64,000 bases of DNA from Bacilli bacterium (lineage in GTDB: Bacteria > Bacillota_I > Bacilli_A > RFN20 > UBA1709), in assembly GCA_050949315.1 (NCBI GenBank), contig JBMNFL010000001.1:384001-448000 (forward strand). The letters run 5' to 3'. Positions within the stretch are counted from its first letter, which is position 1. Every line of letters begins with the position of its first letter. The notes below the pieces were generated by a model. It worked only from the letters and a program-made list of their open reading frames with translations, was not told where the DNA came from and searched no databases. The position numbers and the translations under genes are program-made. This document shows positions 1 to 64,000 of this stretch, one piece after another.

Positions 1-3000
1 GGTAGACGACCATAAACATCGATCATCTCTTCTTCTAAGGCCTCTAATTGCTGGCTGTTTTTAACTTCCGCCATCTTTTTATAAACATCAATTTTATCAA
101 GATCATCGGCGGTGAAATGTTCGGGTAAATAGGCATCAAGACGGTAATCAAGAGCAGGCTTTTTCGTACTTTCTTTAACTATACCTGTCTCTTTTTCTTT
201 TAAGGCCTCTTGTAAGAGATGGAGATACATATCCATACCTACGGTTTCAATAAAGCCGGCCTGTTCACTACCTAAGATATCCCCGGCCCCACGAATGCTC
301 AAATCCCTTAAGGCAATACGGTAACCACTGCCTAATTCAACAAATTCTTTAATGGCACTTAAGCGTTTGGTCGCCGCGGGATTTAAGATTTTCTTAGGAT
401 TATAGAAAAGATAGGCATAGGCTAAACGATCGCCTCTTCCCACTCGCCCTTTGATTTGATAAAGCTGAGCTAAACCAAAACGATCGGAATCTTCAACAAT
501 AATAGTGTTGGCACTAGGAATATCTAGACCATTTTCAATAATTGTGGTACAGATCATCACATTGGCTAAACCCTTATTAAAATCTATCATCGCATCTTCA
601 ATCTGCTCATGATTCATCCGCCCATGGACAACAATAACCTTAGCATCAGGAACCATCTTCCTAACCTTATTTGCTAAGGTAAAAATATCACTGATGCGAT
701 TATGCAGATAGAAAACCTGACCATGACGGCTCAATTCTCTTTCAATAATCTCTTTAATTAGCCGTTCTGACTTTTCTAAAACATAGGTTTGAATAGGCAT
801 GCGGTTGCGCGGAGGCGTATCAATTTGCGAGAAACTCTTAAGCCCAATTAAGGCCGTCTGTAAAGTTCTAGGAATTGGGGTAGCCGATAAGGTTAAAACA
901 TCAATGCTTTCTTTAAGCTCTTTGATTTTTTCCTTGTGTTCAACCCCAAAGCGCTGCTCCTCATCGACAATTAATAAACCTAAATCCTTAAACTCAACAT
1001 CCTTAGATAATAAACGGTGAGTGCCTATTAAAAAGTTTAGTTCGCCTTTTTGAAGTTCATCAAGGTATTTATTTTGCTCATTAAGTGGCACTAAACGACT
1101 TAAAACACCGATATTGATAGGGAAATTTTGGAAACGTTCTTTAGCGACCTCATAGTGTTGACGGGCTAGGATGGTAGTTGGACAAAGCAAGGCCACTTGT
1201 TTACCATTGAGAATGGCTTTAAAAGCGGCAATAAAAGCGACCTCGGTCTTACCAAAACCCACATCACCGCAGAGCAAACGATCCATAGGATAAGGCTTTT
1301 CCATATCCTCTTTGATTTCTTGTACTGCTCTTTTTTGATCTCTAGTCAGTTCATAGGGAAAGGAATTTTCAAATTGCCGTTGCCATTCTTCATCAGGCGC
1401 ACAGGCAAAACCAACTTTTTCACTGCGTTTAAGATATAAACTCATCAAACGATCGCTTATTTCACCAATGCGTTGCTTAATTTTGGTTTTAGTCTTCAGC
1501 CACTCATTACTACCAAGTTTGCTCAAGCGCGGGCTGGCTCCTTGTTTAGAAACATACTTACGTACTACTTTAAACTGGGCTAAAGGAACATATAGATCCT
1601 CATTGTTACGGTAGGCAATATGTAAATAATCCCTATGTATTCCCTGATTTTCAATGGTTTTGATGCCTAAAAACTGGCCAATACCATAGACTTCATGAAC
1701 GACATAATCCCCTAAATCTAAGTTATCGTAAGATTGTAAAACCTGAGCATCACGATAGCGGGTATAACTGCGCCTTGATCTTAATTGTTGACCAAAAATT
1801 TCTAAGGGTGAAAGAAAGATATAGCCTTCATTTACTAACTCAAAGCCCTCTTTAAAAGGAAAATCACTGTAAGATAAAGAATCTCTAGGCAAGGACTTTT
1901 TGCCATCATAGTAGCTGAGTTCATAACCCCAATCTTTAAACCAGTTTTTAACACAGGCAATTTGATTAGGATTATCAAGGCATAAAATCAAGCGATAATG
2001 TCTTCTTAAGTACTCCTCAACAATCAGTTTTAATTGTTGGGCATTGCCATTCGCTCCCTCAACTTCACGTAAGGGGAATTCGACATCACTTTCACTTCTT
2101 CTAAAAATCTCAATACTGGTTTTATTAGGAATTTTATTTAAGATAGTTGACAAAGGAAAATGCAGAATAAAAGAGGTGTCTTCACGCTCTTTTAAATATT
2201 CAAAACTTTCCTCAGTCAACAAGCGGAAATTCTCTTGAATCTCTTTTAGGTGGGAATAGATAACTCGCGCCTCTTTAGCGTAATCAAAAAGGCAGCCTAC
2301 TTTTTTAGAAACCTGACTGTAGTATTTATAAAGGGTGGAATAAGATTCCTGCTTACTTAAACTTTCTAAATCTTTAACTTTATGTTCATAGTCTAAACTA
2401 GCAGTATCAAGTTTGGCTCTTAACTCATTAAGCTTACTTTGATAATAAATTTCATCAACAATTAAATCAGTAGCGGCAATAATTTTCGCCTTATCAACCA
2501 TCTTAACCGTCCTTTGACTATCAAGATCAAAGAAACGAATGCTTTCAATCTCATCCCCAAAAAACTCAATTCTTAAAGGCAATTCATTATTAACTGAATA
2601 GATATCTAAAACCCCACCACGACGCGCGAATTCTAAAGAGTGGGTAATTTTGTTCACTCTTTGATAACCTATACTAACTAACTTAGCCATAAACTCCTCT
2701 AAGTTAAGCTGGCTATTAACTTGAAGATCAATTTGGCTAGCTTTAAAGAGTTCATAAGTTGGTAGTAAGCGACTAATGGCAGCGGTATGAGTTATTAGTA
2801 AATAGTTTTCTTCGGTTAGTAACTTATCTAATACATAAAGGCGCTGAGTTAATAGTTCTGGCGAAGAGGCTAAGGCTTCAATTCGAAAAGATTCATCAAC
2901 AGGGAAAAAAAGGCAGTGCTCATAGTCCACTAGCCCTTCTAGACGTTCATAGAGTTGTTGGGCAGCAAAGAGATTATTTTTAACAATAATCATCTTTTGC

Positions 3001-3131
3001 TTATTCGCCCAAAAAGAAGCCGCAATTAAAAGGGCTTCTTGACTGCGATCATTGGCAATAATGCGTTTTTGACCAGCGCTTAAAGCCTTAACTGCCGGAA
3101 AGTCTTGTAAAAGTTCAAGCAGGGCTTTCAT
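1..3131 (-). CDS. mfd: Transcription-repair coupling factor (3' end runs off the window start)
   Basis: Hand translation from ATG at 3131. Contains GDYVVHEVYGIG (RID/CarD-like), CGDVGFGKT, DEEQRFGV, SATPIPRT and QIKGRVGR. Spot checks at 1271 and 20 are in frame with the start. Confidence 0.96.
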   Translation of the reverse strand, partial: MKALLELLQDFPAVKALSAGQKRIIANDRSQEALLIAASFWANKQKMIIVKNNLFAAQQLYERLEGLVDYEHCLFFPVDESFRIEALASSPELLTQRLYVLDKLLTEENYLLITHTAAISRLLPTYELFKASQIDLQVNSQLNLEEFMAKLVSIGYQRVNKITHSLEFARRGGVLDIYSVNNELPLRIEFFGDEIESIRFFDLDSQRTVKMVDKAKIIAATDLIVDEIYYQSKLNELRAKLDTASLDYEHKVKDLESLSKQESYSTLYKYYSQVSKKVGCLFDYAKEARVIYSHLKEIQENFRLLTEESFEYLKEREDTSFILHFPLSTILNKIPNKTSIEIFRRSESDVEFPLREVEGANGNAQQLKLIVEEYLRRHYRLILCLDNPNQIACVKNWFKDWGYELSYYDGKKSLPRDSLSYSDFPFKEGFELVNEGYIFLSPLEIFGQQLRSRRSYTRYRDAQVLQSYDNLDLGDYVVHEVYGIGQFLGIKTIENQGIHRDYLHIAYRNNEDLYVPLAQFKVVRKYVSKQGASPRLSKLGSNEWLKTKTKIKQRIGEISDRLMSLYLKRSEKVGFACAPDEEWQRQFENSFPYELTRDQKRAVQEIKEDMEKPYPMDRLLCGDVGFGKTEVAFIAAFKAILNGKQVALLCPTTILARQHYEVAKERFQNFPINIGVLSRLVPLNEQNKYLDELQKGELNFLIGTHRLLSKDVEFKDLGLLIVDEEQRFGVEHKEKIKELKESIDVLTLSATPIPRTLQTALIGLKSFSQIDTPPRNRMPIQTYVLEKSERLIKEIIERELSRHGQVFYLHNRISDIFTLANKVRKMVPDAKVIVVHGRMNHEQIEDAMIDFNKGLANVMICTTIIENGLDIPSANTIIVEDSDRFGLAQLYQIKGRVGRGDRLAYAYLFYNPKKILNPAATKRLSAIKEFVELGSGYRIALRDLSIRGAGDILGSEQAGFIETVGMDMYLHLLQEALKEKETGIVKESTKKPALDYRLDAYLPEHFTADDLDKIDVYKKMAEVKNSQQLEALEEEMIDVYGRL

Positions 3132-3708
3132 TACGTGGCTCAACCTTGTCCTTTTTATTGTATTTATTCATCACTTTATCAAAGGGTTCTTTTAACCAAT
3201 CTAAAATGGCATTACTGGCTTGAACAATCGCCTCTTTGATAAGCACCTGTTCTTCTTTATTTAATTTACCTAAAACATAATCACTAACTGGAATTAGATT
3301 ATCTTTAGCAATACCGATTCTTAAGCGTTTATACTCTTCACTTTCTAAGTAAGCGTTGATGCTTTCAATGCCTTTATGACCACCACTAGCACAGTGTTCT
3401 CTTAGGCGTAGCTGTCCCGTTTTTAAATCTAAATCATCGCTGATAACTAAGATGTTTTCTTTTTCAATTTTAAAATAATCAACAAATTTTTTAACCGCCA
3501 AACCTGAGTTATTCATATAGTTCTGGGGCTTTAAGAAGATGACATCTTCTGAGCCAATTTTGGTCTTGACATACAAAGAATTGAAGCGACTTTTCTCGGG
3601 TCCTAAATCATTATGACTTAAAAGATAATCAATGACCATAAAGCCGATATTATGGCGTGTCAAAGCATACTCGTTTCCGGGATTTCCAAGACCAACAATC
3701 AATTTCAT
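3115..3708 (-). CDS. pth: Peptidyl-tRNA hydrolase
   Basis: MKLIVGLGNPG..TRHNIGF, KPQNYMNNSG, GGHKG and RLRIGI motifs. Confidence 0.97.
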   Translation of the reverse strand: MKLIVGLGNPGNEYALTRHNIGFMVIDYLLSHNDLGPEKSRFNSLYVKTKIGSEDVIFLKPQNYMNNSGLAVKKFVDYFKIEKENILVISDDLDLKTGQLRLREHCASGGHKGIESINAYLESEEYKRLRIGIAKDNLIPVSDYVLGKLNKEEQVLIKEAIVQASNAILDWLKEPFDKVMNKYNKKDKVEPRNESPA

Positions 3709-3737
3709 TTTCATCATCCTCTCATTTAAGATTCACT

Positions 3738-4472
3738 CTATTTTTTAGATACTTTTTGTTTATTTAAGTTTTTTAGAATATCCACTTCTTTACTTGTTAA
3801 TTCACGATAAGCTCCTAGCCTTAAAGTTGATACTTCTAAACCGGCAAAAGAACGACGATATAAGCTTACAACTTCACTACCCAAGGCTTCAATCAAACGT
3901 TTAATAAGATGCTTACGTCCCTCAACAACTTCTAGTTCCAGTTTGCTTAAATTCAACTCTTCGTTATAACTAAGCAAGCTAGCTTTTGTAACTTTAGCTA
4001 AGCCATCGCTTAAGATAAGACCCTTCCTTAATTTGTCAAGATCACTATCATCTAATCTACCAAGACATTGGACCTGATAGACCTTAGTTATACCATAGCG
4101 TGGATGCATGAGCTTGTTAGCAAGTTCACCATCATTGGTCATAATAAGGGCCCCTGTAGTATCAAAGTCCAGCCGCCCAATAGGGAAGATCCGCTCTGGG
4201 ACCTTTTTAAAATAATTCATAATAGTTGGACGCTTGCGATCATCAGAAACCGTACTTAAACAGTTCTTAGGTTTATGGAAGAGAAAGTAAACAAAAGTTT
4301 CTCTTTCTAAAGGCTTATCATCAATCATGATTTTGGCACCTTTATCAACCTTAGTTCCTAGAACATCGCAGACCTTTCCATCGACCTTAACCCGTCCCGC
4401 CTGAATTAACTCTTCAGCTTTCCTACGGGAACAAAAACCTGATTGAGCGATAACTTTTTGTAAACGTTCCAT
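3738..4472 (-). CDS. rluB: rRNA pseudouridine synthase, RluB/RsuA family with S4 domain
   Basis: MERLQKVIAQSGFCSRRKAE S4 domain; catalytic GRLDFDTTG. Confidence 0.9.
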   Translation of the reverse strand: MERLQKVIAQSGFCSRRKAEELIQAGRVKVDGKVCDVLGTKVDKGAKIMIDDKPLERETFVYFLFHKPKNCLSTVSDDRKRPTIMNYFKKVPERIFPIGRLDFDTTGALIMTNDGELANKLMHPRYGITKVYQVQCLGRLDDSDLDKLRKGLILSDGLAKVTKASLLSYNEELNLSKLELEVVEGRKHLIKRLIEALGSEVVSLYRRSFAGLEVSTLRLGAYRELTSKEVDILKNLNKQKVSKK

Positions 4473-5797
4473 TACAAGCCTGCGATAACTAAACCCTTAA
4501 TCCAAGCCGATGGACCCTTGATACTGGGATTAAAATAGAAGTCTTGCTCATCGCTTAATTCCACTAAATTATGGAGCATGGTATAAAGATTACCAGCAAC
4601 GGTTATCACACTGACTGGGCGTTCTTTTTGACCGTTTTTAATCACATAACCACTGGCCTGTAAGGAGAAGTTGCCCGAGATGGAATCAAGCCCAGCATGC
4701 ATACCTTGAAGTTCCGTAATATAAAGTCCATCTTGCATTTTAGCAAAGAGTTCTTCTTTCTTGCTCTTACCAGCAACTAAGTAGGCATTGCGAACACTGA
4801 TACCCACCACACCACCACTGCGATAACCATTACCCGTTGATTTAACATCATCTTTTAAAGCCCGTTTGAGATTATAAAGATAAGTTTTTAAAACACCTTT
4901 TTCAATAATGGTCTTGGGTTTAGTAGCTACCCCTTCATCATCAAAGCCCGTACTGACAATAGAATTTTCTAACCACGGATCTTCAATGAGCGTGAAATTA
5001 TCGCCCCCAACCTTAGTTCCTAATTTATCTTTCCAAATAGAAAAGCCATCTTGAATGTTGCTGGCGTAGCAATTGCTAACCACAAAACCCAGTAAAGCTG
5101 ACATCATCTTAGCATCTAAGACCACATCATAAGGACCAGACTTAACCGCCTTACTACCTAATTTTGAAAGGGCCTCATCACAGGCTTCCTTAACAATTTT
5201 AGAAGTGTTCAGTTTTTGAAAATCATTATCAACAAAGATATAACTTCCCGTCTTATCCTCATTATCCTTACGGGCCACAACATCAAGATAGTAGACAATT
5301 TGATTGTTCTCTCTTGTCAAATTAAGTCCTTTATCATTGATAATAGTCACCTTGGAACTGGCCTCGCTATAGCTATTAGAAGCCACTTCCACAATGGCAG
5401 GATTATAAGCCAAAGCCTCTTTTTCAATCTGCTTAATAAAAGCAATTTTCTCTGCCATAGAAACCTCAGCTAAAGCAGGATTAAAGACATTGATCTTTTT
5501 ATATTCTTTATCACCCGCATAAATACTAACTTTATCACTAGAAGTGATAAGCTTGGCGTTTTTAATGATATTATCAACTAGAAATTTAGCAGTTTTATTA
5601 TCGTATTTTTCAGCGCGAACATAGCCCATCTTGCCCTCAAAAATACCCCGAGCGGAAAGCATAAAATCGCTGTTAATACGATAATCATCAATCTCACTAT
5701 GGAAAAGACTAACCGCCACTTCTCTTCCTTCATAGATATAGAGTTCTAAACTCTCAATCCCCTTGCTTTTAGCTAATTCAAAAATTTCTTTGTACAT
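4472..5797 (-). CDS. tldE: TldD/PmbA family protein, PmbA/TldE subunit
   Basis: FDDEGV, STGNG and SGNFSL motifs; lacks HExxxH; follows tldD. Confidence 0.85.
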   Translation of the reverse strand: MYKEIFELAKSKGIESLELYIYEGREVAVSLFHSEIDDYRINSDFMLSARGIFEGKMGYVRAEKYDNKTAKFLVDNIIKNAKLITSSDKVSIYAGDKEYKKINVFNPALAEVSMAEKIAFIKQIEKEALAYNPAIVEVASNSYSEASSKVTIINDKGLNLTRENNQIVYYLDVVARKDNEDKTGSYIFVDNDFQKLNTSKIVKEACDEALSKLGSKAVKSGPYDVVLDAKMMSALLGFVVSNCYASNIQDGFSIWKDKLGTKVGGDNFTLIEDPWLENSIVSTGFDDEGVATKPKTIIEKGVLKTYLYNLKRALKDDVKSTGNGYRSGGVVGISVRNAYLVAGKSKKEELFAKMQDGLYITELQGMHAGLDSISGNFSLQASGYVIKNGQKERPVSVITVAGNLYTMLHNLVELSDEQDFYFNPSIKGPSAWIKGLVIAGL

Positions 5798-5802
5798 AAA
5801 GT

Positions 5803-7179
5803 TTACCCCCTACCACCAACGGTGATATTCCTAACCCGCAAACAAGGTTGTCCAACATCAACAGGAATTGAGCCACTCACACTCCCACACATACCCTGGG
5901 CGCGCTTTAGGTTACTACCAATCATATCAATATTGAAAAGAATCTCATTGCCCTTACCAACTAAAGATGCTCCTTTAACCGGACGAGATAGCTTGCCATT
6001 TTTAATTAGATAACCTTCAGAAACCGAGAAATTAAATTCCCCAGTAATGGGATTAACACTGCCACCACCCATCTTCTTGGCATAAAGACCATACTTAGTA
6101 GCCTTGATCATCTCTTCAACCGTAGAGGTTCCTTGGGCGATATAGGTGTTAGACATTCTACTAGTTGGGGCCAGTTTATAACTTTCCCTACGGCAGCAAC
6201 CATTGGCTTTTTCTTTCATCCGCCTGCCGTTTTGACTATCGACAAGATAACTATTTAAAACACCATTTTTAATCAGGGTGGTTTTTTGGGTGGGATTACC
6301 CTCATCATCAATACTAGCACTACCCCAGCCATACTCAATGGTCCCATCATCAATGGCTGTTACGATGTCACTAGCAATCTTTTGACCCTTTTTACCACAA
6401 AAAACCGATAAACCCTTAGCAACCGAGGTGGCTTCTAAGGAATGGCCACAAGCTTCGTGGAAAACAACTCCACCAAAACCATTTTCTAAAACTACATCCA
6501 TCTTCCTTGAGGGACACTCACGCGCTTTCAAGGTAGTGATGGCGGATTTAGCCACTGATTTAGCAATCTCTTTTAAATCAATCGTCTCAAAAAACTCATA
6601 GCCTTGATTGGCTCCTGGTCCTTCAAAGGCCATCTCCATTTGGCCATCTTTACTAGCGACCGCTAGAATGCCTAAGCGCACCCGAAAGCGTCTATCGTTA
6701 GTCCAAAGGCCATCGCTATTGATAATTAGAACTCGTTGATCGGTATCAACTAAACTTATCTCTACTTTAGAAATCAATTTGTTGCGACCTTTACAGGCCT
6801 TATAAACCTTGGTCATCAAACGACTGCGATAGGCGTTAGAAACCTTGGTCTTTTGATAATTAAAACCCTGATGTTCTTTAATTTCAAAACCCTCTACTCT
6901 TTTACAGCGCTTGCCTTCATAACAAGCACTTAAATCGCTGGCTAAACGCATAAGACCCATTGGGCTTACATCATTGGTATAGCCATAAACAGCCTGTAAA
7001 TCTTTTAAGATTCTTAAACCAATGCCGGTGACTAAAGAACTACTGGCTTCATTAATGACCGCATCTTCGCGTTTAACGGCCACATTTCTAATAGTTGATT
7101 CACAGAAAAGCTCGGCATAGTCTCCTCCTGTGGCTAAGGCTTTATTTAAAACTTTCTTAGCTAAGGTTTTAGTAATCAT
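5803..7179 (-). CDS. tldD: TldD metalloprotease
   Basis: HEACGHSLEA zinc motif, DDEG, RMSNTY, GMCGSVSGSIPVDVGQP. Confidence 0.93.
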   Translation of the reverse strand: MITKTLAKKVLNKALATGGDYAELFCESTIRNVAVKREDAVINEASSSLVTGIGLRILKDLQAVYGYTNDVSPMGLMRLASDLSACYEGKRCKRVEGFEIKEHQGFNYQKTKVSNAYRSRLMTKVYKACKGRNKLISKVEISLVDTDQRVLIINSDGLWTNDRRFRVRLGILAVASKDGQMEMAFEGPGANQGYEFFETIDLKEIAKSVAKSAITTLKARECPSRKMDVVLENGFGGVVFHEACGHSLEATSVAKGLSVFCGKKGQKIASDIVTAIDDGTIEYGWGSASIDDEGNPTQKTTLIKNGVLNSYLVDSQNGRRMKEKANGCCRRESYKLAPTSRMSNTYIAQGTSTVEEMIKATKYGLYAKKMGGGSVNPITGEFNFSVSEGYLIKNGKLSRPVKGASLVGKGNEILFNIDMIGSNLKRAQGMCGSVSGSIPVDVGQPCLRVRNITVGGRG

Positions 7180-7369
7180 ATCTTCACCCTCTTTATTTTA
7201 CTCTATACTCTTAATTATAAGAATTTATCAGTTTTACACAAGTCAAAGACTTGTAAAGTTTTATTGATAAACTTCGCTTTTAAAGATAATTATTCCTAAT
7301 TCAAGGGAAAATTTGCGTTTTATTTAGGGCTTATTGTATAATTAGTTATTGGTAAAAGGGGGCTATATT

Positions 7370-7927
7370 ATGGCAAACTTAAAGTGTTTAGAAAACTTTG
7401 TTCCCAGTGAAGGCAATGTCTATAGTGAAGCCGAAATGCGGAATATCAATATTAAGATTTTAAAGGAAAGAGGCGTTTCGGTTGATGACATCGCTCAACT
7501 ATCCTATTGGGCGCAAAGTAAGTATTTAGATTCCTTAACCATTGAAGAAATGCGGGAATCAGTACTGGAGATCCTTGGAAAAAGAGATCAGTTTCATGCG
7601 ATTTTATTAGGGGTCCAAATTGATGTTTTAGCTGAAAAAGGTATGTTAGATAATCCTTTGTTAAATATCTTAACCCACGATTTAGGACTCTTTGGTTTAG
7701 ATGAGGCGATTGCTATCTCTATCGCTGGTAACTACGGACAGATAGGTGTTACTAATTTTGGTAATATGGATGTCAATAAACCTGGGAAAATAAGTCTACT
7801 GCAGAAAGATAAAAACCGCTGCAATTGCTTCCTTGATGATATTGTCGGCGCCATTGCCGCTGTCGCGGCTATTCGGGTCGCTCAAAGGCATGCTATTGCA
7901 AAAGCTACTGGACAATTAAATATCTAA
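7370..7927 (+). CDS. Phosphatidylglycerophosphatase A-like protein (YutG/PgpA family)
   Basis: DLGLFGLDEAIA, YGQIGVTNFG, KPG, FLDDIVGAIAA; SD-like GGGGG upstream. Confidence 0.8.
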   Translation: MANLKCLENFVPSEGNVYSEAEMRNINIKILKERGVSVDDIAQLSYWAQSKYLDSLTIEEMRESVLEILGKRDQFHAILLGVQIDVLAEKGMLDNPLLNILTHDLGLFGLDEAIAISIAGNYGQIGVTNFGNMDVNKPGKISLLQKDKNRCNCFLDDIVGAIAAVAAIRVAQRHAIAKATGQLNI

Positions 7928-7950
7928 CACCCTATAGGGTGTTTTTTATT
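7926..7950 (+). terminator. Intrinsic terminator after the pgpA-like gene
   Basis: Palindrome AACACCCTATAGGGTGTT followed by a T-run. Confidence 0.75.
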
Positions 7951-7958
7951 TTAGATAT

Positions 7959-7984
7959 AAAAAGAGTTGACTTAATCAACTCTC
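7959..7984 (-). terminator. Intrinsic terminator after lysS
   Basis: Minus strand AGAGTTGA-TTAAG-TCAACTCT followed by Ts. Confidence 0.7.
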
Positions 7985-7992
7985 CTTACTTT

Positions 7993-9486
7993 TTATTTCA
8001 AAGGACGCATAGTCGGGAACAGAAGAACTTCCCGAATGGAATTAACTTGACAGAGCAACATAACTAAGCGATCAATACCAATGCCTATGCCCCCGCAAGG
8101 TGGCATACCATATTCTAAAGCCTCTATATAATCATTATCGACTTGGTTAGCTTCTTCGTTACCGAGTTCCCGCTCTTTTAATTGTTGTTCAAAGCGTTCC
8201 CTCTGATCTAAAGGATCATTGAGTTCACTAAAGGCATTGGCATATTCATGCCCTAAGATAAAGAGTTCAAAGCGTTCAGTATAACGCGGATCTTTACTCT
8301 TCTTAGCTAAGGGACTAATCTCAATAGGATGACCGGTTAAAAAAGTGGGTTGAATTAAACTTTTCTCACCATACTCTTCAAAGAAGAGATTTAAGATATG
8401 ACCGACAGAATAATGATGCTTCTCAACACTTAGCTTGTGTTCTTCTGCTAACTTTCTTGCCTCTTCAAAATCGGTGATCTTGCTAAAATCAATTCCGCAT
8501 TGTTCCTTAACTAACTCAACCATCGATATTCTTCTAAAAGGCTTACTAAAATCAATAGTTACCTCATCTTTAGTAATAATAGTGGTGCCTAAAACATCTT
8601 GACAAACATATCTAATTAGACCCTCGGCTAAATCCATCATCCCATACATATCACTATAGGCTTGATAGGCCTCAATTGAGGTAAACTCTGGATTATGCTT
8701 AGTATCCATACCTTCATTTCTAAATAGGCGGCCGATTTCATAAACTTTCTCTAAACCACCCACAATTAAACGCTTTAGGGGTAGTTCTGTAGCAATTCTT
8801 AAATAAAAGTCCATATCTAAGGTGTTGTGATGGGTGATGAAAGGCCGAGCATTCGCTCCCCCTAAAATGGCTTGTAAAACTGGAGTTTCAACCTCAACAA
8901 AACCTTGGCCATCCATATATCTTTGAATTGAGCGGATGATTTTTGGTCTTAATAAGGCACAGCGCTTAGCCTCTTCATTCATGATTAAATCAAGATAACG
9001 ACGGCGGTAGCGCTCTTCAACATCGGTTAGACCATGAAACTTTTCGGGTAAAGGCTTAAAAGCCTTGGCTAAGTGGGTATAGGTAGTAGCCCGCACCGAT
9101 AGTTCACCTGTTCTTGTCCGCATAATCGTACCACTGACACCGATGATGTCCCCAATATCACTCTGCTTAAAAACATTGGTGAAAACTTCTTCGCCAACTA
9201 CATCTTTACGTAGGTAAACTTGAATTTTGCCACCCAAATCTTGAAGCGTCAAAAAAGCGACTTTCCCCATATCGCGAATCATCATAATCCGACCAGCAAT
9301 AGTTACTTGATGGCTGGCTTTATCAAGTTCTTCATGACTCTTGTCACCAAACTCTTCTCGTAATTTGCTGGATAAATGGGTTCTTTCAAATCTTTGACCA
9401 AAAGGTTCAATCCCTAGTTTGATTAATTTATTTACTTTTTCTCTTCTAACTATTTCTTGATCAGACAAGTTTTGTTCATTCGCCAT
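7993..9486 (-). CDS. lysS: Lysyl-tRNA synthetase (class II)
   Basis: [47 protein letters not shown]. Confidence 0.98.
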
Positions 9487-9678
9487 AATTAAACACCTCA
9501 TTCTTGGTAGCAAGGAAAATTTTAACCTAAAAATGCAAAAAATTCAACCGCTAGCCCGACTTTTCTTCCTAAAAAGCCTTGACTTTTACCTTTTTATGCC
9601 AAACGACGAAAAACATTATTGTTTTTTATTCTTTTTTTGGGCAATTTATGCTATTATGTTCTCATTGGAGTTGATAAT

Positions 9679-10812
9679 ATGCTAAATACCGAACTAGCGC
9701 AAAGAATTGTTAATTCAGTTATCCCCATCATTAACTGCAATGTTAATGTTTTTGACAAGCAAGGGGTAATTATCGGCAGTGGTGACAAGGAAAGAATTGG
9801 TCAAGTACATGCCATCGCTAAAGAGATAATCTCTTCTCCGGCCTTTGCTAAAAGTTATGGCATTATCCAAGAAGCTAAAATCATCAATGGCACCATGGTC
9901 CATCCTGGTGTTAACTTACCTATCTATCTTAATAATGAAGTGATTGGAGCCATCGGGGTTACCGGTAATCCCAGCCAAGTTTTAAACTACGCTAGATTAA
10001 TTCAACAAACCGCTGAACTGCTGGTTTGGAAAGAGATCACCTCTAACAGCATTGAATTAAAAAGAATGTTAAGCTATGAATTTGTGACTGCCATTTTGGA
10101 ACACAAAGACTTAAGCAGTGGTTTGACTAGCAGCATTAAGAACCTACAAATTGATTATGAAAACTTCCATTACTGTACCTTAATTGAATTAGAATCTAAT
10201 CAAAATATCATCAACGAAATTGATGCGATTTTTAAGTTTTTACCAAAGGCCGCTATCGGTAAGGATGATAGATATATCATCGTCTTTACCAATCGCAAAG
10301 TTGATTTTAACAAATTAAAAAGTGGTTCTGCTGGTAACTTTAACTTCTATACTGGTTGTCGCGTGGATAACTGGATGGATCTTGACAAGTCTTTAACCGT
10401 GGCTAAGGCCAAGGCTTTATTCCATAAAGAAGCCCCTAGTAGTCGCTATAAAGAAAGCAATGGGGCGCTTGCAGTCATCATCAATTATCTAGAAAACCCT
10501 TATCTTTATCTACCTGATTTAAAAAAATACAGCAGGATGGCCCAAAAGAAAAATCTCTTAGAAACTCATGAAGCTTATATTCACTTTAATGGGGCCATTA
10601 AAGAAATCTGTGAGAAGCTAGATATCCATCGCAACACCATTATCTATCGTCTGCAACGCATTAAAGAAATAACTGGACTTGATGTTAGAAAAAGCGAAGA
10701 TAGTTTCCGCTTGTTCTCTTTACACATCATCTATCAGGTGATGGATAAGGAAGAGAAAAATGCGCTTTTAAAAGGTAAAACTAATAAAAAAGTGGGTGAT
10801 CAAAATGATTAA
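9679..10812 (+). CDS. CdaR/SdaR family regulator (sugar-diacid recognition domain plus PucR-type HTH)
   Basis: LAQRIV..NVNVFD..GVIIGSGDKERIGQVH, PGVNLP; C-terminal LDIHRNTIIYRLQRIKEITGLD. Confidence 0.85.
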   Translation: MLNTELAQRIVNSVIPIINCNVNVFDKQGVIIGSGDKERIGQVHAIAKEIISSPAFAKSYGIIQEAKIINGTMVHPGVNLPIYLNNEVIGAIGVTGNPSQVLNYARLIQQTAELLVWKEITSNSIELKRMLSYEFVTAILEHKDLSSGLTSSIKNLQIDYENFHYCTLIELESNQNIINEIDAIFKFLPKAAIGKDDRYIIVFTNRKVDFNKLKSGSAGNFNFYTGCRVDNWMDLDKSLTVAKAKALFHKEAPSSRYKESNGALAVIINYLENPYLYLPDLKKYSRMAQKKNLLETHEAYIHFNGAIKEICEKLDIHRNTIIYRLQRIKEITGLDVRKSEDSFRLFSLHIIYQVMDKEEKNALLKGKTNKKVGDQND

Positions 10813-11491
10813 ATTAGTCTTAGTTCGCCATGGTCAAAGCACCTGGAATTTTGAAAATCGCTTCACGGGTTGGACCGATGTTGGTCTAACCAAAAAAGGT
10901 GAAGAAGAAGCGGATGAGGCTGGAGAAATTCTCCTTAAAAACGGGTACATTTTTGATATCGCCTATACCTCACTACTCAAAAGGGCAAAGATTACTTTAA
11001 CTAGAATTTTAAAGGTTTTAAAACAAAAACCTAACATCTATTGTTCTTGGCGTTTAAATGAACGGCACTATGGAGCCTTACAGGGCTTAAACAAAAAAGA
11101 AACGATTTTAAAATACGGTAGTGAACAAGTGCGCTTGTGGCGTAGGAGTGCGGAAGTTCGCCCACCAGCTCTAAGTTTAGAAGATGCGCGTCATCCCTCA
11201 AATAGTCCACTTTATAAGGATCTTGATAAAGACTTATTACCCTGCACTGAGAATTTATTAGATACCGCTAAACGTGTCCTCCCTTACTGGGATTTGGAAA
11301 TAAAACCCCACTTATTAGATGGCAAAAGAATTATCATTGTCGCTCATGGCAATAGTTTAAGAGCCCTAGTCATGCATCTAGAGAAACTCGATTCTAAAAA
11401 GATAATGGAAGTCGAGATCCCTACTGGTAAACCCTTGGTCTATGAACTGGATGAAAAACTAGCCGTTCTTAAAAAATATTATCTTAGTTAG
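10805..11491 (+). CDS. gpmA: 2,3-bisphosphoglycerate-dependent phosphoglycerate mutase
   Basis: LVRHGQSTWN, RLNERHYGALQG, AHGNSLRAL, IPTG. Confidence 0.97.
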   Translation: MIKLVLVRHGQSTWNFENRFTGWTDVGLTKKGEEEADEAGEILLKNGYIFDIAYTSLLKRAKITLTRILKVLKQKPNIYCSWRLNERHYGALQGLNKKETILKYGSEQVRLWRRSAEVRPPALSLEDARHPSNSPLYKDLDKDLLPCTENLLDTAKRVLPYWDLEIKPHLLDGKRIIIVAHGNSLRALVMHLEKLDSKKIMEVEIPTGKPLVYELDEKLAVLKKYYLS

Positions 11492-11515
11492 AAGTCACTC
11501 CGGTGACTTTTTTTT
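11491..11515 (+). terminator. Intrinsic terminator after gpmA
   Basis: AAGTCAC-TCCG-GTGACTT followed by a long T-run. Confidence 0.85.
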
Positions 11516-11534
11516 AGAACTTTTTCAAAAAAGA

Positions 11535-11607
11535 TTGACAGGCTGTCTAATTGTTTTTATAATGCATATGTTTAGATATACTAAACTTGGAGTTTAATAT
11601 TATTAAC
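11535..11607 (+). promoter_or_regulatory. Consensus sigma-A promoter of the pot operon with a downstream palindromic operator
   Basis: TTGACA (11535)-17 bp-TATAAT (11558); inverted repeat GTTTAG-N5-CTAAAC at 11570-11586 and a degenerate copy 22 bp downstream. Confidence 0.8.
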
Positions 11608-11631
11608 TCTGTTAAATAAAGGAGGTTGATT

Positions 11632-12165
11632 ATGAAAATCGGACCAAAACTTAAAGAACTACGCTTACTGTGTAAGCTCACCCAGGCAGAACTTGCCGAT
11701 CGCTGTGAACTCACTAAGGGCTACATTTCACAGTTAGAAAATGATTTGACTAGCCCCTCAATCTCCACCCTAACCGATATCTTAATAACCCTAGGGACGA
11801 ACTTACGGGAATTCTTTGCCGAAGAAGAAGTAGAACCCGTAGTTTTTAGAAAACAGGACTACTTTGAAAAGGAAAACGATGGTCATAAAATAACTTGGCT
11901 AATCCCCAGTAGTCAAAAAAACGAAATGGAACCTATTATGCTAGAACTAGCGCCTGGCATGACAACTGTCTTAGACATGCCCCATGAAGGTCAAGAATTT
12001 GGTTATGTTTTAGAAGGTAAAATTCAATTATTTATCAATAAAAATCGTTATATTGTGAAAAAAGGTGAATCTTTTTATTACAGTACCGATAAACCCCATT
12101 ATCTAAAGAATCATGGTGACAAAGTGGCTAAGGTCCTTTGGATTTCTAGCCCACCCAACTTTTAG
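11632..12165 (+). CDS. XRE-HTH plus cupin regulator of polyamine uptake (PuuR/PotR-like)
   Basis: LTQAELADRCELTKGYISQLENDLTSPSI HTH; PHEGQEFGYVLEG cupin; precedes potA. Confidence 0.88.
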   Translation: MKIGPKLKELRLLCKLTQAELADRCELTKGYISQLENDLTSPSISTLTDILITLGTNLREFFAEEEVEPVVFRKQDYFEKENDGHKITWLIPSSQKNEMEPIMLELAPGMTTVLDMPHEGQEFGYVLEGKIQLFINKNRYIVKKGESFYYSTDKPHYLKNHGDKVAKVLWISSPPNF

Positions 12166-12177
12166 GAGGCCAAAATC

Positions 12178-13689
12178 ATGAAAGAACCAATTATTATTGA
12201 ACTACGTAATGTTTCTAAAGTTTTCGGCGACATGACCGCGGTGGATGACATCAACTTAGCCATTAAAAAGGGAGAGTTTGTAACCCTTTTAGGGCCCTCG
12301 GGTTGTGGTAAGAGTACCACGCTACGCATGATTGCCGGTTTTGACATGCCTACTCAAGGTCAAATTTTCTTAAATGGGGAGGATATTACTAATCTACCCC
12401 CTTACCAAAGGCCCGTTAATACCGTTTTCCAACGCTACGCCCTTTTCCCCTATCTTGATGTCTATGATAATATCGCCTTTGGCTTAAAACTCAAGAAGAT
12501 TAAGGAAAAGGTTATCGACCGCCATGGTCAAGAAGTGGAAGTTACTCGCAAATTAACACAGGAAGAAATTGATGATAAGGTCACTAAAGCCTTAAAGATG
12601 GTGGATTTAGAAGAGTTTGAGTGGCGGGATATCGCCACCCTTTCTGGTGGTCAACAACAAAGGGTCGCTATCGCAAGAGCTATTGTCAATGAACCGGAAA
12701 TCCTCTTACTTGATGAGCCTTTAGGGGCTTTAGACTTAAAGATGCGCCAAGAGATGCAACTAGAACTCAAAGACATGCATAAAAAACTAGGTATTACCTT
12801 TATCTATGTTACCCACGATCAAGAAGAAGCTTTAACGATGTCGGATACCATAGTGGTTATGAAGGATGGGATGATTCAACAGATCGGTAGTCCCGTCGAT
12901 GTTTATAATGAACCCAAGAATGCCTTTGTGGCGGACTTTATTGGGGAATCAAATATCTATAATGCCACTTATCTAGGCGATAAAAAGGTGCGCTTTTTAG
13001 GTCAAGTTTTTACTTGTGTCGATGACTTTGAGAAAAACGAAAAAGTTGATGTTGTCATACGACCTGAAGATATTCGTCTCTGTCCAGCCTCTGAGGGCAT
13101 GGTTGTTGGTAAGATAATCAGTAAGATCTTTAAAGGTGTGCATTATGAATACACCATGATGGTCGGTAAAAATGAAGTGATAATTCAGGATACTCGTGAT
13201 ATCCCTGAAATGGATAAAATCGGTATTACTATCGCTCCTGATATGATACATATCATGAAGAAGGTTATCACAGAGAATATTTATCTAGGTCATATTGATA
13301 AAAACAATAATGTTTGCTTCGCAAACGGGGTTTTTGAAGCCGATATCACTCAATTACTGCAAGACTCAAGGGTGGACGAGGATGGCTATTTAGTTGACGC
13401 TAAAGGCCTAAAATACGACCTAACTGATGTCGATGTTCAAGTCAGCATTGACTTGAATGCAATTGATATTATTGATAATGAAGAAGATGGCGAGGTAGCG
13501 GGAGAAATCGTCAGTATCATCTATAAGGGTGACCATTATCAAGTTATCGTTCGCACTAGCGATGAAGAAGACTTTGTCGTGGACACAGAATATAGCTGGA
13601 ATGAACATGACCGTGTCAGTGTCAATATTGCTAAAAAAGACATCCGGCTAAAATTAAAAGGCGATATCAAGGACCATGTCAAAGCTTAG
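12178..13689 (+). CDS. potA: Spermidine/putrescine ABC transporter ATPase with an extended C-terminus
   Basis: [40 protein letters not shown]. Confidence 0.93.
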
Positions 13690-14479
13690 TTTTCGCTTCT
13701 CCCGCAAGTATTTAGCCATACCCTATGCTGTCTTCCTCTTATGCTTTATCATTGTACCCCTACTTTTAATTATCTATTATGCCTTTACTAATGGGGGTGG
13801 GGAATTTAGTCTTAATAATCTCAATAAATTCTTTACCGACCCCACTAAACTCAATGTCTTATTTGTCAGCTTATTAATCGGCTTTATGAATACGGCCATC
13901 TGTTTGATTATTGGTTATCCTCTAGCCTACTTCTTAGCCAGTAAAAGATACAATATCAACAAGATCATGGTCTTGCTTTTCATCATGCCGATGTGGATCA
14001 ACTTTGTCTTAAGAACTGGGGCCACTAGGGATCTATTAGTTTGGATTGGTCTAGGTGGTGGACACTATCCTATCTTAGCCACCATGATCGGTATGGCTTA
14101 TAACTACTTACCCTTTGTCATCTTACCCCTTTATACAACTATGTTAAAAATGGATCAAAGTTTAATTGAGGCCGCCAGTGATTTAGGGGCGACACCCAAG
14201 CAAGTTTTCTTTAAAACGGTAGTGCCCTTATCTTCTCCTGGTATTGTCAGTGCGGCAACCATGGTCTTTATGCCGACGATGTCTTCTTATGTCATAAGCG
14301 ATGTCTTATCAGAAGGTCAGATAATCCTCTTTGGTAACTCTATCTACTTAAACTTTTCCCAGGGTCAATGGAATGATGGTTCCTTTATGGCCTTTGTCTT
14401 ACTAGTGATTATTCTAGTCAGCATGTTATTTACTAAGAATGTCAAAAAAGATGAGGATGCGAGGGGATCAATATGGTAA
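13676..14479 (+). CDS. potB: Spermidine/putrescine ABC permease
   Basis: [23 protein letters not shown] loop; operon order. Confidence 0.92.
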
Positions 14480-15279
14480 AGAAAATTTTTGTCAAGAGTT
14501 ATGTTTGGCTCTTCTTGCTACTAATGTATCTTCCTATCTTCACTCTCATCGTCTTTAGTTTTACTGAAGCGACCAACGTTGGTGATTGGACCGGCTTTAG
14601 TTTTGGCTTATATGCCAAGCTCTTTAAAGACCAAGAGACGATGGTGGCTCTTAGTAACACGGTATTGATCGCCGTGGTCTCAGCGGTAGTTTCAACCATC
14701 CTTGGTACCCTTGGAGCTATTGGCATCTTCTATTCTAAGAAACGGGCGAAGAATGCCTTAGAGTTAGTAGGACAAATACCGGTGGTTAATCCAGAGATTG
14801 TCATCGCCTTATCCTTAACAATTCTCTTTGTCTTTTTAGGAATTAGGTTTAACTTTCTAACCCTCTTAATCGGTCATGTGGTTTTAACTTTACCCTTTGT
14901 GGTCTTAAGTGTTAGACCGAAATTAATGCAGATGGATCCTAATATCTATGAGGCGGCTTTAGATTTAGGGGCTAGTCCTATCTATGCCTTAAGAAAAGTC
15001 ATTGTCCCCGAAATCTTACCTGGCATCTTCTCAGGCTTTCTATTAGCCATCACTTTATCACTTGATGACTTTATCATTACCGCCTTTACCCGTAATAACT
15101 CTTTCCAAACCTTAAGTACCTTAGTCCAAACTAAAATTAAGAAGGGACCAATTCCTTCTCAATTACGAGCCTTAACTACCATCATCTTCCTTTTAGCCTT
15201 AGTGGTGGTTATTGTTACTAATCTCAATCTTCGCCGACAAAGTGCGAAAATAAGGAGGCAGCAAAAAAATGAAGTTTAA
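14473..15279 (+). CDS. potC: Spermidine/putrescine ABC permease
   Basis: YLPI..FSF, EAALDLGA, SLDDFII. Confidence 0.92.
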   Translation: MVKKIFVKSYVWLFLLLMYLPIFTLIVFSFTEATNVGDWTGFSFGLYAKLFKDQETMVALSNTVLIAVVSAVVSTILGTLGAIGIFYSKKRAKNALELVGQIPVVNPEIVIALSLTILFVFLGIRFNFLTLLIGHVVLTLPFVVLSVRPKLMQMDPNIYEAALDLGASPIYALRKVIVPEILPGIFSGFLLAITLSLDDFIITAFTRNNSFQTLSTLVQTKIKKGPIPSQLRALTTIIFLLALVVVIVTNLNLRRQSAKIRRQQKNEV

Positions 15280-16741
15280 AAAAATCCTTACTTTTATTCT
15301 GAGTTCAACTCTCATCGCAAGCTTTAGTCTAAGCTTAACTAAGAAAGAACAAAAACTTTATGCGGAAAACCCTAAAGAAGTTTTAAAAGTCTATAACTGG
15401 GCCGACTACATCTATGATGGTAGCGATCCTCTTTTTGACGATGATGAAAAGGAAATCCCGGGTATTATCGAACAGTTTGAAGCATATTATGCTGAAAAGT
15501 ATCCAGGCAGAACAGTCAGTGTTGAATACGATACCTTTGATACTAACGAAGTGATGTTAAATGAAATTAAAACGGGTAAAACTCAGTATGATTTAATCTG
15601 CCCCAGTGACTATATCATTCAAAGATTAATGGTTGAGGATATGCTTGAAGAAATCGATTTAACTAAAATTCCTAACTATACCCAATATGCCTCTAAGTAT
15701 CTACAGAATTTATTTATCAAGAATGAGTGGGATAAATATGCCTGTGGCTATATGTGGGGGACCGTAGGTCTAACCTATAACCCCGCAACCGTTGATGAAG
15801 AGGATATGAAGACTTGGACCTCTTTATGGTCGGTTGATTATAACAAAAAGATTTTAATTAAAGATAGTTTAAGAGAGACCTATATGGTGGGGGTTATGAA
15901 GGTCTATCGTGGCGAACTCAATAAGGCCAGAGCTAAGTATCAAACTGGTGAATTAAGTGCAGCTGAATACAATGCCATCTTAACCGAGATCTTTAATCGT
16001 CACGATAAAGATACCCTTGAAAAGGTCCAGAAAACCTTAACTAATCTTAAAAAGAATATCTATGGCTTTGAAGTCGATAGTGGCAAGAATGATATTGTCA
16101 CCGGTAAAGTAGATATCAATTTGGCTTGGTCAGGCGATGCCGTCTTTTCGATGGATACCGCTGAAGAAGAAGATGGGGTCTTACTTAATTACTCGGTACC
16201 TGAAGAAGGTAGCAACATCTGGTTTGATGGTTGGTGCTTACCAAAGGGTGCTAAAAAGGAACTAGCCTATGAATTTTTAAACTTTATCTCCCAACCCAGT
16301 ATCGCCTGTCTTAATATGAGCTATATTGGTTATACAAGTTTCATCGCTGGTGATGAGGTCTTAGATATGGTCTGGGATTGGTATGGCGATGAAGAAGGTG
16401 AATATACTGCCGACTTAACTTATTTCTTTGAAAATACTCTTAGTGGGACCTATGATACCAGCAGGATGTTAGTTAAAACTGACACTGTTGGGCGGCAATT
16501 TACGGCCCAATACCCTACCCTAGATATCATCAATAACTGTGCCATCATGGAAGACTTTGGTGAGGGAAATGAAAATGTGGTGGCCATGTGGGAGGCCATA
16601 AGAGCTAATGAAGTTCCCATTTGGTTAATCATTGTAGTCTGTGGTGTTGTGGTTTTAGGAGCAGCGGGTTACGCTTATTATAAATATAGTAAAACCAGAA
16701 ATAGACGGCGTAGAAGAAAGGCAAGCCTTAAGCGCAGTTAA
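15269..16741 (+). CDS. potD: Polyamine-binding protein with a C-terminal membrane anchor
   Basis: LKVYNWADYI, YDLICPSDY, YMWGTVG, WSGDA, PEEGSNIWFDGW. Confidence 0.88.
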   Translation: MKFKKILTFILSSTLIASFSLSLTKKEQKLYAENPKEVLKVYNWADYIYDGSDPLFDDDEKEIPGIIEQFEAYYAEKYPGRTVSVEYDTFDTNEVMLNEIKTGKTQYDLICPSDYIIQRLMVEDMLEEIDLTKIPNYTQYASKYLQNLFIKNEWDKYACGYMWGTVGLTYNPATVDEEDMKTWTSLWSVDYNKKILIKDSLRETYMVGVMKVYRGELNKARAKYQTGELSAAEYNAILTEIFNRHDKDTLEKVQKTLTNLKKNIYGFEVDSGKNDIVTGKVDINLAWSGDAVFSMDTAEEEDGVLLNYSVPEEGSNIWFDGWCLPKGAKKELAYEFLNFISQPSIACLNMSYIGYTSFIAGDEVLDMVWDWYGDEEGEYTADLTYFFENTLSGTYDTSRMLVKTDTVGRQFTAQYPTLDIINNCAIMEDFGEGNENVVAMWEAIRANEVPIWLIIVVCGVVVLGAAGYAYYKYSKTRNRRRRRKASLKRS

Positions 16742-16743
16742 AT

Positions 16744-17874
16744 ATGAAGAGCTTAAAGATCGGTATCTTTACTGATAGTTTTTATCCTAGCGTTGGTGGT
16801 ACGGAAACCGTCGTGCAAAAGTTAGCCAGCCAACTTGCGAAAACTAACGAGGTTACTGTCTTTTGTCCTGCCTCAAAAAAGGCCGATGACCAAAACTTTA
16901 ACTTTAAGATAGTAAGAGCTAAGGCTACTGCCTTAAGCGAAAACGATCTTTATGCTTTACCTGGTCTTGATTCTAAGTTTAAAAAGAAACTCCAAGACAG
17001 CGATTTAGATATTATTCATTGTCATACGGTATCTAAAATGGCGGGGGTGGGTATTAAACTTGCTAAGAAAAGAAATATCCCCTGTGTTGCTACCATCCAT
17101 ACGAAATTTAAAACCTGTTACAAATCTGTCTCTCATAGTAATCTAATCGCCAATATCATGACTAAAAACCTAGTAAGACTTATCAATAAGGCTAGTCTTG
17201 TGACAACCGTCTCACATAATATGAAAGAAGAACTTGAAGGCTATGGCTATAAAAAAGAAATCAAAATCATCAATAATGGGATTGATATAGAAAAAATAAT
17301 AAACACCCAAAAAAATAAGCAAGCCTTAACTAAACCTCTTTTAATCTATGTTGGGCGGATTGAAAAATATAAAAATTTAGATTTTAGTTTAAAAGCCCTA
17401 AAAATCCTTAAGGAACAAGAAATGCCCTTTGAATTTTGGTTAGTAGGAAGAGGAAGTAAAGAAAAACATTATCAAAAACTGATAAATAAACTTGGTTTAC
17501 AAGATAGATGCTTTTTAAAAGGCTTAATGAAACAAGATGAACTAAGAAAGCTTTTTAAGCAAGCGACTTTACAACTCTTTCCTTCAACCTTTGATAGTGA
17601 TGGTTTAAGTGTTTCAGAGGCTATGGCCTATGGTACTCCATCACTCGTCCTGAAAAACACTGGAGCCAGTGAAAAAATTATTGATGGTGAAAATGGCTTT
17701 ACTGCCGAGAATGATATTAATGCATATGCTAAACGAATCAGCGAGATTTTAAGCAATGAAAATCTGCTGAATAATATTAAAAACCACAAGTTAAAAACTT
17801 GGGAAGAAATCGCTAACGAATATTTAAATCTCTACCATAATTTGCTCTCTAACAAGCTATCAACCATAGACTGA
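16744..17874 (+). CDS. GT4 glycosyltransferase, possibly a glycolipid synthase
   Basis: IGIFTDSFYPSVGG, YVGRIEKYKNL, EAMAYGTP. Confidence 0.8.
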   Translation: MKSLKIGIFTDSFYPSVGGTETVVQKLASQLAKTNEVTVFCPASKKADDQNFNFKIVRAKATALSENDLYALPGLDSKFKKKLQDSDLDIIHCHTVSKMAGVGIKLAKKRNIPCVATIHTKFKTCYKSVSHSNLIANIMTKNLVRLINKASLVTTVSHNMKEELEGYGYKKEIKIINNGIDIEKIINTQKNKQALTKPLLIYVGRIEKYKNLDFSLKALKILKEQEMPFEFWLVGRGSKEKHYQKLINKLGLQDRCFLKGLMKQDELRKLFKQATLQLFPSTFDSDGLSVSEAMAYGTPSLVLKNTGASEKIIDGENGFTAENDINAYAKRISEILSNENLLNNIKNHKLKTWEEIANEYLNLYHNLLSNKLSTID

Positions 17875-17890
17875 AATTCCGATATTTTTA

Positions 17891-17919
17891 TTGAAACAGA
17901 GCCTAATCTTTGTTATAAT
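17891..17919 (+). promoter_or_regulatory. Promoter of the tRNA cluster (P1)
   Basis: TTGAAA-17 bp-TATAAT with extended TG. Confidence 0.75.
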
Positions 17920-17931
17920 ATCCCTTGCCTT

Positions 17932-18005
17932 GGTTCCATAGCCAAGTGGTAAGGCAATTGACTGCAACTCAATGATCGCCAGTTCGAATCTGGTTGGAAC
18001 CTCCA
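17932..18005 (+). tRNA. tRNA-Cys(GCA)
   Basis: Cloverleaf; anticodon arm ATTGA-CTGCAAC-TCAAT; U73; encoded CCA. Confidence 0.95.
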
Positions 18006-18046
18006 TTCTTGTTGAATTAATTCAATAAATATCACACGATTATTTG

Positions 18047-18075
18047 TTGAATTTGGCTTGCGTCTTTGGTATGAT
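18047..18075 (+). promoter_or_regulatory. Second tRNA cluster promoter (P2)
   Basis: TTGAAT-17 bp-TATGAT with extended TG, just before tRNA-Arg. Confidence 0.65.
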
Positions 18076-18085
18076 GTTAAAGCAC

Positions 18086-18162
18086 GCGCCCATAGCTCAA
18101 CTGGATAGAGTGTTGGACTACGAATCCAAAGGTTGCGGGTTCGACTCCTGCTGGGCGCGCCA
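18086..18162 (+). tRNA. tRNA-Arg(ACG)
   Basis: Cloverleaf, loop CTACGAA, CCA end. Confidence 0.96.
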
Positions 18163-18177
18163 ATAACTAATCTTACC

Positions 18178-18254
18178 CGGGATGTAGCACAGCTTGGTAG
18201 TGCGCTTGGTTTGGGACCAAGATGTCGCAGGTTCAAATCCTGTCATCCCGACCA
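18178..18254 (+). tRNA. tRNA-Pro(TGG)
   Basis: Cloverleaf, loop TTTGGGA, CCA end. Confidence 0.96.
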
Positions 18255-18262
18255 CTCGTATT

Positions 18263-18338
18263 GGGGCTGTAGCTCACCCGGGAGAGCGTCTGCTTTGCAA
18301 GCAGAAGGTAGCGAGTTCGAGTCTCGTCAGCTCCACCA
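18263..18338 (+). tRNA. tRNA-Ala(TGC)
   Basis: GGGGCTG acceptor with G3:U70, loop TTTGCAA, CCA end. Confidence 0.96.
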
Positions 18339-18356
18339 AAAGCTTTCTAAATAAAT

Positions 18357-18433
18357 GGCGGTGTAGCTCAGTTGGCCAGAGCATTCGGTTCATACCCGGA
18401 CGGTCGTGGGTTCGACTCCCACTGCCGCCACCA
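18357..18433 (+). tRNA. tRNA-Met(CAT), elongator
   Basis: GGCGGTG acceptor, loop TTCATAC, CCA end. Confidence 0.92.
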
Positions 18434-18466
18434 TTACTTAGAAAATAGTTGTTTTTTGAATGAATC

Positions 18467-18542
18467 GGACCCTTAGCTCAATGGTTAGAGCTTCCGGCTC
18501 ATAACCGGCTGGTTGTAGGTTCGAGTCCTGCAGGGTCCACCA
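18467..18542 (+). tRNA. tRNA-Ile2(CAT, lysidine type)
   Basis: GGACCCT acceptor, loop CTCATAA; position in the conserved Met-Ile-Ser-fMet order. Confidence 0.85.
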
Positions 18543-18556
18543 ACTTAACTTCTTTT

Positions 18557-18647
18557 GGAGGCGTACCCAAGCGGTTGAAGGGACCGGTCTTGAAAACCGG
18601 AAGTAGTGTCAAAGCTAGCAAGAGTTCGAATCTCTTCGCCTCCGCCA
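18557..18647 (+). tRNA. tRNA-Ser(TGA)
   Basis: Long variable arm, loop CTTGAAA, G73, CCA end. Confidence 0.95.
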
Positions 18648-18673
18648 TTAGACACTAAAATTTAATTGCATAT

Positions 18674-18750
<77 letters not shown>

Positions 18751-18751
18751 T

Positions 18752-18827
18752 GGTCTTGTGGTGTAGTGGCTAACATGTCTCCCTGTCACGGAGAAGATCG
18801 CGGGTTCGATCCCCGTCAAGACCGCCA
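18752..18827 (+). tRNA. tRNA-Asp(GTC)
   Basis: Loop CTGTCAC, G73, CCA end. Confidence 0.95.
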
Positions 18828-18839
18828 TCTTTGCTTAAT

Positions 18840-18915
<76 letters not shown>

Positions 18916-18925
18916 GCAAACATAA

Positions 18926-18960
18926 AGAAAGCGTAGTAAATTACCACGCTTTTTTGTTTT
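18926..18960 (+). terminator. Terminator of the tRNA operon
   Basis: AAAGCGT..ACGCTTT hairpin followed by a T-run. Confidence 0.75.
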
Positions 18961-18975
18961 TATTACTTTAAAAAT

Positions 18976-19001
18976 AAAATCCCGATTACTTATCGGGATT
19001 T
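18976..19001 (-). terminator. Terminator after galE
   Basis: AAATCCCGAT-N5-ATCGGGATTT hairpin with a T-run on the minus strand. Confidence 0.7.
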
Positions 19002-19005
19002 ATAC

Positions 19006-20022
19006 TTATTCATAACCTTTAGGATTCTTCTTTTGCCAGTTCCAAGCATCTCTTACCATATCTTTGATATTATAACGGGCTTGCCAGCCTAAGAGTTTAT
19101 TAGCCTTACTAGCATCAGCATAGCAGGTGGCAATATCACCCGGCCTTCTTTCAGTTATAACATAAGGAATCTTAACTTTATTTTCTTCTTCAAAGGCTTT
19201 AACTATCTCTAAAACAGAATAGCCTCTACCCGTTCCTAGATTAAAAACATCTAAACCAGGGTGCTTGATAACATAGTCAAGTGCTTTTAAGTGACCATCT
19301 GCCAAATCAACTACATGAATGTAATCTCTAACTCCTGTCCCATCCTTAGTTGGATAATCATTACCATAGACATTTAAAAATGGGCGTAAGCCAACGGCAA
19401 CTTGACTGATATAGGGCATAAGGTTATTAGGAATACCATTAGGATCTTCACCAATAAGACCACTCTTATGAGCACCTACTGGATTAAAGTAACGGAGCAA
19501 GATGGCATGGAAATTAGGATGGGCAGTGCAATAATCAGTGATTATCTGTTCAATCATTAACTTAGTCCATCCATAAGGATTAGAACAAGGGCCAACTTGA
19601 GAGGTCTCAAAAAGCGGTAAAACTTCAGCCTTACCATAAACAGTGGCACTAGAACTGAAAATCAGATTATTAACTTTATGTTCTTCCATTACTTCTAATA
19701 GAGTAATTAAAGAATCCAAGTTATTACGATAATATTTTAAGGGTTTTTCTACCGATTCACCAACCGCCTTAAAACCCGCAAAATGGACTACTGCTTTAAT
19801 GTTTTCCTCTTTAAAAAACAAGTTGTCCAATTGCTTTTTATCCTTGACATCAATTTGATAAAACTTGAAATCCTTATTGCTAATTTGTTTTAAGCGCTCT
19901 AAAACTATGGGCTTGCTATTAGACAAATCATCAGCAATAACAACTTCATAATTACTGGCAAGGAAAGCTAAGGCTGTATGAGAACCAATATAGCCCGCGC
20001 CACCCGTTAATAAAACTTTCAT
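19006..20022 (-). CDS. galE: UDP-glucose 4-epimerase
   Basis: TGGAGYIGSHT, KAVGES, FSSSATVYG, YGWTK, PNNLMPY, GVRDYIHV. Confidence 0.97.
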   Translation of the reverse strand: MKVLLTGGAGYIGSHTALAFLASNYEVVIADDLSNSKPIVLERLKQISNKDFKFYQIDVKDKKQLDNLFFKEENIKAVVHFAGFKAVGESVEKPLKYYRNNLDSLITLLEVMEEHKVNNLIFSSSATVYGKAEVLPLFETSQVGPCSNPYGWTKLMIEQIITDYCTAHPNFHAILLRYFNPVGAHKSGLIGEDPNGIPNNLMPYISQVAVGLRPFLNVYGNDYPTKDGTGVRDYIHVVDLADGHLKALDYVIKHPGLDVFNLGTGRGYSVLEIVKAFEEENKVKIPYVITERRPGDIATCYADASKANKLLGWQARYNIKDMVRDAWNWQKKNPKGYE

Positions 20023-20120
20023 AATTTTCGACCTCCATTACGTTAATAATTATATTCAAAAAACTAGTTAGTGAATTAAAGGAAGTTTCATAATTTCCTT
20101 ATTAATAATTTAATATTTTT

Positions 20121-21485
20121 CTACTCAATTTCATAACCTTTCCTTTTAATAAGATTAACAACTTGATTGCAGTATTTATTGCATTCTTTTTGTGTTTCGG
20201 CTTCAACCATAACACGAATCAATGGCTCAGTACCTGATCCACGGACCAAAATACGTCCAGTTGTTCCTAAAGCCTCTTCTACTTTTTTAATTGAATTTTT
20301 AACATCCTCATCATTTAAGACCGTGGCTTTATCTTGAACTTTAACGTTGATTAAAGTTTGGGGATAAATCTTAAATTGAGAAGTTAAAATAGATAATGTT
20401 GTTTTCTTAGCTAACATTACTTCCATTAACTTTAACGAGGTTAAAATCCCATCACCTGTCGTGGCGTATTTTGGGAAAATAATATGACCTGATTGCTCAC
20501 CACCAAAAGAATCGTGGTGTTTTTTAATGTGTTCATAGACATTTTTATCACCAACTGGCACTTTGACATACTTAATCCCTAATTCATCAAAAGACTTATA
20601 TAAGCCCAAATTAGACATTATGGTTGTCACAACCGTATCATTTGCTAAGGCATTTTTCTCTTTCATATGACGAGCACAAATATACATTATATGATCGCCT
20701 GTTAAGATTTGACCATTTTCATCAACCGCTAAACAGCGATCAGCATCACCATCGTAAGCAAAGCCGACATCTAACTTATTGTCAATTACAAGTTTCTGTA
20801 AACTTTCAAGATGGGTTGAGCCTGAATTAAGATTGATATTATAACCATTAGGCTGGGCATTAATAAGATAAGTTGAGGCCCCAAAAGCATCAAAGACATT
20901 TTTAGCGATAGCCCAAGCACTACCATTTGCACAATCAAGACCTACCCTAATTCCTTTAAAGGAATATAAACCGATAGAAATAAGATATGCAGTATAGCGA
21001 TTACGACCGGCTACATAATCTATAACCGCCCCTAAATCGGCTCTAGTTGCTAAAGGTATTTCAAATTTGCCATCCAAATATTCCTCAATCTTTAAGATGA
21101 CTTTTTCTTCCATCTTTTCACCTTTACGATTAACAAGTTTAATACCATTATCATAATAGGGATTATGAGAAGCCGAAATCATAATACCACAATCAAAATC
21201 ATCAACTCTTGTTATATAACAAATAGAAGGTGTGGTAGTTACGTGCATGATATAAACATCAGCGCCACTAGAAACTATACCAGCCGCTAAGGAGTTCTCT
21301 ATCATGTAACTTGAACGACGAGTATCTTTACCAATAACAATCTTGGCCGATTCAGCACTTCCTGCTTGTTGTTTCAGCCCTTTATAATACCAACCAAGAA
21401 AACGACCAATTCTAAAAGCATCGTTTGCCTTTAGATCAACATTGACTTCACCTCGAAAACCATCAGTACCGAAATATTTTTTCAT
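20121..21485 (-). CDS. glmM: Phosphoglucosamine mutase
   Basis: KYFGTDGFRG, MISASHNP, DGDADR, GGEQSGH, SGTEPLIRVMVE. Confidence 0.95.
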   Translation of the reverse strand: MKKYFGTDGFRGEVNVDLKANDAFRIGRFLGWYYKGLKQQAGSAESAKIVIGKDTRRSSYMIENSLAAGIVSSGADVYIMHVTTTPSICYITRVDDFDCGIMISASHNPYYDNGIKLVNRKGEKMEEKVILKIEEYLDGKFEIPLATRADLGAVIDYVAGRNRYTAYLISIGLYSFKGIRVGLDCANGSAWAIAKNVFDAFGASTYLINAQPNGYNINLNSGSTHLESLQKLVIDNKLDVGFAYDGDADRCLAVDENGQILTGDHIMYICARHMKEKNALANDTVVTTIMSNLGLYKSFDELGIKYVKVPVGDKNVYEHIKKHHDSFGGEQSGHIIFPKYATTGDGILTSLKLMEVMLAKKTTLSILTSQFKIYPQTLINVKVQDKATVLNDEDVKNSIKKVEEALGTTGRILVRGSGTEPLIRVMVEAETQKECNKYCNQVVNLIKRKGYEIE

Positions 21486-21496
21486 AAAATTCACTC

Positions 21497-22222
21497 CTAT
21501 TTTATTAATTCTGCCGCTTCTTCATCTAAAACAACAATACAATTAGGATGTCTTTGTAAGATAGATGCTGGACAGTTTTCACTAACTGGTCCTTTTAACA
21601 TATCATAAACAGCCTGCGCTTTGTTTTTACCACTAGCTAATAATAATATTTTCTTGGCTCGCATAATGTTTTTTGGTCCTTGTGTATATGCTTTTGTTGG
21701 AACCTCACTAATATCCTTAAACAAACGGGAATTGTCTTTAATCGTGGAAGCAGTAAGAGTGGCAACATGGGTTTCGGCTTCAAAAGAAGTCCCAGGCTCA
21801 TTAAAAGCAATATGCCCATCGCTTCCTATTCCTAGTAATTGAATATCGGGAACATTTTCTTTTAAAATCTCATTATAACGTTGACATTCTTCTTTGGGAT
21901 CTAAAGCCTTACCATTTTCAATATGGGTATTCTTTAAGTCAATATCAAGATAATCAAATAAATTAACTCGCATAAAATAAGCATAAGATTGATCATTAGA
22001 ATAATCTAGGCCTAGATACTCATCTAGGTTAACTGTTCTTACCTTTTTATATGAAGTTTTATTTTCTTGATGATCTTTAATTAACTCTTGATATAGACCC
22101 AAAGGTGTGGTTCCAGTAGCTAAACCTAAACAAGCATTAGGCTTATTTTTGATAACATCGATCATAATCTTAAATGCTTCTTTACTAAGTTCGTCATAAT
22201 TTTTTGTGATTATAACTTTCAC
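21497..22222 (-). CDS. nagB: Glucosamine-6-phosphate deaminase
   Basis: LGLATGTTP, NLDEY, LGIGSDGHIAFNEPG, PASILQRH. Confidence 0.96.
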   Translation of the reverse strand: MKVIITKNYDELSKEAFKIMIDVIKNKPNACLGLATGTTPLGLYQELIKDHQENKTSYKKVRTVNLDEYLGLDYSNDQSYAYFMRVNLFDYLDIDLKNTHIENGKALDPKEECQRYNEILKENVPDIQLLGIGSDGHIAFNEPGTSFEAETHVATLTASTIKDNSRLFKDISEVPTKAYTQGPKNIMRAKKILLLASGKNKAQAVYDMLKGPVSENCPASILQRHPNCIVVLDEEAAELIK

Positions 22223-22227
22223 CCTAA

Positions 22228-22896
22228 CTACCTCTTTTTAACAATCTCTTTAGCACTCTTATAAATGCTGTTGTTTTCAATAACACCTCGAACATTAGAT
22301 AAAGGGTAGATTGTACAATTCCTACCAATAATTGTGCCTGGATTTAACACGGTATTACAACCAATCTCTGTGTTGTCACCAATTAAAGCACCAAACTTTC
22401 TAAGCCCAGTATTTATATTTTGTTTTCCATCATGCACAAATACTGTTGTTTTATCAGATTTAATATTAGAAGTTATTGCTCCAGCACCTAAATGCACCCT
22501 ATAACCGAGAATACTATCACCGACATAATTATAATGAGGCACATGTACTTCATCAAAAAGAATGGAATTTTTAAGTTCTGCACTATTACCAACTACACAA
22601 TCGTTACCAACTATAACACTGCCACGAATAAAGGCCCCGTGTCGAACTTCGCTTCTTTCTCCAATAATACATGGACCAGTTAAATACGCACTATCAAAAA
22701 TTTTAGCACTCTTATGTACCCAGACATTTTCATTAACTTCTAAATACTCTTCTTTTGGTAAACTTTCTCCCAACTGAATTATCATTCTTTTGATTCCACC
22801 TAGTGCCTCCCAAGGATATTTAAAAGCACTTAGATAATTGCCTGCCATAGAATGAATAAAATTATATAGATTTTTAGTTTGACTGTCTAAAGTCAC
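22228..22896 (-). CDS. Stand-alone GlmU C-terminal-like hexapeptide acetyltransferase
   Basis: Left-handed beta-helix repeats, PHYNYVGDSILG, GAGAITSN, RKFGALIGD; no N-terminal uridyltransferase domain. Confidence 0.8.
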   Translation of the reverse strand: MTLDSQTKNLYNFIHSMAGNYLSAFKYPWEALGGIKRMIIQLGESLPKEEYLEVNENVWVHKSAKIFDSAYLTGPCIIGERSEVRHGAFIRGSVIVGNDCVVGNSAELKNSILFDEVHVPHYNYVGDSILGYRVHLGAGAITSNIKSDKTTVFVHDGKQNINTGLRKFGALIGDNTEIGCNTVLNPGTIIGRNCTIYPLSNVRGVIENNSIYKSAKEIVKKR

Positions 22897-23024
22897 TTTA
22901 TAAAACCTCCTTGCGAAAATTGAAATTAAATAGTGTTAACTTTGTTAGAATAAAATGATGGCATAGTGATTTGTTTTTTTATTAAACCGAAACGATTATA
23001 TAATTTCTTTCATTTTGTATGTAA

Positions 23025-24047
23025 TTACACTTTGTAATATTTCTTGTACCATCTAGCAAAACTTCTTAATCCTTCTCTAAGTGATGTTTTTGGTTTGAAT
23101 TTAAAATCTCTTTCTAAATCACTTATATCAGCGTATGTAATTGGAACATCACCCTTTTGCATAGGGACTAATTTCTTATGTGCTTCAAAATCATAATCAA
23201 TAGGTAAGACCCCTTCAGACACTAACTCTTCTGATAATATTTGTACAAAATCTAACAGATTTTCTGGATTGTTATTTCCAATGTTATAAATTTTGTACGG
23301 AGCATCTGGTAACCCATCTTCTCCCACTTTCTTTTCAGGCGCTCTATTCATCACTCTAATCACACCTTCAATAGCATCATCTATATATGTAAAATCACGT
23401 TTGCAATTACCATAATTAAAAATCTCAATCGTGTTACCCTTGATAAGTTTATTAGTAAATGAGAAATATGCCATATCGGGTCTTCCCATCGGCCCATAAA
23501 CCGTAAAGAACCTAAGGCCTGTGGTTGGAATATCATACAACTTACTATATGCATACGCTAATAATTCGTTTGATTTCTTCGTGGCCGCATACAAACTTAC
23601 TGGATTATCTACTTTATCACCTGTGCTGAATGGTATTTTTGTATTACCACCATAAACAGATGAACTTGATGCATACACTAAATGTTTAACTGGATGATGT
23701 CTACAAGCCTCAAGAATGTTGTAAAATCCAATGATATTTGATTGGATATATGCATCTGGATGATCAATGGAATATCTCACCCCTGCTTGAGCGGCTAAAT
23801 TTACCACAATATCAATTTCATTTTCGGCAAATAATTTATTTATAAATGCTTTATCAGATATATCACCCTTAATAAATCTAAAATTAGCAAAAGGAGACAA
23901 CATCTTAAGTCTTTCTTCCTTTAGTGAGACTTCGTAATATTCATTAAGGTTATCTACACCGATAATTGTATCATTAGTTGTCCTTAATAATTTATCACAA
24001 AGAAAAGCACCGATAAAACCAGCTGAGCCCGTAATTAATATCTTCAT
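23025..24047 (-). CDS. NAD-dependent epimerase, UDP-glucuronate 4-epimerase-like
   Basis: TGSAGFIG, NLAAQAGVRYS, YAATKKSNE, RFFTVYGPMGRPDMA. Confidence 0.9.
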   Translation of the reverse strand: MKILITGSAGFIGAFLCDKLLRTTNDTIIGVDNLNEYYEVSLKEERLKMLSPFANFRFIKGDISDKAFINKLFAENEIDIVVNLAAQAGVRYSIDHPDAYIQSNIIGFYNILEACRHHPVKHLVYASSSSVYGGNTKIPFSTGDKVDNPVSLYAATKKSNELLAYAYSKLYDIPTTGLRFFTVYGPMGRPDMAYFSFTNKLIKGNTIEIFNYGNCKRDFTYIDDAIEGVIRVMNRAPEKKVGEDGLPDAPYKIYNIGNNNPENLLDFVQILSEELVSEGVLPIDYDFEAHKKLVPMQKGDVPITYADISDLERDFKFKPKTSLREGLRSFARWYKKYYKV

Positions 24048-24049
24048 AA

Positions 24050-25282
24050 CTAATCCCTCTTAAAAATATCCCTTGTATATACTTTATCTTTAACGTCATC
24101 TAAGCAAGAAGCATATCTATTAGCTATAATCGCATGCGACATCTTTTTGAATCTCTTCAGGTCGTTCACCACTTCAGAGCCGAAAAAAAGTTCACCGTCG
24201 TTCAAAGTGGGTTCATAGATTATTACTTTGGCACCTTTAGCTTTAATACGCTTCATTACACCTTGGATAGATGATTGACGGAAATTATCACTGTTAGATT
24301 TCATTGTGAGTCTGTAAACTCCAATAACAACTTCCTTTTCTTTTTGTTTATCCCAAGATGAACTAGCCGTATAATAGTCAACCATTTGCAATACTCTATC
24401 AGCAATAAAGTCTTTCCTTGTCCTATTACTTTCTACAATAGCGCTAATTAAATTTTCTGGAACATCATCAAAGTTTGCTCGTAATTGCTTGGTGTCTTTT
24501 GGTAAGCAATATCCACCATATCCAAACGATGGATTGTTGTAATGTGTACCAATTCTTGGATCTAAACAAACCCCATCAATAATTGACTTGGTGTCTAAAC
24601 CTTTACTTTCTGCATATGAATCCAATTCATTGAAATATGCAACACGTAAAGCGAGATAAGTATTAGCAAATAGTTTTACTGCTTCTGCTTCGGTAAGTCC
24701 CATTGTAAGCACAGAGATGTCTTTTTTAATAGCGCCATTGGCAAGCAAATTAGCAAATTTCTCCGCTTTTGCTTTTTCATTCGTCTCACAGCCAACAATT
24801 ATTCTTGATGGATATAAGTTGTCCTCTAAAGCTTTTGACTCTCTTAAGAATTCTGGGGAGAAAAGAATGTTATTAGTTTTATACTTGGCTCTTACGCTTT
24901 TTGTATAACCTACTGGAACAGTAGACTTAATAATCATTGTTGCATTAGGGTTTACTTTTAAAACAAACTCAATAACTTGCTCAACATAAGTCGTATCAAA
25001 AAAATTCTTCACTGGGTCATAATTAGTTGGTGTAGCTATTACTACAAATTCAGCGTCTTTATAAGCTACTTCCCCATCAAGTGTAGCAACTAAATTCAAT
25101 TCTTTTTCTTTAAAATACTTTTCAATATAGTCATCCTGAATCGGTGAGATACGTGCATTAACTTTATCTACTTTATCGGAAACAACATCAACTAGTTTTA
25201 CATCGTTGTTTTGTGCAAGAAGGGTTGCAATAGATAAGCCAACATATCCCGCGCCCGCTACTGCTATTTTATATTGTTTCAT
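24050..25282 (-). CDS. ugd: UDP-glucose 6-dehydrogenase
   Basis: [37 protein letters not shown]. Confidence 0.95.
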
Positions 25283-25461
25283 AATTACCTACTCTCCTTT
25301 CGGTGCATTATCTGTCTCCATATATTTTTTTGTAATATTTCTAGTGTCAGCGCCTGTGCTCCGCTCACTGGTGTGTTTTTTTCTAGTTATTTGGGTGCAA
25401 CAATTTCAAAATAGCTACGCTGAATTCTTAACTACAGCCACCGCAAGAGGAATTTAAAAAA

Positions 25462-26046
25462 CTATTTACCATGGCCTAACAACTTCTTATATTCTTTAAG
25501 ACTCATTAAATTAGAATCTTTGCTGCTAATAATAAGATTCTTTTCCCCACCTATTTTTTCAAATGGCCATTGAATATTGATGTCTTTATCGTTATACATA
25601 ATGCCAGAATCACCTTCTCCATAGAAAACTTCAGCACATTTATAACTCACTATGGAATCTTCAAGAACTAAATACCCGTGACCAAAAAAAGGCGGAACGA
25701 GTATTTCGTTCATATTCTCGCCAGTCAAATCAAAACCTAGCCACTTCCCAAATGTTGGTGAATTTGGCCTTAAATCAACTATCACATCATAAACATGCCC
25801 ACTGACACATCTGACCAATTTGGCTTGTTGCTTAACTAATTGAAAATGAATAGCACGTATAACACCTTTTTTCGAGATTGTATAAAAAATCTCTTTCAAC
25901 TCGTGTTCTATTCCGTTTGCCTTAAAAGTGTCGACATTGTAGTCTTTTATAAAACCACCGCGATCATCAGAAGCGTAAAATGGCTTGATTAAGAAAGCAC
26001 CTTTTAATTCTAATTCCTTGAATTCAAATTTTTGAACCATTTGCAT
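25462..26046 (-). CDS. RmlC-like NDP-4-keto-6-deoxyhexose epimerase
   Basis: DDRGGF, SKKGVIRAIHFQ, QAKLVRC, DVIVDLR, GHGYL. Confidence 0.88.
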   Translation of the reverse strand: MQMVQKFEFKELELKGAFLIKPFYASDDRGGFIKDYNVDTFKANGIEHELKEIFYTISKKGVIRAIHFQLVKQQAKLVRCVSGHVYDVIVDLRPNSPTFGKWLGFDLTGENMNEILVPPFFGHGYLVLEDSIVSYKCAEVFYGEGDSGIMYNDKDINIQWPFEKIGGEKNLIISSKDSNLMSLKEYKKLLGHGK

Positions 26047-26051
26047 CACCT

Positions 26052-26945
26052 CTAATAATTTTGAATAGTAAAATGTATTAATTCATCAAAAGAGCCCGAT
26101 ATATAGTTTCCAATATCGTTAACTAGGTTGGTATTATCCAACATATTGAACGAATATTTTATGCCATCATCTTCTTTTTCACCAATTTTTATCAGTTCTG
26201 GTTTTCCAAAAACATAACCAACTTTAATTAAATAGTCAGCAAGAATCATTGGCGTACCAGATCCAATAAAATAAAAGTTTTGTTTTGTTTCTTTTATTCC
26301 GAGTCTATAAACCGCTTCAATCAAGTCATCAACGAAAATAAAATCATATGGCTGTCGTGCTGGCCCAAATGATGCCGTTTCATTTTTTTGAAGTTGACTT
26401 ATAGTATAACTAATTAAATTTCCTGTTTTATTGTTTGGGCCATAAATGTTTGAAAATTGCATCCAAATAAAATTTAATCCAACATTTTTACAATATGTTT
26501 CTAACAAAAGATGAGTAGCATGCTTTGCAGAGCCATAAAACATTCCTGGTCCCGCTTTTTTAAGATTAGGAAGACTCTCAATGTTCCTTTCTGCTATCGT
26601 ACCAGCGCACAAAAACTTCTTACAATCTAATTTTTTTGCGACTTTTGCACACAATAGAGCCATTTTAATATTTTGAAGTTGTACATCAATGTTGCCTTTA
26701 TCAGGACCATTTACACCAACCCAAGCAAAGTGATAAAAGAATTCATAATCGCGATTATTCATTTCTTGGGCTAGTTCTTGAATATTTTCTATAGATACTT
26801 CTTTCTTAAAAATCAAATCGCTTTTGGGCAGTTTTGAATTAGCGAAGGATATATCAATAGCCAAAACTTCAATATTATTTGCGATTAGTTTTTTAATTAG
26901 ACTTGAACCAACAAATCCATTCGCACCAGTAACTATTGCCTTCAT
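26052..26945 (-). CDS. NAD(P)-dependent SDR, likely an NDP-sugar 4-reductase or epimerase
   Basis: TGANGFVGS, YGSAK, NIYGP, YDFIFVDD. Confidence 0.8.
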   Translation of the reverse strand: MKAIVTGANGFVGSSLIKKLIANNIEVLAIDISFANSKLPKSDLIFKKEVSIENIQELAQEMNNRDYEFFYHFAWVGVNGPDKGNIDVQLQNIKMALLCAKVAKKLDCKKFLCAGTIAERNIESLPNLKKAGPGMFYGSAKHATHLLLETYCKNVGLNFIWMQFSNIYGPNNKTGNLISYTISQLQKNETASFGPARQPYDFIFVDDLIEAVYRLGIKETKQNFYFIGSGTPMILADYLIKVGYVFGKPELIKIGEKEDDGIKYSFNMLDNTNLVNDIGNYISGSFDELIHFTIQNY

Positions 26946-28003
26946 TCTATATCACCAAAGAATTCATTTATCTCTTTATCCATTTCTTCAAGAATCAATC
27001 CTTTATCTTTTAAATAAACGATGGTAAATTGAACAACTTTATCGACACATTCGTTGATATGCCATCTAGGTTTCCATCCAAATGTATCTTTAATCTTTTG
27101 ATTATTTAATTTAAGAAATGCCGCTTCATGTGGACCGCCGTCGTGTTTGTTAATCCACTTGAGGCCATGACCCCATTTTTCACAAAACATCGTCGCTAAA
27201 TCGCCCGTGTTTATGCAATCACATTCATCGGGACCAACATTATAATATCCTTCGTATTTTCTATCGTTATATTGCTTTTCAACAATCAAAAGGTAAATAT
27301 ACAACGGTTCTAAAACATGTTGATATGGTCTTGTTGAATATGGATTTCTAACAATAATATTTTCTCCTCTTTCTATTGCCCTAACACAATCTGGAATAAT
27401 CCTATCATTGGCAAAATCTCCGCCACCAATGACATTGCCCGCCCTAGCGGTAGAAACGGCACAGTTAGAAGAATTGAAAAAAGATTTTTTATAACAATGA
27501 GTCACTAATTCAGAACATGATTTTGAATTGGAATAAGGATCGTAGCCATCAAGTGGATCCTCTTCTTTAAACGGATGATTTGACTCATCATCGTTCAGAT
27601 AAACTTTATCTGTTGTAACATTCAAGAAAGATTTAACCGATGGAGTAAGTCTCACACATTCACAAATATTTACCGTTCCAATAACATTGGTTTCATACGT
27701 GTATTTCGGATTTATATATGAATCCCTAACAATAGTTTGCGCAGCTAAATGAAAAACTAGTTCTGGTTGATATTTATCAAATACTTGCTTCAAGTGTTCA
27801 TAATTGCGAACATCACCAATTATTGAAGTCATCTGAGTATCAATTTTGGATAGTTCAAACAAACTTGGATTTGTAGGTGCCTCTAATGAGTACCCAACGA
27901 CCCTTGCACCGGCATTTATTAAGATTCTACACAACCAAGTTCCTTTAAAACCGGTGTGCCCTGTAACTAAGACAGTTTTATCTTTATAAAAAGTTAAGTC
28001 CAT
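26942..28003 (-). CDS. rfbG: CDP-glucose 4,6-dehydratase
   Basis: VTGHTGFKGTWL, TTDKVY, DPYSNSK, ARAGNVIGGGD, RPYQHVLEPL. Confidence 0.95.
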   Translation of the reverse strand: MDLTFYKDKTVLVTGHTGFKGTWLCRILINAGARVVGYSLEAPTNPSLFELSKIDTQMTSIIGDVRNYEHLKQVFDKYQPELVFHLAAQTIVRDSYINPKYTYETNVIGTVNICECVRLTPSVKSFLNVTTDKVYLNDDESNHPFKEEDPLDGYDPYSNSKSCSELVTHCYKKSFFNSSNCAVSTARAGNVIGGGDFANDRIIPDCVRAIERGENIIVRNPYSTRPYQHVLEPLYIYLLIVEKQYNDRKYEGYYNVGPDECDCINTGDLATMFCEKWGHGLKWINKHDGGPHEAAFLKLNNQKIKDTFGWKPRWHINECVDKVVQFTIVYLKDKGLILEEMDKEINEFFGDIE

Positions 28004-28004
28004 G

Positions 28005-28778
28005 TTAATCCTCATATTTCCACGGTGCCTTACCGCTATTCCAGAGCTTTTCCAATTTTTCTTTGTCTCTTAATGTATCCATACACTGCCAAAAACCGGT
28101 GTGTTTATAGCAAACCATTTGACCCTCTGAAGCAATTCGTTCCATCGGTTGTCTTTCAAAAACAGTAGAATCTCCATCAATATAATCCAATACCTTTGGC
28201 TCTAAAACCATGAAACCAGCATTAATCCAGCCAGTATCGCGTTCGCTTTTTTCTCTAAACGAAAGAACTTGATTATTTTTTAAATCAATATACCCAAATC
28301 GACCCTCTGGCTGAATTGCGGTAATTGTTGCTAATTTTCCATTGGCTTTATGAAACTTGATCAATTCGTTAATATTGATATTGGACACACCATCTCCATA
28401 GGTCATTAAGAACGGTTCATTGCCAATATACTCTTTGACTCTTTTAAGTCTTCCTCCTGTCATCGTATTCAACCCTGTATCAACTATAGTTACTTTCCAT
28501 GGTTCGGAGTGTTTGTTATGTACCTCCATAACACCGCCGTTAGAAAAATCAAAAGTAATATCACTGGTGTGAATAAAATAATTTGCGAACCATTCTTTAA
28601 TTACAGATTGTTTGTAACCTGCACAAATAATGAATTCCTTAAATCCATAATGCGAATATTCTTTCATAATATGCCAAAGAATAGGCATCTCACCAATCTC
28701 AATCATTGGTTTGGGTCTGAGGTGAGATTCTTCGGAAATTCTTGTTCCAAAACCACCAGCTAACAATACAACTTTCAT
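28005..28778 (-). CDS. rfbF: Glucose-1-phosphate cytidylyltransferase
   Basis: LAGGFGTRISEE..PKPM, VDTGLNTMTGGR, TYGDG, FWQCMDTLRD. Confidence 0.96.
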   Translation of the reverse strand: MKVVLLAGGFGTRISEESHLRPKPMIEIGEMPILWHIMKEYSHYGFKEFIICAGYKQSVIKEWFANYFIHTSDITFDFSNGGVMEVHNKHSEPWKVTIVDTGLNTMTGGRLKRVKEYIGNEPFLMTYGDGVSNININELIKFHKANGKLATITAIQPEGRFGYIDLKNNQVLSFREKSERDTGWINAGFMVLEPKVLDYIDGDSTVFERQPMERIASEGQMVCYKHTGFWQCMDTLRDKEKLEKLWNSGKAPWKYED

Positions 28779-28790
28779 ATTTTACTCCTT

Positions 28791-29921
28791 TCAAATGTTA
28801 TGTTTTGAAAAAACATCAACTATATGTTCTGCTAAAAGAGAACCTTTATTTTTCCTGTAATAAACAAACAAATCATTCCCTTTTTTTGCAATGTTCTTTC
28901 CTAGGCTCTGCCCCTCAGCGGTTGATAAAAAATATAGAATTTTTTTGAAGTTTTGGAAATCCCAATCAATCGGAATATATGTTTCGTTTTCAATAAACAA
29001 ATTTGGAAATGTTTCAAGATGATTAACGGTTGGTTTGATCAAACAAGATCCAAACAAAAAAGCCTCAAAATCTCTATTACAAATTTCACCCCAACCAAAA
29101 GGACTAATTACAAACTTTGAACTTCTCATATTTAATTCATATGATTTTCTTGAAATCTTATTCCTTTCAACGATGTATTTGGAGTCATTGTATTGCTCCA
29201 CCTCAGAAAAAACTTTTAACCTTTGAAAAGAAATGGCGTTTTCTTCTTTCGGACAAGTCCCATTAAAAAATAGAGTAATGTTCTTTTCCTCAAAATCTGT
29301 ATAACGACCTTTTAAGTTAAGCGAATCTAGTGAAAGAAGTTTTTTAATTCTAGAAATCATTCCAGTTCGAATATTATTCCAAAAAGATATGTTCCATGAA
29401 ACATCTATTTTGCTTAGATTAGTAACATCGGCGATCCAAAAAACTTCTGTTTCATTTGAAGGAGCAGAAAGATGAAATGTTTTATAATAATAATCGGTAT
29501 GTATTCTTTGTCCCTTAAATTGATTGGTGTATAAATGCTTATCTTTTAATATTTGTTTCTTGAGATATAAGTCAACAACATCCAAAACGTCAAACATACA
29601 TGTACCTGTACTATCTGAACAATCCATCCACACCAGTTTGTTACATTTTTCTTTAATGTTCTCTAATATTAGCCGTCTTTGATCTGTGCCAATTCTTCCA
29701 AGTTCTGATTTGTGATGAATTGCTAAAACAACAATATCATATGACTTTTCTTTTTTTAATTGTGAGATAAGACTCTTTTTCAAAAAAATATTCACAATGT
29801 CGAGCCTTGAAAAATTAATATGATATCCAAGTTTTTTAAAATATTTCTTTGCCTCAAACAGAGGCTGCAACCAAGCAAATGTATAATATGTATTATCAAA
29901 AAAAACATGAATCTCTCTCAT
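28791..29921 (-). CDS. Putative glycosyltransferase (GT-B-like)
   Basis: SKFVISPFGWGEICNRDFEA motif resembles exostosin-like/GT-B C-terminal domains; locus context. Confidence 0.55.
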   Translation of the reverse strand: MREIHVFFDNTYYTFAWLQPLFEAKKYFKKLGYHINFSRLDIVNIFLKKSLISQLKKEKSYDIVVLAIHHKSELGRIGTDQRRLILENIKEKCNKLVWMDCSDSTGTCMFDVLDVVDLYLKKQILKDKHLYTNQFKGQRIHTDYYYKTFHLSAPSNETEVFWIADVTNLSKIDVSWNISFWNNIRTGMISRIKKLLSLDSLNLKGRYTDFEEKNITLFFNGTCPKEENAISFQRLKVFSEVEQYNDSKYIVERNKISRKSYELNMRSSKFVISPFGWGEICNRDFEAFLFGSCLIKPTVNHLETFPNLFIENETYIPIDWDFQNFKKILYFLSTAEGQSLGKNIAKKGNDLFVYYRKNKGSLLAEHIVDVFSKHNI

Positions 29922-29936
29922 AGCACACCTCATCCA

Positions 29937-31481
29937 TTAATTCTTTTTATTGTGTAATAATCCTAACACAAGTCCCTTGGCCTCTTTAAATTCTTTTGTC
30001 TTAAATAAAAACGCTAAAAACAAGACATTGGGCAAAACAACACATAGCAAACTCCTGATTATTATATTTAAAAAACCCTCAATTCTAATAAAATCGCATA
30101 GATGATAGGTCACAAACCCAACACAAATAGTAATTAAAAAGTACAGCAAATGTTTCAAATAAAACTCTTTAGGTGAAATATTGAAATAATGCTTGAAAAC
30201 AACATTAGTTCTGGTAATAAAGTTGAATACAAAAATAGTGATAATGGTGGCTAAAATAATACCTGTTATGCCAAGGAAATATCCCAACAATAAGTTCAAA
30301 ACCAGATTACCAACAGCTTCTAGCACAAACCATAATCTACATTCATGATACAATCCATTTCCTTCAAGAAACAAGTTCCTAGCATTATTCATATTCAAAA
30401 TATAAAAATATAAACATAACAGGAACATATCTAGCAGTGACAAAAGCATGTTGGTGTCTCCGCGCATCCACAAGAACATAAATGGTTGATATAAACAAGA
30501 CATCGTTATAGAGCACCAACCAACTATCCACATAAACAAAAAATTAAACTTTAAAAGATCTTTATAATTTTTAAGTTTTGTTTCTTTTGCAATGCTGTTC
30601 CCAACACTAGCTTGCATTGATTGGGTTAACACAAGCAAAATTCCATAGATAGCAGAAAAAATATAATAGTAATTGTCGTAGATAGCGACAGCAACTAGGC
30701 CCATAAAAAAAGAAATCATCACATCATCCAAAGAATTTCTTGCTACAGTTCCTAATTTCCCTACAAATAATGCTTTAACTTGCTTTATTATAACTCTATA
30801 AGTTTCTTTTGGAAGTTTCCCATTAGGAATTATTTCTGGAAAATATTTTTTTGAAAAAACTTGTAATAGAATGTTGTTGGCTACAGTTCCTAAAGGCATA
30901 ACCATTATAAACACATAATAGTTTCTCAAAAAAATTAATAGTAATATTTGGATGCCTTTGATAAAAAAACTGGTAACAGAATAAATGTTGCTGACAACAT
31001 CCTCCCTTTGCATCGCATTAAAAAGAGCTCCCTTATATGCAAACAAAAGATAGGATATTACCGTGTTAAAAAGATAAATAAGGAACAACAAATAAATATT
31101 AATGTCACTTGGTATTTCTCCAGAAATCAAATACGAGAGAAGCGGAGTAATTGCAAGACCAATTAACAATATTACTATTCCTACAATAAAATAAGTCTTC
31201 TTAAGAAAATTAAGGATAGCAGAGACACTTTCGTTATCTCCATCAGCGATTGGGCGGTACATTACAAAAGTAACCGCAGCAGTAAAGCCCAAATCCGTCA
31301 AATTCAAAACTTGTAAAATTGAAGAAAAAAGACCATTTAATCCCGAATAAGCCGTGCCAAGTGTATATATAATAATGGTTCTAATTATAAACGGAAGTAA
31401 AATTGATATTATTTGTTTTATCAATCCACTAACTATATTGCGCTTTGTATTCTTTATTCTAGATTTAGAAACTCTCTCCAT
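29937..31481 (-). CDS. wzx: Polysaccharide flippase (Wzx/MOP family)
   Basis: Many TM helices; GLNGLFSSILQVLNLTDLG, ASVGN. Confidence 0.85.
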   Translation of the reverse strand: MERVSKSRIKNTKRNIVSGLIKQIISILLPFIIRTIIIYTLGTAYSGLNGLFSSILQVLNLTDLGFTAAVTFVMYRPIADGDNESVSAILNFLKKTYFIVGIVILLIGLAITPLLSYLISGEIPSDINIYLLFLIYLFNTVISYLLFAYKGALFNAMQREDVVSNIYSVTSFFIKGIQILLLIFLRNYYVFIMVMPLGTVANNILLQVFSKKYFPEIIPNGKLPKETYRVIIKQVKALFVGKLGTVARNSLDDVMISFFMGLVAVAIYDNYYYIFSAIYGILLVLTQSMQASVGNSIAKETKLKNYKDLLKFNFLFMWIVGWCSITMSCLYQPFMFLWMRGDTNMLLSLLDMFLLCLYFYILNMNNARNLFLEGNGLYHECRLWFVLEAVGNLVLNLLLGYFLGITGIILATIITIFVFNFITRTNVVFKHYFNISPKEFYLKHLLYFLITICVGFVTYHLCDFIRIEGFLNIIIRSLLCVVLPNVLFLAFLFKTKEFKEAKGLVLGLLHNKKN

Positions 31482-31483
31482 TG

Positions 31484-32656
31484 TTAATCCTTTTTAGAAA
31501 CCAGTTTCTTAATTGCACCCTTTATTCTCGCGGTTAAGGAATAGCCTCCATATTTTTTTGCCGTTCTAACAAAGCCGTTTTTATAGTAATATTTCCAAAA
31601 TGAGTCATAAGAAGGAGGCATAATACTAGGGCTCGAAAGATTTGCTTGTTTCTTTTTTATTTTTTCAACTGACGTGTATATCCATTTAATGCCTGGTAAA
31701 TTCTCAACAAAATTCGCTCCTTTAACTGTGTGTGCTAAAACAGCAAAAACTCCATCTTCAGAAAAGAAGGCTTCTTCTTCATCTTTGCACCCCCAATAAT
31801 CAGCCATTGTTAAATCAGAAGGTTTATCAACTGTGGCATATGGACACTCATAGCAACAAGGTCTTAAGCAGTTATTTGAAAAGAACAGATTTAAAAATAG
31901 CCTGGCCTTGCTCGTATCGATTTCTTTTTTCTCGTTTTTTTGTTTATATAAATAGGTAATTGTGCAGCCATAATTCTTGCTACCATATCCCCATGGTTTG
32001 TTTTTGGTTCTAAACTCATATTTTACAAATTTTTTATTTTTCTTTAACCAACTAATATATTCACTGAATAGTTTAGGGGAAGGAGTTCCATGACAAATTA
32101 AATCAATAGTTATCAATCCTTCATCACTAATATGTTTTGCTTTTATGAAAGATTTTAATCCAGCTACATGACAAGAAGTTCCAAAAAAAGCAACTTTTTT
32201 CCCTAGTTTTAAGTCATCAAAAATTTCAAGAAATGTATTTTTTATATTTGTTTGAACATATTTTGATCCATATAAGGATTCAAGTTGACTTTGTGAATCA
32301 AATCTTTTTGTAATAACCTCATAGTTTGAATCATACTCAACACCATAGACTATTCCGCCATTTTGGATGACATATTTAGCAATCGCAACGGATACACCAC
32401 CAGATGATGATTTTCTTAATTCAATTGCATTCTCGTTTTTTACTGCAAACGCGATGGTCTTTGTACTACGTTCATCTTTTTTATTAAGACAAACATTTAA
32501 GCATTGACCACAACTAACACATTTTCTCTCATCAACCACAGGGTATAAAAAGCCTTGTTCATCCGCTTTAAACTCTATTGCTTTAGCAGGGCAAATTGCT
32601 TTGCACGCAGTACACCCATAACAACGTTCCTTACTAATCGTTAAGACATTATTCAT
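31484..32656 (-). CDS. Fe-S oxidoreductase of the FrhB/FdhB (F420 hydrogenase beta subunit) family
   Basis: Two CxxCxxCxxxC ferredoxin motifs, SSSGG, GSKYVQ, GTSCHV, DLICHGTPSP, LRPCCYEC, SDLTMADYWG. Confidence 0.85.
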   Translation of the reverse strand: MNNVLTISKERCYGCTACKAICPAKAIEFKADEQGFLYPVVDERKCVSCGQCLNVCLNKKDERSTKTIAFAVKNENAIELRKSSSGGVSVAIAKYVIQNGGIVYGVEYDSNYEVITKRFDSQSQLESLYGSKYVQTNIKNTFLEIFDDLKLGKKVAFFGTSCHVAGLKSFIKAKHISDEGLITIDLICHGTPSPKLFSEYISWLKKNKKFVKYEFRTKNKPWGYGSKNYGCTITYLYKQKNEKKEIDTSKARLFLNLFFSNNCLRPCCYECPYATVDKPSDLTMADYWGCKDEEEAFFSEDGVFAVLAHTVKGANFVENLPGIKWIYTSVEKIKKKQANLSSPSIMPPSYDSFWKYYYKNGFVRTAKKYGGYSLTARIKGAIKKLVSKKD

Positions 32657-33713
32657 CGTTTAAGATACCTTCTAAATATAAATAGGATTCATTTCTTAGA
32701 TTTTGTAGATTTGCATCTATTTTTTCCCAATCTAGTTTCGTTATTTGAGAATCCGTTATTTCCCTTCCGAGAATATTTAAATTTGACATAATAGTATTAA
32801 TTCTTCCAGGATGATTTCTATTGTAATAATAGAATTCTTTATGAAAATTTATAGAAAACAGCACTCCGTGGTAAGATCCAGTTATAACATATTCAGCATT
32901 ATGTATGAGCCAAATAAACTGACCAACAGTTACGTTTTTGACATTAATACAATATTTATTTTTTCTAACAGAATCATTTAAAAAAACGATAGGCATTTTT
33001 TTCTCATCGGCTAATTTCTTGGCAAAATTAAGTGTGATGTGCTTATCATCATCAAAGTACAGAAAAATATATTTTTTTTCAATGTCCATTGCTTCTTCAT
33101 ATTTTAACCATTCATCAGCAGAAAAAAGTAAAGTTGGGTCAAGAGTTACTATCGGTCTTTCCTTTAAATAGTTGTAAAGTAGATCTGCCCCTGAATTCTC
33201 TCTTGTACTTATTCTCTTATACTGTCTTAAATAAAAAATGGATTTTTCAGCAAAGATGGATGGAATTGTCTCATAACCAAAACTCGATGAATACGCAAAT
33301 TTTTTCCCATTATCCTCGACAAAAGCTAAATAATAATTGTAGTCACCACCGGTTACGTTAAGTTCCCAAATTATATCGCTACCAGAAATAAATAAATCAT
33401 ATATTTCGTTGCTTTTTTTTATATTTTTTGAGTTGTATTTTCGTTGGGACATTAAACAATTGGTTTTTAAAAAATGTTTTATCAGTTCGCGCTTTTTCAT
33501 TTTAAAAATGTAACTGATAAGTGTAATTGGTAACTTAATGATTCCATTACTAAATAATCGCAAACCAAATTCTCTTTTTTTTATTTCTTTGCAAAAATAT
33601 TGAATTGTTTCGCATTTATACCCTAAATTGTTTATGTATTTTGTCAATGCAAAACATTGTAAACATGCACCATAATTCGTAGTATCTTGAAATGTTAAAA
33701 TTCCTATTTGCAA
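32649..33713 (-). CDS. Polysaccharide pyruvyltransferase family protein
   Basis: NYGACLQCFAL, GSDIIW, ISTRE, DPTLL, SYHG. Confidence 0.88.
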   Translation of the reverse strand: MQIGILTFQDTTNYGACLQCFALTKYINNLGYKCETIQYFCKEIKKREFGLRLFSNGIIKLPITLISYIFKMKKRELIKHFLKTNCLMSQRKYNSKNIKKSNEIYDLFISGSDIIWELNVTGGDYNYYLAFVEDNGKKFAYSSSFGYETIPSIFAEKSIFYLRQYKRISTRENSGADLLYNYLKERPIVTLDPTLLFSADEWLKYEEAMDIEKKYIFLYFDDDKHITLNFAKKLADEKKMPIVFLNDSVRKNKYCINVKNVTVGQFIWLIHNAEYVITGSYHGVLFSINFHKEFYYYNRNHPGRINTIMSNLNILGREITDSQITKLDWEKIDANLQNLRNESYLYLEGILNDE

Positions 33714-33718
33714 TTCAA

Positions 33719-34480
33719 CTACCTCCTTAATATTTGTGATACTTTATTTTTTGCTGATCCAAACAATAAATGTAATTTTTCAAGTATTTTTTGAATCACA
33801 AATAATCTTGGTTTTACATTCAAGATATCTTTAAATGGCACTATTCTATTATGATATTTTTCGCAAAATGCTTCCAATTTAAAATACTCAGCTTCCTTTT
33901 CGGGTTTTCTCCACTCACTGGGATGACACACAATAGAATTAATCCCATTTTTCACTTTGCGTGGAACTCCGCCGTTCTTGCATGGAATGCAAATTATACC
34001 TTGCTGACGATATGGGAAAGGTGATCCTCCATCACAATTATAAACAAAACCATTTTCTTTTAATGCTCTCAGAGTCGTTTTGTCATATGAATGCGCGGGG
34101 GCAAAAAAAACATTTGTGAATATATTGTTTTCTTGGAGTATCCTTTTCCCTTGTAATATTTTATTATTTTGATTGTCAAATGAATTCCCAGCAAATTCTG
34201 AATGTTTGTAACCACACATAATTGTTTTTGCCTTTTTTTGATCGTATACATGTTTATAACCATGGAGAGCGATGGTCCAACCAAAATCCTCCAATTGTTT
34301 TAAAAACTTCCAAAAATCATCTTTTGGATTATTTATTTTCTGATCATCATCTTCATTATCAGGAATCACACCAATAAGCGGCTTTAATTTATATTTATCC
34401 ATTAACTCTTTAGCCCTCTCAAACTGTTTCCAATCCATCGTAGGACAAATATCATCAAAACGTATGTAACAAATTTTCAT
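33719..34480 (-). CDS. DUF2334 / polysaccharide deacetylase-like protein
   Basis: IRFDDICP, IGVIPD, LHGYKH, SEFAG, FFAPAHSYD. Confidence 0.75.
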   Translation of the reverse strand: MKICYIRFDDICPTMDWKQFERAKELMDKYKLKPLIGVIPDNEDDDQKINNPKDDFWKFLKQLEDFGWTIALHGYKHVYDQKKAKTIMCGYKHSEFAGNSFDNQNNKILQGKRILQENNIFTNVFFAPAHSYDKTTLRALKENGFVYNCDGGSPFPYRQQGIICIPCKNGGVPRKVKNGINSIVCHPSEWRKPEKEAEYFKLEAFCEKYHNRIVPFKDILNVKPRLFVIQKILEKLHLLFGSAKNKVSQILRR

Positions 34481-35598
34481 TAATACTCACCTTTTATAAT
34501 ACGCTCATACATGTTAATAAGCTTTTTTGTAACATTCTTTAAATCGAAACAAGATAAATCTTTATTGTTTGGACCTGTACTATTCGATAGTGCGAGTTCC
34601 GCCCATTTATCATCGCCATTAAAAAGAGACAACGAAAAGCAATTACTATTACATAAAACTTCACTTGGAACATTATCTGAAACAATAGACCTAATTCCAA
34701 GAGCTTGCGCTTCAAGTGATACAAGAGAAAAACTTTCAGATAAAGATGGTAAAATTAAACAATTGGCACATCCTAAGATAGATGTTGCATCTTGCCTAAT
34801 GCCCAAAAATAATATATTATTAGCAATTCCACGCTTTTTTGCTTCGTTTTTTATGATTTCCATTCTATTGTTGGCATCGCCACCAATAAGCAAAAGATAA
34901 GAGTTGCTATTGCGTTTATGAATCTCTGCAAATATAGACAATAATCTCTCATGATTTTTCACTTTATCAAATCTGCCTATATGCATAATAACAAAAGCAT
35001 CCTTGGCTATATAATAATTAACAAACAACCATTCACGATTATACCGGCTTTTTTTAATTCTTTCAATATCTATACCATTAGGGATAACACACACATTTTT
35101 CGTGGAGAAAATGCTGATTATTTTATCTTTCATATAATTTGTTAATGCAAAAAAATTAAGTCCTTTTTTCGACATTTTGTTCAAAGCAATACTATTCTTT
35201 TTGGGATTTGTTTTTAAAAATCTTTCTGGATCAGAATGAAATGTGAAAACCATCCTATGAACAGGGAACTTTATTCCATATATTTTGTAAATTAAAGTGT
35301 GGATATGAATTATATCCGGTTTTTCAAATTCAACGATCCTATTAAACTTTAACTTAATATTCTTAATTCTATTTAGCAGTCTTTGAAAAATGAAATGGCC
35401 GTTGTTTGTGCTTGTTTTATATAATTCGTATATCCTAATGTCGTTTTTAGTTACCTCGTTTTCTAAATAAGAATTAACTTTATTATTCACAACAAGAGCA
35501 ACATCAATTTCACTATTCTTTAAATGAACCAAATAATCGGCAACTATTTTTTCCGCACCGCCTATTTGCAAGTTATGGATATAAAAAAGAATTTTCAT
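34480..35598 (-). CDS. GT4 glycosyltransferase
   Basis: GGAEK, HIGRFDKVKNH, PSLSESFSLVSLEAQA. Confidence 0.88.
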   Translation of the reverse strand: MKILFYIHNLQIGGAEKIVADYLVHLKNSEIDVALVVNNKVNSYLENEVTKNDIRIYELYKTSTNNGHFIFQRLLNRIKNIKLKFNRIVEFEKPDIIHIHTLIYKIYGIKFPVHRMVFTFHSDPERFLKTNPKKNSIALNKMSKKGLNFFALTNYMKDKIISIFSTKNVCVIPNGIDIERIKKSRYNREWLFVNYYIAKDAFVIMHIGRFDKVKNHERLLSIFAEIHKRNSNSYLLLIGGDANNRMEIIKNEAKKRGIANNILFLGIRQDATSILGCANCLILPSLSESFSLVSLEAQALGIRSIVSDNVPSEVLCNSNCFSLSLFNGDDKWAELALSNSTGPNNKDLSCFDLKNVTKKLINMYERIIKGEY

Positions 35599-36833
35599 GC
35601 AATCTCTCCAACTTCATTATTACCAACACTTTTCTTTTCTGCCATCTGAATGTAAATATGCCCAAATAAAAAGATTACAAAATAAGTGGCAATAAAAATA
35701 CCAGGCCTTTGATATACACTAAGAAAGAAAACTACAGTAAAACAGAAATTGAACCAATTATTTTTATATTTAGCTAAGGCATACAATAACAAGCTACCAT
35801 ACATTAGAATACATCCAACAAAGCCATAGTCAATAATCATTGTTTTATATGTTGAAACTCCAGAAGTTAATTGTGATGAATAACCTCCTCCATATCCAAA
35901 CAAAACTTTATCGCTTTGAAATAAAGAAGAAAAAGCACTGTCTAGAAGAACATTGGATCTGTCGTTACCAAAAAATCCTCCACCGGAAAGCGTTATTCGT
36001 TGAACTAAATAGTCTAAAGCATAATTGTTAAAATTGATTTTTGGAAGAATGAAAAAATAGAATATCATGAATAAAATAACTAACAATAAAACGCTTTTTT
36101 TCTTAATGGAAATTAAAGAAATATAGATGGCAAGAATTAATAAAAACGCAAGAGAGAAGCTTAAGCATCCTCCAATAAAAATAATCCAATTTGTTATTCT
36201 TTTAAAATTCGCTTTGTCTAAACAAATTAACAAAGCACAAACTGTACCTAAAAAACCAGGTTCATTAAAAAGCCCGCACAATCTTACTTGAACAGATTTA
36301 ATATAAATAAAAGAAACCCCATAATTAGCATAGTATTGTTCTCCAAAAAGAGAAGAATAATAAGGCACTATTTTGTAAGGAAGCCCAAGTTTGAAAAAGT
36401 AAGCAATATAACAAACTATACCCAAGAAACAAATTATCACCATATATTTTCTAAATAGTTTAATAACTCCAAGCCCTAAATCTCTCGGCACAAGAAAAAT
36501 ACATATCAAAATGATGATATTAAGCAAACTTAATTGAAGTTGCTCTCTTCCATAAACGTTAAATGTTGTAATAAACCAATAAACAATAGGTATTAAAACA
36601 CCTACATCAATTTTTTTATGATTTGTTATTAAACCAATAATCAAAATAACAGTTAGCAGATAACTAAGAATTCTAGTGACACTTCTAAATGCATCAGAGC
36701 CTAATGTACTATCAGCTTGATATGGAGCAAGACTAACAATAATTGCTAATAACGTGCAGGCAATTACTATCATCTTTTGATTTAAAGTATTAGTTTTCAA
36801 TTCTTTCGGTAATAACATGTTATTATTCTCCAA
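35595..36833 (-). CDS. wzy: Polysaccharide polymerase (Wzy-like)
   Basis: About 10 TM helices, RLCGLFNEPG loop, LFGYG; locus position. Confidence 0.72.
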   Translation of the reverse strand: MENNNMLLPKELKTNTLNQKMIVIACTLLAIIVSLAPYQADSTLGSDAFRSVTRILSYLLTVILIIGLITNHKKIDVGVLIPIVYWFITTFNVYGREQLQLSLLNIIILICIFLVPRDLGLGVIKLFRKYMVIICFLGIVCYIAYFFKLGLPYKIVPYYSSLFGEQYYANYGVSFIYIKSVQVRLCGLFNEPGFLGTVCALLICLDKANFKRITNWIIFIGGCLSFSLAFLLILAIYISLISIKKKSVLLLVILFMIFYFFILPKINFNNYALDYLVQRITLSGGGFFGNDRSNVLLDSAFSSLFQSDKVLFGYGGGYSSQLTSGVSTYKTMIIDYGFVGCILMYGSLLLYALAKYKNNWFNFCFTVVFFLSVYQRPGIFIATYFVIFLFGHIYIQMAEKKSVGNNEVGEIA

Positions 36834-37908
36834 AAACGGCTTTCACAAAACTAGTACATACATCATCAATACCATATCCGTTTATTTTCAAACAATTATT
36901 AAATGCAAAACGATCTTCGTTTTTTACAATTAGTTTTGCCCATTTTTGAGGCAAATCATTTTTTAATGAAGCAAATGAAACTAAACTGCTCATTCTTACT
37001 TCATTTGTTATGGTATCAGAAAGTAAACATGGAAGATTTGAGGCTTGTGCTTCAATTATTACATTTGGCATCCCTTCGTACAATGATGGTAAAACCATAA
37101 AATCCATTGCTGACAACAGTTTAAATACATCATCTCTCAGACCGGCAAAGAGCACACAATCTTCTAAGCCACGATCTAATACAGTTTTTTTAATCTGTTC
37201 TTGCAATGAGCCTACTCCAACTAACATCAAAAGAGAATTAGCATTTAACTTATGGTATTCGTCAAATACATCAATTAAAAAAGCGTGGTTTTTTTGCTTT
37301 TCAAATCTTCCAATATGCCCAATAAGCATTGTATTATCTCTGATCTGCATTTGGTTTCTAACAATTTTTCGATACGATTCATTATAACTAAATGTGTTTA
37401 AATCCAACCCATTATTTAGAATAATCACACCATCTGTAGAATTGAATGTATATTTGGCAGCTTTTTTTGATGGTGCTATTTTTATGTCTATGTACTTCAT
37501 CCACATTTTTTTACCAATAATATGAAATATACGTTGTTTAACACTATTTCCATCACTGGAGTTGCTTGATCTAGCGGCGCATACTTTAGCTCCTGCTTTT
37601 TTTGCAACTTTTAAATCATAAAAACCGCCAGCATTAGATGTAATTCTAAGAACGTATTCATAGTTATGTTCTCTTACAATCTTATATAATTGCTTTCTAA
37701 AAGAAAAAAAGTTTTCTGTTTTCGAGGGAATCCTATATATTGTCGAACCATAAGATGTGATTTCATCATCATAATCACATTTGTCAAAAACATTAATACA
37801 AAAATCAATCATATACTTAGTTCTATCAATGTTTCTGAGTATTTTCATCATGAATGTTTCTGCACCACCAACATTCGTACTGTTCATAATACAAAGGAGT
37901 TTCTTCAT
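36823..37908 (-). CDS. GT4 glycosyltransferase (EpsF-like)
   Basis: GGAETFMM, GHIGRFEKQKNH, PSLYEGMPNVIIEAQA. Confidence 0.88.
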   Translation of the reverse strand: MKKLLCIMNSTNVGGAETFMMKILRNIDRTKYMIDFCINVFDKCDYDDEITSYGSTIYRIPSKTENFFSFRKQLYKIVREHNYEYVLRITSNAGGFYDLKVAKKAGAKVCAARSSNSSDGNSVKQRIFHIIGKKMWMKYIDIKIAPSKKAAKYTFNSTDGVIILNNGLDLNTFSYNESYRKIVRNQMQIRDNTMLIGHIGRFEKQKNHAFLIDVFDEYHKLNANSLLMLVGVGSLQEQIKKTVLDRGLEDCVLFAGLRDDVFKLLSAMDFMVLPSLYEGMPNVIIEAQASNLPCLLSDTITNEVRMSSLVSFASLKNDLPQKWAKLIVKNEDRFAFNNCLKINGYGIDDVCTSFVKAVFGE

Positions 37909-37945
37909 TAAAACACGCTCTTTCTTATCAATTTGTTACTTTAAG

Positions 37946-38995
37946 TTATCCAATATGCTTGGTTAACACTTTTACACACTTTTCAACAGAATACTCCTTG
38001 GAAGATGACAAACAATTATATCGCATCGACTCATATTCTTCTCTATCTATATTTAACGCCCGAAAAAGAGTCTTTTTAAAATCATCAATGTCATCAATTT
38101 CAAAAAGAAAACCATTAAAACCATCTTCCATAATATCTGAGCAAGAATTCCATCTAGAAGCAATAACAGGTACCCCAGCATAAAATGAATCAATTATAGA
38201 ACCTGGTATGCCTTCTGTTTTAAATCTTGTTGGAAAAAGTTGGTAAGCGTATTTCGAAATAATTTCAACAGATTCAAATGCGTTAACGACCCCGCAATAC
38301 TTTATATATTGGTCGTTAGAAATCATATCGTTAATTCTATTTAAATAGTCTGAATCAACAGGGCCATATATATCAAACTTTATTTTTTTATCCATCAATT
38401 TGTTGTTTTCTTTCACTACCAAAATAGCATCTTCTATGCCTTTCATTTTAACCACTCTTGAAAAAAAACAAATACTTATTGGATTGTTTATGAATTCGTC
38501 ACAATTAATGTTGTTGTTTGTTCTTAATTCTTTGAAATTTTTCAATATTTCGGTGTTTAAAACACCTATCTCTTTTAGTTCTTTTTTTAGTACATTAGTT
38601 TCAACAAAAACAACATCCAATCTTTTACATATCTTTTTAAGTCTTTTTTTACGTTTAAGTTTTTCTGCAAGCCAAGCGCCGACGACACAGTAGAATAGTT
38701 TGTTTTTAGAAAACTTTGAAAGATAATAAAATAAAGGCAGTATTACTTTTACTCCATTTTGGTCTGGAAGCATCACGATGTTTTCACAAGTAAAACTCAT
38801 TTTAAAAATTTGTAGTAATAATTTAATTGGTCTTTTTTTCCAAATATGAGTGCTTGAGCTATATATTTTTTCCTTGCCATATATACTAATTAACTCGTTC
38901 AACAGAGAGATGGTTTTAAGAGTTTGGCCATTCTCCCCTGCAACATTTCTATCTAAATGTCCACAAAAACCGATTTTGTATTTCTTCATAATCAT
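37946..38995 (-). CDS. GT4 glycosyltransferase
   Basis: GQTLKT, FFSRVVKMKG, FPT..TEGIPGSIID. Confidence 0.82.
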   Translation of the reverse strand: MIMKKYKIGFCGHLDRNVAGENGQTLKTISLLNELISIYGKEKIYSSSTHIWKKRPIKLLLQIFKMSFTCENIVMLPDQNGVKVILPLFYYLSKFSKNKLFYCVVGAWLAEKLKRKKRLKKICKRLDVVFVETNVLKKELKEIGVLNTEILKNFKELRTNNNINCDEFINNPISICFFSRVVKMKGIEDAILVVKENNKLMDKKIKFDIYGPVDSDYLNRINDMISNDQYIKYCGVVNAFESVEIISKYAYQLFPTRFKTEGIPGSIIDSFYAGVPVIASRWNSCSDIMEDGFNGFLFEIDDIDDFKKTLFRALNIDREEYESMRYNCLSSSKEYSVEKCVKVLTKHIG

Positions 38996-39004
38996 ACCTT
39001 GATC

Positions 39005-40162
39005 TTATTGCTGTAAGATCTCATATCCCTCAAGCATTTTGTTCCAATCATAAAAACTTTTTACCAATTCAAATCCTTTATTAGACATATTGTTTCTTAA
39101 AACTTTGTTCTCTAAAAGTTCCAAACAACAATCAATATATTCATTTACATCATCAACAATAAAACAATTTGAACCATTTACTAAACCAGGTATCCCAAAA
39201 GAAATCAATTTCGAAATAACTACTGGAATATGATACGACATCGCTTCTAAAACTTTATTTTGTAGGCCTGCGGCAATTCTTATTGGTATAACCGATAAAC
39301 AAGCATCACAGACAACTTGATAAATATCTTCAACATAGCCTGTCACAAAAATGTTTTTCCCATTGTCCAAACTTCTTATTCTTTGATTCGGCTCAGAGCC
39401 AATGATATAAAATCTTAAATCAGGCTTTTTTTCCAATAAATGAGGAAATATTTCTTCAACAAAATACAAAACCGCATCTTGGTTCTGCAAAGCCCGCATA
39501 TTCCCAACAAAAACTATTTTATTATTGTCATACGGGTGTGCTTCTTCATGTACGATATCCCTTCCATTAGGATAAACAAATAACGATGGGTGATTATTTA
39601 AATATTCCTTATCTGCATTTGATACCAAAACTATTTTTCTATAAGTTTTCAAAAGATACCTTTCATATTTCACAATTCGTTTTTTTTCAATTAAATATGC
39701 TAATTTTTTCCAAGAGTTATATGATGATGAGGTAACCAATGAATATGTTTTAGATAAGGCATCAGACATTTCAATTATACTTTGATCTTGAACATTAATT
39801 TTTTCCAAATACCACACCATTCTATGTGTATGAGAAATATACAAATCAGGTTTCTCTATGTTTTTAACCCTTTTCAATAGTTTCAAAAACTTATTAGAGC
39901 AATAATATCCATATTGAAGAGGCTTTCCTGCAAAAAAAGAGCAAATAGTCCTAAAATACGAAGTTAAACGCGATCTTTTAATTTTATATATTGAATCGTA
40001 TAATCCTTCTTCATCGATACAAGACATACCATCCTCATAGAAAGATACGAGACAAACTATATGACCCTTCTTTTTCAAATATCTAGTAATATGATTTATT
40101 CTCAATACATCTCCTGCCGCCTCAGGAAAAGGATATCTAGGAGCTAAAATACAAATTTTCAC
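39005..40162 (-). CDS. GT4 glycosyltransferase
   Basis: RYPFP..GDVLR, FVGNM..N.DA, GLQNKVLEAM. Confidence 0.85.
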   Translation of the reverse strand: MKICILAPRYPFPEAAGDVLRINHITRYLKKKGHIVCLVSFYEDGMSCIDEEGLYDSIYKIKRSRLTSYFRTICSFFAGKPLQYGYYCSNKFLKLLKRVKNIEKPDLYISHTHRMVWYLEKINVQDQSIIEMSDALSKTYSLVTSSSYNSWKKLAYLIEKKRIVKYERYLLKTYRKIVLVSNADKEYLNNHPSLFVYPNGRDIVHEEAHPYDNNKIVFVGNMRALQNQDAVLYFVEEIFPHLLEKKPDLRFYIIGSEPNQRIRSLDNGKNIFVTGYVEDIYQVVCDACLSVIPIRIAAGLQNKVLEAMSYHIPVVISKLISFGIPGLVNGSNCFIVDDVNEYIDCCLELLENKVLRNNMSNKGFELVKSFYDWNKMLEGYEILQQ

Positions 40163-40197
40163 TTATTATTCCACCTCAATAAAAGTTGATTAGCAAA

Positions 40198-40844
40198 TTA
40201 TTGATTGCTAATCTTATTATCTTTTTCAGTCTGTTTATGCATTTCACCTGTCCCGCCTTCAACAACACCCTCGTGCTTGAAAACAGAAAATGCGGTTTTA
40301 AACAGCAAACCTATATCATAGAAGAAACCTCTCTTCTCTATATACTCGCCATCAAACTTTGCTTTAACAGGAATTTCTAATTCGTCACGACCAGAGATTT
40401 GTGCTAATCCTGTCAATCCCGGTTTCACTTCGTTCGCGTTGTATTTATCCCTTTCAGCAACCAAGTCATCCTGATTCCATAAAGCCGGCCTAGGACCAAC
40501 AAAACTCATCTGACCGACAAATATGTTAAAGAACTGTGGAAGTTCATCTAATGAAGTTTTTCTAATAAATTTACCCACCTTCGTGATATGCGAATCTGCA
40601 TTCCCTAATTGATGGGTGGGTGCATTTGGGTTCGTATCCGTATACATTGACCTAAACTTCAGTATCTTGAACATCTTCTTATTCTTTCCAATCCTATCTT
40701 GCTTGAAGAAAACCGGTCCCTTGCTGTCTATTTTGATGGCAATCGCCACAATCAGCATTGGGAGGGACAGGATGATTATTGCCAAGAACGAGCAAAATAT
40801 ATCAAAGCACCTTTTGAAAAACGAATATATTGGTTTTTTTTCAT
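40198..40844 (-). pseudogene. Priming sugar-phosphate transferase (small PGT family), frameshifted at an A8 tract just after the start codon
   Basis: KFRSM, RKTSLDELPQ, MSFVGPRP, KPGLTG. The SD-preceded ATG at 40844 is out of frame by one A relative to the paralog at 49142-49762. Confidence 0.75.
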
Positions 40845-41261
40845 TTTCTAAAACTCCACTTACAAAATCATGTCTAAACAGAACATTTTCTTTACATTCA
40901 GTACTCTATAACCGATAACAAGCTCCCATATAATTTTTCGCCAGCAAATTTAACGCATAAATATAAGACTGAAATACAACTGGAAAGAGTAAATGCGTAT
41001 TTTACTCTAGTAAATTCTGTTGCGATTTTTTCTAATTAATTAGCATTATCTCCAGCAGTTATCATTAAATTTTTATCAAATACTTCAATCATTCACTTGA
41101 GTTCATCACCATGCGTTGTTAGTAAAGTAAAAGAAACTTTATTTTCAAAAGGTTTCATATCGTTTTTATTTTTATAAATTTCTTTTTCTTCGTTTCTGAA
41201 CATAAACATAAAACATATTAAACATTTCATTATTTTATTTACATTCAACCGACTAATGAAA

Positions 41262-43169
41262 TTAATTGTAATCCATTGGTTTCTTAAAAGTTGGCACGAG
41301 ATGATGGAGAATTTCTCTAATCTTTTCCTCGGAACCAGAATTTACGCCATCAATAAGTTTTTTTATCTTTTCTTTCAATTCTTCTAATTTTAACGCCTTA
41401 TCTTTTTCAATAAAAATGAGTTTGTTTTCTGTAGCAGTTAGTTCTTCGGTTTTGATAAGCAATTCTTCATACAATTTCTCACCAGGACGTAGACCTGTTT
41501 CAATAATTTCTATATCCTTTCCTAATTCATAACCACTTAGGGAAATCATGTTCTCCGCTAAATCTAAAATTTTGACAGGTTTGCCCATATCCAAAACAAA
41601 TAATTCCCCATCTTGAGCTAATGCCCCAGATTCTAAAACAAGCTGACTTGCTTCAGTAATAGTCATGAAATAGCGTGTAACTCTTTTATCCGTTATTGTA
41701 ATGGGGCCTCCGCTAGCAATTTGCTTTTTAAATAAAGGAATAACCGAACCAGCACTACCTAAAACATTTCCAAAACGTGTGGATGTAAACACCGTTGTTG
41801 ATGGTGTAGCAGCGTAAGCTCCAACTATCATTTCACACATTCTCTTAGTTGCCCCCATAACATTTGTTGGGTTAACGGCCTTGTCAGTAGAAATCATTAT
41901 GAAATGTTCAACACCATATTTATCTGATAATTCAACACAATTTAAAGTCCCAAAAATATTGTTTTCTACTGCTTCAATACAGTTATGTTCCATTAGAGGT
42001 ACATGTTTATGAGCGGCGGCATGTAAAACAATTTGGGGATGATAAGTAATAAATACTCGCTCCAGAGCTGAACGATTACAGATAGAGAGAATCTCGACAC
42101 GGAGATCTAGTTTTTCACCGTATTTTATTTTTAAATTCTGCTGAACATCATAAACACCATTTTCATAAATATCTAAAATAATAAGTTGTTTAGGATTCAT
42201 CCCAGCAATCTGCCGACAAAGTTCACTTCCAATTGAACCGCCTCCACCAGTAATTAGAACCACCTTATCTTTATAATAACTTTTAGCTTTCTCGCTCAAT
42301 ATATTAATTTCTTCCCTAAACAATAACTCATCAATATCAAAATCTCGCAACTGTTTGCGTCCTTGCGAACCATGTTGAATAGTTGGATAATCATAGGTCT
42401 TAATCTTGAAACCAAAAGCTTGGTAATGATAATAAAGTTTTTGTCTTTCCTCTACTCGCAACTGAGGCAAAGCAAAAACAATCTCTTGAATTTCGTAATT
42501 ATTGAGCAACTCTTTGCTAATATTTCTTCCATCCAACACTGGCAACCCCTCAATTGTTCGCCCAATTTTTTCACTACTTATGTCAATAAAACAGCGAGGT
42601 ATATATGACGCGTTAACATTGTTCAAAAGTTCATCAGCCAAACTAACACCAGTTTTTCCAGCACCCACAATGGCAATTCTTATTAAATGCTCACTTTTAA
42701 TTAAATCAACTCTAACCTTATTAAAAGTGAAGATTTTTAATAATAAGCGCATTAATTTGCTCAAACGATTATCACGATTGCAACACTTATAAGTATAGCG
42801 ATAAAACATTCTCATCATTAAAACCATGAGCAAATCAACACAAAAATAAGAAAGCATCGTCATAAAAGAAATTTTTACAATCGGTAAAAATGGTACTACC
42901 AAATAAAACAAAATGAAAGCACAACCATCAGCCACCATTAATTTTATATAACACTGGATGCCACCATAGCGCCAAATCTGACGATAAATTCTGAAAAGAA
43001 ATCGGAAAAAGAAAATAAAAACAAAAGCAGCCAACAAGTGATAAAAATCATCAATCTTATTAAATGATTCTAATAAAAAGAAAAGTGAGGCTATTACTAG
43101 CAAAACTACTAAATCATAAACAACCAAAAGCCACTTAATACTATTTAACTTTTTAGCTCTCTTTTTCAT
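41262..43169 (-). CDS. Membrane-anchored UDP-sugar 4,6-dehydratase (CapD/PglF/WbpM family)
   Basis: N-terminal TMs, TGGGGSIGSELCRQ, HAAAHKHVP, ISTDKAVNP, RFGNVLGS, GLRPGEKLYEEL. Confidence 0.92.
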   Translation of the reverse strand: MKKRAKKLNSIKWLLVVYDLVVLLVIASLFFLLESFNKIDDFYHLLAAFVFIFFFRFLFRIYRQIWRYGGIQCYIKLMVADGCAFILFYLVVPFLPIVKISFMTMLSYFCVDLLMVLMMRMFYRYTYKCCNRDNRLSKLMRLLLKIFTFNKVRVDLIKSEHLIRIAIVGAGKTGVSLADELLNNVNASYIPRCFIDISSEKIGRTIEGLPVLDGRNISKELLNNYEIQEIVFALPQLRVEERQKLYYHYQAFGFKIKTYDYPTIQHGSQGRKQLRDFDIDELLFREEINILSEKAKSYYKDKVVLITGGGGSIGSELCRQIAGMNPKQLIILDIYENGVYDVQQNLKIKYGEKLDLRVEILSICNRSALERVFITYHPQIVLHAAAHKHVPLMEHNCIEAVENNIFGTLNCVELSDKYGVEHFIMISTDKAVNPTNVMGATKRMCEMIVGAYAATPSTTVFTSTRFGNVLGSAGSVIPLFKKQIASGGPITITDKRVTRYFMTITEASQLVLESGALAQDGELFVLDMGKPVKILDLAENMISLSGYELGKDIEIIETGLRPGEKLYEELLIKTEELTATENKLIFIEKDKALKLEELKEKIKKLIDGVNSGSEEKIREILHHLVPTFKKPMDYN

Positions 43170-44523
43170 CCATAACTCTCTTTCTTTCAACAAAACGATT
43201 TTTGGTTTCTATCATTCTGGTTTTAAAAATTTTGTTGCCATCTAAAATTAAATTAACAAGCATAGCTAAAACTAATGATCCCAAGAAAGCAAGTGCACCA
43301 CTTTTGATTAAATTCAAATCAGAAATTGTCTCTAATACACTTGTTTTATCATAATAAACAATGGAATTATCTTTAACAACTTCTTTAGCAATATCCACAA
43401 ATTCTTCGCTTATTAAGACTAAATCGTTGTATCTTTTGTCCAGTTCGGCTGTAAAATCAGCAACTTCTTCCTGATAAGTTGGATCTGTATCAAATTTTAC
43501 TTTGTTGTCAATTTTCTTTTGAATGATTTCAAGTTCATTTTCAAAATCTCTGATTTCTGTAGTATATTTGATTATCTCTTCGTTATACTTTGTCAACTCA
43601 AGTGTATAAAGCGAACCAGCGGAAGCTAATAGATTGTCTCTTTGTAATACTAAATCATCGCGTTTATTGGTACTCAAAGTTTTTTCCTTTATGTAATGCT
43701 CTTTCATAGCCTCTAGTTGTTCCATATAGCCATCATAATCATAAACATAACCTTTGTGCCGCAACTTATTACCTAGAACACTTAATGGATAATTTTTGAA
43801 ATGACTTTCAACCGCTAGTTTAACCATTGAAAGCTTACGTCCATCTTTTAAATAAATATCGTTATAATTGTTGATTAGATTGCCATAATTATCTTCAATC
43901 AAGGCTAATTGTTTTACCAAATACTCAAGTTTATCCTCATAAATATCAGATTTTTCATACAATTTTAAATAACTCATATAATCAGTTTGATCAACTATAT
44001 TATTGATTTTTACATTTGGCTCGTTAGCAATGGCTTGAGCTAAAACCACCGCCTGTTCACGAGTTAAGTATTTACCCTTGAAAACAATTCTATACCCTTC
44101 TCTATCAACTTCATATTCTTTCTTCCCACCCACTGTAGAATCAATGCCAGGAATTTCACGCATTATGGTTTCAAATTTATACGATTCTATGGCGCCTTTA
44201 TCGTAAATTTTTTTCATATCTAAAACTTTTAATTCTTCATACTGGCTTTGATATTCTTCAAGTTTTTCCAATGTAATTGTTTCACGAATATCAAAAATTG
44301 AACCATCTATATACTTACCCTCTTTTAAACAATTCACATTATAATTATGCATTCCTTCATATGTGATTTTGTTTTTACTTTGCAATAAAATAAAAGCACA
44401 GGCGCAAATAAAAGTTACTAAAGTGACAATAATAAATAACCTTATTCGACCAAACAAAACGACCATTACATCAGCAAATGAAATTTGTTGTGACACTTGA
44501 TGTACATTTTCTTGATTATTCAT
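43153..44523 (-). CDS. Wzz-like polysaccharide co-polymerase / chain-length protein
   Basis: N- and C-terminal TM helices around a long coiled coil; first gene of the operon. Confidence 0.6.
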   Translation of the reverse strand: MNNQENVHQVSQQISFADVMVVLFGRIRLFIIVTLVTFICACAFILLQSKNKITYEGMHNYNVNCLKEGKYIDGSIFDIRETITLEKLEEYQSQYEELKVLDMKKIYDKGAIESYKFETIMREIPGIDSTVGGKKEYEVDREGYRIVFKGKYLTREQAVVLAQAIANEPNVKINNIVDQTDYMSYLKLYEKSDIYEDKLEYLVKQLALIEDNYGNLINNYNDIYLKDGRKLSMVKLAVESHFKNYPLSVLGNKLRHKGYVYDYDGYMEQLEAMKEHYIKEKTLSTNKRDDLVLQRDNLLASAGSLYTLELTKYNEEIIKYTTEIRDFENELEIIQKKIDNKVKFDTDPTYQEEVADFTAELDKRYNDLVLISEEFVDIAKEVVKDNSIVYYDKTSVLETISDLNLIKSGALAFLGSLVLAMLVNLILDGNKIFKTRMIETKNRFVERKRVMDEKES

Positions 44524-44701
44524 AAATAATCCCCCAAAATATTTTAAATTTTTTAGCAATTTCCCGATTTTTGCGATGCCTACGGCGAGCGATGGTAACC
44601 ATCGTTAGATAACTATCTCCTCTTAAACAACTGAAAGTGCGCCAGGCTTCAATAGTTGTTGAAGATTCATGCTCGCGAAAAAAGGCGAAAATGCTTTCGT
44701 C
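44524..44701 (-). ncRNA. Candidate structured 5' leader RNA of the polysaccharide operon
   Basis: GC-richer UTR with nested stems (GCGAG/CTCGC, AACAACT/AGTTGTT, AGAT/ATCT, CGATGG/CCATCG) between the promoter and the ATG. Confidence 0.6.
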
Positions 44702-44707
44702 TTTTAA

Positions 44708-44736
44708 ATCATAAATGATTTAGTCCAAATAGTCAA
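44708..44736 (-). promoter_or_regulatory. Sigma-A promoter of the polysaccharide operon
   Basis: Minus strand TTGACT-17 bp-TATGAT. Confidence 0.75.
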
Positions 44737-44833
44737 TTCAAAACTGTATGCTTAACCTTGATACTTTTATGTGGTATAAAATTGTTTTTTATTTTATTTA
44801 TTTGTTACTAAAATTTTAATTAATAGACAATAC

Positions 44834-45382
44834 CTACAAAACTATAAATTTTTGGTGATAAATAGCCTCATAGTGCAATTTATTGTTAATTCTTTCGGAA
44901 CTGAACAATGTTATTCCTTGTACTTTAAAAGATAGATATTCAATTTGATTATTGATAAAATTTAGATGAATTTCTGGTTTTAGGAGAACTTTTCTTCCTA
45001 ATGTTATATGAGGTTTAAATGATCGATAATCTACCCTAAAACTGTTACTTTTTAAAATTTCTGTTAATCTTTTTTGAAGGGTATTTAAGGCATTACTATT
45101 ATCAAGTAAACGATTAAACAAAACACCATCATTGCCACGTTTAAAAAAGCTAATAGTTGAAAGTTTTAAAGTGAAGGGTTCTGTCGTAGCAAACTCCTTC
45201 ATTATCTTTTTAAGTAAGTCCAAGGATGCAATTTCTACTTCCCCTAAGAATGCTAAAGTTAAATGATAATTCTCGGGCCAAGGAAAACGACCATCATTAG
45301 AATGTTTTTTTAGCAATAAAGAATTGTTAGTCAATTCGTTTTTTATTTCTTGAGGCAATGAAATAGCAATGAATAAACGCAT
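44834..45382 (-). CDS. thpR: RNA 2',3'-cyclic phosphodiesterase (2H family, LigT/ThpR)
   Basis: MRLFIAI, HLTLAFLGE and PHITLGR (two HxT motifs). Confidence 0.9.
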   Translation of the reverse strand: MRLFIAISLPQEIKNELTNNSLLLKKHSNDGRFPWPENYHLTLAFLGEVEIASLDLLKKIMKEFATTEPFTLKLSTISFFKRGNDGVLFNRLLDNSNALNTLQKRLTEILKSNSFRVDYRSFKPHITLGRKVLLKPEIHLNFINNQIEYLSFKVQGITLFSSERINNKLHYEAIYHQKFIVL

Positions 45383-45388
45383 AGATTT

Positions 45389-45901
45389 TCACTCTTTTCT
45401 TAGACGCTGAAATGCTAGTCGTTCACTACCATCAGCTAAGTAAATTATACCACAGTAAGTAAAGTCATATTTAGCCAATAGGTGTAACATAATCTTATTA
45501 TCAGCATGCGTATCTATTCGAATATCTTGATCAAATTGACTAACAAAATCTATAACCAATTTAAAAAATGATGGGACTCTATCAGCACTAGCTAAGTGGT
45601 GGATTGTCACATATTTCTCATCATTTAACCACTTACCTTGATAGATATTTTCATAAGTGGGTTCTTTATCAGTAAAAAATGAGAAAGTACCTATAATTGC
45701 ACTACTTTTAATAACTACGTAACTATGACCATTTTCTATATCTTTAAGAAGATCTTCACGTGTTGGATGGGAATTTCCCCACTGTTTAGGATTGCCACTT
45801 AATCGCATTTTTTCGCGGGCTTTTTTAAATATCAACTCTAGAATTTTTAAATCAGATTTAAGGGTTTTTCTAATTGAGATTTCCATATTAAAGTTGCTCA
45901 A
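45389..45901 (-). CDS. GNAT family N-acetyltransferase
   Basis: GNPKQW, EPTY..I..GKW, IRIDTHADN..M, FTYCGII. Confidence 0.8.
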   Translation of the reverse strand: MSNFNMEISIRKTLKSDLKILELIFKKAREKMRLSGNPKQWGNSHPTREDLLKDIENGHSYVVIKSSAIIGTFSFFTDKEPTYENIYQGKWLNDEKYVTIHHLASADRVPSFFKLVIDFVSQFDQDIRIDTHADNKIMLHLLAKYDFTYCGIIYLADGSERLAFQRLRKE

Positions 45902-45909
45902 AAATCTAA

Positions 45910-46578
45910 TTATTTTTTGACTCTATGATTAAAAAAGTGGTCCTCAAGCATCAAACACCAACAGTGATAAATAGGAAGATGTAGCTCTTGAACCATGTAG
46001 GTTTCTTTTTGAGGAGCCTTAACACAGACATCAGCTAATTTTGATAGTTTACTTTCACTCTCTCCTGTTAGTCCAATAACCTTCATACCTTTAGCCTTAG
46101 CGGTAACCGCGGCATATAAAATATTTTTACTATTACCAGAAGTAGATATCCCTAGGAAAACATCATTAGGTTTACCGTACCCATTTACCTGCTGGGCAAA
46201 GCATAACAAAGGTTCCCTATCATTCATAAAGGCGGTGGTTAAGGCAAAATGGCCATCAAGAGCAATAGCTGGTAAAGCTTCTTGTAAATTATCAATTAAC
46301 ATGGGAGCATATTCACTATTAACCTTGTTTAGCTTTGTGGCAAAATCATCTGAAACTTTTCTTTCTAATTTAAAGCCCTTCATTAATTCACTAACAATGT
46401 GTTCCGCATCAGCAGCTGAACCACCATTACCAGCGATTAATAATTTGCCACCTTTTTCATAAGTCTCTTCCATTAATAAATAGGCCGCAATCATTTCTTC
46501 TTTAATAACACTAAGTTGTGGATAACGCTCTAATAAAACATCGATATGTTTTTCAAGATAATTAGCTAATTTTCTCAT
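45910..46578 (-). CDS. gmhA: Phosphoheptose isomerase (SIS domain)
   Basis: GNGGSAADAEH, GISTSGNS, QELHLPIYH. Confidence 0.92.
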   Translation of the reverse strand: MRKLANYLEKHIDVLLERYPQLSVIKEEMIAAYLLMEETYEKGGKLLIAGNGGSAADAEHIVSELMKGFKLERKVSDDFATKLNKVNSEYAPMLIDNLQEALPAIALDGHFALTTAFMNDREPLLCFAQQVNGYGKPNDVFLGISTSGNSKNILYAAVTAKAKGMKVIGLTGESESKLSKLADVCVKAPQKETYMVQELHLPIYHCWCLMLEDHFFNHRVKK

Positions 46579-46606
46579 TTTAATTACCTGCCTTCTCTTA
46601 TTTATT

Positions 46607-47914
46607 TTAAGGTCTTACAAGAACCTTTTCAACAAAATCATTGATATCAGTAATACTTAAATCCTGACCATAGTCATTGTTACCGATTAAAGCCGTTTTA
46701 CAACCAGCTGCCTTACCCGCCTTGATATCAATAAGATCATCGCCTACCATCCAAGAACTTTTTAAATCAATATTAAAATCCTTAGCCGCTTTTAATAAAA
46801 GCCCAGGCTTAGGTTTACGACAATCACAAACAATCTTTAAAGAACTTATCTCACCATCAAAGCCCTTATCGGGATGATGCGGACAAAAATATAGGCCATC
46901 GATATAAGCCCCGGCTTCTCCTAATAAAGTCTCCATCTTATTATGTATCTCTCTAAGTTCTTCATAACTTACTTCACCACGGGCAATAACTGGTTGATTG
47001 GTAATAACAATTGCTAAATAACCAGACTCATTAATTTTCCTAATCCCTTTACTTGATGCTGGCAATAACTCAAAATCTTCAAGCCTTCTTAAAAAACCAA
47101 CATACTTATTTATAGTTCCATCACGATCAAGGAAAATCGCTCTTTGTTTATTTTTCAGATTTCTTGATTGAACCTTCCCTTTAAGATAATCTTCATTAAC
47201 CGCATAATAACGCTTGGGCGTTCCCATATCCTTAACATATTCAGGACTATCGTAACAATACATCAGTCCTGTTCCTGCTAAAGGCTTTAGGAGTTGACGA
47301 TCTAAATCAACCTTTAATATTTTCCCATCAACTTCTTGACCAATAAGTTTCTCATCAATCTTTGCTAAATCAAGAACTTTAGGACTAATAATATGTAACC
47401 CCGCATTCACACGATTTTGATACCATTTGGGGCGACTTCCTTCTTTAGTAAGCCAATCTAAAACTCTTCCCTCTTCATCGGCAATTAAAAGCCCACTATC
47501 ATAGGGATGATTATTAGGATGCGTGAAAAGAGTCACAAGTCCCCCTTTAGTCTTGTGATAGTCAACAAAACGCTTAACATCAATATCAAAGATAACATCA
47601 GCATTTAAGAGTAAGAAATCTTCTTTCAACTGCTCACGTAGTTTAAATAAAGCCCCCGCATTACCTAAAGGCTCTTCTTCAATAAAATAGGCGATTTTCA
47701 CCCCAAAACGGGAACCATCGCCAAAGTAATCCATAATCTTATCGGCCATATAGGAAACAGTAATAATAAAATCATTAAAACTCTGTTTTTTTAAACACTC
47801 AATTTCTAATTCTAAAACTGGACGACCGCCAACTTTTAAAAGGGGTTTAGGGATATCATTTGTTAAAGAACTAATCCTTGTCCCTTTCCCCCCAGCCATA
47901 ATAACTACTTTCAT
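46607..47914 (-). CDS. Fusion of heptose-1-phosphate nucleotidyltransferase (HddC-like) and heptose-1,7-bisphosphate phosphatase (GmhB)
   Basis: MAGGKGTR..PKP and DMGTP; then FLDRDGTIN, TNQP, CPHHP..CDCRKPKPG. Confidence 0.9.
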   Translation of the reverse strand: MKVVIMAGGKGTRISSLTNDIPKPLLKVGGRPVLELEIECLKKQSFNDFIITVSYMADKIMDYFGDGSRFGVKIAYFIEEEPLGNAGALFKLREQLKEDFLLLNADVIFDIDVKRFVDYHKTKGGLVTLFTHPNNHPYDSGLLIADEEGRVLDWLTKEGSRPKWYQNRVNAGLHIISPKVLDLAKIDEKLIGQEVDGKILKVDLDRQLLKPLAGTGLMYCYDSPEYVKDMGTPKRYYAVNEDYLKGKVQSRNLKNKQRAIFLDRDGTINKYVGFLRRLEDFELLPASSKGIRKINESGYLAIVITNQPVIARGEVSYEELREIHNKMETLLGEAGAYIDGLYFCPHHPDKGFDGEISSLKIVCDCRKPKPGLLLKAAKDFNIDLKSSWMVGDDLIDIKAGKAAGCKTALIGNNDYGQDLSITDINDFVEKVLVRP

Positions 47915-48930
47915 TTTTTTAAAACTTCTTTTTCTCTTTCAACATAGGTTTCTGGGGTATAGTGAATAACTTGTGTACCACTGTTTTCAAACTTAAAAGG
48001 TACATACATTAAATCATGTAAAGCTTCCCTAACCGCCTTTTGTTTTTCCTGCGGAACATAGAAGAGTAAGAAGCCACCACCACCAGCACCTAACAACTTC
48101 CCACCAAGGGCCCCAGCTTTTATACCCTTTTCATAACATTCATCTATTTGATTAGTTGAGATGCCAGGACCAATCTTTTTCTTTAATTGCCATGCTTTAT
48201 CTAACAAGTAACCAAAGTTATCAAGATTCTCATTCTTATCAGTTAAGACCTTTTCTGCTTGATCAACTAAAAGATAAATTTCTTTTAGGTACTTAACCTT
48301 ATCTTCAGCGCCCCATTTATTAATTTTATGAACAATGGCTGAAAAATGGGTTAAACCGGTAAAGAACATTAAAAGATTATCATTCAGTCTCTTTTTACGC
48401 TCAGGACTAATTATCACTGGTAAAACCTCATAACCATCTTCATAAAAATTAATGCGGTTAAAGCCCCCATAAGAAACGGCAATCTGATCTTGCCAGCCAC
48501 CCGCTTCATTACAAAGAACACGTTCTAGATAAATGGCCTCATCGGCTAACTTCTTCTTATTAGCATACTTCCCTTTTAAAGCATAGAAAGCATTAAGCAT
48601 ACCAACGGCAAAAGAAGAACTTGTCCCTAAACCTGACCTAGCGGGTAAGTCCGCTTCATAAGTTAAACGAATTTCCCGCATATTAAGCATCTTCATCGCA
48701 TTCCTAATGGCTGGATGCTCAATCTCATCATTATCATTAACATACTCCGTTTTAGAATAAGTAAGATGAGTTTCATAATTAAAGAAACGTGGTAAGTGAC
48801 GAACCGTCACATAACAATATTTATCAAAAGTTGAAGAAAGCACGGCCCCACCGTATTTACGGAAGAAACTTTCTATATCCGTGCCCCCGCCAAAAAAAGA
48901 CATCCTAAATGGGGTTTTAGTAATAATCAT
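47911..48930 (-). CDS. hddA: D-glycero-D-manno-heptose-7-phosphate kinase (GHMP family)
   Basis: TPFRMSFFGGGTD, DLPARSGLGTSS, GWQDQ, GKLLGAGGGGF. Confidence 0.92.
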   Translation of the reverse strand: MIITKTPFRMSFFGGGTDIESFFRKYGGAVLSSTFDKYCYVTVRHLPRFFNYETHLTYSKTEYVNDNDEIEHPAIRNAMKMLNMREIRLTYEADLPARSGLGTSSSFAVGMLNAFYALKGKYANKKKLADEAIYLERVLCNEAGGWQDQIAVSYGGFNRINFYEDGYEVLPVIISPERKKRLNDNLLMFFTGLTHFSAIVHKINKWGAEDKVKYLKEIYLLVDQAEKVLTDKNENLDNFGYLLDKAWQLKKKIGPGISTNQIDECYEKGIKAGALGGKLLGAGGGGFLLFYVPQEKQKAVREALHDLMYVPFKFENSGTQVIHYTPETYVEREKEVLKK

Positions 48931-49141
48931 ATAAACACTCCCTTTCCATCTCTAATTATAGATTAATTAGATAGTGAAAACAAATATTAAAACATGTATC
49001 TATTTCAAGTAGGCCTGTTTTTGTTGCGTTTGACGAAAACATCATCTTTTTATAAAAATAATATTATTTTCCAATAGTCTCAAATATTTTTAAAAAATCC
49101 TTTAAATAAAATGAGACTTTTTTGTACAGTAAAAAAATGCC

Positions 49142-49762
49142 TTAATTTTGTTTTTCTTGTTTATCTTTCTCGCCTTCAACAATACCATCACGTTTAAACA
49201 CCGAAATCGCCGTTCTCAAAATAAGACTAATATCATAGAAAAAACCCCGTTTTTCGACATACTTACCATCGATCTTTGCCTTCACAGGAATTTCTAATTC
49301 ATCTCTTCCACTTATTTGAGCTAAACCTGTTAGACCAGGTTTAACATCATTAGCATGATATTTATCACGCTCATTAACAAGATCATCTTGATTCCATAAC
49401 GCTGGTCTAGGCCCTACAAAAGACATTTGTCCAATAAAAATGTTGAACAGTTGTGGGAGTTCATCAATAGATGTTTTTCGGATTAAGGACCCAACTTTTG
49501 TTATATGCGATGTCGCATTTCCTAATTTGTGGGTTGGGGCATTTGGGTCTGTATCAGTATACATACTACGGAATTTTAAAATATTGAATGTGGTTTTATT
49601 TTTCCCAATTCTTTTTTGCCTAAAAAAGACAGGACCTTTAGAATCACATTTAATAGCGATAGCAACAATAAGCATTGGCAAGGCCAAAATAATTAATGCA
49701 ATTGATGAACAAAGGATGTCAAAAACTCTCTTAAAAAAGTCGTATACTGGTTTCTTTTTCAT
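49142..49762 (-). CDS. Priming sugar-phosphate transferase (small PGT), intact paralog
   Basis: KRVFD, KFRSM, DELPQ, VGPRP; highly similar to 40198-40844. Confidence 0.9.
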   Translation of the reverse strand: MKKKPVYDFFKRVFDILCSSIALIILALPMLIVAIAIKCDSKGPVFFRQKRIGKNKTTFNILKFRSMYTDTDPNAPTHKLGNATSHITKVGSLIRKTSIDELPQLFNIFIGQMSFVGPRPALWNQDDLVNERDKYHANDVKPGLTGLAQISGRDELEIPVKAKIDGKYVEKRGFFYDISLILRTAISVFKRDGIVEGEKDKQEKQN

Positions 49763-49889
49763 TTATTTTTCCCCTTCCCTTTTTTTATTTTATCATATTT
49801 AAAATAAAACCTTATAAAATTTTTAATTTCTTTATAACAATTATGAGAATTAATTCAAGGTCTTTCAACCTCAAAACAAAATCTTATTG

Positions 49890-50263
49890 TGTAGTTTCCA
49901 TAGATCAAATAATTAGCCGAGGTTTTTTGAAAATTCATCTAAAAATGTAAATTGATAAAACCTATCTCTAATTAAAGAGTATATATTTTTTATTAACCGG
50001 TCTTTACTGCCATCAAATCGCTTTAACCAACGATATAATGAACTCTTTTAACATAATAAAAAGATAGGATCTTTCTTATTGGCCAGGACGAAACTGTCCT
50101 CCTTGAGCAGGAGTTTAATTTTGGTCATTATATACCCATATATAATTTCTTTCTTGTGTTAAAATATCCATGGGTGTCTCTTTCTATATTGGTGCAACTT
50201 CATTATAGACGAGATACCTACTTTTTTTATTTATTTCTGTAACATATGTTTTATCACACTACA
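49890..50263 (-). mobile_element. Internally deleted IS481/IS3-like element remnant
   Basis: Ends TGTAGT...ACTACA. Minus-strand reading KSSLYRWLKRFDGSKD (HTH-like) and DRFYQFTFLDEFS (rve first-Asp-like), bounded by stop codons. Confidence 0.6.
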
Positions 50264-50737
50264 GATACTTTAGCGAAAAAAAAGGATGAGGAATCACAAG
50301 TTGTCCAAACTATAAATATTGTTGTTGATGAAGCTCATAATATTTTATATGAGGAAACAGGTCAAACATCATCTCATCGCAATACACTAGACGTTTTTGA
50401 GCAGGTGGTAAAAGAGGGAAGAAAATTTGGATGTTATCTTATGGTTTCAAGTCAAAGACCTAGTGATATTTCTCCTACAATTATTTCGCAACTCCATAAC
50501 TATTTTATTCACAAGTTAGTAAATCCTTCTGATATTCAAAGAATCAGAAAAGCCGTTGCATATTTAGATGAAAATTCTCTAGATTTTTTAACAGTAATGG
50601 CCCCTGGAGAATGTATTATTTCTGGTACTGCAGTTCAAATGCCTAGCTTTGCATATGTGAATCAAGTTGAAAATAAACACAGACCAAAGAGCGAGAACGT
50701 TGTATTATTTGGAGATGGAGGTTTACTAGAAAAATGA
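50264..50737 (+). pseudogene. C-terminal fragment of a HerA/DUF87-type ATPase
   Basis: Walker B IVVDEAH, KEGRKFG, SSQRPS, SQLHNYFIH; no Walker A; the ORF's ATG lies inside the IS end. Confidence 0.8.
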
Positions 50738-50951
50738 GACAATGATGTCCCTTGTTAATATATTCTTCATATATTTTTGGTTTTTTTGTTATTCGTATAA
50801 AAACGGCTCCTCTTCTAAATAGGTGTTTTTATTATGTCTTTCTCTAAGACTTGGAAATTAATTCAATATAAATATGGACAAAGACTTTTGGAAAAGTCTT
50901 TTATAATCTAAATTCGATATCTTGTTTTAAACACACTTCTTCCCTATAAAA

Positions 50952-51386
50952 CTATATTGCATTTTTCACACTAATGGTGATGTGGGTTACTGCAAACAAA
51001 ACCGAAAAAATCATGAGTGGAAAATTTAAAGTCATAATCCCACTAAAGATAAATATCAATGATGGGCATATTGAAAGAAACAAAGCTCTTACTAGATTAT
51101 TCTTCCCCCACATCACTACCCAAGTAGTTAAGTAAATTATCAATAAAATACCATTTACAATTAAATACACAACTAAGGCATTAGAAAACCAAAATCCCAA
51201 AAACAATTTGGGAATATTAAACACTAAGAAAATAAAAGAACCATACCTACCTATTTGTTCACTATATTCTAAAATCTTGTTACCAAATTTATTTTTAAAA
51301 CCATCTTTAACCTTTATTGAGTAGATGATATTAGGAATCATGAGAATTATCAAAATTACTAAACCATAATAATTAAACCAATCCAT
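50952..51386 (-). CDS. Hypothetical membrane protein
   Basis: Five hydrophobic segments; GGAGG SD. Confidence 0.7.
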   Translation of the reverse strand: MDWFNYYGLVILIILMIPNIIYSIKVKDGFKNKFGNKILEYSEQIGRYGSFIFLVFNIPKLFLGFWFSNALVVYLIVNGILLIIYLTTWVVMWGKNNLVRALFLSICPSLIFIFSGIMTLNFPLMIFSVLFAVTHITISVKNAI

Positions 51387-51618
51387 AAGTTTTGCCTCCA
51401 AAACATCTACCTAATTTACTTTTATACGATTATGATAACACAATACCCTTTTAAAATATAATAAAAACTCCCTTCCTGGAATAAATTGGCGGTTAGTGTG
51501 ATAACGTCTTGGCGGCTCTTGTTACACCATTCTTGAACACATATTCACACATTTTGTGGTGAAGGCACATTTCTTCGGTTATACTATTCATGAGAAAGTT
51601 CCTTTAGGAGGTGAAAAT

Positions 51619-51951
51619 ATGTCATTAAAAATACCTAGTTTAGGAAAAATACTACACGGAAATTACGACTATATAATCGGAATATCAAGAAATAAGACTG
51701 TCATACTTACAATTAAAGTAATGACTCCTTACAAAAACGCTCCTGGTACTCATGTTCGTTTTTATAATTTTGAATTTGTTGAAGATAATAGATTTACGGA
51801 GAAAGGAATTTATAAATTAGTAAATCAAGCAATGAGAAATTCTTATAAAGATAGACACGCAGTAAAATTTAGTTTATTTGAAGAGAGAATATATGTTTAT
51901 TTATTGGATGGTTCTGACAGCATGGAGTTTACTGGAAGATTTTATAAATAA
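51619..51951 (+). CDS. Hypothetical protein (110 aa)
   Basis: Strong SD AGGAGGTG before the ATG; no family recognised. Confidence 0.6.
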   Translation: MSLKIPSLGKILHGNYDYIIGISRNKTVILTIKVMTPYKNAPGTHVRFYNFEFVEDNRFTEKGIYKLVNQAMRNSYKDRHAVKFSLFEERIYVYLLDGSDSMEFTGRFYK

Positions 51952-52330
51952 TAACTGTTAAACAATTTATCGAATTATTTGAAAAATTATTTTCGATAGC
52001 ACTTTTTATTAAGAAATAATGAAAGCTATAGTATAATAACGAAGAGCATTAACAAAATAGAGAGGATAACAATGGCTAAAAATGAAAGAGCAAAATTAGA
52101 ATTACAAATCAAAAATATAAGCTAATATAGGCCAATTGGGACCATAGTTTTTTAACAAATCCCTGTATTTTCATTTTTAGTGTTGCTATCTTCAAAACCA
52201 CATAAAATATGTCCGTTATCTGAATATATGTTTTTATTATGTAATATAAAAACATATAAAAGTTTGTTTTATTTTCACTCTGTGGTTTTATTTACGACTA
52301 TTGCACAATATTGATTTTTTCTATATGAAA

Positions 52331-52966
52331 TTACCAATATCTTCTGTATTTATGTTTAATATCACTAAAATGAACTTGCCTAGCAATGGGATGCTTAGTT
52401 TTTTCATAAGCCTTATTAATAAATATATCCGGATTAGACATAAATTCAGAATATCTACACAAAACAGCAAACTGACCATCTTCATCATAATGATCACAAT
52501 TACCATTCTTGGATAACCAGTAATTCTCATGAAATTCTCTGATAACAGTACTATCACTAATATCCATAATTTCGATTATTTTTCCACAACGTTCACACCG
52601 CTGCTTCCCATTAAAATTTTTTTGTTCCATAGATGGCAATACAATTCCCAAAAGTCCATCCCTAGGATTTCCTTTTCGATTATAAAGAGTAGCTTGAAGT
52701 TCTCTAATAATAAAATTTTGTTTATTAAACCCTCTTTCATCAAATCCCTCGTTTTCTGAAGAATGTTCGCCAATCAAAAATAAAGTAACTGTTGAATTGT
52801 TCATATAATCCCTTCGTATCACTTGCATAACATAATCTATATCTTTTGAATCTATCCACTTATCCAACGATTTACCTTGAATACGTTCTCTACCCAATTT
52901 TTCGAGAATTTTATCTTTATAATAAGTATCCTCTTTTTTAAAACTTATAAAGCAACAATGTGACAT
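52331..52966 (-). CDS. thsB: Thoeris ThsB-like TIR domain protein
   Basis: CFISFK, STVTLFLIG, catalytic-type FIIRELQA; AGGAGG SD; directly after the thsA-like gene. Confidence 0.82.
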   Translation of the reverse strand: MSHCCFISFKKEDTYYKDKILEKLGRERIQGKSLDKWIDSKDIDYVMQVIRRDYMNNSTVTLFLIGEHSSENEGFDERGFNKQNFIIRELQATLYNRKGNPRDGLLGIVLPSMEQKNFNGKQRCERCGKIIEIMDISDSTVIREFHENYWLSKNGNCDHYDEDGQFAVLCRYSEFMSNPDIFINKAYEKTKHPIARQVHFSDIKHKYRRYW

Positions 52967-52979
52967 ATAAAAAATCCTC

Positions 52980-53861
52980 CTATTTAAAAATTGATACCTT
53001 ATCTTTATCTTCTGTAAAAACAACTATATTAATTGTGCCATGTAAATGCTGTTCGTCTGTTAAAATTGATGATTTAATTATTTTAAAAGCTTGTTGATGA
53101 TTTAAATCCGCCCTTGATCTTCCAGTTCCAAACAAAGGTATATATATTGGATATTCCTGCCCGTTTTTATCATAAAATTCCAACAAGTCATCAACACAAT
53201 TTCTAATATTCTTACGGGATGTTGTTGCCCTATTGTTCTTGTCAAAACACGATATAGCAATTAAATAAAACGTTGTATCATTCTTTCCACTTATCGTAAT
53301 GATACTTCCCAATGGATAAGATTTTGTATTGCCTCTAGGTTTGTCTTTCTTAGAATATTCCCTTATTGGATTAATGTTCCTGTTTTTAAGATCAGTTTCT
53401 ATTAATTTATTTAATGCTATGTAATCATAACCGAGTTCATTCATATATTTTAACCATTGACCATGTATGGTTTTTAAAGAAACCAACGGATTATTTTGAG
53501 TCAAGTTTTCATCTATTATAGTTTCAAATGTATCATTAACGGGTATTACAATTATTTTTTTATCCTTGGTTTTATTAATCTCAAATATGTCTCCATAAAA
53601 TGCTAAAACCTTATTTTTACCATTAGCCCATAAACATTTTCTTTCTAAGATACTAACTATAAGAATTGTAGATAATAAAAAACTAAATATAATAATTGAT
53701 ACGAAAATTAATATTTTTTCCAACACATTAAAAATTTTTAAATCAATCCAAGTGATAAAAACCAGTAAGATACTAATTGCTGAAAACAAAAAAGCATCTA
53801 TTTTTAGAGTTAAGTTTACTATTGGTTTAAAATTTAATTTTATTTTTTCATGGAACTTCAT
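52980..53861 (-). CDS. thsA: Thoeris ThsA-like effector (2 TM plus macrodomain)
   Basis: Two N-terminal TMs; YGDIF, VIPVNDTF, YPLGSI, IPLFGTGRSR macrodomain motifs. Confidence 0.82.
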   Translation of the reverse strand: MKFHEKIKLNFKPIVNLTLKIDAFLFSAISILLVFITWIDLKIFNVLEKILIFVSIIIFSFLLSTILIVSILERKCLWANGKNKVLAFYGDIFEINKTKDKKIIVIPVNDTFETIIDENLTQNNPLVSLKTIHGQWLKYMNELGYDYIALNKLIETDLKNRNINPIREYSKKDKPRGNTKSYPLGSIITISGKNDTTFYLIAISCFDKNNRATTSRKNIRNCVDDLLEFYDKNGQEYPIYIPLFGTGRSRADLNHQQAFKIIKSSILTDEQHLHGTINIVVFTEDKDKVSIFK

Positions 53862-53984
53862 AAATGGTCTCCTCGCTATTTAAAAACGATTTAATATTAA
53901 GAAATTAAATATGAGTAACAAACATTCTTTTATAACTTCTTTTTATTCTCTCAACGATTGTTATTAAAATATAACTCTCATATT

Positions 53985-54725
53985 TTATTCTTTTTCTCGC
54001 TCAAAATGTATTCTCCAAAGTTTTTCAACATCACTATAACTTGCATGTTGATTTTTCGGAGTGTTGGTATCTCCGATACGTGTGTATATTCGATTTGCAT
54101 CAATACTCCTGTATTTTTCAGTCAAATAAAAAGGAACATTTTTGGAACTTTTGCATATTATAACAAGTTTTTTATACGTATAAAACAAGTTTTTTATTTC
54201 TATTTCGGGTAAATTACCACCGACAAACTTTAGTTTTTTTAGAAAATCAAATACGTTATTTGATGTGCATTTTTCATCAACACCCACTACAGAATAATTG
54301 TCTGTTACTCCTAATATTAAATATGCATCTTTATTTTTGAGATTGTTTGATAAACATAATATATCATGCAATAAAGTTTCATTATCGCTATACATACATT
54401 GCTTAAAATCATAGTCAAAATCTTCTTTGTTTGAACGTATTAACTTTATAATTTTCGCATTTAATGGATCTGGCTCAAACTCCTTGCATTTCAATCCATC
54501 AACTATTTTTTTCAAGATTTTTGTTTCACCATTAGCCAGCTTCCCATTTATAACTGTATTATGAACACGATTAGAGTCGTAAATGGTTATAATTGCTCCA
54601 CTATTACTGAATTTTATTTGCCAATTTGTCCCATTGTTCGTTCTTTCTAAGCAATCACTTATTTCGTAACCAATATTTTTAAGTCCAACTTTAATGTATT
54701 CTATATCAACACTAACTTTGCTCAT
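53985..54725 (-). CDS. Schlafen/AlbA_2 domain protein with a ~90-aa N-terminal extra domain
   Basis: EDFDYDFK, LLHDILCLSN, AYLILGVTD, PFYL, IYTRIGDTNTP. Confidence 0.8.
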   Translation of the reverse strand: MSKVSVDIEYIKVGLKNIGYEISDCLERTNNGTNWQIKFSNSGAIITIYDSNRVHNTVINGKLANGETKILKKIVDGLKCKEFEPDPLNAKIIKLIRSNKEDFDYDFKQCMYSDNETLLHDILCLSNNLKNKDAYLILGVTDNYSVVGVDEKCTSNNVFDFLKKLKFVGGNLPEIEIKNLFYTYKKLVIICKSSKNVPFYLTEKYRSIDANRIYTRIGDTNTPKNQHASYSDVEKLWRIHFEREKE

Positions 54726-54910
54726 TTGATATCTCCATAACAAAGATTCTTCTATCTGTCTCTTCAGCACTAAATATTTAATAGATATATTGCATAAACG
54801 TTGTTTGATCTCAAATTGAACACCACGATATTTTCTTTTTCCATTTGTACTTCTATTCTAAATTCTTTCAATAAAAATAGCAAAGGTGAAACACAAACTA
54901 CATGAATGAC

Positions 54911-55366
54911 TTATTGGTTTTTCTCTGAATTATTTGAATTGTCATCAATAATAGAAGGTATTTTTTTGTTTAAAATAGTTGTGATAATAAAAACAACAAG
55001 AAACGCAAAAAAAGTGGCGGAACCAAAAATAGGAACACCAAGCAATCTATCAAATCCAAATATATTATATAGTGCAGATATAAAAAGATATGTGAAAAAT
55101 TCCGCGTTAAAGTTTTCTATTATTATTTTCCAAAATTTTATATTTTTTGCAAAACATTTTTTTTCTAAGATAGCAAAAACTATCGGAAAGAACAAATAAA
55201 CGAGAAATCTATACAAAATGAGTAATAAAAAGGCATCTAGTTCGAAATCGGGTCCAAAATAGACATGACTATCAAATTTCGCTGACCATTTCAAAAAGTA
55301 GGCAATAACCAAAACACAAACAAACGCAAGCAGAAAAAAAATACATTTTAAAATAAATTTTCTCAT
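54911..55366 (-). CDS. Hypothetical four-TM membrane protein
   Basis: Hydrophobic ORF coupled to the upstream gene (TAATG overlap). Confidence 0.6.
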   Translation of the reverse strand: MRKFILKCIFFLLAFVCVLVIAYFLKWSAKFDSHVYFGPDFELDAFLLLILYRFLVYLFFPIVFAILEKKCFAKNIKFWKIIIENFNAEFFTYLFISALYNIFGFDRLLGVPIFGSATFFAFLVVFIITTILNKKIPSIIDDNSNNSEKNQ

Positions 55367-55698
55367 TATAATGCCTCAAGCAGTGCTTTTATGTTTTCTA
55401 AAAAAGTCCTATGAATATTGCTGACTTTTAAAAATTCTTTTCTTAATTTTTCTTTCATTTCTGCAGATAATCTATCTCTACTATCGCAAATATCCTCAAT
55501 AAAAAATAAACATTTGCTTTTTTTATCTTTGAAAAAAGATTTAAAAAAATCTTTTGAATCTTTGAAAAACGAATCTTTATCAAATTCCTTTAATATTGTT
55601 TTTAAACTTTGATAAATTTTATTTAGTTCTTTTGTGGAACATGAATTAATATCATCTATAATGTTTTTCTTCGTGGCTTCAAAACTCGCATCTTTCAT
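55366..55698 (-). CDS. Hypothetical protein (110 aa)
   Basis: AAGGAGA SD; overlaps the next start codon. Confidence 0.55.
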   Translation of the reverse strand: MKDASFEATKKNIIDDINSCSTKELNKIYQSLKTILKEFDKDSFFKDSKDFFKSFFKDKKSKCLFFIEDICDSRDRLSAEMKEKLRKEFLKVSNIHRTFLENIKALLEAL

Positions 55699-55926
55699 AA
55701 TTTACCATCTCCTTTCTTTATTGTACATATCTACAAATATTCAGAAATTCGTTCGTTTGTTTCAGAAATAAACTGAGACTATAACAGACAGTAGCTAATT
55801 TCCATTTATTGTTTGAACAGGCTTTTTAGTAACACGCTTCCCAAAACATGTATTTGTCCAATTTTTAATCCAAATTAAGGGAGCAGTTTTGTAAATTTTG
55901 TGTTGGGTGACCTATTTTGATACACC

Positions 55927-55999
55927 AACGCACCCCTACTAAAATTTGCGCACCCCAGTGTTTTTTTGCGCACCCTTATGGAATTTTACACACCCTTAA
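55927..55999. repeat. Four direct repeats with an exact 20-bp period, core (T)GCGCACCC
   Basis: CACCC at 55931, 55951, 55971 and 55991. Confidence 0.85.
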
Positions 56000-56067
56000 A
56001 ATTGACGGCTTTATTATGCGGTTTTTAGCAGAAAAACTAAATTCTTTATCGTGGATTATTGACTATA

Positions 56068-56961
56068 TTAGTTATTAATTCTTTTGCGCAATATTTCGTG
56101 ATAAATAAAACTAGGAATCAGACTCAAAATAACTACCGAAAGTAAGTAAGCATTCCAGTCTTTAAAAGTAATCAAAACTACTAAAAGGCCAATACTAGAA
56201 AAGATTAAACCACTTATACTTTGAAAATTGTTAATCTTTTTCCATGCTTTATTATTCGATAATGTAAAATTCGTTCTTAATCCAAAAAGAACATTTCTTT
56301 TTTTATTAAATATTGGTGATGAGAATATACTCAGTACTATGAAAAGTGACAGCATCATTCCAGTGATGGCTGGAATCATTAAAGACAACTCATCTACATT
56401 TGAAAAAGCCATCCAAATATACCATATAGTTGCTGCAAACTGTGAAACTAATAAGATAGTTTGTGTTGGTATTAGACCAGATGAAAACTCTCTTTTCTTT
56501 TTGGCATAATAAAAATGAATAAAAGAACTGTTCACAAAAAAGAATAGATAAAAGAACATAAAGAATAGAGTTTCCCACTTGGAACCATATCTAGTAATAT
56601 TACCATTGATATCCCAATGCATGGGAATACTTTGAGGCATCATTCTTATTAGAACTACTGTTAATAAAGTCCCAAATATGAGGAATGCTCCATTTGCTAT
56701 AAAAAGTTTATTCTCTAGTTTAAGTTGTCTTTCTTCTTTTGTTGTAACTATATCTTTATCATCGTCGACTAATTCAGAAATACTCACATCGAATATTAAA
56801 CATATTTCCTTGATTGTTTCGAGATTTGGTTCTGACTGACCTTGTTCCCATTTAGAAATACTTTGTCTTGTAATATGTAATTTAGTGGCAAGATCATCTT
56901 GAGTCATGTTTTTACTTATTCTAAGCTGTTTTAGTTTTTCTTTAAATTCCATTTTATTCAA
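56068..56961 (-). CDS. XRE-HTH fused to a DUF1648/SdpI-like membrane domain
   Basis: MTQDDLATKLHITRQSISKWEQG; IPMHWDING..RYGSK; FGLRTNFTLSN..AWKKIN. Confidence 0.85.
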   Translation of the reverse strand: MNKMEFKEKLKQLRISKNMTQDDLATKLHITRQSISKWEQGQSEPNLETIKEICLIFDVSISELVDDDKDIVTTKEERQLKLENKLFIANGAFLIFGTLLTVVLIRMMPQSIPMHWDINGNITRYGSKWETLFFMFFYLFFFVNSSFIHFYYAKKKREFSSGLIPTQTILLVSQFAATIWYIWMAFSNVDELSLMIPAITGMMLSLFIVLSIFSSPIFNKKRNVLFGLRTNFTLSNNKAWKKINNFQSISGLIFSSIGLLVVLITFKDWNAYLLSVVILSLIPSFIYHEILRKRINN

Positions 56962-57015
56962 CTCCTTACTTCTATATTTTACAATCTAATGAGGTTTATC
57001 TCACGAACTTTTTTG

Positions 57016-57030
57016 GCAACTTTAAGTTGC
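57016..57030. promoter_or_regulatory. Palindromic operator upstream of the XRE-SdpI gene
   Basis: Perfect GCAACTT-T-AAGTTGC. Confidence 0.55.
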
Positions 57031-57088
57031 ATAAGATAAATTACTCTTAAAATACGATATTTCTTTAAAAATTATCAAATTTACTTGG

Positions 57089-57781
57089 CTATTTCACTTT
57101 ATGATATACATATGTATAATCTTCTACGTTATAATCTTTAATCTTTTTATATTTATCGGATGATGTAACAATATTATCTTCACCAATTGAATCAACTAAT
57201 ATCTTTTGTAAGTATTGATATTCTGCATATTCTTTTAGTGATGCCATCACTAAGGCGTTTCTAAAGTATTTGGCATTTCCCTTAATTAGTTCTGCATTGA
57301 ATGTATGGCCATATTGTCTTAAAAGTAAAAAAGCAAAGGCAGATATTGCTCTAGTGTTACCTTCTCTAAAAGGATGGACTCTCCAAATATCAGCCATGAG
57401 TCTGGTAAATAAATGAATAAAGTCTTCTTTATTTAAATTTTTTAAGTTGTTGTTTTTAAAATATGTTTGATTAATCTTAATTAAATCTTTATCAATCAAA
57501 TTGTATAAACTATATTCTACACTAAGGCCATTTAAAATGGGCTCGCTTTTATAGATATTAATTGATCTAGGTTTCCCGGCCCAATTATAAACATTTTCGA
57601 ACAATATTTCATGAATTTTAAAGATATCATTTGCATAACTAATTTTGAAGTTACTTTTGAACAACATAACAAGTGCTAAATTTGACATTCTATTCTCAAA
57701 TTCATCCAACTTGTTTTTTTCTTTAATATCAGCTTTATTAACTAATACATCACTATCTTTATAGACATATGGATCTTTCAT
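57089..57781 (-). CDS. Fic domain protein (FicT-like)
   Basis: DPYVY..VLVNK, IHEILFENVYNWAG, HPFREGNTRA. Confidence 0.9.
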   Translation of the reverse strand: MKDPYVYKDSDVLVNKADIKEKNKLDEFENRMSNLALVMLFKSNFKISYANDIFKIHEILFENVYNWAGKPRSINIYKSEPILNGLSVEYSLYNLIDKDLIKINQTYFKNNNLKNLNKEDFIHLFTRLMADIWRVHPFREGNTRAISAFAFLLLRQYGHTFNAELIKGNAKYFRNALVMASLKEYAEYQYLQKILVDSIGEDNIVTSSDKYKKIKDYNVEDYTYVYHKVK

Positions 57782-58099
57782 TTATATGTTCCTCCCAAGA
57801 GCGAACACCGCAGTTTCGTAATCAATAATACCTTGAGCATAAAGATTAATAATCTTATTAGCATATTTAGAAACTTCCTTCCCACCCGTTAAATTGATTG
57901 CTTTAGCTAAACTTTCTATTTCTATTATTTTTTCTTCACTTTCTAAAACAACATCAAAAGGGATACCTCTTTTTGCTTCAATTTGTTTTAAATACATGTT
58001 AATTGCAAAAGACAAAGACAGACCTAATTCTTCTAAAATTATTTCAACATTATTTTTAAGTTGATCGTTAACTCTTACATGAACAACACTATTTTTCAT
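57782..58099 (-). CDS. RelB/DinJ-family antitoxin with a VbhA-like C-terminal extension
   Basis: VHVRVNDQLK..ILEELGLSLSFAINMYLKQI..RGIPF, then a helical tail ending LYAQGIIDYETA. Confidence 0.8.
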   Translation of the reverse strand: MKNSVVHVRVNDQLKNNVEIILEELGLSLSFAINMYLKQIEAKRGIPFDVVLESEEKIIEIESLAKAINLTGGKEVSKYANKIINLYAQGIIDYETAVFALGRNI

Positions 58100-58118
58100 A
58101 TCATTTCACCTCAAATAT

Positions 58119-58147
58119 ATTGTATCACATTTGAAACACGTTATCAA
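58119..58147 (-). promoter_or_regulatory. Promoter of relB-fic with an operator in the spacer
   Basis: TTGATA-17 bp-TACAAT; imperfect inverted repeat TGTATCA-N4-TGAAACA overlapping the spacer and -10. Confidence 0.65.
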
Positions 58148-58314
58148 GTTATTAAAAGATAATTATCGTGTGTGTCGAATTAATTGACAGCAAATAAGAA
58201 TCAACTAATGCTTTTAAGGAATGCCTACTATATATTTTCATTTCGCACTTTTAAACGAAATTATGGTCTACCTTTTAGTCTACTTGTTTATAAAATAAAG
58301 TATCCATCATGTAG

Positions 58315-58386
58315 TAATCGTTAAATCGTAGGGTAATCGTTAAATTGTTCCCTAAACGTTAAATCGTTGTGTAATCGTTAAATCGT
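58315..58386. repeat. Four direct repeats with an exact 19-bp period, core TAATCGTTAAATCGT
   Basis: Copies start at 58315, 58334, 58353 and 58372, each with 0-1 mismatch. Confidence 0.9.
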
Positions 58387-58538
58387 ACGAACAATTTGAT
58401 TAATTTATCTTTGAATTAGCAAAAATTGATTGAGAATTAACTTTTTCATTGATTTTTTTGTTGTTTTTTAACTGTTTTCAACTAAAAAAGATAAAAAAGT
58501 CCAACACTTAATGACGTATCAGACTAATGCTTTATATA

Positions 58539-58907
58539 TGGTGGAGATGACGGGAGTCGAACCCGTGTCCAAGAACAATCTTACCGAGGTCACTACAGCT
58601 TAGTCAATCTTAATATTTCGCCGTAACTAGTAAGACCGACAAAAACTAGAAACGACTAGCCTATATGATTTTCTACTAACTCTTATAGGTATTAAGCTAG
58701 CCTAGTCCCTCTTTATTACACAAGCAAGCTGACGGTGGACCAATCATCTGTTGCGTCGCCCCTCCCCAGCGGGGGTCAAAATTCATGAGCTAATTAAGCA
58801 GCGGCGAATTGATAATTTTGATTGCCATTTATTTGGCGTTTGGTTATAACGTAACCACTCGGCTGCGCCCTGGGCTTAACGATCCCTGTCGAAACCGGAA
58901 CATCCCC
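58539..58907 (-). ncRNA. ssrA: tmRNA; tag peptide (A)GNQNYQFAAA*
   Basis: 5' GGGGATG..TTCGAC; 3' TTCGACTCCCGTCATCTCCACCA; tag ORF follows ATAAAT. Confidence 0.96.
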
Positions 58908-58917
58908 AAGTGAGTAT

Positions 58918-58946
58918 ATGATACTCAAGTTTCTTTTTCTCGTCAA
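58918..58946 (-). promoter_or_regulatory. ssrA promoter
   Basis: TTGACG-17 bp-TATCAT. Confidence 0.7.
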
Positions 58947-59465
58947 CTAACGTACTTCAATGTGGAGATTTTCTAAGACGGCAAAGCTTTTTTCTTGTAT
59001 ATCTAAATCATTACTGCCGGTACAATCTTTAAGCACGACAATCTCAGCATTTGGTAAAATAGTTTTAGCAATGACAGCATTAGTAAAAACACAGATATTA
59101 GAAACAAGACCAACTAATTCCACATAATCATACTTATGACTTTCAAGGTAGCGTGCTAATTCTTTTGAACCAAAAGTCTCCTTCTTAAAGGCTGGATACT
59201 TATCCGCATACTTTTTAAGTCTGCCATAAACTTCATGACCCTTACTGCCCTCTAAGCAATGGGGTATGGGAAGTTTTTTACCTTCCATAGTTTCTAAATA
59301 ATCTTTTTGATGCGTATCTAAGGTAAATACAATATCATCCTTATTCTTCTCAAAAGTTAAAACCCGCTCCAAAATCTTCTCTTCTAAAGCCTCCGCACCT
59401 TCAAAGCCTAAGGCTCCATCTACAAAATCATTTTGATAGTCAACAACAATTAATAGTTTTTTCAT
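58947..59465 (-). CDS. Isochorismatase-family cysteine hydrolase (nicotinamidase-like)
   Basis: VVDYQNDFVDGALG, TLDTH, PHC, GLVSNICV. Confidence 0.88.
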   Translation of the reverse strand: MKKLLIVVDYQNDFVDGALGFEGAEALEEKILERVLTFEKNKDDIVFTLDTHQKDYLETMEGKKLPIPHCLEGSKGHEVYGRLKKYADKYPAFKKETFGSKELARYLESHKYDYVELVGLVSNICVFTNAVIAKTILPNAEIVVLKDCTGSNDLDIQEKSFAVLENLHIEVR

Positions 59466-59500
59466 TTTATCTCTCCTCTTTCTTATTATAAACCAAAATT

Positions 59501-60109
59501 TTATTTATTTGTTCTTCGCTTTTCAATTTCTTCCAGTACTTGTTTTATCCAATATGGAACCTTGTTCGTGTTCGTACTTAAGTTCTCTTTAATTCTCTTA
59601 CTATAAATAGCTAATCTTTCCATTTCTTCATCTTTAATGTTTTTTTGTCCTAAAGCCATGATGGCCTGAACTAACAAGACAAACTCCTTAGAATAACGAC
59701 TAATATTTCTGTTGGTTGTCCGCTTAAAAATTATTTTCTTGTCTCTATAAGTATATTCGCGATATGCTCCATCTGATACATAAACATATTCATTAGGTAC
59801 TTGTGTTGATAAACCCGTAAAGTTTAGAGCTGTTTCACCTGTTGGGGCGATAACCCAATTAAATTTTTCGGCTATTTTCTCGGCAACAGCAGCGGCATCA
59901 GAATGACTATATTCTTGCAACACCTTGCTATATTTTGGTTTAACATATAACCCATCGATAAGTCGTTCAATTTTCTTATCTTTATTCAAACGATAAAGCA
60001 CTGATTTAACCGTGTTTTTGGTTCCCAAATCATAAAAATCATTAATTGAAAATATCGTACCTTCCTGCTCATCAAACCTTTTCTCTATTTTACTAGCAAT
60101 ACTTCCCAT
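59501..60109 (-). CDS. DUF6088 / AbiEi-like (type IV TA antitoxin-like) wHTH protein
   Basis: LYRL..IERLIDGLY.KP, A.N.TGLSTQVP..YVYVSDG. Confidence 0.75.
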   Translation of the reverse strand: MGSIASKIEKRFDEQEGTIFSINDFYDLGTKNTVKSVLYRLNKDKKIERLIDGLYVKPKYSKVLQEYSHSDAAAVAEKIAEKFNWVIAPTGETALNFTGLSTQVPNEYVYVSDGAYREYTYRDKKIIFKRTTNRNISRYSKEFVLLVQAIMALGQKNIKDEEMERLAIYSKRIKENLSTNTNKVPYWIKQVLEEIEKRRTNK

Positions 60110-60125
60110 AATCTCACCTCCTCTA

Positions 60126-60155
60126 TGCACCTAAAATTATACAGTTTTGGGTGCA
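60126..60155. promoter_or_regulatory. Inverted-repeat operator upstream of the AbiEi-like gene
   Basis: TGCACCTAAAA-N8-TTTTGGGTGCA (one mismatch). Confidence 0.55.
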
Positions 60156-60287
60156 ATAATACAAGTGGTATTTTTTTATTCGCTTTCTTACAATATTTTC
60201 ACCAGTCATATTTTTCAAATAATTGTAAATAAAAAGATAGGCAAAAAGACTTAAATCATTTAAAATGTAAAGAAGGAGGCACTAGTA

Positions 60288-61376
60288 ATGATTAAAACCG
60301 TCCAGAATAATCAAGAATTAAAAAAGTGGATTAGTTTTCCTAAACAACTCTATAGTCCTTCTTCTTTTTATGTTCCCCCTATTTATAAAATCTTATTCAA
60401 AGAGCTCAAGCAACAAATCTTTGAACTCAAAGATTATGTAGCTCTTTTTTGTTTAAAAGATGATCTTATTAAAGGACGTATACTCTATACCTTTAAAGAA
60501 AGTCGGCGCAGTCAAACTCTTACTTGCTACTTTTCTTATTTTGATTGTTTCAATGAGCAAGAGATTGCCGATGAACTCTTTGACTATTTAAAAAAAGAAT
60601 GTAAAAAACATAACTGTAAATATATTGAAGGCAGCTACACTCCCTATGATCCTGATAATCGGCGCGGTATCTTAGTGGAAGGTTTTGAATATCCTCCTAT
60701 GATTTTTACCTCTTATAATCCCCCCTATTATCCTACTTTATTAGAAAATATAGGCTTTACAAAAGCCTATGACACTTTAGCCTTAAGGGCTAACATCCCC
60801 CTTAATAAACCAAGGATGGAGAAACTAGCAAATTTTGTTCAAAGACACTTGCCAGCTTTAAAACTTGAAACCCTAAATCCTAAAGAGTGGAAAAAACAAG
60901 GTCAAGCTCTTTATGACATCATGAAGGAGGCTAGTACTAATCTCAACTTGAGTATGGCGCCCTCGGCTAAATTCGTCCAAGACTATATAAAAAAGAATCG
61001 CTTCTTTGTAAAAGAAGATTATGTTGCTATCGCCTATGATAAGGATAAGCCCATAGGCTTTTGTGCGATGCTACCCGATTACAACTCCGTTTTAAAAGAA
61101 CTTGATGGCAAAATAAATATCTTTAAATTTTTAAAGGCTAAAAAGCAGATAAAGGCCTGTCGCGGCTTTTTACAATATGTCATTCCTGCTTATCAAGATA
61201 AAGGTGTTGTCATCGCCTTATACAACTTGCTCTCTACTAATATGCTTAAAAACAAAAACGAACACTTTGAAGCCTCAACTATCTTAGAAGAAAATATTAA
61301 ATCCACTAATTTAGTTCAGTCCTTCGAAGGCAGCGAAATCTATAAACGTTATCGCATCTATCATTTGGAGGTTTAA
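60288..61376 (+). CDS. Tandem GNAT-fold protein (YghO-like)
   Basis: GRI..F..FDC, GILVEGF..P..YNPPYY..LLE..GF.K, LPDYN, ILEEN. Confidence 0.6.
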   Translation: MIKTVQNNQELKKWISFPKQLYSPSSFYVPPIYKILFKELKQQIFELKDYVALFCLKDDLIKGRILYTFKESRRSQTLTCYFSYFDCFNEQEIADELFDYLKKECKKHNCKYIEGSYTPYDPDNRRGILVEGFEYPPMIFTSYNPPYYPTLLENIGFTKAYDTLALRANIPLNKPRMEKLANFVQRHLPALKLETLNPKEWKKQGQALYDIMKEASTNLNLSMAPSAKFVQDYIKKNRFFVKEDYVAIAYDKDKPIGFCAMLPDYNSVLKELDGKINIFKFLKAKKQIKACRGFLQYVIPAYQDKGVVIALYNLLSTNMLKNKNEHFEASTILEENIKSTNLVQSFEGSEIYKRYRIYHLEV

Positions 61377-61378
61377 AT

Positions 61379-62536
61379 ATGTTACTAGCTATACAAATCA
61401 TTCTAACTGTTGGCGTTCCCCTTTTAATCTATCGCTTTCAAAACACCAAATTAATCAGTTTTATTGGCCCGATTGCCATGACTTATCTTTGTGGCATTAT
61501 TTTTGCTTTGATTATCTACTTACTTAACTTAGGAGACGCAAACCTTGTTTTAGATAAGACCATCGGCGAAGATGGTTCCTTTATCATCATCGCCCTTGCC
61601 ATTCCTTTACTGCTCTTTTCTAGTAACATTAAAGAAGTTAAAAAACTATCGAAGAAAACTATTCTTTCTTGGATTTCTTTAATTATTTCTGTTGTTATAA
61701 CCGTCACCGTTTTTTACTATGCCTTTGGTCGTAATTTAGAATATGGCGCGGAACTATCCGCCATGGGAGTAGGTTTGTATACCGGTGGCACTCCTAACCT
61801 TAATGCCATAGGCGAAATTTTAAAGGTCCCAAGCCGTATTATTGGTTATGCCAATCTATCAGACATGATCTTTGGGGGTATATTTTATCTTTTCTTGTTA
61901 TCTATTGCTAAACCCTTACTTTCTAAAATCTTGACCGGAGAAAAAGAAGAATCCTATCTCAAAGAAGATATTGAGTTAGAAAACTTTGAAGAAGTAAAGA
62001 TTGGTAAGGCTGGTTTGAAAGGTTATCGGGGCTTAATCTTTACCTTCCTTTTATCCTTGGCTTGCTGTGGGGTAAGCGCAGGAATTGGTCTTTTACTTGG
62101 TAAAGCCTATCTTGTCCCTGTTTTAATGTTTGGAGCCACAATTGGTGGCATCGGTTTTTCCTTTGTCAAAAAGGTTTCTGAGACCAAAGGTAATTACCGT
62201 CTTGGTCAATACTTTATTTTAGTCTTCTCTTTTGCCATCTCTTCCATCTTAGATTTCTCCATGATCTCTAAGGAGATTATCAATATCTTCCTTCTTTTCA
62301 TGTTCTTTACTTTAGGAACTTTAGTTATTCATACTATTATCTCTAAGATACTCGGTTTAGATGTTGATGTGACTATTACTACTTTAGTAGCAGGTGTTTA
62401 TAGTCCGGCCTTTGTCCCCGCCATAACTAAACAAATCGGTAATGAAAAACTAACCGCCCCTGGTCTTATCTGTGGCTCAATTGGTTATGCGATGGGAACC
62501 TTTTTGGGTTACCTGCTCTACTTTACTTTCGTTTAG
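61379..62536 (+). CDS. DUF819 family membrane protein
   Basis: Multi-TM; LAIPLLLF, GLYTGGTPNL, YSPAFVP, GYAMGTFLG. Confidence 0.75.
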   Translation: MLLAIQIILTVGVPLLIYRFQNTKLISFIGPIAMTYLCGIIFALIIYLLNLGDANLVLDKTIGEDGSFIIIALAIPLLLFSSNIKEVKKLSKKTILSWISLIISVVITVTVFYYAFGRNLEYGAELSAMGVGLYTGGTPNLNAIGEILKVPSRIIGYANLSDMIFGGIFYLFLLSIAKPLLSKILTGEKEESYLKEDIELENFEEVKIGKAGLKGYRGLIFTFLLSLACCGVSAGIGLLLGKAYLVPVLMFGATIGGIGFSFVKKVSETKGNYRLGQYFILVFSFAISSILDFSMISKEIINIFLLFMFFTLGTLVIHTIISKILGLDVDVTITTLVAGVYSPAFVPAITKQIGNEKLTAPGLICGSIGYAMGTFLGYLLYFTFV

Positions 62537-62545
62537 AGGTGAAGC

Positions 62546-64000
62546 ATGAGTTTTGATGGCTTAATGCTTAGAAGAGTTGTCGCACTCTTAAAAGAACAAA
62601 TCCTCGATTGTCAGGTTAACAAAATCAGCCAAGTTACGGCTAACGATTTTGTCTTTAACCTTTTTAAGCCTACCCTTAAAACCAATCTTTTGATCTCTAT
62701 CAATAATAATGCTTCCTACTTAACCTTGTCATCTCTACGTTATCAGGATAACTTAGAAGCTAAACACTTTAGTAAAATCTTAAGACAACACCTTGAAGGT
62801 GCGCGAATTAAAGATATTAAGCAACTTGGTCTTGATCGACTAGTGGGTATTAGTTTTCGCAAACAAGATGAGTTAGGAGAAATCACCACTAAACACCTTT
62901 ATATTGAATTGACTGGTAAAATGACTAACATCATTCTTGCTAAAGAAGATAACAGCATCATTGATTGTTTCCATCGCCTTGGTCCTATCACTAAAAGGAC
63001 CATTATGCCTGGTGCTATCTATCAGCCTCCCCCTGCCCCTTCCCTAAAAGACCCCCTACTAGATTCCTATAACCCTAATGATGCTTTAAGTGGTCAATTC
63101 TATGGCTTTTCTAAAAACTTAGAGCAAGAAGTGCGCTATCGTTTAAACAAGGGCGAAAAATTAAATAATATTATGCAAGAACTGCTAAGCAGTTCAACTG
63201 TTTACTGTTATAAAAATGACTATCATCTAATTCCTTTTACCCATCTGAAAGAAGAGCCTAAGCTCTTTAAATGGGATGAAGGCCTTGTTAACTTTTATTT
63301 AGACTACCAACAAAAAGTTAAAAAAGATGAGGCCCTGCGTGATTTAAGGCGCTTAATAAAGCGGGAGAGTAAAAAATACAACACCAAAATCGAACGCTTA
63401 GAAAGCGAATTAGAAAAAGCTGGCGACAGTGAAAAATTCAGAAAATATGCCGATTTAATCTATACCTATGGGGAAGATTTAAAACTTAAAAAAGAGGAAT
63501 TAAAACTGACATTAGAAGACTATGATGAACCTATAATCATCCCTTTAGATGAACGCTTTAATCTTAAAGAAAATGCTCAGAAGTTTTACAAAAGATATCA
63601 AAAACTTCAAAACTCTAAAGAAATACTCAAAAACCAAATTGCTCTTGCTAAAGATGAGTATGAATATTTTGAACTTTTAAAGATCCAGATCGAAGATGCT
63701 AGCAAAAATGAACTAGAACAAATAAAACAAGAACTAGCCGAACAGAATTACCTAAAACTTCCAAGTAAAAAGAGTCGTAAAAAAGTTACAAGTTACTTGC
63801 CCCATACTTATTATGGACCTGATAATGTCAAAATCAGTGTTGGTATGAATAACTTCCAAAATGACTATCTCACTCATAAACTTGCTAAATATAACGAATA
63901 CTTCTTCCACGTTAAAGACTACCCTGGCAGTCATGTGGTTGTACACAGTAGTGAAAAGCTAAGTGAGAAACTGATTCGCTACGCTGCTAATTTAGCCGCT
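62546..64000 (+). CDS. rqcH: NFACT family ribosome quality control factor RqcH/FbpA (partial, runs off the window)
   Basis: Hand translation gives MSFDG.., LDR, IELTGKMTNIIL, ENAQKFYKRYQK, VGMNNFQND, FHVKDYPGSHV. Confidence 0.9.
   Translation, partial: MSFDGLMLRRVVALLKEQILDCQVNKISQVTANDFVFNLFKPTLKTNLLISINNNASYLTLSSLRYQDNLEAKHFSKILRQHLEGARIKDIKQLGLDRLVGISFRKQDELGEITTKHLYIELTGKMTNIILAKEDNSIIDCFHRLGPITKRTIMPGAIYQPPPAPSLKDPLLDSYNPNDALSGQFYGFSKNLEQEVRYRLNKGEKLNNIMQELLSSSTVYCYKNDYHLIPFTHLKEEPKLFKWDEGLVNFYLDYQQKVKKDEALRDLRRLIKRESKKYNTKIERLESELEKAGDSEKFRKYADLIYTYGEDLKLKKEELKLTLEDYDEPIIIPLDERFNLKENAQKFYKRYQKLQNSKEILKNQIALAKDEYEYFELLKIQIEDASKNELEQIKQELAEQNYLKLPSKKSRKKVTSYLPHTYYGPDNVKISVGMNNFQNDYLTHKLAKYNEYFFHVKDYPGSHVVVHSSEKLSEKLIRYAANLAA

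What the first reader, a model, noticed from the sequence alone, without database searches (positions are those of the whole stretch)
44524..44736. Multi-stem leader RNA heading the polysaccharide operon: candidate antitermination element or switch
Seen: a clean promoter predicts a ~178-nt 5' UTR that folds into a four-way junction. P1 is GCGAG/CTCGC (44672-76 with 44585-89). A long P2, TCTT.AACAACT/AGTTGTT.AAGA, is capped by GAAGCCTGGCGCACTTTC. P3 is AGAT-AGTT-ATCT and P4 is CGATGG-TTA-CCATCG. A downstream GCATCGC can replace the P1 3' strand and a GCC-GTA-GGC hairpin overlaps it, so alternative folds exist. Known: long polysaccharide operons often need processive antitermination (ops/RfaH, UpxY, LoaP, EAR RNA). 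No NusG paralog is in the window, and I cannot match this to EAR or a riboswitch class by eye. Inference: an undescribed or poorly described cis RNA controlling about 20 kb of genes.
Basis: partly seen in the sequence, partly recalled or inferred. Interest (0 to 1): 0.7.

Follow-up and report, generated by a model that had tools for sequence, protein, structure and literature searches.

The report
LoaP-type antitermination leader of polysaccharide operon
The untranslated leader in front of this 25-kb sugar-coat operon carries a conserved RNA hairpin that in related bacteria sits just upstream of the gene for the anti-termination factor LoaP, so it is most likely the loading site for that factor, which this genome encodes far away.

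Summary
It is no more stable than shuffled sequence, and a model of the whole junction found nothing in 149 related genomes.

Two parts are conserved. P2 (44667-44619, cap GAAGCCUGGCGCAC) is homologous to a capped hairpin lying 87-125 nt upstream of loaP in the closest LoaP relatives. A covariance model built from 12 such leaders, without this one, hits the leader as the best match in the 1.01-Mb genome. It scores 26.9 bits (E 0.018). No match in 149 other genomes of the order reaches that score.

P4 plus GCC-GUA-GGC matches a "hairpin + ops-like GNA mini-hairpin" module. That module lies upstream of loaP in 32 of 77 loci.

The genome encodes one LoaP (NCBIfam NF033641, above cut-off), 340 kb from the leader.

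Best reading: this is a LoaP-type recruitment leader acting in trans, not a riboswitch. P1, P3 and the alternative folds have no support. The leader has no UNCG tetraloop and no leader terminator, and neither LoaP binding nor the TSS has been shown.

Rfam has no such family. An earlier scan note records an undescribed conserved leader at a LoaP-headed capsule cluster in another genome.

The parts
44708..44736 (-). Promoter-like site: -35 TTGACT (44736-44731), 17-nt spacer, -10 TATGAT (44713-44708). The predicted start is about 44701.
   Evidence: 10 of 12 consensus matches. The start site is not mapped. An RNA-library contig of run X2 covers 44542-44685, which does not prove transcription.
44678..44705 (-). 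Weak hairpin AAAAG-ACGAAAG-CAUU-UUCG(C)C followed by U6, at the very 5' end of the predicted transcript. It may be the terminator of the upstream LigT/heptose genes or a 5' stem-loop.
   Evidence: -5.4 kcal/mol, z = -1.78; the only sub-threshold Rfam match (STnc40, 31.9 bits against a gathering score of 45) is this terminator-like shape. The terminator scan did not call it.
44619..44667 (-). This is the LoaP-leader hairpin.
   Evidence: Model R2 was built from 12 loaP leaders of other species. It scores this site 26.9 bits: E 0.018 over the genome with the next hit at 15.7 bits, and E 0.0011 over the window. The best score in 149 other genomes of the order is 23.5 bits. The 14-nt cap is identical to that of L101. 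The hairpin forms in the MFE and centroid folds of the full leader.
44607..44618 (-). P3 mini-hairpin AGAU-AGUU-AUCU. Not supported.
   Evidence: The near-identical copy L054 has G44617 changed to A, which breaks a G-C pair. No counterpart was seen in relatives.
44590..44604 (-).
   Evidence: 10 of the 11 leaders folded (this one included, L095 the exception) have a hairpin of unrelated sequence at or just 5' of the mini-hairpin. The strain in run X3 changes the closing G-C to G.U.
44576..44586 (-). ops-like GNA mini-hairpin element GCC-GUA-GGC-AU.
   Evidence: The core GCGNAGC/CCGNAGG lies within 130 nt upstream of loaP in 32 of 77 unique loci, against 5.6% expected (binomial p 3e-20). GCCGTAGGC lies 16-30 nt before loaP in L062/L123, L119 and L126. 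It occurs only 4 times on both strands of this genome. Compare the nontemplate-DNA hairpins GCGGTAGC (E. coli ops) and YGCGNAGCR (Bacteroides opsX) quoted in PMC11685472.
44671..44676 (-). P1 5' strand GCGAGC, which pairs with 44590-44585. It closes the proposed four-way junction. Not supported.
   Evidence: It forms in the MFE fold of the core. Junction model R1 has no match better than E 0.06 per genome in 149 genomes. The 3' strand overlaps the conserved flank of the ops-like element.
44521..44535 (-). Ribosome-binding site GGGGG (44535-44531) and ATG (44523-44521) of gene 1.
   Evidence: Read. The site is unpaired in the MFE fold.
43153..44523 (-). Gene 1: a 456-aa protein with two hydrophobic ends and a coiled middle, like a polysaccharide chain-length regulator. 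It has no Pfam family.
   Evidence: Homologs lie directly downstream of loaP in L126 (36.6% identity, E 5e-73), L113 and L114.
19006..43193 (-). The rest of the polysaccharide locus: CapD-like protein, priming sugar transferase, glycosyltransferases, pyruvyl transferase, flippase and nucleotide-sugar enzymes. It ends at strong terminator-like hairpins at 19001-18977 and 18952-18928.
   Evidence: Pfam scans; terminators.

Best explanation
The 178-nt leader is a LoaP-type antitermination leader.

Its P2 hairpin has a long interrupted stem capped by GAAGC-loop-GCAC. It belongs to a hairpin class that stands about 90-125 nt upstream of loaP genes in related Bacilli.

About 30 nt downstream of P2 comes a second conserved module: a hairpin of free sequence (P4), immediately followed by an ops-like GNA mini-hairpin (GCC-GUA-GGC).

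Proposed mechanism, by analogy with Bacillus velezensis dfn:
1. The nascent P2 hairpin binds the genome's single LoaP protein, which here is encoded in trans 340 kb away.
2. The downstream module slows RNA polymerase so that the complex can load.
3. The modified polymerase then reads through weak or NusA- or Rho-dependent stops along about 25 kb of polysaccharide genes.

Shown: homology of P2 and of the downstream module to loaP leaders, presence of loaP, and the operon context.

Inferred: LoaP binding, pausing, antitermination and the start site.

The four-way junction is probably incidental.
For: 1. A LoaP is present. There are two NusG-domain genes in the genome. The 175-aa one scores 134 bits on NF033641, cut-off 125, and scores below cut-off on the NusG, RfaH and UpxY models.

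2. LoaP is rare in this group. 4 of 151 genomes of the order and 7 of 399 of the class score over cut-off.

3. Hairpin class. Of the 19 closest LoaP loci (L098-L116), 17 are hit by R2 at E <= 1, and 12 of those 17 are its training set. L113 has the cap and a 7-bp stem by pattern only. L115 has none. The cap pattern lies within 200 nt upstream of loaP in 30 of 77 unique loci, against an expected fraction of 0.086.

4. Independent test. R2 was built without this leader. It hits 44667-44619 at 26.9 bits. This is the best hit of the genome (E 0.018, next hit 15.7 bits), and no match in 149 other genomes of the order reaches it (best 23.5 bits).

5. Structure. In 23 of 23 leaders the MFE fold puts the cap at the tip of a hairpin with 9-16 enclosing pairs, against null means of 3-7. 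On the model-fitted alignment A6, 94.8% of cells pair against 81.5% in shuffles (0 of 500 shuffles reach it), 9 of 14 pairs change on both sides, and slid controls pair 34-51%.

6. Downstream module: 32 of 77 loci, p 3e-20. Its architecture is shown.

7. Gene context in relatives. CapD-like genes about 50% identical to the one here flank loaP in 31 loci, and gene-1 homologs follow loaP in 3 loci.

8. Published model. In B. velezensis a leader hairpin is essential for LoaP action and a downstream pause assists it (PMC12691694, passages read).
Against: 1. There is no UNCG-loop hairpin with a stem of 4 or more pairs in the leader or in any intergenic part of the locus. So the published defining loop type is not met.

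2. There is no terminator-like site in the leader downstream of P2. Terminator-like sites inside the operon are not clearly above chance: 8 against 8.4 expected, and 14 against 5.8.

3. loaP is not adjacent to the operon. It follows a GlmU-like gene in a glycerol-utilisation gene row.

4. A profile of the ops-like element alone did not rank this site among the top 40 matches in the genome. The canonical core is also missing from the 19 closest LoaP leaders, which carry a degenerate ...CGAGCAUGC... there.

5. R2's E-values are rough because calibration was short, and alignment A6 is fitted to the model.

6. No homolog of the leader was found by DNA search in 60 relatives. The upstream regions of 16 distant gene-1 homologs show only short leaders.

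7. The papers that show the dfn hairpin sequence are not held. I could not tell whether the cap is the same motif or a different one.
Confidence: 0.72

Rival explanations
1. This is a relic leader. The hairpin and the ops-like module are left over from an ancestral arrangement of leader-loaP-chain-length regulator, as in L126. After loaP left the locus they no longer do anything, and the operon is read from a plain promoter.
For: In relatives the module lies directly in front of loaP. In L126 the order is leader, loaP, gene-1 homolog. Here 45 extra nt separate the ops-like element from the ribosome-binding site. No terminator in the leader needs suppressing.
Against: The genome keeps an intact full-length LoaP (NF033641 positions 1-164 of 166, no stops). 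It has only one R2 match, at the head of the window's large polysaccharide locus. The cap and stem are intact. In a 1.01-Mb genome, dead sequence is usually lost (general knowledge, not tested).
Confidence: 0.12
2. One reading: a four-way-junction RNA (P1-P4) that senses a ligand or factor and switches between alternative folds.
For: The junction is the MFE fold of the 96-nt core. CAUCGC occurs twice, so P4 and P1 have alternative partners (read).
Against: Fold stability is not above chance (z -1.40, and +0.25 for the whole leader). Junction model R1 has no match in 149 genomes. There is no Rfam match. P3 is broken in L054. There is no terminator or ribosome-binding-site-sequestering platform. 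The P1 3' strand lies in the conserved flank of the ops-like element.
Confidence: 0.06
3. The capped hairpin is a conserved leader element of these capsule loci that serves a factor other than LoaP, such as a processing site, an mRNA stabiliser or the binding site of another regulator. It merely travels with the locus.
For: Binding was not tested. The cap has no UNCG loop. Part of the cap (CGAAGC) resembles the ops-like core itself, so a DNA-level role is possible.
Against: Its position is tied to loaP rather than to any one polysaccharide gene. CapD-like genes lie upstream of it in some loci and downstream in others. It is found here in one of the few LoaP-bearing genomes of the order.
Confidence: 0.1

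Closest known systems
LoaP antitermination leaders of the Bacillus velezensis dfn and mln operons (PMC12691694; Goodson 2017 and Elghondakly 2021, 2024 are cited there but not held)
   Same: A NusG paralog of the LoaP family. A small leader RNA hairpin upstream of a very long biosynthetic operon. A second element downstream of the hairpin: a pause site in dfn, and a hairpin plus ops-like element here. LoaP genes are often next to polysaccharide operons.
   Different: The cap is GAAGC-(2-5 nt)-GCAC on a long interrupted stem. No UNCG loop was found. There is no leader terminator. loaP is 340 kb away rather than adjacent. This LoaP scores just above the family cut-off (134 against 125), while other class members score 175-191 bits and carry a different leader box.
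RfaH/ops of Enterobacteria and UpxY/opsX of Bacteroides (PMC11685472)
   Same: A short GC stem with a G-N-A type loop in the leader (GCGGTAGC; YGCGNAGCR). In Bacteroides it is preceded by a pause hairpin, giving a multipartite site of about 40 bp at the head of capsule operons.
   Different: Here the stem letters are swapped (GCC-GTA-GGC). The protein scores far below the RfaH cut-off (27.9 against 144.5) and the UpxY cut-off (47.4 against 100). An additional capped RNA hairpin lies upstream. Nontemplate-DNA recognition by LoaP has not been shown, and PMC12691694 reports only nonspecific ssDNA binding for the sequences it tested.
EAR RNA of Bacillales eps operons, and riboswitch classes in Rfam
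   Same: A structured RNA associated with a polysaccharide operon, proposed to promote read-through.
   Different: No match to any of 4227 Rfam models at gathering score, nor at E <= 10 apart from a terminator look-alike. None of 17 loaP loci of relatives matches at E <= 0.1.

Membership tests
LoaP-dependent leader (B. velezensis dfn/mln type) | A LoaP-family NusG paralog is encoded in the genome | tested here: met
   NF033641 at 134 bits, cut-off 125; this is the second of two NusG-domain genes, at G000:C1:87757-88284.
LoaP-dependent leader (B. velezensis dfn/mln type) | loaP lies next to its target operon (usual, not obligatory) | tested here: not met
   loaP is about 340 kb away, behind a GlmU-like gene.
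LoaP-dependent leader (B. velezensis dfn/mln type) | A small leader RNA hairpin with a UNCG-type tetraloop | tested here: not met
   there is no UNCG loop with a stem of 4 or more pairs in the leader or in the locus's intergenic DNA. The dfn hairpin sequence itself could not be seen, so a looser 'UNCG-type' fold of the cap cannot be excluded.
LoaP-dependent leader (B. velezensis dfn/mln type) | An intrinsic terminator in the leader downstream of the hairpin | tested here: not met
   0 terminator-like sites in 44300-45100. There is no U-run after P1, P4 or the mini-hairpin.
LoaP-dependent leader (B. velezensis dfn/mln type) | Further terminators inside the long operon | tested here: inconclusive
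   8 found against 8.4 expected in 18700-38000, and 14 against 5.8 in 38000-52000. All are weak.
LoaP-dependent leader (B. velezensis dfn/mln type) | LoaP binds the hairpin and read-through depends on it | not testable with these tools
   This needs binding and reporter assays.
   26.9 bits, the best hit of the genome, and no match in 149 other genomes of the order reaches it.
   the cap is identical to that of L101. It has 7 consecutive enclosing pairs plus the outer UCUU/AAGA helix.
ops / opsX nontemplate-DNA hairpin (RfaH, UpxY) | GCGGTAGC or YGCGNAGCR in the leader, with a cognate RfaH or UpxY | tested here: not met
   The element here is GCCGTAGGC. The paralog is below the RfaH and UpxY cut-offs. 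The motif wording comes from PMC11685472.
Rfam families (EAR, riboswitches, JUMPstart-type) | A match at the family's gathering score | tested here: not met

The most novel reading that the evidence does not exclude
A subgroup of LoaP proteins, found in small-genome gut and rumen Bacilli, may use a bipartite recruitment site unlike the published one. The first part is an RNA hairpin with an invariant GAAGC...GCAC cap. The second is a downstream ops-like GNA mini-hairpin behind a pause hairpin. This combines the RNA mode reported for LoaP with the nontemplate-DNA mode of RfaH and UpxY. In this genome the site works in trans for a factor encoded 340 kb away.
Probability: 0.3. Interest if true: 0.65.

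Novelty: new variant of a known kind. Interest (0 to 1): 0.55.

Why it matters
LoaP is the only NusG paralog reported to be recruited by RNA, and its site is known from two operons of one Bacillus species.

A conserved, covarying hairpin class with an invariant cap sits in front of loaP genes in about 30 of 77 species-level loci. A strongly enriched ops-like element lies downstream of it. Together they would give a testable recognition code for a large, uncultured branch of the family. They would also connect the LoaP mechanism with the RfaH and UpxY mechanisms.

For this genome, the finding explains how a 1-Mb bacterium could control its single large capsule-type operon. It also assigns a target to an otherwise orphan loaP gene.

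Tried and rejected
- Rfam. The gathering-score scan of the whole window found nothing in the leader. The permissive scan of 44300-45000 found only a terminator look-alike (STnc40, below its gathering score).
- DNA search with the 341-nt leader region in 60 relatives found only short AT-rich chance matches.
- Gene-1 homologs in 18 of 300 genomes of the order (21-33% identity) have short, unrelated upstream regions.
- Junction model R1 found nothing in 149 genomes.
- The metagenome scan with gene 1 gave one near-identical copy (L054) and one distant locus. The genome-contig scan with gene 1 found nothing.
- UNCG-hairpin scans of the locus and of the whole genome (37 intergenic hits, mostly terminators and rRNA) gave no candidate LoaP site.
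- The 7-mer TAGGCAT occurs 132 times in the genome against 128 expected, so I dropped it as evidence.
- A loose 'hairpin + core' descriptor hit 64 of 209 cores, which is too permissive.
- An nhmmer profile of the ops-like element found no significant hit in the genome, and this site was not in its top 40.
- RNAalifold on the MAFFT alignment A4 gave no consensus structure because the stems are out of register.
- A simple 'consecutive pairs next to the cap' test gave 5 or more pairs in only 12 of 29 leaders.
- Sequencing runs. Three runs hold parts of the stretch as contigs only. They show no start, end or expression level, and parts without cover mean nothing.
- Goodson 2017 and Elghondakly 2024 are not held. 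A title-phrase search for Elghondakly 2021 returned only papers that cite it.

Full report
**What is there.**
The finding lies on the minus strand. A promoter-like site, TTGACT-17-TATGAT (44736..44708, 10 of 12 matches), would start transcription near 44701. That is 178 nt before the ATG at 44523 of a 456-aa gene with no Pfam family, whose product looks like a polysaccharide chain-length regulator.

About 25 same-strand genes follow, down to 19006. They encode a CapD-like protein, a priming sugar transferase, glycosyltransferases, a pyruvyl transferase, a flippase and nucleotide-sugar enzymes. Strong terminator-like hairpins close the row at 19001-18928. Upstream, also on the minus strand, are heptose-pathway-like genes and a LigT-like gene that ends at 44834.

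**The observation.**
The four-way junction is the minimum-energy fold of the 96-nt core (-24.6 kcal/mol), but 17 of 200 shuffles fold at least as well (z -1.40). The whole leader has z +0.25.

GC content is unremarkable: 44.6%, and 22% of intergenic 92-nt windows are as GC-rich or richer. Rfam gives nothing.

A covariance model of the whole junction (R1) found no match in 149 other genomes of the order (best E 0.06 per genome). A DNA search in 60 relatives found nothing real. Upstream regions of 16 distant homologs of gene 1 have short, unrelated leaders.

A near-identical metagenome copy, L054, has 3 differences in 663 nt. One turns a G-C pair of P3 into A.C. A related strain seen in run X3 turns the closing G-C of P4 into G.U. 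So the junction as a unit has neither energetic nor comparative support.

**The lead that changed the picture.**
The genome is 1.01 Mb in one contig and has two NusG-domain genes. The second is 175 aa, at G000:C1:87757-88284. It scores 134 bits on NCBIfam NF033641 'antiterminator LoaP' (cut-off 125) and is below cut-off on the NusG, RfaH and UpxY models. It follows a GlmU-like gene in a row of glycerol-utilisation genes, 340 kb from the leader.

LoaP is rare in this group. It scores over cut-off in 4 of 151 genomes of the order and 7 of 399 of the class.

In B. velezensis, LoaP needs a small leader RNA hairpin described as UNCG-type. A downstream pause helps, and LoaP overrides a NusA-dependent leader terminator (PMC12691694, passages read). 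No UNCG hairpin exists in this leader or locus.

**Leaders of other loaP genes.**
A scan of species-representative genomes with an alignment of five LoaP proteins (A3) returned 80 loci.

In the closest ones (L098-L116, 40-50% identity) a motif GAAGCC-NNN(N)-GGCAC lies 87-108 nt before loaP. More distant loci carry GAAGC-(2-4 nt)-GCAC, and a few carry AAAGC-UAG-GCAU. The cap of P2 in our leader, GAAGCCUGGCGCAC (44650-44637), is identical to that of L101.

In 23 of 23 leaders, ours included, the MFE fold puts the motif at the tip of a long interrupted hairpin. There are 9-16 enclosing pairs, against 3-7 on average when the flanks are shuffled. Singly, only 5 of 23 reach p < 0.05.

The cap pattern occurs within 200 nt upstream of loaP in 30 of 77 unique loci, where the control rate predicts a fraction of 0.086.

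**Independent test.**
I built model R2 from a gap-free alignment of 12 such leaders, without ours (A5).

Over the whole genome it hits 44667-44619 at 26.9 bits (E 0.018). The next hit scores 15.7 bits. Over the window with filters off, E is 0.0011 and the next hit scores 12.4 bits. In 149 other genomes of the order the best score is 23.5 bits. That search used stricter filters and scored 40 candidates per genome.

On the model-fitted alignment of 18 matches (16 distinct rows):
- 94.8% of cells pair, against 81.5% in shuffles; 0 of 500 shuffles reach the observed value.
- 9 of 14 pairs change on both sides.
- Slid controls pair 34-51%.

The alignment leans towards the model and the sequences are related, so these figures are supportive, not proof. 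R2 is narrow. It does not reach the more distant cap variants.

**The second module.**
In 10 of the 11 leaders folded (ours included, L095 the exception), a hairpin of unrelated sequence stands at or just before a GC mini-hairpin with a G-N-A loop. Examples are GGC-GAA-GCC, GGC-GUA-GCC and GCC-GUA-GGC.

The core GCGNAGC/CCGNAGG lies within 130 nt upstream of loaP in 32 of 77 unique loci, against 5.6% expected (binomial p 3e-20).

Our P4 (CGAUGG-UUA-CCAUCG) followed by CUCGCCGUAGGCAU fits this module. GCCGTAGGC stands 16-30 nt before loaP in L062/L123, L119 and L126 and occurs only 4 times in this genome.

The shape resembles the nontemplate-DNA hairpins GCGGTAGC (E. coli ops) and YGCGNAGCR (Bacteroides opsX, which is preceded by a pause hairpin), as quoted from PMC11685472.

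Against this reading:
- A profile of the element alone did not rank our site.
- The 19 closest LoaP leaders lack the canonical core.

**Gene context.**
CapD-like genes about 50% identical to ours flank loaP in 31 loci, upstream in some and downstream in others. Homologs of gene 1 follow loaP directly in L126 (36.6% identity, E 5e-73), L113 and L114.

The usual order is therefore leader, loaP, polysaccharide genes. Here the leader is joined directly to gene 1, and loaP sits elsewhere.

**Reading.**
The leader is a LoaP-type recruitment leader. P2 is the conserved hairpin. P4 plus GCC-GUA-GGC is the conserved downstream module. P1, P3 and the alternative pairings are unsupported.

LoaP binding, pausing, antitermination and the start site are inferred. 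There is no leader terminator, and terminator-like sites inside the operon are not clearly above chance. What LoaP would override here is unknown.

The weak hairpin plus U6 at 44705-44678 may end the upstream genes or may be a 5' stem-loop. I could not decide between these.

**Known or new.**
No Rfam family matches this leader or 17 loaP loci of relatives.

In the held library, searches for LoaP with 'hairpin', 'tetraloop', 'ops-like' and 'capsular polysaccharide/leader' returned no paper whose listing or read passages describe this cap or an ops-like element in LoaP leaders. Of the papers listed, I read passages of four only.

The three primary LoaP papers are not held, and supplements are closed. 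The cap could therefore be the published motif under another description.

Earlier notes of this scan report LoaP hairpins and an 'undescribed conserved leader' at a LoaP-headed capsule cluster of a rumen bacterium. A look-up by sequence found no look-alike.

I rate this as a new variant of a known kind.

Noticed in passing
window 40898-41341 (minus strand), between the CapD-like gene and the sugar transferase: About 420 nt of broken reading frames lie here. Their translation (..LEKIATEFTRVKYAFTLSSCISVLYL..) looks like the N-terminus of a DegT-type aminotransferase interrupted by stops. This would be a decayed gene inside the operon. The family name is from recall and was not scanned.
   Followed up: partly
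G000:C1, outside the window: 64099, 201791, 244419, 256527, 583023, 658936, 1003639: An identical 34-nt stretch (A-rich, then GTAGGCATC..TATAAT) recurs at 7 places in the genome. It may be a repeated promoter or a mobile-element end.
   Followed up: no
L090, L091, L092, L096, L097; also L139, L142, L154: LoaP genes that score highest on NF033641 (159-191 bits) share a different leader box, AATCGTCGC-N4-T(G)TCGCGTT, about 80 nt before the GGCGAAGC mini-hairpin. This may be the recognition element of that LoaP subgroup.
   Followed up: partly
many loaP leaders, e.g. L064, L091, L092, L119, L133: The ops-like mini-hairpin is often followed after about 6 nt by a run of 4-6 U, a pause- or terminator-like arrangement just before the loaP ribosome-binding site. 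Our leader and L062 have a run of A there instead.
   Followed up: no
window 44521-44607 (minus strand): A 28-codon open frame (MVTIARRRHRKNREIAKKFKIFWGIIYE) starts inside P4 and ends 4 nt after the ATG of gene 1. It has no well-spaced ribosome-binding site and is probably chance. Read by eye.
   Followed up: no
G000:C1:86745-88284 (L032): loaP starts 2 nt after a 336-aa GlmU-like gene that matches only positions 1-327 of GlmU models of about 450 positions. It lies in a row with glycerol kinase-like and glycerol-3-phosphate dehydrogenase-like genes (those names were judged from length and first residues and were not scanned). This is an unusual home for a LoaP gene.
   Followed up: partly
window 17932-18912 (+) and 58539-58907 (-): An array of 10 tRNA genes lies just beyond the operon's terminators, and a tmRNA gene lies further on.
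   Followed up: no
G000:C1:109149-109167 (minus strand): A second ops-like site, GGCGTAGGCTACC, shares 11 letters with the L062 element. It lies about 38 nt before a 305-aa membrane-protein gene. It has no capped hairpin, since R2 gives no hit there.
   Followed up: partly
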